A stretch of DNA of 31,539 nucleotides from a virus. The position numbers were made by a program, and so were the translations under genes. How positions within the stretch are numbered: the stretch's first letter is position 1; every line of letters begins with the position of its first letter. Shown piece after piece: positions 1-31,539 of this stretch. Location of the stretch: the IMG/VR virus record IMGVR_UViG_3300028025_000020. One strand, given 5' to 3'. The notes under the pieces are model-generated. The model ran no database searches. It saw only the letters and a program-made list of their open reading frames with translations, and was not told the origin of the DNA.

Positions 1-127
1 TATTATTAACGTGGAATGTATCATCTTGGTTTACATCTACACAAGCAAAGCCGTGTGACCATTTAGTATAGGCAAAAGGTCGGTAGTCAGGTGATAATGT
101 ACATAAACAACCAGTCGACCATACGCC
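1..127. repeat. Terminal direct repeat, left copy (identical to 31413..31539)
   Basis: Read directly: bases 1-127 (tattattaacgtggaatg...cgaccatacgcc) recur base-for-base as the last 127 nt of the window. Confidence 0.95.
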
Positions 128-958
128 TGTATTTTCACCATTGATATTATTTTCTGAATGGTGCGAAACTTGATGATTGTGACCAAATAACATATTTGAT
201 TTTGCTTTTAAAAACATTCCACGTGCTGGGTTAACTGGTGAAAATACACTTTCGCCCATTTCATGCCCGTGCAATACATTTAATTTGCCTAACTTTATTA
301 TTTCACGATGTACTAAATTGATTTTATACTCATCTAAATGCAAAAGATGTTCTATTTTTAAACTTTCAACATCTGCAAATTCCCTTGCACTTCTCAAAAT
401 AAAGTTTTTTATCCTTTCTTCGTGGTTACCTAACTTAAAATAAATAGGTTGCGTTGGGAATAGGTCACGAACATAGGCAAAAAATGCTACAGTCATTTCT
501 ATTTCTTCACGAAGTGTAGGCATAGCAACATCTTTTATGAATGAAGATACGGGATAGCAATCCATAATATCACCGTTCAATATAATAGTGTCGATATTAT
601 TATCTAAACCCCATTGTAAAGCCGTAGAAAGACTTTCTTCGTCGTGGTATGGTATATGTACATCTGATAGAATTAAATAACGTCCTTCGCTTAGAACAAC
701 GTTTTTCATTTGCTCGGCTTTAGTTATTATTTTTAACTTTCTTAAACCATCAGCAATTGTGCTTTTTTCTTGTATCATTGATTTGTCTTTTATCAAAATC
801 TTGTTTTTTTCTCCAGCTGCACCCATATAATATTTTATAGCACATCTTACCTTTTCTATATTCCCAAGTTCAGGATTTTCTTCTATTATCTTTTTTGCCA
901 ATGTCCTTTTTGGATAGTCAGGAAATTCTTGTAAATATTTTTTTATAATGTCTTGCAT
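1..958 (-). CDS. Calcineurin-like metallophosphoesterase (first 958 nt; gene wraps the circular junction, 328 aa in total)
   Basis: Absent from the ORF track because it runs off the window edge. ATG at 958-956; translation MQDIIKKYLQEFPDYPKRTLAKK... Phosphoesterase motifs read in order: LSDVHIPYHD, NGDIMD, LGNHEE, LHGHE, FGHNHQ. The frame continues through base 1 into 31412..31384 (...FHVNNMRIINGKIV*). Confidence 0.8.
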   Translation of the reverse strand, partial: MQDIIKKYLQEFPDYPKRTLAKKIIEENPELGNIEKVRCAIKYYMGAAGEKNKILIKDKSMIQEKSTIADGLRKLKIITKAEQMKNVVLSEGRYLILSDVHIPYHDEESLSTALQWGLDNNIDTIILNGDIMDCYPVSSFIKDVAMPTLREEIEMTVAFFAYVRDLFPTQPIYFKLGNHEERIKNFILRSAREFADVESLKIEHLLHLDEYKINLVHREIIKLGKLNVLHGHEMGESVFSPVNPARGMFLKAKSNMLFGHNHQVSHHSENNINGENTGVWSTGCLCTLSPDYRPFAYTKWSHGFACVDVNQDDTFHVNN

Positions 959-1266
959 AAAAATAGCGTCACAATTATTGAATAAATAGTGGCATACAAT
1001 GAATATTTTTTTAAAGATTTTTGTTCTTGGTCGATTTCACAAATCACAAATTCCAAATCACTTATAATACTATCTTGTAATTCAATTAAAGTGCTATCTG
1101 TTGCAATCCTTTTTTGATAAATCAAATTTAGCTCACGTGCTTTTGCACCTTTAATTAGATAATAGTTTGCGTTCTTGAGAGTCGATGAGTCGATGGATAT
1201 TGATTGTGCTATCGAGTAGTTTGGTGCTATAAGGACTATCAAGAAAATACATAAATAACGTGTCAT
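943..1266 (-). CDS. Secreted or membrane-anchored hypothetical protein
   Basis: ORF track, 107 aa. N-terminal signal-like hydrophobic segment (MTRYLCIFLIVLIAPNYSIAQS) and C-terminal hydrophobic segment (YSLYATIYSIIVTLFLC). Overlaps the next start by 16 nt. Confidence 0.55.
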   Translation of the reverse strand: MTRYLCIFLIVLIAPNYSIAQSISIDSSTLKNANYYLIKGAKARELNLIYQKRIATDSTLIELQDSIISDLEFVICEIDQEQKSLKKYSLYATIYSIIVTLFLCKTL

Positions 1267-1275
1267 ATCTTTTTT

Positions 1276-1380
1276 CTATTTTGATTTTTTCTTTATTAAT
1301 GATTTTGATTTTCTCTTTGTACTCCACCTTGTAAGCAGTATCAATAATCCTATTGGAAATATTAGAACCACCGCCCACAT
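1276..1380 (-). CDS. Small membrane peptide (34 aa), hypothetical
   Basis: Hand-translated: MWAVVLIFPIGLLILLTRWSTKRKSKSLIKKKSK*. Its ATG overlaps the TAA of the upstream gene (TAATG). It fills an otherwise empty gap. Below the ORF-track size cutoff. Confidence 0.3.
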   Translation of the reverse strand: MWAVVLIFPIGLLILLTRWSTKRKSKSLIKKKSK

Positions 1381-1814
1381 TACAAAGGAATGTCGCAATA
1401 GCTTTCAAGATAAGGCACAACACAACTAATTTCAAGCCCGTACCCAGCAATGACATCAGTTTTGCCGTCGATGAAAGGTTCTGCTTTTGCGTTGGTTGAC
1501 CATCCAATGGATTCTTCATAAGAATTTCTTTTTAATAATGTAATAATGTCTTGTAAAATTAAAGCCGTATCGCTTAAAATTTCTATTAAATTGGATTGAC
1601 TTTCAAAATGTCGGTCAATGACCATCAATAAAAATTGATAGGTTACCGTTTTGCCTTCAGAATCAAAATCAAAACCGTTAGGCACAAGCCACACTAAAGG
1701 ATAGAATTTTACTTCTTCTTCTGCCATTGCATTCTCGCCACAAACAAATTTATTTATTTGCTGGTGGCTTTCTGCTGCCGTTTGGACTTGTTTGATTATT
1801 TGGTTTAGAGTCAT
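1380..1814 (-). CDS. Hypothetical protein of the virion module (possible neck or tail-joining protein)
   Basis: ORF track, 144 aa. Lies directly after the adaptor-like gene. No recognisable catalytic motif. Confidence 0.65.
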   Translation of the reverse strand: MTLNQIIKQVQTAAESHQQINKFVCGENAMAEEEVKFYPLVWLVPNGFDFDSEGKTVTYQFLLMVIDRHFESQSNLIEILSDTALILQDIITLLKRNSYEESIGWSTNAKAEPFIDGKTDVIAGYGLEISCVVPYLESYCDIPL

Positions 1815-1861
1815 TGATAAATTTTAAAAGTTTGGCTTCGTTTTTTTGTCTTACTTTGCCG

Positions 1862-2413
1862 TTATGGTCGGATAAAATAGTATCTTTCTTCGCAGTCATT
1901 GTCAGGTAAATAAATGCCCCCGAAAACTTGAACGTCCTGAGGGAAAATGGTGTCGCTTGTTGCACCACTATTCAAAAATAATGGAAATATATTAGTGTTT
2001 GCGTGTAAATAATCACGTAGTCTATTTGCGTAGTACTCAGCTTTATCCCTATACCTACGTTCAATCATTGTCATTTCGTCAATAGTAACTGGCGTTGCAT
2101 TCTCGCTATTACGACTTGCAACGCTTTTATTTAGCATTTTAAAGGTCATAGGAAGCATTGATTCGGTCAATGTGTAGTACTTTAAGCAAGGTGCAATATA
2201 AGTGTCTAAAAGGTTCGTATTGTTAGCCGATAATGTACCCGCAAATGCTTGTGTTTGCAACTCGTTATACAAGCCACTTCCAATGATATCACGAATATAA
2301 ATTTCTTGTGATTCTTTGATAGCAGATTTTAGTAATTTATCATCAACATTTTCATTGATGGGGCTATTATCTTTTAGATAAGTAGTCGATATTAAATAAA
2401 CAAAGTTTGTCAT
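1862..2413 (-). CDS. Putative head-tail adaptor/connector protein
   Basis: ORF track, 183 aa. Its start overlaps the portal gene stop (ATGA). Size and position immediately after the portal are typical of adaptor proteins. Function inferred from context only. Confidence 0.5.
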   Translation of the reverse strand: MTNFVYLISTTYLKDNSPINENVDDKLLKSAIKESQEIYIRDIIGSGLYNELQTQAFAGTLSANNTNLLDTYIAPCLKYYTLTESMLPMTFKMLNKSVASRNSENATPVTIDEMTMIERRYRDKAEYYANRLRDYLHANTNIFPLFLNSGATSDTIFPQDVQVFGGIYLPDNDCEERYYFIRP

Positions 2414-4158
2414 AATTTTTTCCTTACAAGTTTAGAGTTCCAAGCGTGACGGCAATGATTGATATGTACATCTGTGTCAGGTATTGTGTACCACCCACCA
2501 CGTTCTTTCCATACATCTCTATCAACACGGCTTGAAATCGTGTCTATTTCTGTACGTGTGTAATATCTATTTAACCCTATCAATTGACGGCAAAAATCAC
2601 GACTTGTATCTATCAATTCAGGCTCACCAGTAAAGGCAGCATCTAACCCGTACTCATATCTCAATTCGATTTGAGTGTCTACACTTTTAGAAAGTTCACG
2701 TGTACCTTTTGTAGATGTTTTTAGTTTGCCATTGTCTGAATTAATTAAGCCATCGTCAATCATTTGAGTGATTGCATCCATTACCTTTTGGGCGTCGATG
2801 TTAACGTACTTTGCAATTTCGCCTACCGTTATGCCATCGTTTGCATTTAAGATTTGTAGAATGGCAGTTTCACTTGCAGTTGCAAATTCAAACTTACAAA
2901 GTTCATAGTCATTCTTTGACACCCCACACTCAGCAAATAAATTTAAAACATCTTGGTCGCTTTGCTTTTTAGACATTGCAACTTCTTCTACAATGGCAAA
3001 ACCTAATTCTTTGCGAACTTCGTTTTTGTCAAGAATACCTTTTTCAAATAGTACAATATAATCTTGTCCAATTGGTGGCTTGTTAGTAGTTTTTATTTTA
3101 GCATCAGCCATATATTGAAACACCACATTAAAAGACGAATCCTTTATTTTTTGGCGTGGTTCAATATAAGAAGTTTGGAATAACTCGTAACCTTCTATAA
3201 TCTCATTACGTTGACCTAATGTGCCAGGTGTTGCAATTCCAAAAATAACGGGTGTGCTTACTCTATGCCCTACAAAGATTTCTTCTTGTACTTGGTCGTT
3301 CAGTTGTTGAAATTGTTTATCAAAGTCAGACGGTTGCAAGTTGGTAATTTCTGCGGGTTTTTCGTTCTGCTCATTATACATAATGATTAACCCACCACTT
3401 TCTTCGGCTTCTGCACCTTGATAGTTCTTTTTAAACCTACGTTTTGCAATTCTCATTTCTTCGGGCGTTGGTTGTCCCTTAAACATTTGAATTACTGTCT
3501 GTGCAAAAAACCCGTTTTTGATATTACTCAAATAATAGTTACCTATCTCTACGTCTATCTCTATATACTTTAAAGCACCTATATAAGATGGCAAAGGGTA
3601 TTTTCCTTGACCAGCACGATACATTTTAAACGCATATACTTGCTTATTTTCCCTTGTTGTAGGGTTAAATAAAGGATATTCAATTACGGCTTCACGGCTA
3701 TTTGACCAATCTTCGCTATAATACGCACAATCTTTGCCTAATCTAACGTTCTGAAAGGGTAAATGATACAACTCTGCTATCTCAGTTTTGGCTTTATTCC
3801 AAATAACTTCGATGTAATAGCCATCAAATAGTTCAAAATCTTGTGAAATCTTAGTATTAAAAGACTCATAATCTTCAAATGCATTAATATTTCTTAACTT
3901 ATCGAATGCCTTTGCCTTGTTTAACGTGTCATCTGCATAAATTTCAAATGATTCACCAGCAATATAAGACGATTTTTGGTTAACAATAGCGTTATGCTTA
4001 GGGCTTTTGTTGTATAAATCAATCAATTTTTGAGGGTATAAGTTATCCTCGCCAAAAGTTGTGTAACCCTTTGTTTTATTTTCTTTAAATGTAGGCAAAG
4101 AAATACCCGCAAAAGAAAGTCGGTCGAGTGCGAACTTATTGTTTTCCATTGTTTCCAA
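2410..4158 (-). CDS. Portal protein fused to a wHTH-like segment and a Mu F/SPP1 gp7-like C-terminal domain
   Basis: ORF track, 582 aa. The N-terminal ~390 aa are portal-like in size and context. Residues ~428-485 (ETAILQILNANDGITVGEIAKYVNIDAQKVMDAITQMIDDGLINSDNGKLK) look like a winged helix. The C-terminus (...RDFCRQL...RGGWYTIPDTDVHINHCRHAW) resembles the conserved end of Mu F-like head morphogenesis proteins. Confidence 0.65.
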   Translation of the reverse strand: METMENNKFALDRLSFAGISLPTFKENKTKGYTTFGEDNLYPQKLIDLYNKSPKHNAIVNQKSSYIAGESFEIYADDTLNKAKAFDKLRNINAFEDYESFNTKISQDFELFDGYYIEVIWNKAKTEIAELYHLPFQNVRLGKDCAYYSEDWSNSREAVIEYPLFNPTTRENKQVYAFKMYRAGQGKYPLPSYIGALKYIEIDVEIGNYYLSNIKNGFFAQTVIQMFKGQPTPEEMRIAKRRFKKNYQGAEAEESGGLIIMYNEQNEKPAEITNLQPSDFDKQFQQLNDQVQEEIFVGHRVSTPVIFGIATPGTLGQRNEIIEGYELFQTSYIEPRQKIKDSSFNVVFQYMADAKIKTTNKPPIGQDYIVLFEKGILDKNEVRKELGFAIVEEVAMSKKQSDQDVLNLFAECGVSKNDYELCKFEFATASETAILQILNANDGITVGEIAKYVNIDAQKVMDAITQMIDDGLINSDNGKLKTSTKGTRELSKSVDTQIELRYEYGLDAAFTGEPELIDTSRDFCRQLIGLNRYYTRTEIDTISSRVDRDVWKERGGWYTIPDTDVHINHCRHAWNSKLVRKKL

Positions 4159-4336
4159 ATTTATCTACGCTTGTGAATCCTAATGTTAGAATAACAACCC
4201 ATTCTACACTCTCAATAAGTTTATCGGTGTTATGGTAAAGCATAGCACCTATCAAAGCAAAGCCACCTATAATGCCTATCATTCGCTTTGAGGAAAACTC
4301 GCCTTTATCACCTTTGAATATTTCAAATATTTTCAT
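4136..4336 (-). CDS. Small membrane protein, two predicted TM segments (holin-like)
   Basis: ORF track, 66 aa. Hydrophobic stretches MIGIIGGFALIGAMLY and WVVILTLGF. Confidence 0.5.
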   Translation of the reverse strand: MKIFEIFKGDKGEFSSKRMIGIIGGFALIGAMLYHNTDKLIESVEWVVILTLGFTSVDKFGNNGKQ

Positions 4337-4484
4337 TTTTCTTTTTGTTAAAAAATAGTTTTTTTATAGATACCGCAATTGCTAAGCACACGGCAATAAA
4401 TTGTAATAGTGGTAAAATCGTAACGACAAACCCCGTTGCAACTCCAAGCCATATGCCTATCAAATCAAGTGTATCTTTTTTCAT
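4323..4484 (-). CDS. Small membrane protein (53 aa, holin-like), not in the ORF track
   Basis: Hand-translated base by base: MKKDTLDLIGIWLGVATGFVVTILPLLQFIAVCLAIAVSIKKLFFNKKKNENI*. Its ATG overlaps the TGA of the upstream gene (ATGA at 4481-4484). Its 3' end overlaps the next start by 14 nt. Confidence 0.45.
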   Translation of the reverse strand: MKKDTLDLIGIWLGVATGFVVTILPLLQFIAVCLAIAVSIKKLFFNKKKNENI

Positions 4485-4759
4485 TTTTGTATTGTTTGCG
4501 AATACCCTTCGATAGCATTCAAATAAAATTTAATTTCATACGAATATACTGCCAAAAGTGAATCGCTTTGCTTTTGTTGGCGTTCCATTTTATGCAATCT
4601 ATCGCCCATTTTTACATTCTCGCTTTCACACTTTGAAATAATGGCTTTCTTTGTATTTTCACTTTCATAGTATAAATAGCCTACAATTAAAAGCATACAA
4701 AAAGCCACCGCAGCTATGGGGTTCTTTTTAAATTCTTCAAATGAAATTGGTAGGCTCAT
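4481..4759 (-). CDS. Membrane-anchored coiled-coil protein (spanin-like topology)
   Basis: ORF track, 92 aa. N-terminal TM segment (IAAVAFCMLLIVGYLYY) followed by a charged helical region. Confidence 0.5.
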   Translation of the reverse strand: MSLPISFEEFKKNPIAAVAFCMLLIVGYLYYESENTKKAIISKCESENVKMGDRLHKMERQQKQSDSLLAVYSYEIKFYLNAIEGYSQTIQK

Positions 4760-4980
4760 TATGCTGGGAATGGTGGTGCTGGTTTAGGTATGTATTCGCC
4801 CGTTGGCAAATCTAAAATAAATGCCCACTCAGTACCTTCAATTTGTGATTTGTCTTGGTCAGATAAAAACAAAAACCATACATCGTTAATGTCTTGTACG
4901 CAATTGAAAAATTCATATGGCGTGTAAAATTGACCTTGTACTTGGTCATATTGTTCGGTTGTTAAAATGTATCCTATCAT
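4759..4980 (-). CDS. Hypothetical protein
   Basis: ORF track, 73 aa. Tightly coupled to both neighbours. Confidence 0.55.
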   Translation of the reverse strand: MIGYILTTEQYDQVQGQFYTPYEFFNCVQDINDVWFLFLSDQDKSQIEGTEWAFILDLPTGEYIPKPAPPFPA

Positions 4981-5774
4981 TATACGTTTCTTGAAAGTGT
5001 TGTTTGAAAAGTTTGAATATTTGTATATAATGCTGCAGCTTGGGTGTCGGTTAAGCCTTGACCAATTGAAGAAAAAGCATACTCTCTTGCTGAATAATTT
5101 GCGGCTGAACCATTAAAATTCTGTGCAGCAAAATAAATATTTAAAGAGGTTATTATACCATTGCTTGTATTGGATATAGTATTAATAGTTGAATTTTTTA
5201 TGCCTTTTACTTGTGTACTTGATATTCTATTTGCCATAAAAAACCCTAAAGAATTTGAACTCGATACAGTTGTAGCATTTGGTCCTTGCATTCTAAAGTA
5301 AAATTGATTACTCAATCTTGATAAAATATTTGTTTCTTTAATTCCAGATGCAACTCCCATATCTGCAATAACACTATTTAAATCAGTTCTTGAATAAATA
5401 GAAATATGTTGATTATCTGTATCTCCTGAAACTTGTGCGTAATTAGTGTCCATATAAGCTGATGTCCCGTTACCCGTAACCCCCGTACTCGCAAATGTCC
5501 ATCCACTCGTAAACGTTCCGGTAAAACTTGAACTCTTTAAGTTCTGAGCACACGCTGCAGCACTTGAACCTACCATTGGATACACGGCTTTCATAGGTGT
5601 CCAAAGTGAATTGGCTTTTAAATCGATTACCAATTGATTTACGGCAGTTTTTTCGGTAGTTGTAAGCGTACCACCCGCAGTCGTTACCCTATCAAAATAG
5701 GCTTGTGCATCTGCGTCAAACCCACCCGAAATACTGGTATTACCTACACGAATACCTAAGCTAACACCAAACAT
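4980..5774 (-). CDS. Putative tail fiber or receptor-binding accessory protein (S/T/N/G-rich)
   Basis: ORF track, 264 aa. The N-terminal DADAQAYFDRVTTAGGTLTTTEKTAVNQLVIDLKANSLW motif is followed by a Ser/Thr/Asn/Gly-rich beta-type sequence. Function inferred from composition and context. Confidence 0.45.
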   Translation of the reverse strand: MFGVSLGIRVGNTSISGGFDADAQAYFDRVTTAGGTLTTTEKTAVNQLVIDLKANSLWTPMKAVYPMVGSSAAACAQNLKSSSFTGTFTSGWTFASTGVTGNGTSAYMDTNYAQVSGDTDNQHISIYSRTDLNSVIADMGVASGIKETNILSRLSNQFYFRMQGPNATTVSSSNSLGFFMANRISSTQVKGIKNSTINTISNTSNGIITSLNIYFAAQNFNGSAANYSAREYAFSSIGQGLTDTQAAALYTNIQTFQTTLSRNV

Positions 5775-6040
5775 TATTCGTTATATAAAACGATTGAACC
5801 GCTTGTTAGCGTAATTGACGTTATGATTTGTTCTTCAGGCAAAGTGATGAAAATACCTTGCTTTAAAGTGACACCAGTTAAACCAAGTTGTGTCATTAAA
5901 GATGTACCATCAAAAGAAATCGCCGATACTACTGCGTCGCTATTAACGACAAAGCCCCTAAATCTTCCCGTGTTTGCTGATGTATTACTGATTACTTTGC
6001 AACCAGTAAAACCAGCCATAAATTCGTTTGAATTACTCAT
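5774..6040 (-). CDS. Hypothetical structural-module protein
   Basis: ORF track, 88 aa. Overlap-coupled to its neighbours. Confidence 0.55.
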   Translation of the reverse strand: MSNSNEFMAGFTGCKVISNTSANTGRFRGFVVNSDAVVSAISFDGTSLMTQLGLTGVTLKQGIFITLPEEQIITSITLTSGSIVLYNE

Positions 6041-6395
6041 ATATTTTTTCTATTAATGTTGGATTATATTCGTCTGTTGTTGTACTTGATAATTGAACTT
6101 TTAATATTCCGCTTTCAACTAACTCATTGGAAAGTGATGGGTTTAAATTTACGCTTGATGTTTGTGCGTAAACATTATACATATATTCGCCTTCAAAAAA
6201 GTTGTATGTGTTTTCGTTAACTGAAAATTTATTGTATCTATCTTTAAAGGTGCTAACATCAGTCAAAATAAAAGCATAGGTTTTATTCGTTTGTCGATGT
6301 GTAACGTAAAACAAAAACTTAGGGTTACTTATAGTGACCTTTTCTGTCAATGTTAAGTACCAAAACTTTGTCTCTCCTTTAGTGATTAGTAGCAT
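6033..6395 (-). CDS. Hypothetical structural-module protein (first gene behind late-type promoter P4)
   Basis: ORF track, 120 aa. The ATG lies 6 nt downstream of a CTAATATA box. Confidence 0.6.
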   Translation of the reverse strand: MLLITKGETKFWYLTLTEKVTISNPKFLFYVTHRQTNKTYAFILTDVSTFKDRYNKFSVNENTYNFFEGEYMYNVYAQTSSVNLNPSLSNELVESGILKVQLSSTTTDEYNPTLIEKIYE

Positions 6396-6401
6396 TATAA
6401 G

Positions 6402-6429
6402 TATATTAGCAAATAGCGTAATTTGTTAC
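6402..6429 (-). promoter_or_regulatory. Late-type bipartite promoter motif P4 (GTAACAAATTA-N9-CTAATATA)
   Basis: Minus-strand read: GTAACAAATTA CGCTATTTG CTAATATA CTTATA ATG. Same architecture and 9-nt spacer as P1-P3. Confidence 0.55.
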
Positions 6430-6432
6430 AAT

Positions 6433-6458
6433 AAAAAAGGGATGACCTAAGCCACCCC
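6433..6458 (-). terminator. Rho-independent terminator after the capsid gene block
   Basis: Minus-strand RNA GGGGUGGC-UUAG-GUCAUCCC (8 bp including 2 G.U pairs) followed by UUUUUU. The G.U pairs become A.C mismatches on the plus strand, so the hairpin is strand-specific. Confidence 0.6.
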
Positions 6459-6484
6459 CCACAGATATGAAACAAGACAGAAAT

Positions 6485-6991
6485 TTATATTCCTAATGTA
6501 GTTACTACAGAAGACTGCAGCTTGTATGGTGCTTCGATGTCCATTGATTGAAGTGTAACTTCATAACCAGTTGAATCACCAAACGCAGCACCAGTATTTG
6601 CAACCATTGAACTAACATCACAACCTGACTCTTTACCTACCAACCAATACTCATCGTTATTAGTTTTTACGATACAGAACACACGTCCCTGAGCTAATAA
6701 TTTTAACTCGTTACGCTTTGTTGTTGACAATCTACGCAATTTGAAAGCTACGTCACATTGGTTGTACACCGTGCCGTTTTCAACGCTTACGTTAGTTGTG
6801 TTAGTCATTGATGCAGTCGCCTTAGGGATGTCATAGAAATATACATCCCCACTCGCTACTGATGTTGCCGTAACTTCACCACTTGCAACTGTAAAGCCAG
6901 TTTTAGCCCAGTTAACAAGATAGATAGATTTAACGCCACCGACTGCATCTTTGCAATCAAGGGCAAAACTTTGAGAAATTAAACACGGCAT
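6485..6991 (-). CDS. Virion protein encoded directly after the major capsid gene (tail tube-like or decoration; function uncertain)
   Basis: ORF track, 168 aa. Sits between the capsid gene and a terminator, which suggests high expression. Confidence 0.5.
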   Translation of the reverse strand: MPCLISQSFALDCKDAVGGVKSIYLVNWAKTGFTVASGEVTATSVASGDVYFYDIPKATASMTNTTNVSVENGTVYNQCDVAFKLRRLSTTKRNELKLLAQGRVFCIVKTNNDEYWLVGKESGCDVSSMVANTGAAFGDSTGYEVTLQSMDIEAPYKLQSSVVTTLGI

Positions 6992-7003
6992 ATTTTATAA
7001 ATA

Positions 7004-7948
7004 TTAAAGTGTGAAATAAACTACTTCGTCAGGGAATGCAATCTGTACGCCATACTTCATTTTAGCTTTGAAATATACGTTTTCGCTGATTGGGTCGAAT
7101 ACAAATTTGTATTGTTCTTCTTCATTTGCAAGGTCAGTTCCTACGAACAAGTTAGTCAAATGAGTTGCAACCAATTTGTCTGTACCATCCAAACCACCAA
7201 CTGCAATTAACTTCATATTAGTACCTGGAATAATCATATCCATCATTCCTGGTTCAGGCATATAATGGTACAAATTAGCGTTCTTCAAGTTCACTAAGAA
7301 CTTTTTGTAGAAGTCTACACCACAAAAACAAACCAAGTTGTCCTTAGATGCAATTCTTGAAGGAATAGCAGCGTAGATAGCGTCTAAGATATCGTCAGCG
7401 TTTGAAGTTGTAACCGAAGTTGCACTAATAGTGTTCCCTGAAATAGGGTCACCAGCACCACCGAAGCCCAATGCAGTCAAGATAGTGTTAAAACCATCGA
7501 ACTTGTTAGTGTTAGGGTTAGTGTTAGATGTTGCTACAGTTCCTTGCCAAATAGCAATTTCCAATTTTTCAGCAATTACACCAGCTTTCTCTGAACCAAT
7601 AAGTTCTTCAAATGGTAAAGCTACCGCAGAACCTGGAGCGATTTGTGTTTGCATCCATTTAGCTTCTAAAGTTTTAGGGCAAAGAGTTTCTTCAACTGCA
7701 AGTTTACCAACAGTTAAAGTTCTTTGTGTGAAAGTTGTTAGACCAGATGGGGTTAAACCACATCCGTCTGTTTGGAAATAAACATCTGAGTTAAGGATGT
7801 TAAGAGTTTCAGCAGATTTGATACCTACTTGAACTTGACCAGCGTCGTACATTAAACGAGCCGTTTTACCACCGAATAGGGCTTTGCTTAATAAATTAAG
7901 ACTCTGCTCATTGGTGTAATTTGCGAGTGATGATACTACAAATGACAT
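7004..7948 (-). CDS. Major capsid protein
   Basis: ORF track, 314 aa. Follows the canonical protease-scaffold-capsid order. No motif-level proof is possible by eye. Confidence 0.7.
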   Translation of the reverse strand: MSFVVSSLANYTNEQSLNLLSKALFGGKTARLMYDAGQVQVGIKSAETLNILNSDVYFQTDGCGLTPSGLTTFTQRTLTVGKLAVEETLCPKTLEAKWMQTQIAPGSAVALPFEELIGSEKAGVIAEKLEIAIWQGTVATSNTNPNTNKFDGFNTILTALGFGGAGDPISGNTISATSVTTSNADDILDAIYAAIPSRIASKDNLVCFCGVDFYKKFLVNLKNANLYHYMPEPGMMDMIIPGTNMKLIAVGGLDGTDKLVATHLTNLFVGTDLANEEEQYKFVFDPISENVYFKAKMKYGVQIAFPDEVVYFTL

Positions 7949-7952
7949 ATTT

Positions 7953-8498
7953 TTATTTTTTCTTTAGTTGTTGTGCGATTTTTACAATGTTTGCAAATTG
8001 TTGTTCTTTTTTACTTAACGTCTCGGGTGCTTTTGTTGGTTCAGCACTTGGAAGATTTGCAACCTTCTCTACTAAGTCAACAGTTTTAGAAAACATTTCA
8101 CTTTGTTTTTCTAATTTAGCTACTACACTTTCAAATTGTGCAGTCAATAAAGCGATTTTGCTTTCTAAGTTACTTACTACTTCGTTGAATTTTTCGATTG
8201 TTGCAAATTCTTTTGCAGCTTCGATTTCAACTTCAACTTCTGCAGTAGGTTCTACGATTTCAGTTACGATACCAGCAACTGTAGTTACAAGTGTCCCACC
8301 TTCTACTTCGTGTGTAGCATCAGGAGCTGGGATATCACCTTCAGCAGTTTCTACTAAGATAGCAGTACCTACAGAAAGTTCACCTTCCCATTTGATTACC
8401 GTTCCATCGGTCAATACGGCAGTAGCCATTTCAACTGATACCGCATCGTCGAATTTCAACATTGAGCGGATTTCTTGAATTAAACTTTTAGAGTCCAT
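7953..8498 (-). CDS. Scaffolding protein
   Basis: ORF track, 181 aa. Acidic, Ala/Glu/Val-rich and helical, located between the protease and capsid genes. Confidence 0.55.
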   Translation of the reverse strand: MDSKSLIQEIRSMLKFDDAVSVEMATAVLTDGTVIKWEGELSVGTAILVETAEGDIPAPDATHEVEGGTLVTTVAGIVTEIVEPTAEVEVEIEAAKEFATIEKFNEVVSNLESKIALLTAQFESVVAKLEKQSEMFSKTVDLVEKVANLPSAEPTKAPETLSKKEQQFANIVKIAQQLKKK

Positions 8499-8505
8499 TT
8501 TTATA

Positions 8506-8533
8506 TATATTAGTTGTATGTTTTATTTGTTGC
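8506..8533 (-). promoter_or_regulatory. Late-type bipartite promoter motif P3 (GCAACAAATAA-N9-CTAATATA)
   Basis: Minus-strand read: GCAACAAATAA AACATACAA CTAATATA TATAAAA ATG. Confidence 0.55.
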
Positions 8534-8538
8534 ATTTT

Positions 8539-9117
8539 TTATTTGCCATTCCACTTCGACAATAGTGATTTCAAGTCTTCTAAAATTTTATCTTCTTCTA
8601 TAGGTTCTACAAAATCAAAAAAGCCTTCTACGCTAAAACCATTCCAAGTTCCATCTTTGCATTTTTGCCAATTTGCATCGTCTTCGATAAAGTAACTAAC
8701 AAACCAAGAACCATCTTTTGCATCTTCAAATCCTTTTGGTGGCATTATACCACGTTCAAAATCCAATAAATAAGATTCAAATAAAACGCATCCATCTATT
8801 GCCTTATCGTGATCAACATTTACACTATTGTACTTGTTGTTTTTCGCCCACTTTTTAGCAATTTTATAAATGGTTTCCTTATCGAATACCACGTAATATT
8901 CACCACGAGAATCGTCACGACGATAAATTGGCAAATCAGCCAACATCGCAGCTCCTGAAACAATCCTTTTTTCTTCATTTTGAATAGCAAATTTTCTACG
9001 CTGATTGAAAACCATAAAATCTTTTTCAATTGCTGGTTTGTCAACTAAAGAAATAAATTCGACGCCACTTTCTAAATCATCCTCAGATATGGTCAATTTG
9101 TAAATAGGTAAATCCAT
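8539..9117 (-). CDS. XkdF-like prohead protease/maturation protein
   Basis: ORF track, 192 aa. ISLVDKPAIEKDF, VNVDHD, ESY and GFSVEGFF resemble the PBSX XkdF-type family. Located upstream of the scaffold and capsid genes. Confidence 0.65.
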   Translation of the reverse strand: MDLPIYKLTISEDDLESGVEFISLVDKPAIEKDFMVFNQRRKFAIQNEEKRIVSGAAMLADLPIYRRDDSRGEYYVVFDKETIYKIAKKWAKNNKYNSVNVDHDKAIDGCVLFESYLLDFERGIMPPKGFEDAKDGSWFVSYFIEDDANWQKCKDGTWNGFSVEGFFDFVEPIEEDKILEDLKSLLSKWNGK

Positions 9118-9123
9118 ATAATG

Positions 9124-9151
9124 TATATTAGTTTAATTTAAATTTTGTTGC
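9124..9151 (-). promoter_or_regulatory. Late-type bipartite promoter motif P2 (GCAACAAAATT-N9-CTAATATA)
   Basis: Minus-strand read: GCAACAAAATT TAAATTAAA CTAATATA CATTAT ATG. Confidence 0.55.
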
Positions 9152-9152
9152 G

Positions 9153-11117
9153 TTATTCTACTACACTTACACTTTGATTGTTGCTTACACGCTTTTGTGT
9201 GCGTGAAATATCGCCTTCGGTAACGTACACACGTCTGTCTTGTGTTAACTCGTTGCCATTGCCTAAACTTGACATACGAGGTGCAGCCATTTGTTGCATT
9301 CCACCACCAGAAGATTGTGTTGGCATACTACCACCTTGTGCATTTTTACTTTGAAATTTAGTTTCGCTAATCCTTTTTACTGCTGCCAATCCAGAAGCAA
9401 GTGCCAAACCAGCATTAACAAATTGTTGACCAGGAAATAAAGGGACTGAACTTAAGGCAGCTGTCACACCTTGATATGTGTTTATAATTGCTTGTGCAAT
9501 TTGTGCTGCTTTGTTTACTTCAAATGCTTTCTTTTGGTCTTCTTCGCTTTGAGTTGCAAACGCACTGTAAATGTCAGCAATTGCCGTTAAAGAATCATTG
9601 ACTGCTTGGTATTTTGCAGTTTGAATTTCTTTTTCTTTTTCGGCTTTTGCTTTTTCTTTTGCTAAATCTTGTTCACGAATTTGGTCTTTTTGTGAAGCTA
9701 TTTGTTTGTCAATTTCAATTATACTTTCACCATATTTTAAACGTGTTAACCTTTGTTCTTCTAAACTTGCTTGTTCTTTTGCTTTTATTTGCTCATTCGT
9801 TTTTGTTTGGTCAGTTAACTTTTCATCACGAATTTTAATAAAGTTAATTTCTTTTTCATATCTATCTTGAACGGCTTTTAATTCAGCCTCAATAAATTTT
9901 TGACGATTCTCTTTTATTTCATCTTCTTTTTTCTTTTGCTCAGCACTTTCTTTATCCGTAAATTCTTTTCTTGCCTTGTCAAGTTCAACATTTCTTAGTT
10001 TTAAAATTTGAGCCTCTGTGTACCCTTGTTCTTTTAAACCTTTGACTTTAGTGTCAAACGCTGCATTGGTTGCTTTTTGAACATCGGTTAAAGTACTTTG
10101 ATTTAACGCCAACAAAGTTGCCCTACGTTCAAGTGCATTGGCTGCTTCTTTTGCTGAATTTTCTTTTCTTTTGTTTGCGGCTTCTTTATCTGCTGCACTT
10201 TTTTTATCCGATTGTTCTGTTATATAGTTTTTTTCTTCAATAGATAAAATTTTCAATGCGTTTTTAGTATCATCAATAATTTTGCCCCATTCCTTTTCGT
10301 TGTTTTTACCCATATTTGCACGGGCTTGTATTAAATCATTGTTTAATTTTTCACGTTGTTTTGCAAATGCCCCTAACTCGTTACCCTGAGCCTTTAGTAA
10401 TGCAATTTCACGTTCTAATTTGTCGTTTGATTTATCAGTTGTTTTGTTGAGTTTATCCAAAGCCCTATCCTGAGCCGATGTTATACCTAACCAATCGGTA
10501 AAACCTTGTACTAATTCACCCACAAAATTGGCAAAATCTGCAAATCCTGGTATTAAATTGGAAAGTGTTTTTTTAACTTTTTCAAAATTTGCAATAACAT
10601 AAGTAAGTGCAGCAATTAGCAAACCAATACCAAGTGCAGACATTGAACCTTTCAAAGTGCTAAATGCTTTTGTTACATTGCCTTTTAATTGTGTCGCTAA
10701 TGTTTTAAATTGTTGTTGTACTTTGCCAATGCCTTCAAGTCCTTGAGCCAATGCCATTGCACCTTGTACCTTTACAAGTGTCTTTTGCAAATCTTGACTT
10801 TCGCTACCGAACAAAGCCATTGCACCTTGTGCTGCCTGAAATCCATTTGCAACTCCACTTACAACCGTTTGAACCTTTGCAAACTTGTCAGGGTTTAAGG
10901 CTTTTACTCGGTCGTTAAAATCTTCCATTTGGTCGGATAGATTTGCAACCTTTTGTTGACCCGCTAATGCTTCTTGACTAAATTCGCCAAACGTTGCAAC
11001 TAATTGTTGAGCCTCGTTTTTGGCTTCTTTTAATTGTTGTTTAAACGTTTTTACGGTTTCTGTTGCACCACCTTTTGGGGTTACTTCGATTTCTATTGCT
11101 GCGGTTGATTTTGCCAT
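9153..11117 (-). CDS. Tape-measure-like or internal virion protein (long coiled coil)
   Basis: ORF track, 654 aa. Lys/Glu/Gln/Ala-rich heptad-like sequence with central hydrophobic segments (ALGIGLLIAALTYVIANF) and a Gly/Ser/Met-rich C-terminus. Confidence 0.55.
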   Translation of the reverse strand: MAKSTAAIEIEVTPKGGATETVKTFKQQLKEAKNEAQQLVATFGEFSQEALAGQQKVANLSDQMEDFNDRVKALNPDKFAKVQTVVSGVANGFQAAQGAMALFGSESQDLQKTLVKVQGAMALAQGLEGIGKVQQQFKTLATQLKGNVTKAFSTLKGSMSALGIGLLIAALTYVIANFEKVKKTLSNLIPGFADFANFVGELVQGFTDWLGITSAQDRALDKLNKTTDKSNDKLEREIALLKAQGNELGAFAKQREKLNNDLIQARANMGKNNEKEWGKIIDDTKNALKILSIEEKNYITEQSDKKSAADKEAANKRKENSAKEAANALERRATLLALNQSTLTDVQKATNAAFDTKVKGLKEQGYTEAQILKLRNVELDKARKEFTDKESAEQKKKEDEIKENRQKFIEAELKAVQDRYEKEINFIKIRDEKLTDQTKTNEQIKAKEQASLEEQRLTRLKYGESIIEIDKQIASQKDQIREQDLAKEKAKAEKEKEIQTAKYQAVNDSLTAIADIYSAFATQSEEDQKKAFEVNKAAQIAQAIINTYQGVTAALSSVPLFPGQQFVNAGLALASGLAAVKRISETKFQSKNAQGGSMPTQSSGGGMQQMAAPRMSSLGNGNELTQDRRVYVTEGDISRTQKRVSNNQSVSVVE

Positions 11118-11126
11118 TTTTTTGTT

Positions 11127-13844
11127 TTAAGGTACTATCACAAAATATTTTGTGCCAGTTGATATGTATTGATGTGTTTTTTTGTCGGTGGTAATTGTGT
11201 TAGTTGTTGCATCGTCTATTAAAATAGAACCATCACCAGCCGTTACTGTTATTGTATGTCCCGAGCCTATTTTTTTAACTACAAATATTTTGCCTTTATT
11301 TGCTGATGGGTCAGGTAAAATTACAGATATGTTGCCAGTCATATTGCACACTATTAAATAGTCATCGTATAAAGATGTGTAAGGGCTATCGGTGTGGTCA
11401 ATTTCAATTACATTACCACCACAACTATAGGCACCCATCTGTGGGAAATTTTCTACATAGAAACGATTTGATTCTGTGATTGAATAAGTATCGCAATTTA
11501 TCGCCGTTACACTTTCAAAATTAATTGGGATGTCTACTTGTGTACCACCTAAAATAGTGTTTGCAAATCGACCTTGCGAAACGTGGTCATTTCCTACCGT
11601 GATATTGTCTTTTGAATCTAATTCGCTATCTCCAATGTTTACGCCCCCAGTAGTTACGCCCGTGAATCCAATTGGTTTGCCGAATGGGTATGTATCGTTT
11701 AATACATCTTTACCACCTACACCGATATTTTTTTGATTTGTAGTCGAGGGTTCGTAATAGGTGACCAAAAGAAATTCACATAGATACACGCCTTCTTGCA
11801 AAGGGTTGTAATCACTTACCTTGTTTAATCTCCAATATTGTCCCTCAAAGAAATATAAGTCTTTAAATTGAATGTTAGCCCATTGATACGGATTGATACG
11901 GAAATATCCTTTGAATACCTTAGAATTTTTGTCGGTGATTTCCTTAATTGTTTTAAACCAATAAACATTAACTAAGTTTTGGTTGCTGAATTTAAGTCCT
12001 TTGTCTGCTAAAATGTAATTCGACATACCAAAATTTAGGTCAAATTGCATATTGTCGGTATCGTCAATGTGAAGCGTTAAAGGATATTTGTTTTTATTTG
12101 GTGTGCCAGTTAACGTAGTGTTGTATAATTCGTATGGCGTTGTGTTTTTTAAGCCATTATAATATAAACACCTTAATTGTCCTTTGTCATTATTCCCATT
12201 TAAAATAATAGAATAGTATCTATTGCCTGAAGATAATAACATTGTAGGTGCAAATGTAATTTCTATTTTCTTTTCTTGTTTTACAAAGTCATTGTCTACT
12301 CGCACAACCCTTTCACCATAAATTTTACTTGTGCTTTGCTTATATTCTTTATTGTAAAAATCTTCGCCCTCTTTAAATGTAAAAATATAAGGGTTTGCTT
12401 CAAGGTCGCCCATTGGAACTATTTGCACGTTTTGGGAATAGTCAACTAAATTTGTCCAATCTTGTGTTGAGCCATTATAGAAATCGTCACGTGGTACAAA
12501 TCTAAGTTTCTTAGGGTTGTCCATATCTTGTTCAATATACAAGTTAAACATTTTAACAAAGTTTAAAAGCATATCCTTTTGCGTATAATCACCACTAAAG
12601 AATAAACCAAAATCTATTGCGTTACCATAAGCAAATTGATTTGCTGCCGATTGATTATAGAATTTAGTATCGTTATATAAATCTACAAAGGGATTTCCTG
12701 AACCTATATTTAAAAACTTAAAATTCAAATATTTTACTTGCACATAATCACCAGCAATTAATTGAATGGTTTGCACATCTGTATAATCAAAATTCCAAGC
12801 CGAATCCGAACTATTATCTGAAACTCCCGAAAATGTTTTTACAAGTACATTATTTTTAAAAAGTCCAAACGTTAAAACTCCATAATCTGGTGTGGGTATA
12901 GGCACACCTACTGATGCAATGGCTTTTACTTTTAAAAAGAAATCAAAATTGGCTGCCGTTGGTGATACATAACGATAAGTTGTAGTGTTAAAATTACCAC
13001 CAGTATCAAAATTCCCACCAGTAGAATCGTTGTTAAATGTAATAAGGTCGTTTGGATTTATAGCAATTACTCCAGCATTAAACCCAGCTTGGAATAACCT
13101 TTGTTGTATTGCGTTATCGTCACTTGTAAAACCATAATTTGTGTATGGTATAATTAAACGCTTAAATCTTGATGTCGTAAAAAAAGAATCACTTGTATAT
13201 TGGTAACCAGTAGTTGACATTATTTTGTCAATTATAGTTTTAGCATATAAGCACGGCACGTGGTCGTCAACACGCCATTGGCTTGTGTTGGTATTTTGTG
13301 AACCAAACTTGTTTAGCATTTGTGCGTAAACATAACCCTCACCATACGCAAACGCTTGTGAACCTCCATTTTTTACAATTGAAGTGTCCCAAGAATTAGT
13401 CACATTGGTATCGGTTAATGTATGGTTGTATTCGTCAAAGTTTAACTCAGTTAATTTAGCATTGCCAAGCGTTGTAAACAAGTCAGCAGTTTGTCCGTGT
13501 AGTGAACATTCATATTCAATAAAATCGTGGTCTAAGACGTTTATTTGAATCAATCGTATAAACCCCCTTAACTGCTCGAATCCGTCGACCAATACAACTA
13601 CATCAGCTTTTTTGTTTGGGTTAAAGTTTGGTGCAAATTGCCCACTCCCTAAGACCGTGTGTTCAACTTCAAATATACCACCGAATAAAATGTTGTTTGT
13701 TTTTGTGCCTGGTATCTTTGCAGTCTTTGACCAATCACTTGACCTTTGCTCAGGGTTTTTAATATCAGCAATTGAACGGGTTATAAGCAAGTCGAAATCT
13801 TCGCTTAAATCGACCAGCGTATTATTTACGAATAAATTTATCAT
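11127..13844 (-). CDS. Large tail/host-recognition protein
   Basis: ORF track, 905 aa. The largest gene, Asn/Thr/Gly/Tyr-rich beta-type sequence, overlap-coupled to the 379-aa gene. Confidence 0.6.
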   Translation of the reverse strand: MINLFVNNTLVDLSEDFDLLITRSIADIKNPEQRSSDWSKTAKIPGTKTNNILFGGIFEVEHTVLGSGQFAPNFNPNKKADVVVLVDGFEQLRGFIRLIQINVLDHDFIEYECSLHGQTADLFTTLGNAKLTELNFDEYNHTLTDTNVTNSWDTSIVKNGGSQAFAYGEGYVYAQMLNKFGSQNTNTSQWRVDDHVPCLYAKTIIDKIMSTTGYQYTSDSFFTTSRFKRLIIPYTNYGFTSDDNAIQQRLFQAGFNAGVIAINPNDLITFNNDSTGGNFDTGGNFNTTTYRYVSPTAANFDFFLKVKAIASVGVPIPTPDYGVLTFGLFKNNVLVKTFSGVSDNSSDSAWNFDYTDVQTIQLIAGDYVQVKYLNFKFLNIGSGNPFVDLYNDTKFYNQSAANQFAYGNAIDFGLFFSGDYTQKDMLLNFVKMFNLYIEQDMDNPKKLRFVPRDDFYNGSTQDWTNLVDYSQNVQIVPMGDLEANPYIFTFKEGEDFYNKEYKQSTSKIYGERVVRVDNDFVKQEKKIEITFAPTMLLSSGNRYYSIILNGNNDKGQLRCLYYNGLKNTTPYELYNTTLTGTPNKNKYPLTLHIDDTDNMQFDLNFGMSNYILADKGLKFSNQNLVNVYWFKTIKEITDKNSKVFKGYFRINPYQWANIQFKDLYFFEGQYWRLNKVSDYNPLQEGVYLCEFLLVTYYEPSTTNQKNIGVGGKDVLNDTYPFGKPIGFTGVTTGGVNIGDSELDSKDNITVGNDHVSQGRFANTILGGTQVDIPINFESVTAINCDTYSITESNRFYVENFPQMGAYSCGGNVIEIDHTDSPYTSLYDDYLIVCNMTGNISVILPDPSANKGKIFVVKKIGSGHTITVTAGDGSILIDDATTNTITTDKKTHQYISTGTKYFVIVP

Positions 13845-14980
13845 AAACGTTGAACCTTATCTACAAATGACAAATCGCATTCAATTGTCAAATTAAAAAC
13901 TTTGTCGTTTAGCAATGTTTTTACTGAATAGTCGGTGTTTGTGATGTTAATGGCTTTTAAAACACCATCGTCTAACAACCAAATAGAGGGTGAAGCTACC
14001 AACTCTTTGAGCCATACACTTTCTTCTTCGGTTATCCAATTGGAATTGAGTGTAATTTTTTGCATTATTTCGGTGTTGTAGTTACTTGTACTTCTTGCAC
14101 TTGTCTCGTAGGAATAACTTGAACCTGATAAACTGTATTGTGTTTGTTTGTAGGTTTTTCTTTGTATAGTAAAGTTATCCTTTCTGACCCTATTAAACCG
14201 AAATGACTCAATAGCCCCGTATCTGTTGAGGAAGTAAACGTCATTATTTGCGTACTTTGTGCATTCATCTTTTATGTCTATTCTGTATGTTTCACTTGTT
14301 GAGCCACTACCCTTTGCTTTGACCTCTAAATAGGTTGCACCACTTGCTGGTATAATTGGGATTCGTAAAACTGAATCCGTGATTCCACTCAACAAAATTA
14401 TTTGCGTTGTGGCTGCTGGGTAAGTTTTAATTTCTACAGTCAAAGCGTTACCACGCCAAAAGTAAAGCCAATCCTTTTGACCTTTATAAATTGTCTTTGA
14501 ACGTAATGATGTTAAAAACTCAGCATTCTTTGAAGTGTTAATTTTGTAGTCGTTTTCGTCAAACGAAACAAAGTCAATAGGGTTTAAAGCCATATTATAC
14601 GCAGTTAACCCCGTGACGTTGGTTGCACCACTAACTTCGATAATTGGTGAAGTAGAACTCGTTGAATATTCGTAACCAAAATTTACTTTGTAGCCTATGT
14701 AACTATTCGGACATCCACTGACAGACGTATCGTCAATGTCCCAATCAAAAGTTACAAAGTTTTCAATTAACCTACCAATGTTAAATACACTTTTGTTGGT
14801 GCTATTTGGATAGATAGGTGCTTTTAAGCGTGCAATTCGTGTTGTATTTTGAAATACATCGGCAATAAATTTAAAGTTTGGCTTAGTGTAAATAGCACTA
14901 TCACTCTCAGTAATGACAAAATTTAAATCATTATATGCTGGTGCGTTATCGTCGGGTTTTTGATTGACTGTTATACTCAC
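13841..14980 (-). CDS. Tail structural protein (first gene of the late block; GTG start)
   Basis: ORF track, 379 aa. The start codon read at 14980-14978 is GTG, 5 nt downstream of a CTAATATA box. Confidence 0.6.
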   Translation of the reverse strand: MSITVNQKPDDNAPAYNDLNFVITESDSAIYTKPNFKFIADVFQNTTRIARLKAPIYPNSTNKSVFNIGRLIENFVTFDWDIDDTSVSGCPNSYIGYKVNFGYEYSTSSTSPIIEVSGATNVTGLTAYNMALNPIDFVSFDENDYKINTSKNAEFLTSLRSKTIYKGQKDWLYFWRGNALTVEIKTYPAATTQIILLSGITDSVLRIPIIPASGATYLEVKAKGSGSTSETYRIDIKDECTKYANNDVYFLNRYGAIESFRFNRVRKDNFTIQRKTYKQTQYSLSGSSYSYETSARSTSNYNTEIMQKITLNSNWITEEESVWLKELVASPSIWLLDDGVLKAINITNTDYSVKTLLNDKVFNLTIECDLSFVDKVQRL

Positions 14981-14985
14981 ACTTA

Positions 14986-15013
14986 TATATTAGCACTTTG
15001 TGAATTTTGTTGC
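14986..15013 (-). promoter_or_regulatory. Late-type bipartite promoter motif P1 (GCAACAAAATT-N9-CTAATATA)
   Basis: Minus-strand read: GCAACAAAATT CACAAAGTG CTAATATA TAAGT GTG. Confidence 0.55.
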
Positions 15014-15020
15014 TTTGATG

Positions 15021-15054
15021 AAAAAACCCCCATACTTGGTTAAAAATATGAGGG
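15021..15054 (-). terminator. Rho-independent terminator T2
   Basis: Minus-strand RNA CCCUCAUA-(12-nt loop)-UAUGGGGG (8 bp including one G.U) followed by UUUUUU. Confidence 0.6.
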
Positions 15055-15075
15055 TCAAAGCACGATTGAAAGAAC
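15021..15075 (-). ncRNA. Candidate ~55-nt promoter-proximal transcript, unit 2 (from the E4 box to T2)
   Basis: The box TATATTTG (15080-15087) lies within a 14-nt string GTGTATATTTGTAT that is identical to the E2 promoter. It is followed by ATTGTTCTT...TTTGAC and terminator T2, with no ORF. Confidence 0.3.
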
Positions 15076-15103
15076 AATACAAATATACACTAATTTATGA
15101 CAT

Positions 15104-15129
15104 AAAAAAACCCCACAACTTGTGTAGGG
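15104..15129 (-). terminator. Rho-independent terminator T1
   Basis: Minus-strand RNA CCCUACA-CAAGU-UGUGGGG (7 bp including one G.U) followed by UUUUUUU. Confidence 0.6.
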
Positions 15130-15162
15130 CTAAAAGTCAAAACTTTTGTATTTTAGAAGAAC
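15104..15162 (-). ncRNA. Candidate ~58-nt promoter-proximal transcript, unit 1 (from the E3 promoter to T1)
   Basis: CTTGCATATT...-N20-TAGGTTTG (15167-15198) resembles early promoter E1. It is followed by ATTGTTCTT...TTTGAC and terminator T1, with no ORF. It is paralogous to unit 2, offset by ~87 nt. Confidence 0.3.
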
Positions 15163-15166
15163 AATG

Positions 15167-15198
15167 CAAACCTAAACTAAATTTCTTAAATATGCAAG
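15167..15198 (-). promoter_or_regulatory. Host-type promoter-like element E3 (CTTG-N20-TAGGTTTG)
   Basis: Minus-strand GCTTGCATATTTAAGAAATTTAGTTTAGGTTTG. The segment TTGCATATT-AA-AAA-TTT aligns with promoter E1. Confidence 0.4.
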
Positions 15199-15300
15199 CA
15201 CCATTGATTCAAACGTGGTACATTTTTGTAAATCTTTGCTAAATTCTTTTTGTTTACCAACGTAAAATGCAACGGTGTTTAAAAACTCAACAATAGGCAT
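15172..15300 (-). CDS. Possible small ORF (42 aa), hypothetical
   Basis: Hand-translated: MPIVEFLNTVAFYVGKQKEFSKDLQKCTTFESMVLAYLRNLV*. It overlaps the E3 promoter-like element. No supporting motif. Confidence 0.2.
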   Translation of the reverse strand: MPIVEFLNTVAFYVGKQKEFSKDLQKCTTFESMVLAYLRNLV

Positions 15301-15347
15301 CTGTAAAATATAATCCCATTTATCACGTTGCCCTTTACAAATTGCGT

Positions 15348-15908
15348 TTACGAGTTCAAACCATCCTTGTATGCCATTGCTTTTGCCTTGAGATTCTCCA
15401 CCATCTGACTCAAATAAGTTTGGGTAGCGTCCAACAATTTCGGATAAAGACGAGAAAAAAAAAGCGTGTAGCCGTGTGCAATCTGATACGGCAAATGTAA
15501 AAACAAGTTACTGACTTCTTCAAATTGCAAACCTAAGTTTTTGATTTTCTTTGGTCGACCAAATATGTTTACTTCTTCACTCATCATTGCCATTATCCTA
15601 TGCAAATTTGGAAGCATGTCGTCGCTATTAAATTGTTGAAGTGATATGAAGTGTTGTCCTTGCATTTCCATTGCGTTAGGAATCATTCTAAATCGCCTAC
15701 CTTTAATTTTAAATCTAAGCTGAATAGTATCTTCAAACTTTAAATTATCCATTATTGTATTGAACCGATTGAATAAGTCGTAAACTTTCATTTCTTCGAC
15801 ATCGTCAATATCTCTACCATCTACTATGCAAATAGTGTGAATGGCTTTTTCTAAAGGTGAATAGTGGTCTATCTCCTTTAATTCTTGAATATGTTTAATT
15901 GTTATCAT
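15348..15908 (-). CDS. Hypothetical protein downstream of terL
   Basis: ORF track, 186 aa. Its ATG overlaps the terL stop. Confidence 0.6.
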   Translation of the reverse strand: MITIKHIQELKEIDHYSPLEKAIHTICIVDGRDIDDVEEMKVYDLFNRFNTIMDNLKFEDTIQLRFKIKGRRFRMIPNAMEMQGQHFISLQQFNSDDMLPNLHRIMAMMSEEVNIFGRPKKIKNLGLQFEEVSNLFLHLPYQIAHGYTLFFSRLYPKLLDATQTYLSQMVENLKAKAMAYKDGLNS

Positions 15909-17095
15909 TATGCGAATGCAAATATACCTTTTTTATTATGTTTTTTACAATCTACTGCAAGTGCTAAGGACATAACACAGTCATCGTGCAGTCCACTTGG
16001 TGCAGAATATTTTACTCCCGTTCGGGTGTATTCGTACTCGATATTCTCCAATTCGTACCCGATAGGTGATTCAGGGAATGCAATTGAATTTTGTTGTATT
16101 TCCATAACTAACCCCTCAATAAGTTGTTGTTTACTTTGTGATGTGAATCTAAAACCTTTTATGTTAGGTAATAAGCGTTGTAGATTCTCAACTATAGGAT
16201 CTCCAACACCGGTACTATCACAGTATGCTGGTATTCTGCCAACTACATTAACAATTTTTTGTTGTGTTTGTTGCCAATCGGCTTGGAATCTATCCACATA
16301 ACACACTCTATTAACGCTATCAAGTCCTATTATCACAGTCCAGTCCGTGTATTTTGCTAAGTCAATACCAAACGCAATAGGTGTACTATTGCTAATAGGT
16401 GAATAACATCTACGAATATTGTCTATTCCAAAAGGATTTGACTTATCGTCACCAGGTTCTGCAAGATATAACTCTTTAAATACAAACTCTGGTAAATCTC
16501 GTTTCGCTTGTTCTATTTCTTCAACGTCTAATATACCTTCTTTTGCAGCATCGTATGCCGTTATCTTAAAGAACTTATAGTCAGGTTCACCAAGTCTTGC
16601 ACGTTCACCAAGTTTATAAAACCAATTCTTTTTACCTTTAACGTTACCAATTAGTTTACACTTGCCTTTTGTAGCTGTGAGTGTAGAACGTAAAGCAAAC
16701 CAACTTTCTTCACGCATACGTGACGCTTCGTCAACTACTGCTGCGTATACATCGTCTCCGTACAAGTTATCGGGCTTTTCACCTGACTTAAATTCAATCC
16801 TTGCACCATTTGGTAAAACAAGTGTTAACTTACTTTCGTTTGAAATAAAGAAGTCTTTTACATTGACTTGTGTTTTCATACGTCTGAAAGCGATTTCAGC
16901 TTGTTGATACACTGGTGCAACCCACCACACAGATTGATTCTCTTTTAATTGTAGGGCTTGTTCAAACATCCAAATAATATGACTTGCAGTTTTACCGCAT
17001 TTAGTTGCTGCTGCCGTTATTGTGTAACGTTCTGGAGCGTCTAAAATTGCTTTTTGGTAAGACGTGACAAATGGTCTATTATAGGTTATTTGCAT
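15908..17095 (-). CDS. terL: Terminase large subunit
   Basis: ORF track, 395 aa. Walker A-like AAATKCGKTAS, Walker B-like AAVVDEASRM, and a C-terminal nuclease-like region with conserved acidic residues (GIDLAKYTDW..., LHDDCVMSLALA). Confidence 0.8.
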   Translation of the reverse strand: MQITYNRPFVTSYQKAILDAPERYTITAAATKCGKTASHIIWMFEQALQLKENQSVWWVAPVYQQAEIAFRRMKTQVNVKDFFISNESKLTLVLPNGARIEFKSGEKPDNLYGDDVYAAVVDEASRMREESWFALRSTLTATKGKCKLIGNVKGKKNWFYKLGERARLGEPDYKFFKITAYDAAKEGILDVEEIEQAKRDLPEFVFKELYLAEPGDDKSNPFGIDNIRRCYSPISNSTPIAFGIDLAKYTDWTVIIGLDSVNRVCYVDRFQADWQQTQQKIVNVVGRIPAYCDSTGVGDPIVENLQRLLPNIKGFRFTSQSKQQLIEGLVMEIQQNSIAFPESPIGYELENIEYEYTRTGVKYSAPSGLHDDCVMSLALAVDCKKHNKKGIFAFA

Positions 17096-17253
17096 AGAAT
17101 TTCAATAGTTACACGTTCTATATTTTCAAATAATATTACAACGTGATAATCTTCTTTTAAAGATAAATCATTCAAATATTCAAAAGTTCCGTCACCTATT
17201 TGTGTTAAAGGAACTCTTATTACTGCAATTGATTTTCTTTTTCTTATAAACAT
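17086..17253 (-). CDS. Small hypothetical protein (55 aa), not in the ORF track
   Basis: Hand-translated: MFIRKRKSIAVIRVPLTQIGDGTFEYLNDLSLKEDYHVVILFENIERVTIEILCK*. It overlaps both the glycosyltransferase stop and the terL start, and fills the only gap there. Confidence 0.4.
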   Translation of the reverse strand: MFIRKRKSIAVIRVPLTQIGDGTFEYLNDLSLKEDYHVVILFENIERVTIEILCK

Positions 17254-18260
17254 AATGTTTTTAAAAGTTCGTAGCGTGTTTGGTTAATGCTTTTTAAATT
17301 GTGATGTTGGTTGCAGTATTCTGTATTCAATTCACCAATGCTTAGTTTAGCCATACGGCAAAGACTATCATACCACGACTGCTCTGTATTGTAAGAAAAA
17401 ATAACTCCTTTGTTTCCCTCGTGTAGCGTATATGGTTTGACATTTGATACAATGATAGGTAAATTATAGGCTGCTGCTTCAACTATCTTTAATTCGCTTT
17501 TATATTGGTTGAAATTGCTTTCACATAATGGTGCAATACAAAAGTCAAATAGTGAATAAGAAGTTCCATAGTCTGTCGGTGTAGTTCCTCGAATAGTTTT
17601 AAACCAATCAGGACGATTAAAAATAGTTTCTCCCGTTATAGTTTTCTCGCACATTTGCCATTCGTGGCTTTCTGTGTGATATCCCGCCATATAAAAGATA
17701 GCGTCGTTTTCTTCACAGAATCTTTTAACGCTATTACCTACACGTTTTAAATCTTCAAGGTGAGTGATACCACCAACCCAACCGATAGTCAACTTCTCAT
17801 TCTTTGCTTTCTCAAAATTCCATTGGTCTTGGGTTAAATCTAAAGCATTCGGTAAAATAGTAATGTTGCTATTTATCTCTTTTACTTTCTCAGCAAGTAT
17901 TGAAGTTGAACAAGTGATATGAGTAGCGTTGTATATTGCATCCTTTGTCGCATTCTTAATCATTTGTTTGTACACCCTATATGCTGGATTTGATTTAGGC
18001 ACAACCCAATAGTCATCTACATCGCAAATTGTAGGTATGTTTAACGCTTTTAATTTTTCAAATATGTTATATTGTGCAACTGAAATCCATCTATTGAATA
18101 TAACTACATCGTAAACGCTAAAATCTATGTTAATCCACTCAGGTGGTTTTTGTGATACGTCTACTTGAATGTCGTATTCTCTTTGCATTGCAGCGTACGG
18201 GGTGAATAGTCTGTGAAAGCTCACCCCACTTGCTGAATCCATTAATACTAATATTCTCAT
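17244..18260 (-). CDS. GT-B fold glycosyltransferase (GT1/GT4-like)
   Basis: ORF-track frame, but I place the start at ATG 18260 (MRILVLMDSASG...), which forms an ATGA overlap with the upstream small ORF. Motifs GWVGGITHLEDL and SELKIVEAAAYNLPIIVSN match the C-terminal nucleotide-sugar-binding region of GT-B enzymes. Confidence 0.65.
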   Translation of the reverse strand: MRILVLMDSASGVSFHRLFTPYAAMQREYDIQVDVSQKPPEWINIDFSVYDVVIFNRWISVAQYNIFEKLKALNIPTICDVDDYWVVPKSNPAYRVYKQMIKNATKDAIYNATHITCSTSILAEKVKEINSNITILPNALDLTQDQWNFEKAKNEKLTIGWVGGITHLEDLKRVGNSVKRFCEENDAIFYMAGYHTESHEWQMCEKTITGETIFNRPDWFKTIRGTTPTDYGTSYSLFDFCIAPLCESNFNQYKSELKIVEAAAYNLPIIVSNVKPYTLHEGNKGVIFSYNTEQSWYDSLCRMAKLSIGELNTEYCNQHHNLKSINQTRYELLKTLCL

Positions 18261-18433
18261 TCGCCTGGTAATAAAGGAATGTGCATCCAATAAATAGGTG
18301 ATTTTAAAACGATGTCTGTTTGGAAATCGTACCACATTTCATCGTCATAATATGCAACCAAATTGTCAGACGTCAAAACTGGTCTGTCGTCGCTTGGTTT
18401 TTGTTCTGTTGTTAATCTCCACGATACCTTCAT
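18257..18433 (-). CDS. DUF551-like small protein (58 aa), not in the ORF track
   Basis: Hand-translated: MKVSWRLTTEQKPSDDRPVLTSDNLVAYYDDEMWYDFQTDIVLKSPIYWMHIPLLPGE*. ATGA overlaps at both ends. The pattern W..P...PVL...W....W..IP.LP recalls DUF551. Confidence 0.5.
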   Translation of the reverse strand: MKVSWRLTTEQKPSDDRPVLTSDNLVAYYDDEMWYDFQTDIVLKSPIYWMHIPLLPGE

Positions 18434-18651
18434 AGTTTCAATTGTTCATCATCTAAAATTTCGTGCAGTTTATCCCTTACAATTACATAGGTGTTAAATG
18501 TATCGTCACTCATTCCTTCGGTTGGGTGTTTGATTTCTGACCTTAAAAATGCGTTTATTCTCCACATTGCCATTGACCATTTAGCCCCATCCAATGCAAG
18601 GTTAAAATCTTCGCTATCTTCGGGCAAGTTAAATTCAAGTATTGCTTTCAT
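18430..18651 (-). CDS. Hypothetical protein
   Basis: ORF track, 73 aa. Confidence 0.55.
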   Translation of the reverse strand: MKAILEFNLPEDSEDFNLALDGAKWSMAMWRINAFLRSEIKHPTEGMSDDTFNTYVIVRDKLHEILDDEQLKL

Positions 18652-18875
18652 CAGAACGGCAAATCGTTTTTAGGTTTAGGTACTGCAACATAATGCGTCG
18701 CTTTGCTTTTTTCGTTTGGCGTTTTAAGTTTGCCAACTCTTAACTTTACATCACCATATTTGTTGACTTCAAGTTTTCCACTTGCAATGGCTTGGTTTAG
18801 TTTTTCGATGTTAATTGATACGTTGTTTCCGTACTGGTCTTCCCAACCATTCCCGAGATAAATTGTTTCTGTCAT
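18651..18875 (-). CDS. Small protein with an SSB-like C-terminal tip (...PKPKNDLPF*)
   Basis: ORF track, 74 aa. I read the last codons directly as AAC GAT TTG CCG TTC TGA. Confidence 0.6.
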   Translation of the reverse strand: MTETIYLGNGWEDQYGNNVSINIEKLNQAIASGKLEVNKYGDVKLRVGKLKTPNEKSKATHYVAVPKPKNDLPF

Positions 18876-19237
18876 TGTTTTAAATTTAATGTAATTGTTA
18901 TTGGTTCTTCTGTTTTAATATTATTGTCTACTGTCTCTTTTGGTTTTCCGTGTACCCTTGTAACTAAAGTCTCAAGATTGAATAATGAGTTCTTGTCGTG
19001 CGCTTTAACCAATGAACCAGCAATGATCTGTTCAATGATTGTATATTGACCAGTCTTGTCTTTGTCTATTGCTTCAAGTTCTTGCCTATTCATTGCCATC
19101 ATATTCATATACGTTTGGTTTACATCGTCTTTTGAATACCCAAGTTCTTTAAGTTTGGTAACTATTTTTTTAGGTCTACCATTAGGGTTTGCATTGTTTC
19201 CTGGTAGAAATTTCTTCAAGTTTTGTTCGTTTGCCAT
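18872..19237 (-). CDS. terS: Terminase small subunit-like protein
   Basis: ORF track, 121 aa. The N-terminal GNNANPNGRPKK motif is common in phage small terminases. Located next to the HNH gene and upstream of terL. Confidence 0.5.
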   Translation of the reverse strand: MANEQNLKKFLPGNNANPNGRPKKIVTKLKELGYSKDDVNQTYMNMMAMNRQELEAIDKDKTGQYTIIEQIIAGSLVKAHDKNSLFNLETLVTRVHGKPKETVDNNIKTEEPITITLNLKQ

Positions 19238-19243
19238 TCTCGA

Positions 19244-19513
19244 TTATTTCACGTTTTTTTTATTGTACTTCATAAAATTCAAATGTATTTCTTTTAACAT
19301 CTCTTTGTGTTGTTTTTTATCACCGTATTGAACGTGGTGACCTCTACAAAGACACATTAAGTTTTCAATCGTGTCTTCTTTTTTAGTGCCACCCATTCCA
19401 CGACATTCTATATGGTGAATATCGTTACCAGCATTGCCACAAATTTCACACGGAATCCAATCAGTTAAGTGATAGCCGAAATAGTCCATATAAATCTTTG
19501 TGTGTTTTTTCAT
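19244..19513 (-). CDS. HNH endonuclease
   Basis: ORF-track frame. I prefer the start at ATG 19513 (MKKHTKIY...), which forms an ATGA overlap with the methyltransferase stop. Motif CEICGNAGNDIHHIECRGMGG...NLMCLCRGHH. Confidence 0.75.
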   Translation of the reverse strand: MKKHTKIYMDYFGYHLTDWIPCEICGNAGNDIHHIECRGMGGTKKEDTIENLMCLCRGHHVQYGDKKQHKEMLKEIHLNFMKYNKKNVK

Positions 19514-20100
19514 TTTGTAAATAATAAACTCCAAGTTGTTGGTAAATCTACATTACTATGATATTTAAAACCACAGTCTTCAAATAGTTTTATCCATTCG
19601 TTTTCTTGTTTGATGTTAATATGCCCCCACTCAACGTCGAAATCTGTTTTGTGTGGTGTGCTACTAAAATGAAAATACTTGCATTCTAAGTTAGTTAAAA
19701 ATGGAATGAGTTTTTCATCTTCTATGTGTTCCATAACTTCAATAGACGATACCAATTCTTTTTCATCTATTTTAAGCGTGGTAAAGTCTCCTTGAATGAT
19801 TTTCTCTTTAGGAATATATTTACTGGCATACTCACAATGTAAGGGTGATAAGTCATAGTACTTGTTAAGGATATCACGCATTGCATAGGCATAGACACCC
19901 ATACCACCACCGCAGTCTGTGAACGATTTTGCATTGGTTATCTCTCGTATTTTTTTAGCCGTATTTTCAAACATAGATACATATCCTTGATTATCCATAT
20001 TAATCGAAAGTTTCATTTCGTGTTCGAAACATTTGGCATCATTCCAAGTTCCGTTAAAACTATTTCTTTCTGCGTTTAGGCTTTTGTTCATCGTCTGCAA
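19510..20100 (-). CDS. Class I SAM-dependent methyltransferase
   Basis: ORF track, 196 aa. Motif I FTDCGGGMGVY and post-motif SSIEVMEHIED. No DNA-methyltransferase catalytic motif (DPPY, or PC with ENV) is visible. Confidence 0.6.
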   Translation of the reverse strand: MQTMNKSLNAERNSFNGTWNDAKCFEHEMKLSINMDNQGYVSMFENTAKKIREITNAKSFTDCGGGMGVYAYAMRDILNKYYDLSPLHCEYASKYIPKEKIIQGDFTTLKIDEKELVSSIEVMEHIEDEKLIPFLTNLECKYFHFSSTPHKTDFDVEWGHINIKQENEWIKLFEDCGFKYHSNVDLPTTWSLLFTK

Positions 20101-20365
20101 GTTGGGCTAAAATTAAAGCGTTGTTTTCAACTTCTGTAATTGTTGGTATTTTAGTTTCCTTTTCAAATCTTGCACGTATTACAAGGCTTGTAAATGAATC
20201 TACAAAACAAGAACCACACATTGGTATTGGATTTCCCATTACTTCTTGATGGATTGCACGTACTTTGTTTTCGTCTGCTGGTGGCATTCTCATAACCATC
20301 GTTTTTCTAAACGCAGTTAAGTACTGCTCGACTTCTAAAATAAAATCTATGTGTTCTGTTTTCAT
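20060..20365 (-). CDS. Hypothetical protein
   Basis: ORF track, 101 aa. Basic C-terminal tail KPKRRKK. Confidence 0.55.
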   Translation of the reverse strand: MKTEHIDFILEVEQYLTAFRKTMVMRMPPADENKVRAIHQEVMGNPIPMCGSCFVDSFTSLVIRARFEKETKIPTITEVENNALILAQLADDEQKPKRRKK

Positions 20366-20586
20366 AATTTATATAATTTGTAAGCTAAAATGTAACATAG
20401 TGATGCTGGTATAATACACGCTAAATTCCAAGTGTTAAAAAAGTAACCAAGCCCAATGTGAAATGCCATACAACTTTCACACGTCAAAGGTTTGATTTTT
20501 AGTTTACTTGGTAGTTGTGGTGTTAGTACTGTCGCAATTACTATTCCAAGACTTGCTATACCCAATATTTCTATAAGTAAATTCAT
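20362..20586 (-). CDS. Small integral membrane protein
   Basis: ORF track, 74 aa. Several hydrophobic segments. ATGA overlaps at both ends. Confidence 0.55.
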   Translation of the reverse strand: MNLLIEILGIASLGIVIATVLTPQLPSKLKIKPLTCESCMAFHIGLGYFFNTWNLACIIPASLCYILAYKLYKL

Positions 20587-20801
20587 TTGTTAGTTGTTGT
20601 TGAAGTGTGTTCACTTTGTTGTTCAAATATATCAGTTCTTTGTTCTCCTGAAATTTCCTTGCTTTGTAGCCCATTGTTATCAGTAGGCAAACAAAAATGA
20701 TTTTTAATAAATTCATAATCTTTCGTTATTTGGTGTTTAATTGTATTATCAATGTCGTGGTATTTCATAAGACGAAAATAAAATGCTTGAAGTTTATTCA
20801 T
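20583..20801 (-). CDS. Hypothetical protein
   Basis: ORF track, 72 aa. Coupled to the sigma gene and the membrane protein gene. Confidence 0.5.
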   Translation of the reverse strand: MNKLQAFYFRLMKYHDIDNTIKHQITKDYEFIKNHFCLPTDNNGLQSKEISGEQRTDIFEQQSEHTSTTTNK

Positions 20802-21294
20802 ATTCGTTTATGATTTGTCTTTTTATGTCTTTGATTACCCTTAGTACTTCACGTAATGTTATTTTGGTTTTACGATGGATTGACCTTGCCGATTCACCAT
20901 TCGACCACATTGTAAAGATTTCCCGTTCGTACCATTTGTTTTTGCTTACTACGTTTTCAATCAGTTTATATTTGTTTTCCTTTTCGATGGCATCGTCTAT
21001 TGTGTTTAAATATTCTATCTGTACATTTTCAATATCAAATAGTCCTATCGGCTTCATAACGTCGTAGAACTTTTGACGTGGTGTTGAACTTTGCGACCAC
21101 ATTATTTTAATGCAAAACAATTTAATATAACCATCGTTGTAAACCTTTATTAATTTGTCATCTGGCATTTCACATAAAATAAGTAAAAGATGTTGAGCTA
21201 AATCGTCGTGGAATAAGGGCGATATTGTTTTTGACGCCTTATAAAGCCATTCTGATTTTGCAACTTCTATCAGTATATTATTTTTGATGTGCAA
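20794..21294 (-). CDS. ECF-like sigma factor (regions 2 and 4)
   Basis: ORF track, 166 aa. The start codon read at 21294-21292 is TTG. Region 2-like HDDLAQHLLLIL...YIKLFCIKIMWSQ. Region 4 HTH-like YEREIFTMWSNGESARSIHRKTKITLREVLRVIKDIKRQI. Confidence 0.6.
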   Translation of the reverse strand: MHIKNNILIEVAKSEWLYKASKTISPLFHDDLAQHLLLILCEMPDDKLIKVYNDGYIKLFCIKIMWSQSSTPRQKFYDVMKPIGLFDIENVQIEYLNTIDDAIEKENKYKLIENVVSKNKWYEREIFTMWSNGESARSIHRKTKITLREVLRVIKDIKRQIINEYE

Positions 21295-21300
21295 ATATTA

Positions 21301-21417
21301 CTATATTTTTTTCAATTCTACAAATTTATATCCATTTTTCTCTGCTTTTTTTTTATAATACTCAACTTCTTCTTCGGAATTTAGGCAGTACACTTCTTGG
21401 TACTTATTTTTTTCCAT
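21301..21417 (-). CDS. Possible small ORF (38 aa)
   Basis: Hand-translated: MEKNKYQEVYCLNSEEEVEYYKKKAEKNGYKFVELKKI*. It overlaps the upstream stop and fills the gap before the sigma gene. Confidence 0.3.
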   Translation of the reverse strand: MEKNKYQEVYCLNSEEEVEYYKKKAEKNGYKFVELKKI

Positions 21418-21853
21418 CACTAATTGATAGAAGGTTTTTTGCATCCTCATATATTGCAGTCTCGTTTTTGTATTTCATTTGTAGATAATCTGTGTAAGCG
21501 TTTACGCTATGTATAACGGTGCTATGGTCACGAATTAAAAAATTACCTACGTTCTTTAATGTGTAGTTAAAATATTTCACAGTAATATAGCAAAATAGTT
21601 GACGTGCAATAACTATTTCACGCTTTCTGTTTTTGGAAATAATGTCGTGAGGCATTATACCACTGGCATCACAAACCTTTTGCAAAATTTCTGTAAGTTC
21701 TTTGTTCTTGTTCATTTTGTGAATAGGGTTTATAATCATTTCCTTTAAGCGTTGTATTTCTTTTTGGTAGTTGCGTTCAGTTACTTCTACTTTGTTCTCT
21801 AAATATCGCACTTGACGGCGTTCTTTTAGATATTCTACATAATAGTCTATCAT
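21404..21853 (-). CDS. DnaA domain IV (C-terminal DNA-binding domain)-only protein
   Basis: ORF track, 149 aa. ISKNRKREIVIARQLFCYITVKYFNYTLKNVGNFLIRDHSTVIHSVNAY aligns with the DnaA domain IV signature (...R....ARQ.AMYL...T..SL..IG..FGGRDHTTV.HA...). No AAA+ domain is present. Confidence 0.75.
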   Translation of the reverse strand: MIDYYVEYLKERRQVRYLENKVEVTERNYQKEIQRLKEMIINPIHKMNKNKELTEILQKVCDASGIMPHDIISKNRKREIVIARQLFCYITVKYFNYTLKNVGNFLIRDHSTVIHSVNAYTDYLQMKYKNETAIYEDAKNLLSISDGKK

Positions 21854-21854
21854 A

Positions 21855-23036
21855 TTAAAATAAATTTATTTGTCTTTGTGAATAATCCTTATAAGCATCT
21901 GCTGAAAAAACTACAATATTATTTTCATATTCAATATATTCTCCAATATATTTATAAGATTTTGTTATACTTTCTTTTCTTAATTTCATACCATTATCTT
22001 TACCATCTTCTTTTAATTTATTATTTGTTTTTTTTATGCTTTCTATATTATTATTCTCTACAACTAATTTCCAATATTTTGTATTACGTTCCATTCCCAT
22101 AAATAAAGATGGATTACTTGTTTTAATATATAAATGTTTTTTAATTGATTTATACATTGCGCCAAAATAATTTAATACTTTTATTCCAATACCAAGTCCT
22201 TGATAATCAGGTAAAATAACCAAACGACTGATTCTAAAAGCATCTGATATTGTACCCGATGGCATTGGCAAAATAGCAATAAATCCAACTGGTTTATCAT
22301 TCCAAGTTATACAAAATGACTTTGCTGCTTTATTCAATTCTTGTGTTAAATAATGATGTTGTTTGAATATATTCCAAGTTTCATATCTGCATCGAAATAT
22401 CTGAAAGTCAATTTGTGGTCTTGATTGCCGAAGATAGTCGTGTTTTTCAACACGTCCCTTTAATGGTGAATATGTCCAATCAGGTAATAACCATTCCATA
22501 ATATCAAAATGACAAGATGCTAAAACAATTTTTTTATTCATTTTTCTAATATATTTTTGTAATGAATAAGACATAGATTTTGCGACATCTCTATCTACAA
22601 CACTTGTAAATTCATCAATTAATATTACATCATTTTCTTTTGCACTTGCAATTTTATATGCTAATTCAGCACGATATTGTTCTCCATTAGATAATAAATG
22701 AAATTGACGTAACCAAGTAGGAACAGAAGATAAACCAATTGCACTTAATAATAAACAAGCATCTTTTGGTTCTAAAAAATCAAAATTAGAAATTAGTGCT
22801 TTTTCTTTATCAAATTCAATTTTATTAATATCTCCAAATTGTTTTAATAATGATGTTTTGCCAGTGCCTGAACCACCATAAATTACCCCTATATTCCAAG
22901 TAAAATTTTTACATTCTCCAAAATTAATTGGTATTTCTACAATTGTTTCTTCTTTGTTTTGAATGTCAAATGAATCATAAATATAATTGGTATATTTATC
23001 ATTTTGAATCTTTTGTTTTAAAATTAATTTTCTCAT
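21855..23036 (-). CDS. ABC-type ATPase (single NBD) fused to a GNAT acetyltransferase domain
   Basis: ORF track, 393 aa. Walker A GGSGTGKTS (54-62), signature-like LSNGEQ (115-120), Walker B/D-loop VILIDEFTSVVD (137-148), H-loop LASCH (172-176), GNAT motif A RLVILPDYQGLGIGIKVL (271-288). Markedly lower GC than its neighbours. Confidence 0.7.
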   Translation of the reverse strand: MRKLILKQKIQNDKYTNYIYDSFDIQNKEETIVEIPINFGECKNFTWNIGVIYGGSGTGKTSLLKQFGDINKIEFDKEKALISNFDFLEPKDACLLLSAIGLSSVPTWLRQFHLLSNGEQYRAELAYKIASAKENDVILIDEFTSVVDRDVAKSMSYSLQKYIRKMNKKIVLASCHFDIMEWLLPDWTYSPLKGRVEKHDYLRQSRPQIDFQIFRCRYETWNIFKQHHYLTQELNKAAKSFCITWNDKPVGFIAILPMPSGTISDAFRISRLVILPDYQGLGIGIKVLNYFGAMYKSIKKHLYIKTSNPSLFMGMERNTKYWKLVVENNNIESIKKTNNKLKEDGKDNGMKLRKESITKSYKYIGEYIEYENNIVVFSADAYKDYSQRQINLF

Positions 23037-24262
23037 ATTATTTCTTTATATCGTGTGTACTTACCTTCAAATGATACTGGTACGGTAACGGTGCTCCCGT
23101 GTCGATTCTTTGCAACAATTAATTCTGCATCGGTTTCAACTTCAGTTTGTTCTTGTTGGTAGTATTGAGGTCTAAACGGAAACATAATTAAATCGGCATC
23201 TTGTTCTATTGAACCTGATTCACGCAAGTCTGAAAGCATTGGGCGTTTATCTGTTCGTTGTTCGCTATTTCTATTTAATTGAGCCAAACAAATAACGGTA
23301 ATGCCTAAATCCTTAGCAATTATTTTTAACGACCTTGAAATTTCTGCAACTTCTTGTTCTCGATTTTGTTTTGTACCTTTCACCAATTGCAAGTAATCAA
23401 TAATTAAAACATTTAAACCATACTTTGCCTTATGCAATTGTGCTTTTGCTCGTATATCGTTAATGGTTGCCTTTGTATCATCGTCTACATAGAAATCACT
23501 TTCAAGTTGATAAAGTGAACGTGAAATATGTTCGTGTTCAAAATCCTTTAAATTACCACCACGAATTTTATAATTCTCAATATTAGCAAAAAATGAAATA
23601 TAACGCTTTGCAAGTTCTTCGCTACTCATTTCAAGACTAATAAATAAAACTTTTGCGTGTGCGTATGCTCCAATTGTAAGTGATAAAGCCATTGCAGTCT
23701 TACCCGAACCAGGTCGACCAGCAATAATAACCAAGTTTCCGTTATTCCAACCACCAATATACTTGTCTAATAATCTCCAACCCGTAGAAATACCCATAAG
23801 TTTTTCACCTCGTTTCATTTGTTGTTCTAAATCGTCAATTACCTTTGCAGTTACCTTTGACATCGGCAATGGTTCACGTTCAATTGTTATTTGTGCTTCG
23901 GTTGTCATCTTTTGCAAATCGTTTAATATCACATCTAATGTGTTTAACGTGTCTAATTTGCTTAATTTTTCAATCAAACTACCTTTCTTATGCTCTATGT
24001 CTAATTCAAAAAGATAATGCTTTAAATCGGTGCTATATGAATAACTATTTGTAAATTGTGTTAACTCAAACGCTTTGCCTTTAAAGTTACGTGCCAAACT
24101 TACCAAGTCTATAGGGTTGTTATTAAGGTATGACATTTGCATAAAATCAATTATTTCTTTATTCCACCCATCAAACCAATAAGATTTGATTTTAGGTAAA
24201 AATACGTGTGTTGCTTTGTCTTGTATAAAGCATCCTATTATATAACTTTCTCTATTAATCAT
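23033..24262 (-). CDS. dnaB: Replicative DNA helicase (DnaB family)
   Basis: ORF track, 409 aa. Walker A GRPGSGKTAMALSL, Walker B LIIDYLQL, LAQLNR and SGSIEQDADLIMF motifs in canonical order. Confidence 0.85.
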   Translation of the reverse strand: MINRESYIIGCFIQDKATHVFLPKIKSYWFDGWNKEIIDFMQMSYLNNNPIDLVSLARNFKGKAFELTQFTNSYSYSTDLKHYLFELDIEHKKGSLIEKLSKLDTLNTLDVILNDLQKMTTEAQITIEREPLPMSKVTAKVIDDLEQQMKRGEKLMGISTGWRLLDKYIGGWNNGNLVIIAGRPGSGKTAMALSLTIGAYAHAKVLFISLEMSSEELAKRYISFFANIENYKIRGGNLKDFEHEHISRSLYQLESDFYVDDDTKATINDIRAKAQLHKAKYGLNVLIIDYLQLVKGTKQNREQEVAEISRSLKIIAKDLGITVICLAQLNRNSEQRTDKRPMLSDLRESGSIEQDADLIMFPFRPQYYQQEQTEVETDAELIVAKNRHGSTVTVPVSFEGKYTRYKEII

Positions 24263-24911
24263 CGTTTAATGTTCCAAATTTAGGTTTGTTTGTTATTTGT
24301 TGTGTTTGTTTATTGTAATCTTTTGCAATCCAATTCTTTACTGTTGCTTTCCAATCTTTCATTTTGTTTCTTCCTACCATCCAGCCATTGCTTTCGTAGT
24401 AGTTATAAAAGTGTTCAGCGTTAAAAGTTGGAAATTCATTTTTAATATCTTGAATATTTGGTTTAATAAATCTTTTATTTTCTTCTTTTTGTTCTTCTTC
24501 TTCTTCTCTTTCTTTTATTGGTGTCGTTTGATGTTCGTTAGCGTTTCGTTTGCGTTTCGTTTGCGTTTCATTTGCGTTTCGCTCACCTTGATAAGTCTCA
24601 TACTTACAAACAGTTAAGCGTGTCGTTATGTTATCGCTTTCTATTACAATCATAGAATCACTTTGTAACGCATTCATAAAACGTCTAACCTTTGATTTAT
24701 CCCAATTCCAACGCTTACCCCAACTTTCAAGTGACAGTATGCTTTGACCTCTTTTAATCTCATATAGTTTACCCTTAATCATTAATTTTGCATCTGAATA
24801 GTTAACCATTAAAAGAATATCATTCCAGGCTTCAAACTTACTAAATGTGCGTTTTTCAGTATAAAGCCAATGGTCAACTATTGACCTATGAATTTTAATC
24901 CATCCACACAT
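24255..24911 (-). CDS. Replisome organizer/replication initiator-like protein
   Basis: ORF track, 218 aa. N-terminal WIKIHRSIVDHW...RGQSILSLESWGKRWNWDKSKVRRFMNAL wHTH-type domain, a charged linker, and C-terminal FYNYYESNGWMVGRNKMKDWKATVKNW. Sits directly upstream of dnaB. Confidence 0.6.
   Translation of the reverse strand: MCGWIKIHRSIVDHWLYTEKRTFSKFEAWNDILLMVNYSDAKLMIKGKLYEIKRGQSILSLESWGKRWNWDKSKVRRFMNALQSDSMIVIESDNITTRLTVCKYETYQGERNANETQTKRKRNANEHQTTPIKEREEEEEQKEENKRFIKPNIQDIKNEFPTFNAEHFYNYYESNGWMVGRNKMKDWKATVKNWIAKDYNKQTQQITNKPKFGTLNDD
24541..24584. repeat. Four tandem 11-bp direct repeats (putative origin iterons) inside the organizer gene
   Basis: Read directly: gcgtttcgttt gcgtttcgttt gcgtttcattt gcgtttcgctc. 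A degenerate fifth unit precedes them (gatgttcgtta, 24530-24540). They adjoin a homopurine/AT-rich tract at 24470-24520. Confidence 0.6.
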
Positions 24912-24913
24912 AA

Positions 24914-25399
24914 TTATAACCCATTATTTTTTAAATCATAATTACTTTCAAGTTTAAAATTTATACCATCAATTTTAAAATCATAAGTATAAAAATCAAT
25001 TTGTCCACATCCTTGAACATTTAATAAATCAGTAATAAAACAAAAACTACCTTGTGTATCTAATTCTTTACCAATCAATTTAATATTGATATCAAATAAA
25101 TGTGATACATTTTTATTTTCTAAATAATTAATGACTCCTTTAACATAATTAAGAGATTGTAAAAACGAAGAAATACCAATTTTTTCTTTTTTTAATTCAA
25201 TAATAGTTACTTGTCCAGGGAAGAATAATTTTTTATCCTTATAATATGGGCGTGTGTAAGAAATTAAATCAGCAATCCCATAATTACCAATTTTTACTTG
25301 TCTCAAAAGTTTACCTTCAATTGATAAACCTCGTTTGTCTAATAAATCCATTCCAGATTCATAGATGATTGTTTCCAAATCTTTTTCTAAAAATTTCAT
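24914..25399 (-). CDS. PD-(D/E)XK nuclease-fold protein (NucS-like core)
   Basis: ORF-track frame, but the track start at 25420 is TTG inside a terminator stem. I place the start at ATG 25399 (MKFLEKDLETIIYE...). Core YGIADLISY...VTIIELKKEKI...SFLQSLNYVKG fits D...E.K plus the Q..Y motif. Confidence 0.55.
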   Translation of the reverse strand: MKFLEKDLETIIYESGMDLLDKRGLSIEGKLLRQVKIGNYGIADLISYTRPYYKDKKLFFPGQVTIIELKKEKIGISSFLQSLNYVKGVINYLENKNVSHLFDINIKLIGKELDTQGSFCFITDLLNVQGCGQIDFYTYDFKIDGINFKLESNYDLKNNGL

Positions 25400-25403
25400 A
25401 AAT

Positions 25404-25456
25404 AAAAAAAGCCCAACCAAAATAGTGCAGTTCAGGTGCGACTATTTTAATTGAGC
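25404..25456 (-). terminator. Strong Rho-independent terminator T3, 4 nt upstream of the nuclease gene ATG
   Basis: Minus-strand RNA GCUCAAUUAAAAUAGUCGCA-CCUGAAC-UGCACUAUUUUGGUUGGGC (~19 bp with one bulge and G.U pairs) followed by UUUUUUU, then AUUU AUG. Confidence 0.65.
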
Positions 25457-25500
25457 CAATATCTTTTAAGTTTTGGAATCCTGAACATTCCACTTAACAA

Positions 25501-25511
25501 ATACAAATATA
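25501..25511 (-). promoter_or_regulatory. Host-type -7 box E5 (TATATTTGTAT)
   Basis: The 11-mer TATATTTGTAT (TAnnTTTG type) also occurs at E2 and E4. Here it is intergenic, just after the stop at 25518. No clear -33 TTTG. Confidence 0.4.
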
Positions 25512-25517
25512 TATTAT

Positions 25518-25808
25518 TTATTTTGTATAACCTAATTCTTTTAAAACTTCTTCTTCTTTTGCGTGACGTTGGTTGTAAACGTTACCACGAAGATTTGGGT
25601 AGTCTTGTTGTACTTTTTGTCGTGAACGTCTGATTGATTCAGGTGAAGTCACCATTCGACCAGCGATAGCGTTTAAAACATCGTAGACAGATTTTGCACC
25701 AAGTTCTGCTAATTCTTGTCTCCAAATATCAGCCATTAACAAAGCGTCATCGTCACGCATTTTAGTACTATTTTCTAAGCGTTGTTTGACTTCTTTTATA
25801 ATAAGCAT
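25518..25808 (-). CDS. Hypothetical protein
   Basis: ORF track, 96 aa. The pattern ...MRDDDALLMADIW...SIRRSRQKVQQDYPNLRG recurs in phage early regions as far as I recall. Function unknown. Confidence 0.6.
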   Translation of the reverse strand: MLIIKEVKQRLENSTKMRDDDALLMADIWRQELAELGAKSVYDVLNAIAGRMVTSPESIRRSRQKVQQDYPNLRGNVYNQRHAKEEEVLKELGYTK

Positions 25809-25848
25809 AGTGTTAAAATTAAAGCGATTAAAATTCTATAAATGTGTT

Positions 25849-25968
25849 TCATCTATTCTTAAATAATTTTCTAAAAAGCCTATCTAAATATTCTGCAAAA
25901 TTCCATACAAAAACTAACATAGTAGTAAACAGAATAACAAGTCCTATTATTTCTAAAATTGTTTTCAT
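25849..25968 (-). CDS. Possible small membrane peptide (39 aa)
   Basis: Hand-translated: MKTILEIIGLVILFTTMLVFVWNFAEYLDRLFRKLFKNR*. Its ATG forms an ATGA overlap with the upstream stop inside the conserved junction repeat. Confidence 0.3.
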   Translation of the reverse strand: MKTILEIIGLVILFTTMLVFVWNFAEYLDRLFRKLFKNR

Positions 25969-26180
25969 TTGTTACCTACGTATGTTTCGTTGTAGTATTG
26001 TTCAGTTGCTTCTATTGAAATATCTTCAAATAATGCGCCTATCATATACGAATTCATTATTTGTTCCTTCTCTATTTCTAAATACATATCCCAATTCACA
26101 TTCATCCCTCTTGATTTGCATTCAATATCTAAGGCTTGAATAATTAGTTGTACTACCGTTTGTTGTTTACTGTTTGTCAT
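25965..26180 (-). CDS. Small protein, paralog family member 1 (C-terminus YYNETYVGNK)
   Basis: ORF track, 71 aa. Aligns with 26513..26725 (KQQTVVQLIIQAL vs KQTAVEWLVEQIM; EKEQIMNSY vs EKEQIRKAY). Confidence 0.6.
   Translation of the reverse strand: MTNSKQQTVVQLIIQALDIECKSRGMNVNWDMYLEIEKEQIMNSYMIGALFEDISIEATEQYYNETYVGNK
25966..25991. repeat. Conserved gene-junction repeat, copy A
   Basis: catttgttacctacgtatgtttcgtt differs at one position from copy B (26514..26539). Confidence 0.8.
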
Positions 26181-26183
26181 TGC

Positions 26184-26516
26184 TCACCTCCTTGTTTCAA
26201 GTTGTTCAACTATTTGAAATTTTACTAATTCCAATGCTCTTAGATAACCCTCCGCATATCCATCTGCATACTGATTACCTTTCCCCTGCATTTTTTTATA
26301 AAAATCCATTTCGCCTTGCTCATATCCGTTACCATATGCAACATTTAATTTTTCTTCTATCTCCTCATCACTTGGTAGTTCGATGTTTTTAGTCGGTTCG
26401 AGATCTCCAATAAATTCTATCATTTCTTTATTGAATGGTGCTCTACTTTCTTTGCGACAGATTCCAAAGCCAAAAGCAATTGCTTTAATTAAATCTTCTT
26501 CTGTGTACATTTTCAT
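26184..26516 (-). CDS. Hypothetical protein
   Basis: ORF track, 110 aa. Confidence 0.6.
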   Translation of the reverse strand: MKMYTEEDLIKAIAFGFGICRKESRAPFNKEMIEFIGDLEPTKNIELPSDEEIEEKLNVAYGNGYEQGEMDFYKKMQGKGNQYADGYAEGYLRALELVKFQIVEQLETRR

Positions 26517-26725
26517 TTGTTACCTCCGTATGTTTCGTTATAGTAATCAGTTGTTAACTTTGTGTCTTTGTAATGCTCTCCGTCGCAATATGCTTTACGT
26601 ATCTGCTCCTTCTCCATTTCTTTAGCTTGTTCAAATTCTTCAAGCATTTCTTTAGTGTATAACTGCCTTGCCATAATTTGCTCAACTAACCACTCTACTG
26701 CCGTTTGTTTTGTTTCGTTACTCAT
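26513..26725 (-). CDS. Small protein, paralog family member 2 (C-terminus YYNETYGGNK)
   Basis: ORF track, 70 aa. See 25965..26180. Confidence 0.6.
   Translation of the reverse strand: MSNETKQTAVEWLVEQIMARQLYTKEMLEEFEQAKEMEKEQIRKAYCDGEHYKDTKLTTDYYNETYGGNK
26514..26539. repeat. Conserved gene-junction repeat, copy B
   Basis: catttgttacctccgtatgtttcgtt. Confidence 0.8.
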
Positions 26726-27123
26726 TTGTTACCTCCGTATGTTTGTGTGATTATTTTATAAACTTCATGGCTTTCATTTTCAGCCCAAGTAATTATTTCC
26801 TCTTCTTTATTTACATCATAATTATGTAATGCAAATGATTGATGTAATAATTCGTGCATTATTAACGCAAAAGTGCTCAGCGAATCGGTACATCTTAAAA
26901 TATTGATAAAAACAAATCTTGCATCATTGGTATTATATTCACCCGATTTTTTTGGCACAAAATTACATAATCCTGCTATATAAGAATTATCACAAGTATT
27001 GACATTTGCCTGGCAATCACTATAATTTAAACCGTGCATTTTATCTACATCAAAATAAGTAAATAAATCACAAGGGTTTTGACTTAATAAAAGCGTGTAA
27101 CTATCTCTGTCTATTTTATTCAT
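26722..27123 (-). CDS. HExxH-motif protein (possible zinc metallopeptidase), C-terminus TQTYGGNK
   Basis: ORF track, 133 aa. Contains LIMHELLHQSFALH and several Cys in the N-terminal half. Shares the family C-terminal tail. Confidence 0.4.
   Translation of the reverse strand: MNKIDRDSYTLLLSQNPCDLFTYFDVDKMHGLNYSDCQANVNTCDNSYIAGLCNFVPKKSGEYNTNDARFVFINILRCTDSLSTFALIMHELLHQSFALHNYDVNKEEEIITWAENESHEVYKIITQTYGGNK
26723..26744. repeat. Conserved gene-junction repeat, copy C
   Basis: catttgttacctccgtatgttt is identical to copy B over 22 nt. Confidence 0.8.
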
Positions 27124-27338
27124 ACTAAATCCCCCCTCATTTTACCTTTATACATTTTCTTCAATGCTTGATTGCTACGTTTTGCAACTGGGTTTAATGG
27201 TTGCCAGTCAGGAATGTCGTTAACGTCGATAAATTCTTGGCGTGTCGTTTCGATTGGTTCTTTTTTCAATGTAAAGTATAGCATACATAAAAACCCAACA
27301 CAACAGATGTACACAAATAACAAAATTAAATTAAACAT
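27120..27338 (-). CDS. Small membrane-anchored protein
   Basis: ORF track, 72 aa. N-terminal TM segment LILLFVYICCVGFLCMLYF. Confidence 0.55.
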   Translation of the reverse strand: MFNLILLFVYICCVGFLCMLYFTLKKEPIETTRQEFIDVNDIPDWQPLNPVAKRSNQALKKMYKGKMRGDLV

Positions 27339-27519
27339 TTTCGTTTGCGTTATAAATACCTACATAAATAACATCTTCATCTTCACCGATGATAGCGTCG
27401 TTATTTCTAAATTGCTTAGTTGTTGAGATACAACCTACCGTTGCATCTAACATCTTAAATACCACCCACTCATAAGCATCAGCTTTAGTAGGGAAATTTT
27501 GAATTATTGTTTTTTTCAT
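27331..27519 (-). CDS. Hypothetical protein
   Basis: ORF track, 62 aa. Confidence 0.5.
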   Translation of the reverse strand: MKKTIIQNFPTKADAYEWVVFKMLDATVGCISTTKQFRNNDAIIGEDEDVIYVGIYNANENV

Positions 27520-27815
27520 ATCGTTTGTTTTTTAAATTGTATAGAATAACTTAATACATCTGAATGTTTATCTTCAAATCCAGCATTCTCATTATAATTA
27601 ACTTTATAAATAGTAAAGTTATTATTCAATAGGATATTTGAATATTTTTCTTTTTTTCTTGGTTTGCTTAAACCAATTAAAGTAATAACATCAAAATTTT
27701 GAATAATTGAATCAAATGAACTCATATTAAAATCTTGTGTAAAATGTTTAGTTATTAAGGTTATTTTTTTACCTATAACTAAATGTGAAATTTTTAAATT
27801 GTTTCCGTTTTCCAT
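27516..27815 (-). CDS. Hypothetical protein (very AT-rich orphan; first gene behind promoter E2)
   Basis: ORF-track frame. The track start at 27830 is GTG inside the -7 box, so I place the start at ATG 27815 (MENGNNLKISH...). Confidence 0.55.
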   Translation of the reverse strand: MENGNNLKISHLVIGKKITLITKHFTQDFNMSSFDSIIQNFDVITLIGLSKPRKKEKYSNILLNNNFTIYKVNYNENAGFEDKHSDVLSYSIQFKKQTI

Positions 27816-27819
27816 GATA

Positions 27820-27850
27820 CAAATATACACACGTTTTCTATATATGCAAA
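27820..27850 (-). promoter_or_regulatory. Host-type early promoter E2 (TTTG-N19-TATATTTG, 4 nt from the ATG)
   Basis: Minus-strand ATTGAAAATAAAGTTTGCATATATAGAAAACGTGTGTATATTTGTATCATG. Matches the Bacteroidota -33 TTTG / -7 TAnnTTTG consensus and aligns with E1. Confidence 0.6.
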
Positions 27851-27886
27851 CTTTATTTTCAATATTGCAAAAATAATTATAAAAGA

Positions 27887-28525
27887 TTACATTTCTTTGA
27901 CAATTGATTGCAATAGCTCATTTGCATAATATAGTTTTTCGTCAATGATTTCTTGCACATCTTCAAGTTCTATGTGGGCAATAAACAAGTTGTGTGAACC
28001 TGGCATTCTTTTGTCGTAACTAACAAAATAACCGAAGTCAACTGCACTTGCTATCATACCCAATTGCATTTGCCAGTAGTAATCTGCATGAATTTTTCCT
28101 AAATCTTCAGCACATTTGATTGACCTATTCTTTAAATGTATTCCACTATTAAAAGGATTCTTTATTTCGACCAAACAATTACCACCAAGTGCGTCAGGGC
28201 TATAACCTGAGTATTCACCATAGGGAATAAACGTGTAAGTCTCACCACCATAATAAGTGTAAAACTCATCTTGATTTTGTTGGAATACCTCAAACGCTTC
28301 CTTTTCGTTTTCAACTCCCCACGTCAATGCTTCGCCCCATATTGGTTTGCGAATGCCAGTTAATAGCTCACTTGCTTTGTCGTAAACAAATGACTTTGCC
28401 GTCTCTGAAAGGTACTCCGACTTGTTTCTCGGAGTACCCATTAATTTATGTATTTCACTCGCAGTAAATTTACCTTCTCTTAAAGATAACCATTTACTTT
28501 CGTCGGATGTTATAGTTATTTGCAT
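27887..28525 (-). CDS. YqaJ-like recombination exonuclease (PD-(D/E)XK)
   Basis: ORF track, 212 aa. N-terminal WLSLREGKFTASEIHKLMG and core YSPDALGG...LVEIKNP (D...E.K), typical of lambda-Exo/YqaJ-type viral exonucleases. Lies close to the Erf gene. Confidence 0.7.
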   Translation of the reverse strand: MQITITSDESKWLSLREGKFTASEIHKLMGTPRNKSEYLSETAKSFVYDKASELLTGIRKPIWGEALTWGVENEKEAFEVFQQNQDEFYTYYGGETYTFIPYGEYSGYSPDALGGNCLVEIKNPFNSGIHLKNRSIKCAEDLGKIHADYYWQMQLGMIASAVDFGYFVSYDKRMPGSHNLFIAHIELEDVQEIIDEKLYYANELLQSIVKEM

Positions 28526-28893
28526 AAAATGTTTTTTAAAATTTGTTGTTCTTGTGCTGAAAATTTATCTAATTCTTTTTGCAAACGGTCTATGTCTTTT
28601 TGTTTATGTATTTCCCAAAAACTTAATATATTTACTACACCATTTGCAGATGCAATATCTATTATTTTTTGGTCTATTCCTTGTTTTTCAAGTTCTGTTA
28701 AAATAGCACATAAACACGCTTCTAAAAATTGATTACGTTCTTTAAAATTTTTTAATTCAATTTTATCCATCAAATTATCTTTTGTAATATTTTTAAAATT
28801 TATTGTTGGTTCTTGTAAAAAGAAATCATTATTTATTTTACTCCACTCATCACATGAGTAGTTTTTTGAGTTTTGTGCTGATTCGCAAGGCAT
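28516..28893 (-). CDS. Hypothetical protein (very AT-rich orphan)
   Basis: ORF track, 125 aa. Confidence 0.55.
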   Translation of the reverse strand: MPCESAQNSKNYSCDEWSKINNDFFLQEPTINFKNITKDNLMDKIELKNFKERNQFLEACLCAILTELEKQGIDQKIIDIASANGVVNILSFWEIHKQKDIDRLQKELDKFSAQEQQILKNILCK

Positions 28894-28906
28894 AGTTATT
28901 TATTTT

Positions 28907-29041
28907 TTATTTAAATGATACTAAAATTAATCCAATTACTAAAATAATCATATAAGTTAATATTGCTAATGAATATAATAACTCATTTTTATTTTTATTT
29001 TTCATTTCTTGAATTGCAGTTTTTTTTATATTATTTTCCAT
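28907..29041 (-). CDS. Possible small membrane peptide (44 aa)
   Basis: Hand-translated: MENNIKKTAIQEMKNKNKNELLYSLAILTYMIILVIGLILVSFK*. Fills the gap between the erf gene and the 125-aa gene. Confidence 0.3.
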   Translation of the reverse strand: MENNIKKTAIQEMKNKNKNELLYSLAILTYMIILVIGLILVSFK

Positions 29042-29058
29042 ATATTTAAATCAAAATT

Positions 29059-29589
29059 TCATTTAGCTGCAATCAATAACTTTTTGTTTTCAGCACTTAT
29101 AGTGTACTTGCGTTCGATGTCTTCTAACAAACCACCAGTTTGTAAGTGTTCTTTTGCTTTAAGCCAGTTAGAATGCTTTGGTGTTAGTTCTTCTTTGCTT
29201 AAAGGTTTACTTTGTACGTTGCCAGTTGCACTATTCCCGTCGTCGTCGTCGTCAATATTTAGATTTAAAATACTTGAAATAGAATAACGACGTGCATAAC
29301 TAACTGCCGAGCCGATTTGTTGTGGGTTGGTTGCATCTTTACAAACTATGTCGTACACGCTTTCTAAAATTTGACCACTATCTATGTGAATTAATTTAGT
29401 TACAACACAAGTGTTTATAACGGGCTGCACAATAACTAAACCATTCTTTTTAAGAATAGGGGTGATAACATTTAAAATGTGTGGTAACGTCGCATACTTT
29501 GAACCTTTGAAAAATGGGTTGTTTGCGTCTTTGCTAATCTTTGGGCATTCAGCCTGAAAATTTGCTACTGATAAAAATAGTTCTTTCAT
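29059..29589 (-). CDS. erf: ERF-family single-strand annealing protein
   Basis: ORF track, 176 aa. NPFFKGSKYATL...ILK...GL and IGSAVSYARRYSISSIL match conserved ERF blocks. Acidic run DDDDDG follows the core. Confidence 0.75.
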   Translation of the reverse strand: MKELFLSVANFQAECPKISKDANNPFFKGSKYATLPHILNVITPILKKNGLVIVQPVINTCVVTKLIHIDSGQILESVYDIVCKDATNPQQIGSAVSYARRYSISSILNLNIDDDDDGNSATGNVQSKPLSKEELTPKHSNWLKAKEHLQTGGLLEDIERKYTISAENKKLLIAAK

Positions 29590-29837
29590 ATCTTGTTTTG
29601 TTTTTTAAGTTCTAATACAATTTCGGTTAATCTTCTGTTTCCCATATCATCAAATAAATGCCAGTCAATGGCTTCGTCTCGTAGCCCGTCTTCATCGTGA
29701 CTAACAAACGTATAAGGAATTAAATCTTCAGGGTATTCGTCAATTATTAATTCTTGTACAACTTCAGCGTCGTATTCAAAATCATAATCACCATCACACA
29801 AATGACATTTAGCAAGGGAAAAAACAACGTAACTCAT
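29586..29837 (-). CDS. Small highly acidic protein
   Basis: ORF track, 83 aa. By my count 21 D/E versus 7 K/R. Confidence 0.6.
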   Translation of the reverse strand: MSYVVFSLAKCHLCDGDYDFEYDAEVVQELIIDEYPEDLIPYTFVSHDEDGLRDEAIDWHLFDDMGNRRLTEIVLELKKQNKI

Positions 29838-30022
29838 ATTCTTTCCTCTTTAATGATTTGAAGTGCAGCATTTAAAACCATTAATGCCTTCGGTTGGATT
29901 ACATCACCGTTAAGATATTTCTTAACCGTAGGCATAGAAATGCCAGTCTTTTTTGACACCTTAGAAACGATGCCGTGACGCTTGTTTAATTTGATTTGAT
30001 TTATTACTTCTTGTATTTCCAT
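29834..30022 (-). CDS. Small HTH DNA-binding regulator
   Basis: ORF-track frame. The track start at 30037 is TTG inside the -7 box, so I place the start at ATG 30022 (MEIQEVINQIKLNKRHGIVSKVSKKTGISMPTVKKYLNG...). SKKTGISMPTVKKYL is a classic helix-turn-helix. Confidence 0.65.
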   Translation of the reverse strand: MEIQEVINQIKLNKRHGIVSKVSKKTGISMPTVKKYLNGDVIQPKALMVLNAALQIIKEERI

Positions 30023-30026
30023 AGAA

Positions 30027-30057
30027 CAAAAATACAAAAAGTTTTTTAATATGCAAA
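30027..30057 (-). promoter_or_regulatory. Host-type early promoter E1 (TTTG-N19-TATTTTTG, 4 nt from the ATG)
   Basis: Minus-strand ATTGTAAAATAAATTTGCATATTAAAAAACTTTTTGTATTTTTGTTCTATG. Confidence 0.6.
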
Positions 30058-30070
30058 TTTATTTTACAAT

Positions 30071-30571
30071 TTATGTAAATATTTTTTGTGCTAAGTGGTC
30101 AGCGATTGACTGACTCAACGTATCTAAACGCTTTTGGTTCAACGTAGGTGCAATAAATGGACGTGCTTTTGTACCAGTTTGACCTATATTTTTTACAATT
30201 ACCTTTGCAATTACACTTTCTATACCTTTATTGAAAGCCGATTTAAACACGCCATAACGTCGTTTTTCCTTCATCCATTGCAAGATGTCCTTATAAGCTA
30301 CTTGTTTAGCTTGTTGCCCTTCTTCTACGTTAATATAGTAGTCGTTCATTATCACTATGTAGTTCACTCCCTTTGCACTTGCCCTAATAACGGGCTTAAT
30401 GTCAGCAGAAAGTGAACCACTTGCATTCGATTTGTTCTTTGCTAATTTATCCCGTAGTGCCGTAATTAAATCATTGCCCCAATTAACAATAATACCGTTA
30501 ATGTCAGGGGTTTTTAAATCATCAAATAACGATTTCTTTACGCCAATGTCAGATAAATCAACTTGCTTCAT
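30071..30571 (-). CDS. HK97 gp10-like neck/tail-completion protein (tentative)
   Basis: ORF track, 166 aa. SGSLSADIKP... and the C-terminal GTKARPFIAPTL resemble the gp10-family signature (G T...PF..PA). Confidence 0.4.
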   Translation of the reverse strand: MKQVDLSDIGVKKSLFDDLKTPDINGIIVNWGNDLITALRDKLAKNKSNASGSLSADIKPVIRASAKGVNYIVIMNDYYINVEEGQQAKQVAYKDILQWMKEKRRYGVFKSAFNKGIESVIAKVIVKNIGQTGTKARPFIAPTLNQKRLDTLSQSIADHLAQKIFT

Positions 30572-31197
30572 AACGTCTTTAACGCTTCAATTAGTTTTGG
30601 ATGAGGGTAAACATCAGCTTTGTCTTTGCGTACGCTATTATGCGTAAAAACACCATTTGAACCACTTAACGCACGTTTGGTAACGTCCCAAATATCGGCG
30701 TTATAAGTTAAATCAATTCCGTATTTATCCTTCCAAAGTTTTAACAAGTCTACCACCGATGCTATTTGTTCATCTGTGTAGTTTTGCCAGTACTTTTGTC
30801 CTTTATATGGCGTTGCAAGTTCGCACACTTGGTCACTTGGAACTTCTGAGTTGACATAGCTATAGAACTTATCGCCTTTTTTAACCAAGTAACCCCAGTT
30901 AACTATCTCAATACCTATTGAAATTTTATCTAAGTTCAAAAATGGTAAACTATTTGCTTTAAAAGGTGCACTTGTTAGCCCTAAGTGATAAGCCCAATGT
31001 TCAGATTTAAAGCCCTGAAAGATTGTGCCATCACGTCCGATAACTACACACGTACCTATTTTACCGATTTTGTCATTTTCCCAAATAGCGAAAACATTAT
31101 CGCCTTTGCCAGTACCAGCAGTGTGATGCAAGTATATTTGTTTTTTGGGTGCGACCTCTTTATAGTAGTCGTTAAATGCTATTTGTTTTAGTTTCAT
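30568..31197 (-). CDS. N-acetylmuramoyl-L-alanine amidase (Amidase_2/PGRP type) endolysin
   Basis: ORF track, 209 aa. IYLHHTAG, ISIGIEIVNWG and FTHNSVRKDKADVYP correspond to the zinc-binding and catalytic positions of T7-lysozyme-like amidases. Confidence 0.75.
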   Translation of the reverse strand: MKLKQIAFNDYYKEVAPKKQIYLHHTAGTGKGDNVFAIWENDKIGKIGTCVVIGRDGTIFQGFKSEHWAYHLGLTSAPFKANSLPFLNLDKISIGIEIVNWGYLVKKGDKFYSYVNSEVPSDQVCELATPYKGQKYWQNYTDEQIASVVDLLKLWKDKYGIDLTYNADIWDVTKRALSGSNGVFTHNSVRKDKADVYPHPKLIEALKTL

Positions 31198-31387
31198 TGA
31201 TTAGCTTGTTTAAATACCATTGTGCTTTTAATAAATCTTCGTGTCCGTTTTTTCTTTCGTATCTCCAAATGTATTTTATTACATTGCCCTTTAAATAGCC
31301 CTTAAATGATTCTTGAGACATTGTGCTTTTGATAGCGTCGATGCATTCGATTTCACCTTTGTAGTGTAGTGGGTTAATATTACTCAT
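31172..31387 (-). CDS. DUF3310-family protein
   Basis: ORF track, 71 aa. NPLHYKGEIECIDAI...FKGYLKGNVIKYIWRYERKNGHEDLLKAQWYLNKL matches the characteristic DUF3310 pattern. Confidence 0.7.
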   Translation of the reverse strand: MSNINPLHYKGEIECIDAIKSTMSQESFKGYLKGNVIKYIWRYERKNGHEDLLKAQWYLNKLINETKTNSI

Positions 31388-31539
31388 ACTATTTTGCCGT
31401 TAATGATTCTCATATTATTAACGTGGAATGTATCATCTTGGTTTACATCTACACAAGCAAAGCCGTGTGACCATTTAGTATAGGCAAAAGGTCGGTAGTC
31501 AGGTGATAATGTACATAAACAACCAGTCGACCATACGCC
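31384..31539 (-). CDS. 3' end of the same metallophosphoesterase gene (right-edge copy)
   Basis: In-frame continuation of the 1..958 gene across the repeat. The TGA stop at 31384-31386 overlaps the ATG of the next gene (ATGA). Confidence 0.75.
   Translation of the reverse strand, partial: GVWSTGCLCTLSPDYRPFAYTKWSHGFACVDVNQDDTFHVNNMRIINGKIV
31413..31539. repeat. Terminal direct repeat, right copy (identical to 1..127)
   Basis: Same 127-nt string as 1..127. Consistent with a circular contig overlap or terminal redundancy. Confidence 0.95.

Follow-up and report, generated by a model that had tools for sequence, protein, structure and literature searches.

Four putative late promoters and a probable diverged ECF-like sigma factor in a phage family known from metagenomes

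What reads a 28-nt element that recurs at the heads of virion gene blocks in the genome of an uncultured phage? The window, meaning the whole 31,539-nucleotide stretch of IMG/VR record IMGVR_UViG_3300028025_000020, is a circularly closed genome of 31412 bp with a 127-bp overlap. Its family comprises more than 450 related contigs in IMG/VR, has no cultured relative, and is known only from metagenomes. The initial annotation read four copies of the element, here P1 to P4, as late promoters served by an ECF-like sigma factor that the phage encodes at 20794-21294. That reading gained support in every part that can be tested in silico, and we regard it as likely that P1-P4 are late promoters dependent on the phage sigma and yield near-leaderless mRNAs with leaders of about 0-7 nt.

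A bipartite element at four gene junctions

The four copies and the terminator-like structures beside them are as follows.

14986..15013, minus strand: P1, GCAACAAA (15013-15006), 12 nt, CTAATATA (14993-14986), TAAGT, then GTG (14980); 39.1 bits; heads the tail block (379 aa, 905 aa and a 654-aa tape-measure-like protein)
9124..9151, minus strand: P2, GCAACAAA-N12-CTAATATA, CATTAT, then ATG (9117); 36.8 bits; heads the XkdF-type prohead protease gene 8539-9117 (Pfam PF14550, E = 2e-13)
8506..8533, minus strand: P3, GCAACAAA-N12-CTAATATA, TATAAAA, then ATG (8498); 34.9 bits; heads genes 7953-8498 (scaffold-like), 7004-7948 (probable major capsid) and 6485-6991
6402..6429, minus strand: P4, GTAACAAA-N12-CTAATATA, CTTATA, then ATG (6395); 32.3 bits; heads the downstream virion genes, portal gene 2410-4158 among them
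6437..6460, minus strand: intrinsic-terminator-like hairpin with T-run; lies 8 nt before P4 and closes the capsid operon
15131-15109 and 15056-15025, minus strand: two tandem terminator-like hairpins immediately before P1, at the end of the sigma/terminase transcription unit

Number and coordinates agree with the initial annotation, and all copies lie on the coding strand. The pattern GYAACAAAWWW-N9-CTAATATA matches P1-P4 without mismatch; the N9 spacer of the earlier consensus stands, whereas its WTW misfits P3, which reads TAA there, and WWW fits all four. A search allowing up to two mismatches returned P1-P4 and no other site, against 0.05 sites expected from shuffled sequence; none of 100 shuffles gave four or more. 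A 34-column weight matrix built from relatives and scanned on both strands scored the four copies at 32.3-39.1 bits. The maximum across 30 shuffles was 17.6, and the next best site on either strand of the genome reached 7.7, so the genome-wide scan that the initial annotation had proposed finds no copies in coding regions.

Between 943 and 20800 there are four gaps longer than 15 nt, all intergenic, and each holds one copy, just as the annotation had placed the motif in the gaps of the virion module. The six other intergenic gaps longer than 15 nt, all in the early region, have none. The start codon follows the end of the motif after 5 nt at P1 (GTG) and after 6, 7 and 6 nt at P2, P3 and P4 (ATG), or 13, 14, 15 and 14 nt after the C of CTA. 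Of the coding-strand hairpins, only the three listed are strong terminator candidates, and each directly precedes P1 or P4; nothing comparable was found on that strand elsewhere in the genome. The one at 6460-6437 is the terminator that P4 had been said to follow. Gene 7004-7948 matches phrog_11320 (function unknown) and has no sequence match in PDB; it is probably the major capsid gene, a call made from gene position only.

In 28 close relatives these four junctions likewise carry the element, in 67 copies with none on the opposite strand, the conservation that a promoter reading had led the initial annotation to look for. The boxes stay fixed while spacers diverge; at P1, where the spacer varies across relatives, the GTG or ATG start keeps its position across clades. 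In 2.43 Mb of related loci, G[CT]AAC-N15-CTAAT occurs 120 times on the gene strand vs 4 times on the other, and spacings other than N15 amount to coding background, mapping inside coding sequence. Five more distant clades, with capsids 60-66% identical, carry the element at the same junctions, and there the C precedes the start codon by 12-16 nt. They share the geometry xxxAC-N15-CTAwwwww with clade-specific boxes: GCAAC..CTAATTTA; GAGCC/GGGAC..CTAATTAT; TTGAGAC/TTGTTAC..CTATTTAT; and TGGAAC..CTATTTTT. G[CT]AAC is common to P1-P4 and all clade A/B relatives, clade E has GGAAC, and clade C has GCC or GAC in place of AAC.

Repeats placed exactly at module junctions, beside one of which a relative (L025) carries an inserted gene, might instead be module-boundary or recombination sequences. 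They might also be a translation-initiation context at operon starts, since an AT-rich stretch precedes the start codons and would suit hosts that translate without Shine-Dalgarno sequences. We judge such non-transcriptional roles very improbable. The element is strand-specific and bipartite, with an invariant 15-bp spacing and boxes kept while the spacer drifts, and sites directly after terminators, together with a co-occurring sigma gene, fit promoters. No Rfam family matches it. About 45 other genes begin without the element, so it is not needed for translation.

The protein encoded at 20794-21294

The proposed reader of P1-P4 is the following.

20794..21294, minus strand: diverged ECF-like sigma factor candidate, 166 aa, two helical domains and a linker

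Taken alone, the protein has no match above threshold in Pfam, PHROG, the NCBIfam sigma models or PDB sequences, and it falls outside the curated sigma models Sigma70_r2, Sigma70_r4/r4_2 and TIGR02937. Its family has 1296 representatives, mostly without annotation. In a test set of 89 members, each related to the window protein over its full length, TIGR02937 (sigma70-ECF) matched 63 (best E = 3.8e-11), Sig70_bacteroi1 26, the GFO_1088/PG0214 ECF family 12, Pfam Sigma70_r4_2 eight, and Sigma70_r2 two. A profile of the family gave full-length alignments to SigW (E = 0.011) and to SigH. Sigma homology therefore runs by transitivity and not directly, because family members match sigma models and the window protein matches none. 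At the level of sequence, membership of the gene in a diverged sigma70/ECF family is supported, and the ECF-like assignment of the initial annotation holds by way of the family, with the protein itself below thresholds.

ECF sigmas consist of sigma2, a linker and sigma4 in about 160-200 aa and have neither region 1.1 nor region 3. The AlphaFold model (pLDDT 82) has two helical domains joined by a disordered linker at residues 84-95. When the full-length model was compared with PDB, the top matches were nearly all sigma factors, mostly ECF (SigL, probability 0.97); its C-terminal domain could be superposed on region 4 of sigmaE with TM 0.76 and rmsd 1.5 A. When the N-terminal domain was modelled by itself (pLDDT 86), Foldseek found no match to sigma region 2 in PDB. 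Viral models matched include proteins named Sigma70-ECF or RpoE and the GAP52 ECF sigma (E = 0.038); by sequence, the protein has no detectable similarity to any phage-collection record. In every clade checked, a homolog is syntenic, 4-6 kb upstream of TerL. No late-type autoregulatory promoter precedes the sigma gene (best weight-matrix score there, -0.9). We recognised no anti-sigma gene, identified no gp79-like cofactor, and found no phage RNA polymerase gene in the genome.

The same protein could be a helix-turn-helix activator of the Mor/C type, with the 28-mer its operator and the host primary-sigma holoenzyme its recruit. Mor is the one Pfam family to which it shows a weak similarity (E = 0.079), one source labels a fragment 'Mor family transcriptional regulator', and the C-terminal domain is a generic helix-turn-helix. 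This seems improbable to us: at P1-P4 the primary sigma would lack a binding site, since the interval from box to start codon contains no host-type -7 element (TAnnTTTG). The matches of 63 of the 89 members to a full-length sigma model, and of two to Sigma70_r2, also argue for a sigma factor, and the half-sites differ and are spaced like -35 and -10 elements, unlike a dimer operator.

ECF promoters carry AAC in the -35 element and a 14-17 bp spacer (PMC5758882). Initiation at such promoters falls about 6-9 nt past the -10 element. All four copies contain AAC, as the initial annotation had pointed out, and their AAC-N15-CTA spacing is invariant and within that range. Their -10 box begins with CTA, which counts against an ECF assignment in that well-studied ECF promoters commonly have CGT. 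Within this sigma family, lineages with a ..AC -35 box share the region-4 sequence IHRKTxI(S/T)(L/V)RE despite about 32% overall identity, while the lineage with a GCC box has ISRATxISR(Q/H)E. This co-variation represents one evolutionary event, and P1 of the GCC lineage still has GGGAC.

A host alternative (ECF) sigma could also read the boxes, the phage protein being, for example, an anti-sigma decoy or an activator. An AAC -35 box with a 15-bp spacer is a generic ECF feature, and Bacteroidota encode many ECF sigmas. Host and phage specificities could overlap, because the curated models nearest to the phage family are Bacteroidota ECF families. We nevertheless give a host ECF reader little credence. 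In every clade the promoters come with a syntenic phage sigma gene; the box changes between clades along with the phage region-4 helix, which a fixed host sigma would not predict; and a late-gene programme that depended on a stress-induced host sigma would be fragile. We infer that P1-P4 are read by the phage sigma.

A proposed late-transcription programme

Three candidate host-type promoters bear on how the programme might begin.

21321..21328, minus strand: TAAATTTG, candidate host-type (Bacteroidota) -7 box before the sigma gene; kept in clades A, A', x and E
27820..27850, minus strand: early-region host-type promoter candidate, TTTG ... TATATTTG
30027..30057, minus strand: early-region host-type promoter candidate, TTTG ... 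TATTTTTG, with a similar block in relatives

Bacteroidota primary-sigma promoters have TTTG at -33 and TAnnTTTG at -7, the latter ending 4-5 nt short of the start site, and leaders there average 33 nt (PMC6847099). Candidates of this type appear in the early region and before the sigma gene, and are probably used before the switch; P1-P4 have no TAnnTTTG, in keeping with the distinction that the initial annotation drew between the motif and host-type promoters. From its sequence, TAAATTTG may act as a promoter; no clear -33 TTTG is paired with it. E. coli-type promoters show no enrichment. The host is probably a member of the Bacteroidota, against which counts the only relative in the genome collection, which lies within an assembly labelled Gammaproteobacteria.

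In the programme we propose, the first step would be expression of the small and highly diverged ECF-type sigma, for which the phage probably uses a host-type promoter, and the sigma would join the host core RNA polymerase. The region-4 helix-turn-helix would read G(C/T)AAC(AAA) at about -35 and region 2 would read CTAATATA at about -12 to -5, with 15 bp from AAC to CTA. Transcription would start at the start codon, which lies 13-15 nt downstream of the C of CTA, or a few nt before it; by geometry alone, +1 would fall in the interval from about 7 nt before the start codon to the first base of that codon. Given this short distance, leaderless or near-leaderless mRNAs (leaders of about 0-7 nt) would be made, presumably late, from the tail, protease, scaffold/capsid and portal-side operons. 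The terminators before P1 and P4 would insulate the transcription units, and the closely spaced P2 and P3 would add transcription through the scaffold and capsid genes.

Leaders of 0-7 nt would contrast with the Bacteroidota average. In Flavobacterium johnsoniae 87% of mRNAs have leaders >10 nt (PMC6847099), so near-leaderless late mRNAs would be atypical for such a host. The presumed host phylum does not use Shine-Dalgarno sequences, yet its own mRNAs normally have leaders of about 33 nt. A stronger version, on which we are doubtful, has the late promoter hard-wired to the start codon, so that every late operon is truly leaderless across the family, including a conserved leaderless GUG at P1, with mutually orthogonal sigma/promoter pairs (AAC vs GCC -35 boxes and matching region-4 helices).

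The scheme, from host-type early promoters to a phage sigma to four late promoters bounded by terminators, is a complete and testable transcription map for an abundant phage family known only from metagenomes, and proposes a function for a mostly unannotated protein family of about 1300 representatives. Should start sites be confirmed, the phage would clearly exemplify a whole late programme based on leaderless or near-leaderless mRNAs, and the system would offer compact sigma/promoter pairs as orthogonal switches for Bacteroidota, a phylum with few genetic tools. Mutually orthogonal AAC and GCC specificities, if true, would form a natural toolkit of expression switches for that phylum.

Relation to known systems

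The closest precedent is the set of late promoters of Salmonella phage 7-11, where sigma gp47 (SaPh711_gp47) reads GTAAtg-N16-aCTA and start sites lie 6-9 bp downstream (PMC8948821). Shared with it, as proposed here, are a highly diverged phage sigma, host core polymerase, and bipartite promoters before late gene blocks, with a GTAA-type -35 box and a CTA-containing -10 box; GAP52, whose ECF sigma is among the structural matches above, is related to phage 7-11. Boxes and spacing are not the same, and the likeness is analogous rather than identical: the start of the -35 box lies 20 nt from CTA here vs 23 nt in 7-11, the -10 box (CTAATATA) is longer, and the boxes keep a set distance of 12-16 nt to the start codon. 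The genome here is 31 kb and siphovirus-like, and the probable host phylum also differs.

Phage phiEco32 likewise has an ECF-like sigma that switches host RNA polymerase, as we propose here, and an AT-rich -10-like element: gp36 serves middle/late promoters of the form tAATGTAtA, with start sites 6-8 bp downstream (PMC8948821, PMC12276001). Those promoters are single-element and gp36 has no recognisable region 4, whereas the present system has a conserved -35 box and a region-4-like helix-turn-helix. The group 4 ECF factors sigmaW, sigmaM and sigmaX of B. subtilis, whose promoters read tgaAAC-N16-CGT (PMC5758882), resemble it in the AAC core, the short fixed spacer, sites that stay close to consensus, and a sigma with two domains and about 170 aa; they differ in having CGT where CTAwwwww stands here, and a T-tract, not an A-tract, after AAC. 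T4 late promoters (TATAAATA, read with gp55/gp33/gp45; PMC2988020) share an AT-rich 8-mer at -10 and a diverged phage sigma for late genes. They lack a -35 element and require the sliding clamp, in contrast to the conserved -35 box at fixed spacing in P1-P4.

Motif copies and genome layout

The initial annotation had read four copies of a 28-nt bipartite motif as late promoters, and all four are present, each on the minus strand, at the coordinates it gave. They are listed with the bases that follow and the start codon that comes next.

P1, 14986-15013, minus strand, heading the tail block: GCAACAAAATTCACAAAGTGCTAATATA, TAAGT, GTG
P2, 9124-9151, minus strand, heading the protease gene: GCAACAAAATTTAAATTAAACTAATATA, CATTAT, ATG
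P3, 8506-8533, minus strand, heading the scaffold/capsid block: GCAACAAATAAAACATACAACTAATATA, TATAAAA, ATG
P4, 6402-6429, minus strand, heading downstream virion genes including the portal: GTAACAAATTACGCTATTTGCTAATATA, CTTATA, ATG

Of the upstream consensus first proposed, GYAACAAA stands; the WTW that followed it does not, because P3 has TAA, and GYAACAAAWWW is needed. The resulting consensus, G(C/T)AACAAA-N12-CTAATATA, is new. A search allowing up to two mismatches to the pattern returns only P1-P4, against 0.05 expected from shuffles. Scored with a weight matrix built from relatives, P1-P4 earn 32-39 bits, while the runner-up site on either strand earns 7.7 and the maximum in shuffled genomes is 17.6. 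Lone boxes occur outside P1-P4 (CTAATATA at three places, GYAACAAA at six), none of them paired at the correct spacing. A fifth exact CTAATATA, at 1988-1995 (minus strand), lies within a 183-aa gene, with neither a -35 box nor an adjoining start codon, and is consistent with a chance occurrence of an AT-rich 8-mer.

The window ends, 1-127 and 31413-31539, are identical, and therefore the assembly is circular, representing a closed genome of 31412 bp with a 127-bp assembly overlap. A 328-aa ORF (958 to 31384, minus strand), absent from the ORF list, spans the circular junction; because of this omission, 940 bp at the start of the window had looked empty of genes, which is dismissed as an artefact. 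The minus strand carries all genes, in the following order.

Early/replication region: exonuclease, DnaD-like loader, DnaB helicase
Sigma-like gene, 21294-20794
Small genes, a glycosyltransferase-like gene, TerL (17095-15908)
Two terminators, P1, tail block including a tape-measure-like protein
P2, XkdF-type protease
P3, scaffold-like protein, probable capsid protein, 168-aa protein
Terminator, P4, further virion genes including the portal

From 943 to 20800, only four intergenic gaps exceed 15 nt, and each contains one motif copy. The whole genome has just three convincing coding-strand terminators, found directly upstream of P1 and P4. Some of the 367-nt gap that precedes the two P1 terminators is taken up by a small ORF of about 42 aa (MPIVEFLNTV...; 15173-15299, minus strand), so that the truly non-coding stretch there is about 190 nt; in relatives, a 61-aa ORF is similarly placed. 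The portal protein (2410-4158, minus strand) carries a C-terminal winged-helix/MarR-like domain at residues ~427-473 (Pfam HTH_24, E = 1.3e-6; MarR, E = 5.2e-6), an unusual fusion for a portal. No tRNA genes were found in the window, and an Rfam scan of it matched no family.

Conservation in related loci

IMG/VR contains 455 relatives of the capsid protein. In the 28 closest loci, whose capsids are at least 87% identical, the gene strand has 67 copies of AACAA-N13-CTAATA and the other strand none. The motif proved conserved in these related phages, every copy lying at one of the same four junctions. The boxes are constant, and the 12-15 nt between them drift among distinct sequences, represented at P1 by aaaattcacaaagtg, aatatttactatttg, aaaaactacattttg and aaaaatctattattg. 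In 2.43 Mb of related loci, 120 copies of G[CT]AAC-N15-CTAAT lie on the gene strand and 4 on the opposite one; other spacings give smaller counts, all within conserved coding sequence. An apparent excess at N16/N17 was rejected as conserved coding sequence rather than promoters.

In more distant clades, with capsids 60-66% identical, these junctions have an element whose geometry matches: five bases of which the last is C, 15 nt, then CTA plus five A/T, with the start codon 12-16 nt beyond the C of CTA.

Box sequences by clade
Clade B: -35 GCAACAAA; -10 CTAATTTA
Clade C: -35 (T/A)GCC, with GGGAC at P1; -10 CTAATTAT or CTATTTAT
Clade D: -35 TTGAGAC, TTGTTAC; -10 CTATTTAT
Clade D': -35 GGGAC, GCAAC, GTTAC; -10 CTATTTT(C/A/G), CTAATTTA
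Clade E: -35 TGGAAC; -10 CTATTTTT

Clades A, B, D and E open the gene following P1 with GTG, and clade C opens it with ATG. The position is identical across the clades, which supports this codon as the true start. An A-tract (AACAAAA or AACAAAT) lies directly 3' of the -35 core AAC in all of P1-P4 and in clades A and B, and may have a role in DNA bending. In ECF promoters of B. subtilis, a T-tract after the -35 core modulates selectivity (PMC5758882), whereas P1-P4 have an A-tract there. One related locus, L025 (11480-11620), carries an extra gene, possibly a mobile or moron gene, with a host-type TATATTTG box ahead of it; the insertion directly follows the capsid-operon terminator, where the window has P4.

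Late-region DNA had no match among GenBank phages. Protein searches found no relative among cultured phages, TerL being at most 33% identical and the sigma-like protein without a match, and the capsid profile found no sequence relative in PDB.

The sigma-like protein and its proposed pairing with the motif

The 166-aa product of 20794-21294 (minus strand), the proposed reader of P1-P4, had no sequence match in Pfam, PHROGs or PDB (phmmer); its only weak similarities were to Mor (E = 0.079) and an IS1 HTH. A profile of close homologs returned only noise from PDB, and with hhalign a single RpoE sequence matched the family over the HTH alone, at 5% probability. A local HMM from RpoE orthologs was uninformative, the sequences from the RpoE homolog search all being at least 86% identical to the query and too uniform for a useful profile. 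Metagenomes yielded 39 close homologs, whose profile reached 1296 cluster representatives, most aligned over nearly full length. Members of this broader family, 89 of them, were run against curated models.

Matches of 89 family members to curated models
TIGR02937 (sigma70-ECF): 63 of 89, best E = 3.8e-11
TIGR02985 (Bacteroides-expansion sigma-70): 26 of 89
NF058625 (GFO_1088/PG0214 ECF-type sigma): 12 of 89
Pfam Sigma70_r4_2: 8 of 89
Pfam Sigma70_r2: 2 of 89

Against PDB, the family profile gives end-to-end alignments to SigW (E = 0.011) and SigH (E = 0.044). An AlphaFold model of the 166-aa protein (pLDDT 82) has two helical domains with a disordered linker between them, and its best PDB matches are sigma factors nearly throughout, mostly ECF. 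Superposition of its C-terminal domain on sigmaE region 4 in complex with -35 DNA gives TM 0.76 and rmsd 1.5 A. Among the viral models that it matches are the phage GAP52 ECF sigma and proteins whose annotation is Sigma70-ECF or RpoE. The N-terminal domain modelled alone gave no sigma2 match in Foldseek. From transitive homology and overall fold, we conclude that the protein is likely a very diverged member of the sigma-70/ECF superfamily, which upholds its earlier designation as ECF-like through family members and fold, with the window protein itself lacking a direct curated match.

All clades whose region upstream of TerL was retrieved have a homolog of the gene there, at a distance of 4-6 kb. 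The homologs form three deep lineages with mutual identity of about 30-40%. Lineages A/B and D/E share the HTH SAR(S/A)(I/L)HRKTxI(S/T)(L/V)RE(V/I)LRV and have -35 boxes whose last two bases are AC; in lineage C, the HTH reads SARSISR(A/V)TxISR(Q/H)EILRV and the -35 box is mostly GCC. This apparent co-variation of the region-4 HTH with the -35 box is suggestive of a sigma-promoter link, and falls short of decisive because it represents a single event and P1 in clade C is still GGGAC. In silico, the reading of P1-P4 as late promoters for the phage sigma is supported.

The sigma gene itself has no late motif copy (best weight-matrix score -0.9). It starts with TTG and has a conserved TAnnTTTG box about 26 nt upstream (window 21294-21328, minus strand), with TAAATTTG at 21321-21328; the box is kept in several clades, as seen at equivalent positions in the related loci L107, L124, L156, L144 and L186. 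Placement downstream of a host-type -7 box would fit a host-to-phage sigma cascade. In some clade C loci, the conserved N-terminal codons (HIKK...) come after an in-frame TGA, and a canonical start codon is absent nearby.

Predicted start sites, known systems and probable host

In a typical ECF promoter, the -35 element contains AAC, the -10 box is group-specific and the spacer measures 14-17 bp (PMC5758882). The target of the phage 7-11 sigma gp47 is GTAAtg-N16-aCTA, and transcription starts 6-9 bp downstream of it (PMC8948821). At P1, P2, P3 and P4, the C of CTA lies 13, 14, 15 and 14 nt from the start codon, and by analogy this distance would place +1 somewhere from about 7 nt upstream of the codon to its first base. 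That the 12-16 nt constraint holds in all clades argues for a functional promoter-to-start-codon coupling, which would imply near-leaderless late mRNAs. Leaders exceed 10 nt in 87% of Flavobacterium johnsoniae mRNAs (mean 33 nt; PMC6847099), and such short late leaders would therefore be atypical for such a host. Folding is weak over the first 40 nt of each of the four predicted mRNAs (-0.5 to -2.8 kcal/mol), the same as in shuffles, which adds little.

Phage sigmas that steer host polymerase to late promoters are well known, including phiEco32 gp36, 7-11 gp47, T4 gp55 and SPO1 gp34. Membership of the window phage among phages whose own sigma redirects host polymerase in this way is supported. 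Particular to this case are four things: a sigma family that lacks annotation, the new consensus, the terminator-promoter architecture and the promoter-to-start-codon coupling.

We infer a Bacteroidota host from the type of early promoter, the rarity of Shine-Dalgarno sequences and the fact that the ECF families nearest to the sigma family are those of Bacteroidota. The early region holds Bacteroidota-type elements (TTTG / TAnnTTTG) near 27820-27850 and 30027-30057, and a Shine-Dalgarno-like sequence precedes just 6 of 49 genes. The genome shows no enrichment of E. coli-type promoters. In a bacterial/archaeal genome collection, a search with the sigma profile came back empty, and the capsid profile found one contig only, CAUYTX010000333.1 (L241/L242), from an assembly labelled 'Gammaproteobacteria bacterium CCP3-SC1AL1'. 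The contig has the capsid gene twice, in inverted orientation a few kb apart, and is probably an amplification chimera; a gammaproteobacterial host link through it is unreliable and was set aside. A repeat of about 36 nt (...ACATACGGAGGTAACAAATG), found three times on the minus strand (25962-25997, 26510-26545 and 26719-26754), holds GTAACAAA without a CTAATATA partner and supplies a strong GGAGGT Shine-Dalgarno sequence ahead of three small early genes.

Follow-up and report, generated by a model that had tools for sequence, protein, structure and literature searches.

The junction between packaging and structural genes

The window analysed here is the whole 31,539-nucleotide stretch of IMG/VR record IMGVR_UViG_3300028025_000020, which belongs to an uncultured Bacteroidota phage and carries all of its genes on the minus strand. 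Two related promoter-to-terminator cassettes, units 1 and 2, lie on this strand between the packaging and the structural genes (Table 1). Both units share one layout, in which a perfect Bacteroidota sigma-A box (TAnnTTTG) is followed by approximately 30 nt without structure and then by a strong intrinsic terminator. The boxes, hairpins and U-runs lie where an earlier reading of the DNA letters (the sequence-only reading) had placed them, and its description of two homologous units about 87 nt apart also holds. The start-to-start distance from unit 1 to unit 2 is 87 nt, and the homology of the two units exceeds chance: their alignment gives 61 identities over 94 aligned columns and a score of 18, against highest scores of 12 among 2000 shuffles and 13 among 1075 other windows of the genome. 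The tandem pair is not reported by TRF because the copies are too diverged.

The units had been described as lying in a non-coding gap of 367 nt. This gap is smaller than supposed, since 176 nt of it (15347–15172) belong to a conserved −1-frame ORF; the true gap is therefore 14981–15171, or 191 nt. The −1-frame ORF, named relative to the 186-aa ORF at 15348–15908, is open from 15507, and its final 176 nt occupy the 5′ half of the supposed gap. Relatives of 72–97% identity conserve it at the protein level with many synonymous changes (pattern WFELVN..C.G.R..WD.IL.M..IEFLNTV.FY), and gene callers annotate a 41–42-aa remnant of it in L559 and L568. Its TAG stop codon (15174–15172) forms the first bases of the unit 1 promoter box. 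The T9 run in the overlap of the two frames is a candidate −1 slippery site, at which frameshifting would fuse the extension to the 186-aa ORF and give a predicted product of 245 aa. Searches of PHROG, Pfam, NCBIfam and PDB sequences gave no match to the 186-aa ORF or to the frameshift fusion.

Table 1. Features of the unit-bearing junction and of related sites in the window.
Feature	Position	Strand	Details
Unit 1	15174–15104	−	Box TAGGTTTG 15174–15167; hairpin CCCTACA/TGTGGGG 15129–15111; T7 15110–15104
Unit 2	15087–15021	−	Box TATATTTG 15087–15080; hairpin CCCTCATA/TATGGGGG 15054–15027; T6 15026–15021
Unit 1 promoter box	15167–15174	−	TAGGTTTG; Bacteroidota sigma-A −7 box TAnnTTTG; unit 1 copies all TAGGTTTG or TAGTTTTG
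Unit 2 promoter box	15080–15087	−	TATATTTG; within 14-mer common to early promoter 27817–27830
Unit 1 candidate −33 element	15195–15197	−	TTG, 20 nt upstream of box
Predicted unit 1 RNA	15104–15162	−	+1 G 15162; 5′ GUUCUUCUAAAAUACAAAAG; hairpin 15129–15111; U7 15110–15104
Predicted unit 2 RNA	15021–15075	−	+1 G 15075; 5′ GUUCUUUCAAUCGUGCUUUGA, unstructured; hairpin 15054–15027; U6 15026–15021
Candidate late promoter	14981–15019	−	ATCAAAGCAACAAAA (15019–15005, contains AAC), 16 nt, TAATATAT (14992–14985), 4 nt, GTG 14980
First structural-module gene	13841–14980	−	379 aa; GTG start
Second junction, same layout	6396–6487	−	Near-box TAAATTTC over stop codon, CTTGTTTCATATC, terminator 6460–6437, T6, then late motif
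166-aa protein, predicted ECF-type sigma fold	20794–21294	−	Model pLDDT 82; in all relatives
−1-frame ORF	15172–15507	−	Frame translation and protein-level conservation
T9 run	15455–15463	−	C-TTT-TTT-TTT-C; overlap of two frames; kept in all aligned relatives
erf translation-initiation region	29577–29606	−	ATG 29589–29587, overlapping TGA of upstream 83-aa ORF; candidate target

Conservation among relatives

The sequence-only reading had made its proposal turn on conservation of the region, and every relative found keeps a unit at this junction. Each relative recovered holds at least one unit there; the copy number is one or two, so that the family includes natural one-copy and two-copy variants, and unit 2 is found in every relative. 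A phage with 61–69% protein identity (L553) also carries two units with compensated stems, including a unit 1 homologue, 1′. Relatives differ by insertions of 90–280 nt, including tRNA-like elements, in the interval from the terminator to the late motif described below. A scan of IMG/VR for the hairpin plus loop returned matches confined to the phage family of the window. The cassette is family-specific and old. The covariance model found no unit in phages whose DnaB is 46–53% identical, although their loci may not reach the junction. No cultured close relative was found by megablast or blastn against 50,697 phage records, and the TerL identity to any cultured phage is at most 33%.

The window contains no detectable tRNA or tmRNA, and a search of all of it with the Rfam 15 covariance models gave no match at the gathering threshold; the best sub-threshold matches reach at most 20 bits (E of at least 0.68). 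Small ORFs within the units (30–43 aa, TTG starts) were rejected, as their frames are broken by indels between relatives. An 80-aa plus-strand ORF at 15000–15242 was rejected on the same grounds, and it also spans the unit that is missing from single-unit relatives. Judged from these comparisons, the units contain no conserved ORF. Approximately 45 proteins were scanned for Q- and N-type antiterminators, and many small ORFs of the phage have no assigned function.

Terminators

The hairpins of both units were called by a terminator scan, and a run of T6–T8 follows the hairpin in all relatives. Elsewhere on the minus strand, a single convincing terminator was found in 31.5 kb, at 6460–6437. Covariation analysis of the hairpins, which the sequence-only reading had put forward as a check, demonstrated that the stem covaries. 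Double changes occur at 5 of the 10 pairs and in 34 stem cells, where 10.6 are expected; 94% of stem cells are paired, versus 83% in shuffles. The covariation score was reached by none of 500 shuffles, and controls slid along the alignment drop to 41–58% paired. Two further helices were rejected: a closing helix, UGCUUUGA/UCAAAGCA, around terminator 2 is present in the window clade only, and a hairpin around the GTG start codon is not conserved.

Unit promoters and predicted RNAs

Each of the 34 distinct unit contexts, which come from clades of 56–97% protein identity, retains the TAnnTTTG box; changes are confined to its two free positions, which read GG, GT, GA, TA, TC or CA. In a distant clade, box and stop codon do not overlap, the box lying after the stop, and it is therefore the box itself that is kept. 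The unit 2 box had been reported to lie in a 14-mer identical to the early promoter E2. Correspondingly, GTGTATATTTGTAT occurs exactly twice, at 15077–15090 and 27817–27830, against 0.03 occurrences expected. Two other proposed likenesses fared less well. The alignment of TTGCATATT with early promoter E1 is superficial, as the string falls in the −33 region in unit 1 and on the box end and transcript start at E1, and the TTTGAC block that had been listed as a unit feature reads TTTAA or TTTTAA in most relatives.

Transcript mapping in F. psychrophilum places the TAnnTTTG box at −12 to −5 (PMC9723704), and this geometry was used to predict +1 at 5 nt past the box G. At two early boxes of this phage, 27827 and 30034, the +1 given by this spacing coincides exactly with the ATG. 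A TTG lies 18–20 nt upstream of the box in unit 1 and in the single-unit clade, and unit 2 of the window clade has no clear −33 TTG but a T-run in its place. The promoter consensus in F. johnsoniae reportedly comprises TTG and a spacer of ~19 nt. Conservation of the unit 1 TTG says little, because it lies within coding sequence.

The predicted unit 1 RNA would run from 15162 to ~15104 (56–59 nt, or about 55–59) and the unit 2 RNA from 15075 to ~15021 (52–55 nt). Unit 1 RNA folds at −13.5 kcal/mol (z −2.2), matches the covariance model at 51.5 bits and is positive in the terminator scan; unit 2 RNA folds at −15.8 kcal/mol (z −3.6) and matches at 65.5 bits. The 5′ 30 nt of the unit RNAs have no consensus structure. 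At +1 to +8, GTTCTTTC is kept in most lineages, well above its flanks, and several lineages carry AATCTTTCC, GATTTTCC or GTTTTTTC instead.

A candidate late promoter and sigma factor

The interval between terminator 2 and the GTG of the first structural-module gene holds a candidate late motif of the pattern AAC-N16-TAATWTAY-N4-start codon, which is consistent with the earlier placement of the units directly upstream of a late promoter, P1. The 15-mer ATCAAAGCAACAAAA is invariant in nearly all relatives and adjoins the gene despite the 90–280-nt insertions after the terminator; the 4-nt spacer varies, and the TAATATAT box and the GTG are fixed across relatives. On the minus strand, TGCTAATATA occurs exactly twice, with AAC 16 nt upstream at both sites. 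Both sites lie just past a terminator and 4–5 nt ahead of a start codon, and both are conserved in relatives. The second of them, GTAACAAAT-N-TGCTAATATAC-TTAT-A-ATG, belongs to the second junction, where a motif similar to that of the units precedes the terminator and most relatives have no good box; a target search for this second-junction motif found none. A scan of IMG/VR with the 15-mer ATCAAAGCAACAAAA was too unspecific, giving 120 unrelated matches. The longer late-promoter pattern matched only 12 contigs in the metagenome collection, all from the same phage family. From these two sites and their conservation, the late genes appear to own a promoter downstream of the terminators, and the mRNA from which the 379-aa gene is translated is probably leaderless or near-leaderless.

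A candidate factor for the late promoters is the 166-aa protein, on the basis of its modelled fold. The top PDB matches of the model are the ECF sigma factors SigL, SigH, sigmaE and AlgU, and it superposes on sigmaE region 4 with an rmsd of 1.5 Å over 61 residues (probability 1.00). The Foldseek E-values for this sigma-like fold are weak, at 0.017 and above, and the protein was not detected by Pfam.

Erf as a candidate target of the unit 2 RNA

Start regions in Bacteroidota are typically A-rich, and a U-rich RNA pairs easily with them. Among sites for the unit 2 RNA, the best genome-wide antisense match is the start region of erf, a gene whose product was identified by PHROG as an Erf-like recombinase. 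The 5′ end of unit 2 is complementary to this region at 20 of 24 positions. The covariance model of the units also finds the erf start on the opposite strand as its third-best match in the window and its best non-self match (19.9 bits, E 0.18). In the search for a target of the 5′ seed that the sequence-only reading had suggested, erf ranked best of 55 start regions by duplex energy, although the energy itself is not significant, being matched by 45% of shuffles.

Several further comparisons bear on this pairing. A genome-wide shuffle test of unit 2 against erf gave p ~0.05–0.09 and a cross-genome permutation test p 0.03–0.12, and the alignment score of unit 2 with erf of its own genome was reached by 0–19 of 1000 shuffles in seven of eight genomes. 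The flanks vary by clade in step with the sequence upstream of erf (L038, L048 and the window clade), and in L567 there is a perfect 12-nt antisense of AACAAGATATGA. In the duplex-energy matrix, the diagonal is the best or tied-best entry in six of eight rows; L041 and L044 fit the erf region of another clade better than their own, and the fit of L029 is poor. Synonymous sites in erf codons 2–5 are invariant across 16 sequences. Taken together, these values (p about 0.03–0.1) are suggestive of a unit 2 RNA that is possibly an antisense regulator of erf. The unit promoter belongs to the early class, so that synthesis of the RNA would coincide with that of its proposed early target, an arrangement suited to dampening and not to a timed switch.

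No conserved target was found for the unit 1 RNA. Two candidates were rejected: a site at 19262–19296 (p ~0.005) is not conserved in clade mates with identical unit 1, and the same holds for a 13-mer site in the tape-measure gene.

Proposed function and competing explanations

The sequence-only reading had offered the units either as two paralogous phage sRNAs or as an antitermination gate for the late genes. The box kept in all 34 contexts, the covarying stem, the unstructured and conserved 5′ end, the lack of a conserved ORF and the lack of an Rfam family fit the former. The explanation preferred here, to which we give an even chance, takes the two units to be paralogous small-RNA genes, with terminators that serve to insulate the late promoter as well. 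Host RNA polymerase would start at G15162 and G15075 and stop in the U-runs. Transcription of the upstream operon, with terminase and the 186-aa ORF, would finish at the same terminators, and the cassette would therefore resemble a 3′-UTR sRNA with its own promoter. The terminators would also shield the next promoter, AAC-N16-TAATATAT-N4-GTG, from read-through. This late promoter is probably read by the ECF-like sigma factor of the phage, in which case the structural genes would need no antitermination.

In a gate of the lambda PR′–tR′ kind, the unit promoters would instead be the true late promoters, a phage factor would modify RNA polymerase, and polymerase would read through both terminators and that at 6460–6437, with GTTCTTTC as a loading or pause site. 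Such a gate, which we regard as quite unlikely, would account for the conserved promoter-then-terminator order upstream of ~15 kb of structural genes, for an interval from terminator 2 to the GTG with no consensus sigma-A box, for an additional strong terminator inside the structural module and for the conservation of the first 8 transcribed nt. It is weakened by the conserved bipartite motif with promoter geometry that follows each terminator, 4–5 nt before a start codon, by the ECF-like sigma factor that the phage encodes, and by the finding of no Pfam or PHROG match to a Q-family (PF03589, PF06530, PF06323) or N-like protein among ~45 proteins scanned. Furthermore, relatives carry 90–280 nt of unrelated DNA between terminator and late motif, and the second-junction terminator is preceded by a similar motif, yet a good box is missing there in most relatives. 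With a late motif of their own, an ECF-like sigma factor and no Q or N protein found, the late genes need not depend on read-through. If the hairpins were instead ordinary operon-end terminators, serving to close the packaging operon and to guard the late promoter, any RNAs made would be functionless by-products. We judge this improbable, even though the only three strong coding-strand terminators all lie at junctions ahead of a late-type motif, stem covariation is expected of any terminator, and the target searches with the two RNAs gave nothing statistically firm. A terminator has no use for a promoter or for conserved sequence upstream of it; here TAnnTTTG is present in 34 of 34 copies, varies only at its free positions and changes its place with respect to the stop codon. 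The boxes have been retained in the two copies of an old duplication, and the conservation of +1 to +8 is well above that of the flanks.

It is also conceivable, although very improbable, that the 5′ GUUCUUU copies the boxA of the host rRNA leader, the site of NusB/NusE (S10), and serves as a decoy or confers termination resistance. The motif AGTTC(T/A)TTGA(A), which we take to be boxA by the E. coli and B. subtilis consensus, one that may not hold for Bacteroidota, recurs ~90–190 nt upstream of 16S in 98 Bacteroidota rrn leaders; a literature search on Bacteroidota boxA was unproductive. The 7-mer GTTCTTT is common to the phage motif and the rrn leaders, and it occurs only twice on the phage coding strand, once exactly at the unit 2 +1. 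However, every phage copy has C where the host has a purine (GTTCTTTC versus GTTCTTTG/A), several lineages carry the variant forms given above, a conserved U-run comes after the hairpin, which sets it apart from boxB, and an N-like protein was not detected among the ~45 proteins scanned.

Within the small-RNA explanation, the most speculative step is the action of unit 2. Its 5′ end, GUUCUUUCAAUCGUGCUUU, may pair with the initiation region of the erf mRNA, AAACAAGAUAUGAAAGAAC, 14 kb upstream. Such pairing would hide the AUG and reduce the synthesis of Erf. The unit 1 RNA would have a different 5′ sequence, with no identified target. Since the 5′ end of unit 2 matches the core of the presumed host rRNA boxA, engagement of NusB/S10 is possible, as a decoy or for termination resistance of the transcripts that carry it. 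The fuller proposal, that the cassette is a phage regulatory-RNA family in Bacteroidota in which unit 2 acts in trans as an antisense RNA on the erf start codon and may engage NusB/S10 too, is put forward tentatively and seems doubtful as a whole.

Relation to known systems

DapZ and MicL are type I 3′-UTR sRNAs of enterobacteria with their own promoter. The units are like them in having a promoter at the end of the upstream CDS and a terminator common to the upstream mRNA, and in a short RNA with a single-stranded 5′ seed followed by the terminator hairpin. Here, in contrast, the RNA is a predicted one in a lytic-looking Bacteroidota phage, its unit is duplicated in tandem, and it adjoins a promoter of a different class. 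The lambda PR′–tR′ system of 6S RNA and Q similarly has a host-type promoter closely followed by an intrinsic terminator upstream of the late genes. Lambda 6S RNA is 194 nt, whereas the predicted RNAs here are ~55 nt and come from tandem units beside a candidate late promoter and sigma factor of the phage's own, and no Q-like protein was found. In Stx phages, this short transcript gives rise to the sRNA StxS (PMC12197685). Here too, the terminated RNA may itself act as a regulator.

The c4 RNA of P1/P7, sar of P22 and OOP of lambda are likewise short phage RNAs with an unpaired region complementary to a ribosome-loading region. Of these, c4, which acts on ant, arises by processing of a transcript whose operon also contains its target, and sar and OOP are cis-encoded with perfect complementarity. 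The unit 2 RNA, in contrast, is encoded 14 kb from its proposed target, and the candidate pairing is imperfect (~20 of 24). P22 sar is listed in a review of phage sRNAs (PMC12197685). In rrn boxA and lambda nut sites, the likeness lies in the 7-mer GUUCUUU, which is the core of the rrn-leader motif, and in a hairpin ~15–25 nt downstream; here a C invariably stands at the next position, where the host has a purine, the hairpin is that of a terminator with its U-run, and several lineages have a degenerate form of the motif. The surroundings of the units, though not the units themselves, recall T4 gp55 and SPO1 gp33/34, phage sigma factors with dedicated late promoters, in combining a small phage sigma-like protein with a distinct AT-rich late box. 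They differ in the ECF-like fold, the AAC-type upstream element, the +1 at the start codon and the terminator cassette that precedes each promoter.

To our knowledge, Bacteroidota is a phylum without Hfq; as its initiation is also not led by Shine–Dalgarno sequences, antisense pairing at the start codon would offer control that is both simple and effective. Nearly all known phage sRNAs belong to phages or prophages of Proteobacteria and Firmicutes, and a 2025 review lists none from Bacteroidota (PMC12197685). The family described here provides a compact candidate RNA of ~55 nt, for which promoter, seed and terminator are defined and a specific candidate target, erf, can be named. Should the RNAs prove to be by-products, the finding would reduce to well-insulated operon boundaries. 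More broadly, the analysis suggests a transcription plan for an uncultured freshwater phage group, in which early genes would be expressed from leaderless sigma-A promoters, terminator cassettes would stand at module junctions, and late promoters would probably be read by an ECF-like sigma factor of the phage.

Genomic context and architecture of the two units

The window (31.5 kb) approximates a whole phage genome, with a G+C content of 33% and all genes on the minus strand. No close cultured phage was found; relatives comprise approximately 35 contigs from IMG/VR, JGI, ENA and Logan, with 56–97% protein identity near the junction of packaging and structural genes. The DnaB and DnaD modules share at most 84% identity with any relative, indicating that the early region is mosaic. 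The 393-aa gene (PHROG 11143, E 8e-135) is missing from all eight related loci checked, and the portal (582 aa) has a winged-helix/MarR-like domain near residues 424–480.

What the sequence-only reading observed is real, the gap size excepted. Both units are present on the minus strand, spaced by 87 nt, and are homologous (61 identities in 94 columns, a score equalled by 0/2000 shuffles and 0/1075 other genome windows). Both hairpins scored as terminators, and the coding strand of the window has one further convincing terminator (6460–6437). The supposed 367-nt non-coding gap shrinks to 191 nt, as positions 15347–15172 continue an ORF in the −1 frame.

This −1-frame ORF, open from 15507, is conserved as a protein (WFELVN..C.G.R..WD.IL.M..IEFLNTV.FY) with many synonymous changes, and the unit-1 box opens with its TAG stop codon. 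It overlaps the 186-aa ORF (region 15172–15908, minus strand), with a conserved T9 run (T-TTT-TTT) at 15455–15463 in the overlap; in the related locus L555, the 0 frame ends just 5′ of this run. The overlap resembles a site of programmed −1 frameshifting, or of slippage during transcription, that would give a ~245-aa product, and the candidate pair is likened to the tail-assembly chaperones G/GT. No family match was found for the 186-aa or frameshift product.

Features of the window, with coordinates and strand
Feature	Position	Strand	Description
Early promoter sites	27817–27830; 30027–30034		boxes 27827 and 30034, minus strand
Early block		minus	in transcription order: amidase, Erf-like annealing protein (erf, 29059–29589), exonuclease, DnaD-like loader, DnaB helicase
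Genes after helicase		minus	small ORFs, glycosyltransferase
393-aa gene	21855–23036	minus	PHROG 11143
166-aa protein	20794–21294	minus	predicted ECF-type fold
DUF5681 gene	18872–19237		
Large terminase	15908–17095	minus	
186-aa ORF	15348–15908	minus	followed by units region
Unit 1	box 15174–15167; hairpin 15129–15111	minus	box TAGGTTTG, 37 nt, hairpin, T7
Unit 2	box 15087–15080; hairpin 15054–15027	minus	box TATATTTG, 25 nt, hairpin, T6
Bipartite motif	14981–15019; 6396–6436	minus	G(C/T)AACAAA-N13-TAATATA(T/C)-N4-start codon; each directly 3′ of a strong terminator
Genes 3′ of units		minus	379-aa protein, 905-aa protein, tape measure, protease, capsid-region genes, portal (2410–4158)
Putative degenerate third unit	6437–6487	minus	near-box TAAATTTC over stop codon, CTTGTTTCATATC (cf. 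GTTCTTTCAATC), hairpin, T6

Promoter boxes and predicted transcripts

The housekeeping sigma factor of Bacteroidota has TAnnTTTG as its −7 box, which lies at −12 to −5 in F. psychrophilum (PMC9723704). The coding strand of the window contains 36 such boxes, of which the intergenic ones precede early genes; early boxes also occur in tandem pairs (30061/30034 and 27875/27827). At 27827 and 30034, the −12/−5 rule sets the predicted +1 exactly on the ATG, suggesting leaderless early mRNAs. The same rule predicts +1 at G15162 for unit 1 and G15075 for unit 2, whose RNAs would be ~56–59 nt (5′ GUUCUUC...) and ~52–55 nt (5′ GUUCUUUC...), respectively. The 14-mer earlier reported as common to unit 2 and early promoter E2 (27817–27830) is indeed an exact match.

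Conservation of the units

Every relative recovered carries one unit or more at the junction. Two are found in both the window clade and the distant lineage L553, which makes the duplication an old one; genomes with a single unit may have lost the other. In L050, a unit-1 box appears to have recombined with a unit-2 body, and L043, L044, L567 and L568 carry an 85-nt insertion within the unit body. The box is perfect in 34/34 distinct copies, with variation limited to its two free positions; in a distant clade it sits 3′ of the stop codon, without overlap.

The terminator stem is the sole conserved structure of the units. Across 33 distinct sequences, 94% of cells are paired versus 83% in shuffles, slid controls collapse, and the covariation analysis proposed earlier supports the stem with 34 double changes where 10.6 were expected. 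The first 30 nt at the 5′ end lack structure; most lineages carry GTTCTTTC at +1 to +8, and the TTTGAC block to which the sequence-only reading drew attention is not conserved among relatives. Its statement that the units hold no ORF is borne out by indels between relatives, which rule out a peptide. The units match no Rfam family, hits in an IMG/VR pattern scan (hairpin plus loop) were confined to this phage family, and no counterpart in Bacteroidota phages is described in a 2025 review.

GUUCUUU at the RNA 5′ end resembles rrn boxA, which offers a rival explanation. The motif AGTTC(T/A)TTGA(A), presumably the rrn boxA of Bacteroidota, recurs in a set of 98 rrn leaders from the phylum, at 90–190 nt before the 16S gene, and is conserved across Bacteroidota classes (rrn operon loci L354–L472). 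The 7-mer GUUCUUU is common to the phage and leader motifs, but a purine in the host motif is replaced by C in every phage copy and the phage motif is degenerate in several lineages, leaving this explanation with a low probability.

Candidate targets

An unfiltered search of the window used a covariance model derived from the units. The model's best match after the two units (plus strand, 29577–29606; 19.9 bits, E 0.18) lies antisense to the region where erf starts. Unit 2 is complementary to this region at 20/24 positions, AUG included, and the erf start is the best antisense site genome-wide, with the best duplex energy among 55 start regions. Of the eight genomes with both loci, most allow an invariant core, AGUUCUUUCA(U), to pair with (A)UGAAAGAACU. 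Unit-2 flanks vary among clades, to some extent in concert with the sequence upstream of erf (window clade, CA-ATCGTGCTTT versus CATATCTTGTTTT; L048, CATATGTTTTTTTTC versus CATA-GTTTATTTTC; L038, CCATATTTTTT versus CATATTTTTT), and erf codons 2–5 show no change even at synonymous sites. The genome-wide shuffle test gave p 0.05–0.09 and the cross-genome permutation test p 0.03–0.12; 45% of shuffles equalled the start-region duplex energy. Two genomes have a better fit to the erf region of another clade than to their own, which is compatible with mosaic genomes but is no evidence for pairing. As a putative target of unit-2 RNA, erf is a reasonable lead rather than a result.

For unit 1, a strong antisense match at 19262–19296 (p ~0.005), complementary at 30/37 positions to the 5′ portion of the RNA and only in this genome, and a 13-mer match within the tape-measure gene were rejected as targets, since neither is conserved in clade mates whose unit 1 is identical. 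Positions 19262–19296 (minus strand) hold a TACATTTG box inside the 3′ end of an HNH-like ORF, with the DUF5681 gene 38 nt downstream.

Candidate late promoters and the proposed role of the terminators

The interval separating terminator 2 from the next gene contains ATCAAAGCAACAAAA-N12-TAATATAT-N4-GTG. A 15-mer of this motif is nearly invariant and adjoins the gene even where relatives have 90–280 nt inserted after the terminator, while the 4-nt spacer varies freely. TGCTAATATA has exactly two copies on this strand; the second (6411–6402), conserved in relatives, lies directly after a terminator and 4–5 nt before a start codon, and AAC stands 16 nt upstream at both sites. The bipartite motif is a candidate late promoter that would give leaderless mRNA, one with a GTG start; its box-N4-start geometry is that of the leaderless early promoters.

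AAC upstream elements are typical of ECF promoters. The 166-aa protein, present in all relatives, is predicted to adopt an ECF-type sigma-factor fold (σ2 + σ4): its model (pLDDT 82) has ECF sigma factors as best structural matches and superimposes on SigmaE region 4 at 1.5 Å over 61 residues. It has no Pfam match, and one source labels a fragment 'Mor family transcriptional regulator'.

The second junction follows a 168-aa gene and looks like a degenerate third unit (relatives L274–L353); L349 has the full TATATTTG box there, and a more distant group has GGTTCTTGATTCATAGG. Where the second copy of the late motif stands, a more distant phage group carries TATTTTGT-ATAG-ATG, which fits TAnnTTGY, a class reported from F. 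psychrophilum (PMC9723704). Inserts between terminator and late promoter among L043/L044, L029, L048, L263 and L268 include tandem GAGGGTGCTATT repeats (2–3 copies), a conserved ~60-nt block (TACAAAATGTATGGTTTATGCTACATTAAAGGCAC...) and a palindrome, ATATCGTTGA/CATCAACGATAT, adjoining the late motif. A tRNA-like element of ~125 nt occupies this interval in L035/L036 (~4850–4975) and L560 (~17250–17400), its acceptor stem having 7 bp and its T-loop the sequence GGTTCGAAxCC, with a large insertion inside the element; ARAGORN found no match, and the Rfam tRNA model scored 16.5 bits, below threshold.

The units had been read either as small RNAs or as a lambda-style antitermination gate. A scan of about 45 phage proteins found none resembling Q or N; with the separate late motif and the putative ECF-like sigma factor, this points to terminators acting as insulators and units as stand-alone RNA genes, weakening the gate. 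The favoured reading is that the units are phage small RNA genes, each with its own promoter and terminator, their expression and function being predictions. The terminators, shared with the upstream operon, would insulate late promoters dependent on the phage sigma factor, and the units would serve as independent small-RNA genes.

Follow-up and report, generated by a model that had tools for sequence, protein, structure and literature searches.

An ABC-type ATPase/GNAT gene carried as a one-gene phage cassette: its family, its genomic context and a putative role in DNA-base acylation

The window, by which we mean the whole 31,539-nt stretch of viral DNA analysed here, carries a complete gene whose product joins an N-terminal ABC-type ATPase to a C-terminal GNAT acyltransferase domain. 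Judging from its genomic context, we lean with modest confidence towards an ATP-gated DNA-base acyltransferase used against restriction; in this reading we infer that the substrate is DNA, which group is transferred and that the mark counters restriction. A preliminary description, made from the letters alone, had proposed an ATP-gated acetyltransferase with a nucleic acid, tRNA or host protein as its target; the nucleic acid stands in general terms, whereas the context evidence points to DNA over tRNA or protein as the substrate.

The gene and its cassette

The features of the gene and its flanks are collected in Table 1. The preliminary description had read a 393-aa ORF with the motifs of both domains, RLVILPDYQGLGIG among them, and each of these lies at the residues assigned to it, far beyond what chance would give. 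The start ATG shares the sequence ATGA with the stop of dnaB, and the stop TAA lies 1 nt ahead of the ATG of the DnaA-C-like gene. In relatives with an empty slot, blastn homology ends at 23033 and restarts at 21854, the relative's own coordinates being contiguous, and in the closest relatives, devoid of the cassette, the ends of dnaB and the DnaA-C-like gene have 4 nt in common. The cassette is an acquired one consisting of exactly one ORF, with boundaries defined at base resolution, which bears out the earlier suggestion of an insert between dnaB and the DnaA-domain-IV gene; because the closest relatives do without the gene, it is dispensable cargo.

The low GC content noted earlier is real, although it had been slightly overstated: the gene has 25.3% GC, compared to 33.2% (and not 37%) for the helicase gene and 33.4% for the genome, and its GC3 of 10.7% is the lowest among 41 ORFs (z = -2.45). 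Other low-GC3 genes of the window (24914-25420, 27516-27830 and 28516-28893) do not travel together with the ABC/GNAT gene, the single homolog found for them being in L101, a phage without ABC/GNAT. The phage represented by the window is small (31.5 kb), of Bacteroidota type and not a jumbo phage.

Table 1. Positions of the ABC-ATPase/GNAT gene, its motifs, the cassette and the flanking genes in the window. A1 and A2 are family alignments of 10 and 47 members; L100, L102 and L103 are relatives compared by blastn.
Feature	Residues	Position	Strand	Evidence
ABC-ATPase/GNAT gene, complete	393 aa + stop	21855..23036	minus	ORF call, ATG start; phrog_11143 E 8e-135
Inserted cassette		21855..23032	minus	blastn breakpoints vs L100, L102, L103; GC 25.3%, GC3 10.7%
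ABC-type nucleotide-binding domain	~1-205	22422..23036	minus	PDB profile matches, Foldseek, secondary structure
Walker A / P-loop GGSGTGKTS	54-62	22851..22877	minus	G54, S56, G57, G59, K60 invariant
ABC signature-like LSNGEQ	115-120	22677..22694	minus	L115, S116, G118 invariant
Walker B + D-loop ILIDEFTSVVD	138-148	22593..22625	minus	D141, E142, S145, V147, D148 invariant
H-loop SCH	174-176	22509..22517	minus	H176 invariant
GNAT acyltransferase domain	~206-369	21930..22421	minus	Pfam Acetyltransf_1, _7, _10; Foldseek 1y9k, 4e2a
Conserved HHYL	227-230	22347..22358	minus	alignments A1, A2
GNAT motif A / acyl-CoA pyrophosphate loop RLVILPDYQGLGIG	271-284	22185..22226	minus	alignments A1, A2
C-terminal tail	370-393	21858..21929	minus	predicted disordered (pLDDT <50 for aa 371-393); not conserved in family alignment
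DnaB-type replicative helicase, 5' flank, backbone gene outside cassette		23033..24262	minus	DnaB_C E 8e-89
DnaA C-terminal (domain IV)-like HTH protein, 3' flank, backbone gene outside cassette		21404..21853	minus	Bac_DnaA_C E 1.8e-19

Domain architecture and family

The N-terminal half is a single, shortened nucleotide-binding domain (NBD), with only ~56 residues from Walker A to the signature, a truncated helical subdomain and neither Zn nor insertion domains; the LSNGEQ signature stands 25 residues ahead of Walker B. The family profile matched ABC ATPases of the PDB with a best E of 9e-10 (8s7v_K, a chain labelled OpuCA; the ABC-F protein ExpZ; UvrA; EcfA), and an AlphaFold2 model of the 393-aa protein (pLDDT 81, pTM 0.73) gave Foldseek matches in the PDB to the NBDs of MalK, PotA, MacB and MJ0796 (E 8e-8 to 3e-6). 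From Walker A to the signature, Q is frequent only at position 84 (Q in 25/47, N in 22/47), the putative place of the canonical Q-loop Gln; the clade of the window protein has Asn84 there, a point against the reading preferred here. The matches of this half to Pfam ATPase_2 and Bac_DnaA are sub-threshold P-loop cross-matches and do not speak for an ORC- or DnaA-type ATPase.

The C-terminal half exceeds the Pfam cut-offs for Acetyltransf_1 (27.8 bits, cut-off 20.7) and Acetyltransf_10 (23.8 bits, cut-off 23.6), its Foldseek match to 1y9k has a target TM-score of 0.65, and the domain carries a net charge of +12 (pI 9.7). Pfam, PDB profiles and the AlphaFold2 model searched with Foldseek agree on the ABC-type NBD plus GNAT assignment that the preliminary description had put forward. 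QGLGIG inside RLVILPDYQGLGIG fits the Q/R-x-x-G-x-G/A pattern and is placed by the model between a strand (266-274) and a helix (283-297).

Conservation was followed in two alignments, one of 10 members with identities of 29-61% (A1) and the other of 47 members (A2). All motif residues are invariant in A1, and all except G280 and G282 of motif A (at least 90%) are also invariant in A2, R271, V273, P276 and G284 being the motif A residues invariant in both; that this motif is kept in all members would imply acyl-CoA binding and catalysis. Moreover, W221, F224, H228 and Y229 are all invariant in A2, and of these F224 and Y229 show no variation in A1 either, where H228 reaches at least 90% conservation; the four residues form a candidate acceptor-site aromatic cluster. 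The catalytic motifs of both halves are kept among members with identities as low as 29-37%, and by their sequences both the ATPase and the GNAT look catalytically competent. As for the C-terminal tail, compared in analogy to the variable insert that ParB-independent dioxygenases carry, the length distributions of ParB-less and ParB-linked copies overlap (medians 13 and 11 aa).

The match to phrog_11143 covers residues 3-369, and the family comprises at least 837 clusters at 50% identity (E<=1e-30), with more than 566 matches in bacterial and archaeal genomes taken at one genome per species; its hosts include Actinobacteria, Bacteroidota, Spirochaetes and Planctomycetota. ABC and GNAT are invariably fused or adjacent in it, and tandem ABC-ABC-GNAT fusions exist, which supports an NBD dimer as the working unit. 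A homolog in Tenacibaculum phage pT24 shares 48% identity over 99% of the query (E 2e-117) with identical domain order, one NCBI homolog record is titled 'ABC-type ATPase fused to a predicted acetyltransferase domain', and the one strong match in a viral fold library is an unannotated family member.

The original prediction of phage DNA-base acyl modification by a 'GNAT coupled with an ABC ATPase' reportedly goes back to Iyer, Zhang, Burroughs & Aravind (2013, NAR 41:7635). Iyer et al. (2021, Viruses 13:63; PMC7824862) predict DNA-base acyl modification by a GNAT coupled with an ABC ATPase and name pT24; their prediction is computational, cites the 2013 NAR paper of the same group and agrees, independently, with the reading preferred here. 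Literature searches (phage ABC+GNAT, phage N4-acetyl DNA, phrog_11143, COG2401) found no experiments on any family member. The novelty that the preliminary description had claimed for the architecture is lost, since this is already catalogued and its prediction already published; the window gene is an ordinary family member.

Genomic context, alternatives and proposed function

The slot between dnaB and the DnaA-C-like gene was compared in 47 relatives. It is empty in 11, where the DnaA-C-like gene directly follows dnaB, and it holds HNH endonucleases in 12, C5 DNA methylases in 8 (PF00145, E 7e-47), TET-associated DNA glycosyltransferases (TAGT) in 6 (PF20691, E 6e-51), unknowns in 5, ABC/GNAT in 3 and N6/N4 DNA methylases in 2. 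The presence of HNH endonucleases and unknowns means that the slot position is no proof of a DNA-modifying role. With only 3/47 slots holding the gene, and the family typically found after a ParB-like gene and before the terminase, the link to a replication module drawn in the preliminary description does not extend to the family.

The survey of phage genomes for the same fusion and its conserved neighbours, which had been suggested there, identified a ParB-like gene 5' of ABC/GNAT in 38/92 viral loci, almost always overlapping its start, and directly 5' in 56/64 prophage loci. In three phages that infect different hosts the ParB-like partner cleared the threshold of Pfam ParB_N, and our own ParB HMM revealed single-chain fusions of ParB and ABC/GNAT in 9/149 top family representatives, identifying the ~200-aa N-terminal extensions of fused members for which Pfam gave no match. 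The usual order, seen in many viral and prophage loci, is ParB, ABC/GNAT, small gene, TerL and portal; 29 viral loci, and prophages too, have ABC/GNAT just 5' of TerS and TerL. The window copy and those of jumbo phages lie at a distance from the terminase and have no ParB. A PF00551 formyltransferase gene follows ABC/GNAT in Gordonia, Burkholderia and Porphyromonas phages. Cultured phages with an ABC/GNAT gene include Nonlabens P12024S, Lactococcus P335, Pasteurella Pmp13, Leptospira LE3/LE4, Burkholderia phiE255 and Gordonia Axumite, the last of which combines it with ParB and the formyltransferase.

HMMs built from the operon partners detected no ParB-like gene among all window ORFs of at least 40 aa, position -1 being occupied by dnaB, and these HMMs together with Pfam detected no formyltransferase gene in the whole window. 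Since the window copy has neither partner, a mechanism derived from the ParB-linked clade may not transfer to it. For ParB, pairing or fusion with DNA-modifying enzymes is established: it acts as an activator of phage thymine dioxygenases on dsDNA (PMC13229309, PNAS 2026), and ParB-DNA methyltransferase is a frequent phage fusion (PMC12704722, PNAS 2025). A PF00551 enzyme is a predicted dPreQ1 formyltransferase in phage DNA (PMC10516641).

An ATP-gated GNAT acetylating a host protein (RNA polymerase, nucleoid or defence) or a phage protein (ParB or terminase) is in our judgement unlikely; ParB would then only bring the enzyme to DNA-bound targets, and ParB fusions could tether it to chromatin-like ones. 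A model for this is Rac, the GNAT of phiKMV that acetylates the alpha subunit of RNA polymerase. For phage GNATs in general, proteins are the substrates usually assumed (PMC7824862, PMC5512222), and the nearest matches of the present domain are generic, namely small-molecule or putative acetyltransferases in both fold and sequence comparisons, together with a weak RimI match in NCBIfam. But a protein target accounts neither for the positional equivalence with DNA methylases and TAGT nor for the formyltransferase neighbour or the invariably attached clamp-type ABC ATPase, and the spread of hosts from Actinobacteria to Planctomycetota argues against a single host-specific protein.

We consider it improbable that RNA is the substrate, with ATP driving cytidine N4-acetylation or acetylation of aminoacyl-tRNA, like TmcA/NAT10 or the GNAT toxins, for translation takeover or protection. 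ABC-F ribosome-binding ATPases are among the top sequence matches, and formyltransferases of the PF00551 Pfam family act on Met-tRNA. TmcA (2zpa, E 2e-6) is the only Foldseek PDB match aligned over more columns (~424-427) than the query length, but with very poor TM-scores (0.26/0.17), and the ATPase of TmcA is of another class, RecD-like. Neither TmcA-specific nor tRNA-binding domains were detected, Pfam giving no RecD-like helicase, DUF1726, GNAT_acetyltr_2 or tRNA-binding family at E<=1. Moreover, the slot-mates are DNA enzymes, and DNA is also what the ParB-like DNA-clamp partner and the fusions with ParB in one chain suggest as the target.

Less probable again is an accessory role in packaging or segregation, in which ParB and an SMC-like ABC ATPase would prepare concatemeric DNA for the terminase by organising or marking it, and the GNAT would be structural or regulatory. 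ParB loads SMC-type ABC ATPases, and the gene order running from ParB to the portal, kept in so many loci, would suit this role; however, the coiled coil is absent, motif A is kept in all members (4/6 key residues invariant and 2/6 at least 90%), the window and jumbo-phage copies stand apart from terminase and ParB, and the gene is cargo that the closest relatives lack. Finally, an ATP-binding subunit of an ABC transporter, or an auxiliary metabolic gene, as database names (hemin, siderophore, lipoprotein transporter ATPase) and the structural likeness to transporter NBDs would have it, is effectively refuted by context, there being no permease or binding-protein gene in the window, in agreement with the preliminary description, or in ~170 related loci, while the NBD has a truncated helical subdomain and, in the window clade, Asn at the putative position of the Q-loop Gln, a GNAT is invariably fused or adjacent and the partner is ParB.

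Returning to the DNA-base acyltransferase, the product would be a soluble two-domain enzyme of a family widespread in phages and prophages. Its ABC ATPase is predicted to form ATP-sandwich dimers in which Walker A and LSNGE of opposite subunits face each other; such dimers may serve as a nucleotide-gated clamp or switch on DNA. The GNAT would bind acyl-CoA, most simply acetyl-CoA, and move the acyl group onto the exocyclic amine of a DNA base after replication, and the resulting mark would shield phage DNA from restriction or other DNA-targeting defences. In most members a ParB-like partner, 5' or fused, probably recruits or activates the enzyme on dsDNA, and in a few the adduct may be processed further by a formyltransferase of PurN type. 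The copy in the window is a ParB-less 'solo' form: it came in as a single low-GC gene, and the cargo slot that it occupies is filled in related phages mainly with DNA methyltransferases, DNA glycosyltransferases and HNH endonucleases.

More tentatively, the family as a whole may provide DNA bases with a hitherto undescribed N-acyl mark of acetyl or aminoacyl type, set in an ATP-dependent manner, formylated further in some phages and ParB clamp-guided in most, across thousands of phages and prophages of many phyla, including prophages of Streptococcus pyogenes, with the window phage carrying a ParB-independent form. To our knowledge, no N-acyl base has been reported in the DNA of any phage carrying ABC/GNAT. 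If the prediction is true, natural DNA modification would gain a new chemical class with this mark, and the enzyme would be the first ABC-ATPase-driven DNA-base transferase; a very common phage gene would write a new DNA mark, with a bearing on phage escape from restriction and on sequencing and cloning of marked DNA, and could provide a tool enzyme for ATP-gated DNA acylation. The window offers a clean natural experiment: because the cassette is a single gene with exact ends, relatives lack it, and elsewhere the slot holds methylases or glycosyltransferases, the hypothesis can be tested by isogenic comparisons.

Comparison with known systems

Several candidates were set aside. PADLOC gave only short matches in the P-loop/signature region to mad3, mad8 and AbiLi (E 4e-6 to 2e-4); a GNAT toxin-antitoxin of the TacT/AtaT kind was rejected, as the GNAT is fused to an ATPase and the neighbours are backbone genes also present without the cassette; and the 'abc1' gene of PMC12373910 is unrelated, its name referring to the P22 Abc proteins. 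Membership of the Mom family was likewise rejected (hhalign against Mu Mom, probability 0.75%, E 0.075). Mu Mom, which modifies adenine in DNA, nevertheless has the GNAT fold and acts on its base shortly ahead of packaging, comparable to the base modification proposed for ABC/GNAT, although it has no ATPase domain, and in the Mu-like phage phiE255 ABC/GNAT lies after the tail-fibre genes, recalling the position of mom in Mu.

TmcA/NAT10, to which the preliminary description had compared the protein, also place a P-loop ATPase before a GNAT in one chain and drive ATP-dependent acetylation of a nucleobase amine. The ATPase of TmcA is, however, a RecD-like SF1 and not an ABC enzyme, and TmcA possesses DUF1726 and a tRNA-binding domain; the comparison survives as an analogy and not as a homology of the whole architecture. 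The soluble nucleic-acid ABC ATPases UvrA, ABC-F/ExpZ and ABCE1 resemble the family in being top PDB profile matches and in having no membrane partner, and some family members have tandem NBDs as these do, whereas the window protein combines a single NBD with an enzymatic GNAT.

The 5mYOX176/ParB176 dioxygenases (PMC13229309) and the ParB-methyltransferase fusions (PMC12704722) likewise pair a phage enzyme with a ParB N-domain partner, and the dioxygenases also comprise ParB-dependent and ParB-independent subclasses, comparable to ABC/GNAT with its ParB-linked loci and the solo copy of the window; the ABC and GNAT catalytic domains are unrelated to those enzymes, and the ParB dependence of ABC/GNAT is putative. 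The closest counterpart is the predicted system of the pT24 type, so far a published prediction only, which belongs to the identical family and has the two domains in identical order; pT24 is a jumbo phage, whereas the window copy stands alone as a cassette in a Bacteroidota-type phage of 31.5 kb.

Insertion of the ABC/GNAT cassette

The phage genome in the window is nearly complete and has all its major genes on the minus strand, and a family search retrieved a protein identical to its ABC/GNAT product on a contig of 31,553 bp. The ORF of the preliminary description was recovered, as was every ABC and GNAT motif quoted there, each at the residues listed below. Pfam also bore out both flanks that had been named, a DnaB-type helicase gene (dnaB) upstream (DnaB_C, E 8e-89) and a gene for a DnaA-C-terminal-like HTH protein downstream (Bac_DnaA_C, E 1.8e-19). 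The start codon of ABC/GNAT overlaps the stop of dnaB in the sequence ATGA, and one base separates its TAA stop from the ATG of the DnaA-C-like gene.

Coordinates of the ABC/GNAT gene, its protein motifs and other features of the window
Feature	Position	Details
ABC/GNAT gene	21855..23036 (-)	393 aa
dnaB	23033..24262	
DnaA-C-like gene	21404..21853	
Walker A	aa 54-62	GGSGTGKTS
Signature-like motif	aa 115-120	LSNGEQ
Walker B/D-loop	aa 138-148	ILIDEFTSVVD
H-loop	aa 174-176	SCH
GNAT motif A	aa 271-284	RLVILPDYQGLGIG
Group-1 glycosyltransferase	17244-18335 (-)	phrog_7162, E 6e-53; Pfam Glyco_trans_1_4
HNH gene	19244-19534	
Methyltransferase-like ORF	19510-20100 (-)	196 aa; class-I SAM-methyltransferase-like motif DCGGGMG
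Orphan gene	24914-25420 (-)	168 aa; GC 23.1%, GC3 11.8%
Small ORF	27516-27830 (-)	GC3 12.4%
Small ORF	28516-28893 (-)	GC3 14.3%

The GC anomaly noticed earlier is real (25.3% in the gene against 33.4% in the genome), although the helicase measured 33.2% and not the 37% first given; the GC3 of the gene, 10.7%, is the lowest among the 41 ORFs of the window (z = -2.45). Alignment breakpoints proved at base resolution the proposal that the gene was acquired as a cassette. We fetched 80 viral contigs encoding relatives of the window DnaB, and those nearest to the window (83-84% protein identity) have no gene between dnaB and the DnaA-C-like gene, which share an overlap of 4 nt. Nucleotide homology with a close relative runs from 24481 to 23033 at 84% identity and then from 21854 to 20700 at 91-93%, the coordinates of the relative being contiguous across the break; the insert is therefore 21855-23032, exactly one ORF. 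Most relatives carrying ABC/GNAT have it at 26-30% GC, matching the resident genome; Nonlabens phage P12024S, like the window, has a copy that is out of line with its genome. A lower-GC phage lineage looks to be the source of the window copy.

The order dnaB to DnaA-C-like gene was found in 47 of the fetched relatives, and this junction is a gene-exchange hot spot: it is empty in 11 and holds an HNH endonuclease (HNH_3 with two small genes) in 12, a C5-cytosine DNA methylase (PF00145, E 7e-47) in eight, a TET-associated glycosyltransferase (TAGT; PF20691, E 6e-51) with a small 87-132 aa gene in six, unknown proteins of 264-334 aa in five, ABC/GNAT in three and an N6/N4 DNA methylase (PF01555) in two. 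ABC/GNAT thus occupies a cargo slot mainly of DNA-modifying enzymes and homing-type nucleases. No TET/JBP gene was seen beside the TAGT genes within the fetched flanks.

Other genes of the window were also observed. The orphan gene, as extreme in composition as the cassette, lies directly upstream of a DnaD-like gene; its product carries, by eye, a PD-(D/E)xK-like D...ELK motif, had no Pfam or PHROG match, and its only homolog found was on one of the fetched contigs (L101:1960-2466). Upstream of the DnaD-like gene the closest relatives (L098, L100, L102, L103) have a ParB-like gene (phrog_12305, E 1e-35), and the site appears to be another slot with variable cargo. The two small ORFs, with no homologs among the fetched loci, Pfam or PHROGs, are probably recent cargo from a low-GC source. 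The glycosyltransferase gene is unusually placed, between TerS-like/HNH genes and the large terminase, and the methyltransferase-like ORF, which overlaps the HNH gene by 25 nt and had no Pfam or PHROG match, may encode a second modification enzyme.

Domain architecture and conservation

The profile and AlphaFold/fold searches suggested in the preliminary description place an ABC-type NBD in the N-terminal half and a GNAT fold in the C-terminal half. Pfam gave generic P-loop and ABC_tran matches for the former and GNAT families above threshold at residues 216-299; phrog_11143 ('unknown function') matches the whole protein (PHROGs, E 8e-135). A profile built from 47 family members matched ABC ATPases in the PDB (best E 9e-10), a mixture of soluble ABCs (ABC-F ExpZ, UvrA, ABCE1) and transporter NBDs. 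Against the AlphaFold2 model (pLDDT 81.2, pTM 0.73, disorder limited to residues 371-393) ABC NBDs scored E 8e-8, and for GNATs the target TM-score was 0.65. BFVD returned one strong match only, the homolog of Leptospira phage LE4, which aligns from end to end (TM 0.77/0.82) and so shows the arrangement of the domains to be conserved.

Residues invariant in a 10-member alignment (29-61% identity) are Lys60 (Walker A), L115/S116/G118 (signature), D141/E142 (Walker B), S145/V147/D148/R149 and H176 in the ABC domain, and R271/V273/P276/G280/G282/G284 in the GNAT domain; in a 47-member alignment all remain invariant except G280 and G282, which are at least 90% conserved. The NBD is compact, with ~56 residues from Walker A to signature, and at the candidate Q-loop position 84 the ParB-linked clade has Gln and the clade of the window Asn. 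The GNAT domain is basic (net +12, pI 9.7) and conserves an aromatic cluster of W221, F224, H228 and Y229.

Family spread and gene partners

Surveying phages for the fusion, another earlier suggestion, revealed a large family with recurrent ParB-like and terminase neighbours. Clusters at 90% identity numbered over 5,500 for a single query and over 6,900 for a profile; at 50% identity at least 837 fell within E<=1e-30 and 2,662 within E<=1e-10. The 83 GenBank phage records with ABC/GNAT have hosts among Bacteroidota (including Porphyromonas), Gammaproteobacteria, Burkholderia, Leptospira, Firmicutes and Actinobacteria; Streptococcus pyogenes prophages 315.4 and phiNIH1.1 carry it, and bacterial and archaeal genomes, one per species, gave more than 566 matches.

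Clustering of the flanking genes of 92 viral loci without prior bias yielded two recurrent neighbours, a ~180-aa same-strand protein at -1 and the large terminase (TerL) at about +2. By HMMs the former is present in 38 of the 92 loci, nearly always overlapping the start of ABC/GNAT, and TerL lies downstream in 29, usually ~350 nt away. The -1 protein is ParB-like by its sequence: in Lactococcus P335, an Oenococcus phage and an Arthrobacter phage its score lies above the Pfam threshold for ParB_N, that in Leptospira LE4 is weak, and its consensus keeps NPR and GNxRxKA motifs. A ParB-like gene is directly upstream in 56/64 informative loci of cellular genomes, which are prophages, as ABC/GNAT is succeeded by a small gene, then by TerL and portal. 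In Gordonia phages, Burkholderia phiE255 and Porphyromonas phages a PF00551 formyltransferase gene comes after ABC/GNAT. Neither a ParB-like nor a formyltransferase gene was found in the window genome, whose copy belongs to a ParB-less clade with those of Nonlabens P12024S and jumbo or T4-like phages.

The top 149 family representatives include nine ParB-ABC-GNAT fusions in one chain, five proteins of ABC-ABC-GNAT architecture and two with large insertions placed precisely at Walker A or the signature: an intein with Hint and LAGLIDADG domains at the former (P0404) and 430 aa at the latter (P0361). Inteins usually reside in proteins of DNA metabolism. In P0448, a family member of 900 aa, the core is preceded by a further, partial ABC domain and by a Tudor domain that is PTM/DIR17-like (PF21743, E 3e-7).

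The single chain is not universal (loci L004, L007, L013 and L009; Streptococcus prophages H50-H61): phages of Firmicutes encode ABC and GNAT in two distinct ORFs, adjacent or overlapping, and in Tenacibaculum phage pT24 the split may come from a frameshift or an error in sequencing. The two halves can evidently function without being joined in one chain. Tiny ORFs stand directly 5' of ABC/GNAT in formyltransferase-linked loci that have no full ParB gene, namely gp28 of Burkholderia phiE255 (L002, 54 aa; ParB-HMM E 5e-5) and a Porphyromonas 'acr candidate' (L005, 42 aa); both cluster by BLAST with the ParB-like partners and may be a ParB remnant or a minimal interacting peptide.

In one NCBI record a homolog is called 'ABC-type ATPase fused to a predicted acetyltransferase domain', presumably the name of COG2401. 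Several other labels are probably misannotations: gene 3 of Gordonia phage Axumite (L003:1805-2452), labelled 'tRNA-methyltransferase', encodes a formyltransferase of PF00551; the 'DNA modification methylase' 5' of ABC/GNAT in an Oenococcus phage (L007:4276-4887) matches only ParB_N in Pfam, with no methylase domain, and the same label recurs at this position in Streptococcus Javan prophages; ABC halves are called siderophore, hemin or lipoprotein transporters.

Proposed activity and comparison with known systems

The best-supported reading of ABC/GNAT, which we hold with a little better than even confidence, is an ATP-gated DNA-base acyltransferase. A nucleic acid, tRNA or host protein had been proposed as acceptor, a reasonable guess that the gene context narrows towards DNA. 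ABC domains dimerise around ATP, and the motifs and tandem-NBD fusions suggest that the ABC domain would form such an ATP-bound dimer. The dimer would engage DNA, with the help of a ParB-like clamp in most family members and alone in the window enzyme; the GNAT domain would pass an acyl group from acyl-CoA to an exocyclic amine of a base, the aromatic cluster possibly holding the flipped base, and restriction-resistant DNA would result. Three independent lines of context, the slot-mates, the ParB partners and the formyltransferase neighbours, point to these later steps.

Acetylation of a protein is unlikely given that context, even with generic enzymes as the nearest GNAT matches. Acetylation of RNA or tRNA in the manner of TmcA is decidedly improbable, an analogy in which the TmcA-specific domains are absent: TmcA (2zpa) was the sole PDB match whose aligned columns (about 424-427) exceed the query length, and its TM-scores against the model are poor (0.26/0.17). 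A non-catalytic packaging accessory, in a family with TerL so often downstream, is very improbable because GNAT motif A is conserved and the gene dispensable; a transporter subunit can practically be dismissed, no membrane partner having turned up in the window or in about 170 related loci.

The DNA-base acyltransferase reading has parallels in other phage systems. On dsDNA, thymine dioxygenases that act after replication are activated by phage ParB homologs, and these enzymes fall into ParB-dependent and ParB-independent subclasses (PMC13229309); DNA methyltransferases are frequent fusion partners of phage ParB N-domains, and a ParB-acetyltransferase fusion binds GTP (PMC12704722). The fdPreQ1 detected in phage DNA is predicted to be the product of a PF00551 formyltransferase (PMC10516641). 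Literature searches found no experimental study of the ABC/GNAT family, which together with its size and the unusually clean comparative setting in this phage group gives the case its value. The preliminary description was mistaken in regarding the architecture as undescribed: the family is known and widespread, and Iyer et al. have already predicted DNA-base acylation by an ABC ATPase-coupled GNAT, with phage pT24 as an example (PMC7824862), the relevant passage of their article citing their own 2013 NAR paper for the prediction. Over 99% of its length the window protein shares 48% identity with that of pT24, and it is a new, ParB-less member of this known family.

Follow-up and report, generated by a model that had tools for sequence, protein, structure and literature searches.

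A conserved leader RNA with a covarying loop–loop contact to a putative terminator at the entrance to the replication genes of Bacteroidota phages

Results

The viral record IMGVR_UViG_3300028025_000020 of IMG/VR was analysed as a single stretch of 31,539 nucleotides, referred to below as the window, in which all long open reading frames (ORFs) lie on the minus strand. Read in that direction, genes for an amidase, an Erf-like annealing protein and a YqaJ/RecE-like exonuclease precede the element described here, which is followed by a replication module in the order 161-amino-acid protein, DnaD-like helicase loader, DnaB, ATPase–GNAT fusion and DnaA C-terminal-domain protein, and farther downstream by an HNH endonuclease, the large terminase, a tape-measure protein and the portal. 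Among the gene labels given in an earlier, sequence-only reading of this DNA, matches in Pfam and PHROGs uphold the DnaD-like loader, DnaB, the ATPase–GNAT fusion and the DnaA C-terminal domain, while the gene that it had called ‘sigma’ matched neither a Pfam nor a PHROG family. The loader gene contains 11-bp iterons at 24524–24581. Neither an integrase nor a repressor was found among the ORFs scanned, a set that took in only part of the small ones, and the phages carrying the element look lytic. A scan for tRNA and tmRNA genes returned none, and the 3 kb around the site had no megablast match among GenBank phages.

The first gene of the module (25399–24914, minus strand) encodes the 161-amino-acid protein. 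Three of its residues, D44, E68 and K70, do not vary among 24 homologues and make up a PD-(D/E)xK-like D...E-x-K motif. Its earlier label of ‘nuclease’ has as its only basis this invariant motif and a relative annotated as DUF1016: Pfam gave only a sub-threshold match to DUF5851 and none to a toxin family, a profile search of the PDB gave no match, and a single-sequence AlphaFold model was unusable (pLDDT 39). Cultured relatives of the protein occur in Cellulophaga phage Nekkels_1/2 and Bacteroides phage BF1-TP2, and its genome matches fall in Bacteroidia, Maribacter, Ignavibacteria and Cytophagia contigs. These relatives therefore point to a host within the Bacteroidota, in agreement with the promoter type.

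The coordinates of all parts of the element were read on the minus strand. The upstream ORF, of 96 amino acids, ends with its stop codon at 25520–25518 and is followed by the −7 promoter box TATATTTG of the Bacteroidota TAnnTTTG type (25511–25504), with a weak −33-like TTAG (25535–25532) 20 nt upstream of the box. Hairpin P1 (25497–25466), present in both the minimum-free-energy and the centroid folds, has a lower stem of 6 bp (UUAAGU/ACUUAA), a 3-nt bulge (AAA) and an upper stem of 5 bp (GGAAU/AUUCC), and carries the loop L1, GUUCAGG (25486–25480). An A/U-rich, single-stranded linker of 8 nt (25465–25458) leads to hairpin P2 (25457–25411), the terminator stem, which consists of 16–17 bp, a bulged C and a 3-bp upper stem (about 20 bp in total) and whose loop L2, CCUGAAC (25436–25430), is the exact complement of L1 over all 7 nt. 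A U7 tract (25410–25404) follows P2 with no gap, and AUUU then separates it from the ATG at 25399–25397, which puts the start codon of the first replication gene 4 nt past the U-tract. The leader RNA measures about 95 nt, 96 nt having been folded as a unit. A host-type promoter thus stands directly before two hairpins, of which the second, together with the U-tract, is built like a strong intrinsic terminator. The −7 box, leader, hairpin, U7 tract and 4-nt spacing to the ATG had all been pointed out before and are each borne out by the minus-strand reading, and the small GGAAU...AUUCC hairpin in which the leader loop had been placed is the upper stem of P1.

The −7 box alone is weak evidence for a promoter, since bare TAnnTTTG occurs in the window at chance density (60 matches against 56 expected), and the promoter call therefore rests on conservation. 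The box TATATTTG is of the form used at −7 by the primary sigma factor of the Bacteroidota, and 32 of the 34 homologous RNAs carry a TAnnTTTG box. In 29 of them the box precedes the model start by 0–5 nt, in three more it lies 14–17 nt upstream, and the two homologues without it are L007 and L017. At the −33 position, where an element is expected 19–21 nt upstream, TTAG in the window shares three of the four bases of TTTG, and about half of the homologues have TTG 19–22 nt upstream of their −7 box. Because TAnnTTTG occurs at chance density, internal promoters for the downstream genes may also exist. The same TATATTTGTATTGTT recurs in the window at 15087–15073. A candidate antisense promoter, TATCTTTT, on the strand opposite the linker, was set aside: it is present in the window and, on inspection of the alignment, absent from the second linker type.

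The folding energies that had been suggested as a check on the hairpin support it. For the 96-nt RNA the folding energy is −29.6 kcal/mol (z = −4.5), a value reached by 0 of 200 shuffles, and for the 121-nt region it is −33.1 kcal/mol (z = −4.7), again with no shuffle folding as well; P2 alone accounts for −20.3 to −21.9 kcal/mol. A standard terminator scan misses P2 because of its bulge, and a custom scan for a hairpin plus U-tract recovers it (−20.3 kcal/mol); no other such structure on the coding strand of the window comes close to it in strength. P2 and U7 together present a stable stem-loop followed by a U-tract on the transcribed strand, and this canonical hairpin-plus-U anatomy suggests that P2 would function as a terminator in Bacteroidota.

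The exact complementarity of the two loops had earlier been taken to allow alternative pairing, and it is on this point that the folding analysis departs from the sequence-only reading. L1:L2 complementarity stops exactly at the loop edges, where the flanking positions are U·U and A·A, and forcing L1:L2 as a nested helix yields −12.2 kcal/mol against −29.6 kcal/mol for P1 plus P2, a cost of 17 kcal/mol. The complementarity being confined to the loops and its nested form being this costly, the element is therefore not a terminator/antiterminator switch; comparison of the forced L1:L2 fold with P1 plus P2 gave no mutually exclusive antiterminator fold, and no conserved antiterminator was found. 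L1:L2 is instead a loop–loop (kissing) contact that is compatible with both hairpins. As a duplex it is worth about −8.9 kcal/mol, and the fold of a 75-nt prefix, in which the 3′ arm of P2 has not yet been made, already favours L1:L2 pairing, so the contact can form before that arm exists.

To place the element among its relatives, 54 IMG/VR loci were fetched via the downstream protein (35–89% identity) and the 160 nt upstream of each were compared. Nearly all of them carry the −7 box, P1, P2 with its U-tract and the ATG in the same order, a layout seen in IMG/VR phages, in Bacteroidota metagenome-assembled genomes and in Cellulophaga phage Nekkels_1. In all, related Bacteroidota phages provided about 65 distinct sequences of the element, with about 38 distinct kissing-loop sequences. 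The loop pairs differ by phage, for example GUCGGAU/AUCCGAC, GUGAGAG/CUCUCAC, GUAGCCG/CGGCUAC and GGUCUCAC/GUGAGACC. The P2 apical loop was scored by its longest Watson–Crick match within its own upstream region, which spans 6–8 nt in 45 of the 47 distinct regions; non-cognate combinations of loop and upstream region gave a median of 4 nt. Two complementary 7-nt loops would be expected by chance at a rate of about 4^−7, and chance is excluded because essentially every homologue again has complementary loops, with sequences that differ from one to the next. A search of the loops for YUNR U-turn motifs found them inconsistent across members.

The same conclusion follows from two alignments. The kissing helix is 97.5% paired in a 17-sequence MAFFT alignment, with both-side changes in six of its seven pairs, and 94.5% paired, with both-side changes in all seven, in a 35-sequence model-based alignment that was fitted to P1 and P2 with the kissing pairs absent from the model. 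The observed covariation was reached by 0 of 500 shuffles, and sliding the partner by one column lowered the kissing covariation score from 0.66 to 0.15 or less. In the 35 sequences the stems covary as well, both-side changes being present in 4/4 lower-stem and 5/5 upper-stem pairs of P1, in 17/19 pairs of P2 and in 33/35 pairs of the whole structure. G·U pairs far outnumber A·C combinations in the stems (139 against 13), so the structure is that of an RNA on the sense strand and not of duplex DNA. These comparative patterns show that the element is a conserved structured RNA, that selection acts on its structure as RNA read from the coding strand and preserves a genuine complementarity of the loops, and that the loop–loop helix (7 bp; 8 bp in a second subfamily) is maintained by compensatory evolution.

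A covariance model built from P1 and P2 only, with the kissing pairs left out, finds exactly one copy per locus (in the window at 25404–25499). It also matches 18 non-seed loci that were fetched via the upstream 96-amino-acid protein. A U-tract is present in all model matches, and the loops are complementary in all of the distinct new sequences inspected (14 loci), which include the pairs AUUGCAG/CUGCAAT, GUCAGAU/AUCUGAC, GUCGCAG/CUGCGAC and GUAGGAU/AUCCUAC. In a metagenome pattern scan, only 2 of the 80 loci returned were true motifs.

Across these genomes the element always stands directly before the replication module, and what varies is the first gene: it may be the D...E-x-K protein, an ORF of 65–69 amino acids or one of at least five types of initiator or loader with mosaic N-terminal domains, followed by DnaB. 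The start codon lies 0–4 nt past the U-tract in 32 of 34 group-A loci, often reading UUUUUUUAUG. The element travels with the replication module and not with the upstream gene. The homologous loci thus support the part of the earlier interpretation that saw an RNA element, with its own promoter and an abutting terminator, standing before the replication genes, and they show it to be conserved.

Discussion

We propose that the promoter-driven leader RNA of about 95 nt constitutes a promoter-proximal terminator gate into the replication module, a reading that we believe about as readily as we doubt it. Because the terminator abuts the start codon, polymerase coming from this promoter or from farther upstream must read through P2, and it was indeed by read-through of this terminator that the replication genes had been supposed to be reached. 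Host RNA polymerase starting here, or arriving from the upstream recombination genes, would mostly terminate at P2 and release a compact RNA of about 95 nt, and the nuclease-like gene, the helicase loader, DnaB and the later genes would be made only from the read-through fraction, which would also drive transcription toward the iterons in the loader gene. The kiss would form once L2 emerges and would lock P1 and P2 into one rigid, closed fold; this fold could fix the efficiency of the terminator, offer a platform for a factor that changes it, or both. Any regulation of read-through would need a factor acting in trans (a protein, a modified polymerase or the terminated RNA itself), because no alternative antiterminator fold exists. 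If read-through is regulated, the element may time the expression of the middle genes, as had been suggested. No candidate antiterminator protein, and no Q-like protein, was identified. The kissing pair itself may serve as a lock on the fold, or as a self-recognition code in trans.

The geometry of the contact bears on this choice. By our own estimate, with fully paired 7-nt loops and a linker of 8–9 nt, a straight coaxial stack of about 106 Å cannot close within one molecule, and an intramolecular kiss would need hinges of about 90° at the bulges adjoining both kissing stems; the bulges next to both stems are conserved. A symmetric dimer is the alternative, and by the same estimate it would fit easily. 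The terminated RNA may recognize its own kind in trans, its loops kissing their counterparts in nascent or read-through transcripts of its own or a co-infecting genome, which we regard as unlikely on the whole. Such RNAs might pair hand in hand as dimers and alter the termination or translation of the replication genes, and the variable loops may then act as a specificity code, like those of plasmid incompatibility or of the RNA immunity of P1/P7 and P4.

Recognition in trans finds support in the pattern of variation among close relatives, a set of 19 distinct sequences sharing the scaffold that came from an IMG/VR pattern scan. Their loops L1 and L2 are the most variable parts (mean pairwise difference 0.385 per site), ahead of P2 (0.30) and P1 (0.19), and the 31 unpaired columns as a class, linker included, are the least variable (0.155); L1 and L2 are nevertheless Watson–Crick complementary at 7/7 positions in 19/19 of them. 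Pairs of near-identical scaffolds differ by two loop changes and two compensations, as in GUAAGAG/GUAGAAG and GUCAGAU/GUAGGAU. Among 11 near-identical sequences of one scaffold type, the variable L1/L2 sites form only two haplotypes while the sites between L1 and L2 show all four combinations with the L1 allele; the two loops were thus never uncoupled, although the sites between them are reshuffled, so that mismatched loops either do not arise or are not tolerated. To this may be added the about 38 loop sequences, the co-occurrence of different loop types in a single metagenome (3300042868), and the precedents of IsrK and the P4 CI RNA (PMC4825925).

A purely structural kiss leaves unexplained why the loops are the most variable and the unpaired positions the most conserved, and a trans-acting RNA fits this at least as well. 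Against recognition in trans, the variability of the P2 stems comes close to that of the loops, so that with a modest excess and a small sample the faster evolution of the loops is no more than suggestive; the hinge-like bulges in both hairpins could allow the contact to form within one molecule; the loops of a folded monomer would already be occupied; and the lack of an integrase or repressor in the scanned ORFs leaves no obvious setting for classical immunity. That the loops constitute a self/non-self code, by which an abundant terminated RNA would set how much polymerase enters the replication operon, giving lytic Bacteroidota phages an RNA-only control of copy number or superinfection exclusion that diversifies like plasmid incompatibility groups, is an idea that we would advance only tentatively, as an improbable one.

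An independent small RNA gene, for which P2 would simply be the terminator, the linker a seed for mRNAs of host or phage or else a protein-binding site, and the position before the replication module a matter of genome compaction, strikes us as rather improbable. It would account for a consensus promoter and a strong terminator of its own, for the compact and stable fold, and for the combination of covarying stems with unpaired positions, linker included, that are the most conserved, as is typical of small RNA seeds. It would not account for a U-tract that is always 0–4 nt from the first start codon, whatever the gene, which leaves no room for a separate promoter and so ties downstream expression to the element in any event, nor for the presence of two distinct linker types on near-identical scaffolds. 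Sites complementary to the loops are not enriched elsewhere in the phage genomes (0.90 against 0.64 per 10 kb), and nor are own-loop 7-mers in 17 contigs of at least 8 kb; in the window, none of the four other GUUCAGG/CCUGAAC 7-mers is displayed in a hairpin loop.

We attach very little credence to an element acting as DNA, whether with L1 and L2 as inverted half-sites for an initiator at an origin or for another DNA-binding protein, or with the region extruding a cruciform. The element does adjoin the replication module and its inverted repeats do vary between phages, but the excess of G·U over A·C is a strand asymmetry unlike duplex DNA, and the half-sites lie at the apices of stems that covary, in an element bounded by a promoter and a U-tract. 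Nor does loop sequence follow the type of initiator: L068 and L072 share their first protein but not their loops, and GUAAGAG loops go with three different first genes (L017, L059 and L086). The iterons at 24524–24581 are the better origin candidate; the cumulative GC skew, being monotonic, is uninformative on the origin.

Equally remote is a ligand-sensing riboswitch, or another known class of cis-regulatory RNA, in control of the terminator. The layout of promoter, structured leader, terminator and gene, and the long-range tertiary contact, would suit one. Yet the element is without a universally conserved unpaired core, its linker and loops change between subfamilies, and it offers no competing fold as an expression platform. 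A search of Rfam 15 with the window and 20 diverse loci gave no match at gathering thresholds, to riboswitches, C4/IsrK-type RNAs, Flavo-1 or any other class, and at E values of up to 10 the region had only chance-level matches. That P2 is the ordinary terminator of the upstream early operon, with a coincidental loop complementarity, would fit its place directly past a stop codon in a genome transcribed one way, but is refuted, unless the alignments are wrong, by the conservation of P1, promoter and kiss with compensatory change in about 65 distinct sequences and by an RNA that travels with the replication module and not with the upstream gene.

Returning to a terminator gate as the favoured reading, its parts can be compared with several known systems. 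In phage lambda, PR′–tR′ (6S RNA) and Q combine a constitutive promoter, a close terminator and read-through-dependent genes, with the short RNA as the default product; the lambda 6S RNA differs in having no conserved tertiary structure, where the present element has a kissing contact. The put RNA of HK022 is likewise a structured two-hairpin RNA just past a promoter, one that has no U-tract and suppresses terminators. In ColE1, with RNAI/RNAII, and in other plasmid antisense controls, complementary 7-nt hairpin loops gate replication and loop changes create new specificities. The plasmid partners are transcribed from opposite strands, whereas here a single sense RNA carries both loops, and a conserved antisense promoter was not seen at the element.

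The c4 RNA of P1/P7 follows the same logic as the CI RNA of P4, with premature termination upstream of antirepressor genes in P1. In P4, CI is a short untranslated RNA from the 5′ part of an operon that is complementary to the same transcript and causes premature termination upstream of the replication genes (PMC4825925). Like these RNAs, the element is a self-complementary operon-leader RNA, placed before the replication genes, and its loops differ between relatives through matched changes, as specificity does in those systems. Those systems belong to temperate lysogens of enterobacteria and involve RNA processing and extended antisense pairing, whereas the partners here are two apical loops, one of them that of a built-in terminator, in lytic-looking phages of Bacteroidota; the one-strand gene layout and the lack of an integrase or repressor among the scanned ORFs do not suggest a temperate element. 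IsrK of the Salmonella Gifsy-1 prophage has one promoter, from which both a short, terminated RNA and a read-through mRNA arise, and the short form can pair with the long (PMC4825925). IsrK, however, remodels alternative structures to activate translation, and the element here has no alternative fold.

Two complementary loops that covary without sequence conservation are also known from the phi29 pRNA, whose pairing is intermolecular, ‘hand in hand’. The likeness lies in covarying, complementary loops within one RNA. The pRNA, by contrast, pairs over 4 nt, binds the portal of protein-primed phages and has no role in termination, and although a large terminase and a portal are encoded in the window, the element is tied to the replication module and not to packaging. 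A type III toxin–antitoxin system of the ToxI/ToxN kind was also considered and rejected: 25400–25517 contains no tandem repeat, the downstream gene varies and no toxin family was matched in Pfam. In architecture, then, the element resembles lambda PR′–tR′ and in logic the P4/P1 immunity systems or plasmid kissing-loop control, and it is a member of none of them. What is new is a leader/terminator RNA with a covarying kiss from the leader hairpin to the terminator apex, for which there is no precedent in Rfam 15 or in the literature that we searched, where no description of an equivalent element came to light.

The hosts concerned lack Hfq and mostly do without Shine–Dalgarno-led initiation, and to our knowledge gene regulation in Bacteroidota phages is almost unexplored and few regulatory RNAs are known in their hosts. 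Against this background, a widespread motif that is absent from Rfam 15, shows unusually clear covariation and sits where the replication decision is made provides a compact, testable model of a tertiary contact tuning intrinsic termination. Should the loops turn out to act in trans, competition between phages whose compatibility is decided by RNA could be modelled on it as well. Experiments are feasible, since Cellulophaga phage Nekkels_1, which is in culture together with its host, has a version of the element. This version falls in the second subfamily, group B, whose members are set apart by a larger P1 loop, an internal loop in P2 and a kiss of 8 bp. A pairing of GGAAUGU, conserved before the ATG in group B, with ACAUU in the P1 loop was considered and dropped, the alignment on inspection showing no covariation; group B members share a conserved block of 14 nt before the ATG.

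Variation of the kissing-loop terminator RNA among homologues

The single-stranded linker that joins the first hairpin (P1) of the roughly 95-nt kissing-loop terminator RNA to its terminator hairpin (P2), at 25458-25465 in the window and at the homologous positions of related loci, occurs in two distinct versions, AAAAGAUAUUU and UAACCACUUUU, each internally conserved and found on near-identical scaffolds. Two homologues (L007 and L017) lack the -7 box upstream of the RNA and carry in its place a strong GC-rich hairpin with a U-run directly 5′ of P1, an arrangement suggesting that the RNA in these two phages may need read-through or a non-consensus promoter.

In group B, the second subfamily of the RNA, a block AAAUACGGAAUGU constitutes the 14 nt directly 5′ of the ATG of the D...E-x-K protein, the first product of the replication module (L023-L054), and is kept among these phages although their D...E-x-K proteins are only about 45% identical. 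The motif GGAAUGU of this block also serves, in group A, the subfamily represented in the window, as the 5′ side of P1. The cultured Cellulophaga phage Nekkels_1, a group B member, carries its version of the element at 3850-3985 of L091, where the terminator hairpin is branched into two sub-hairpins. Their loops complement two separate upstream stretches, one by UUGGAA/UUCCAA and the other by GUCUAAC/GUUAGAC, and the two resulting kissing pairs are nested.

Replication genes and a candidate origin

Downstream of the RNA in seven loci (L059, L062, L064, L068, L071, L081 and L086) lies a mosaic initiator/helicase loader, in which one of two common C-terminal regions is fused to any of at least five N-terminal domains that are unrelated to one another, and the next gene is always DnaB. 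In the window, the DnaD-like initiator/helicase-loader gene contains, some 830 nt 3′ of the RNA, a tandem array of the 11-bp repeat TTCGTTTGCGT (24524-24581; 4.4 copies, 91% match), a candidate iteron-type replication origin. The minus-strand ORF at 20794-21294, labelled a sigma factor in the sequence-only reading, had no Pfam or PHROG match, which leaves that label tentative.

Other promoter and terminator units in the window

A second promoter-to-terminator unit occupies 15015-15140 on the minus strand. It comprises a terminator, GCCCUACAC...GUGGGG plus U7 (~15129-15103), followed by TATATTTGTATTGTT (15087-15073), the same promoter as that of the RNA, and by a further hairpin with U6 (15054-15027; -12.3 kcal/mol) that precedes a 379-aa gene. 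The loops in this unit showed no complementarity to each other. Elsewhere on the minus strand, the intergenic GC-rich hairpin GGGGUGGCUUAGGUCAUCCC with U6 (6439-6458) is likely to be a terminator between structural genes.
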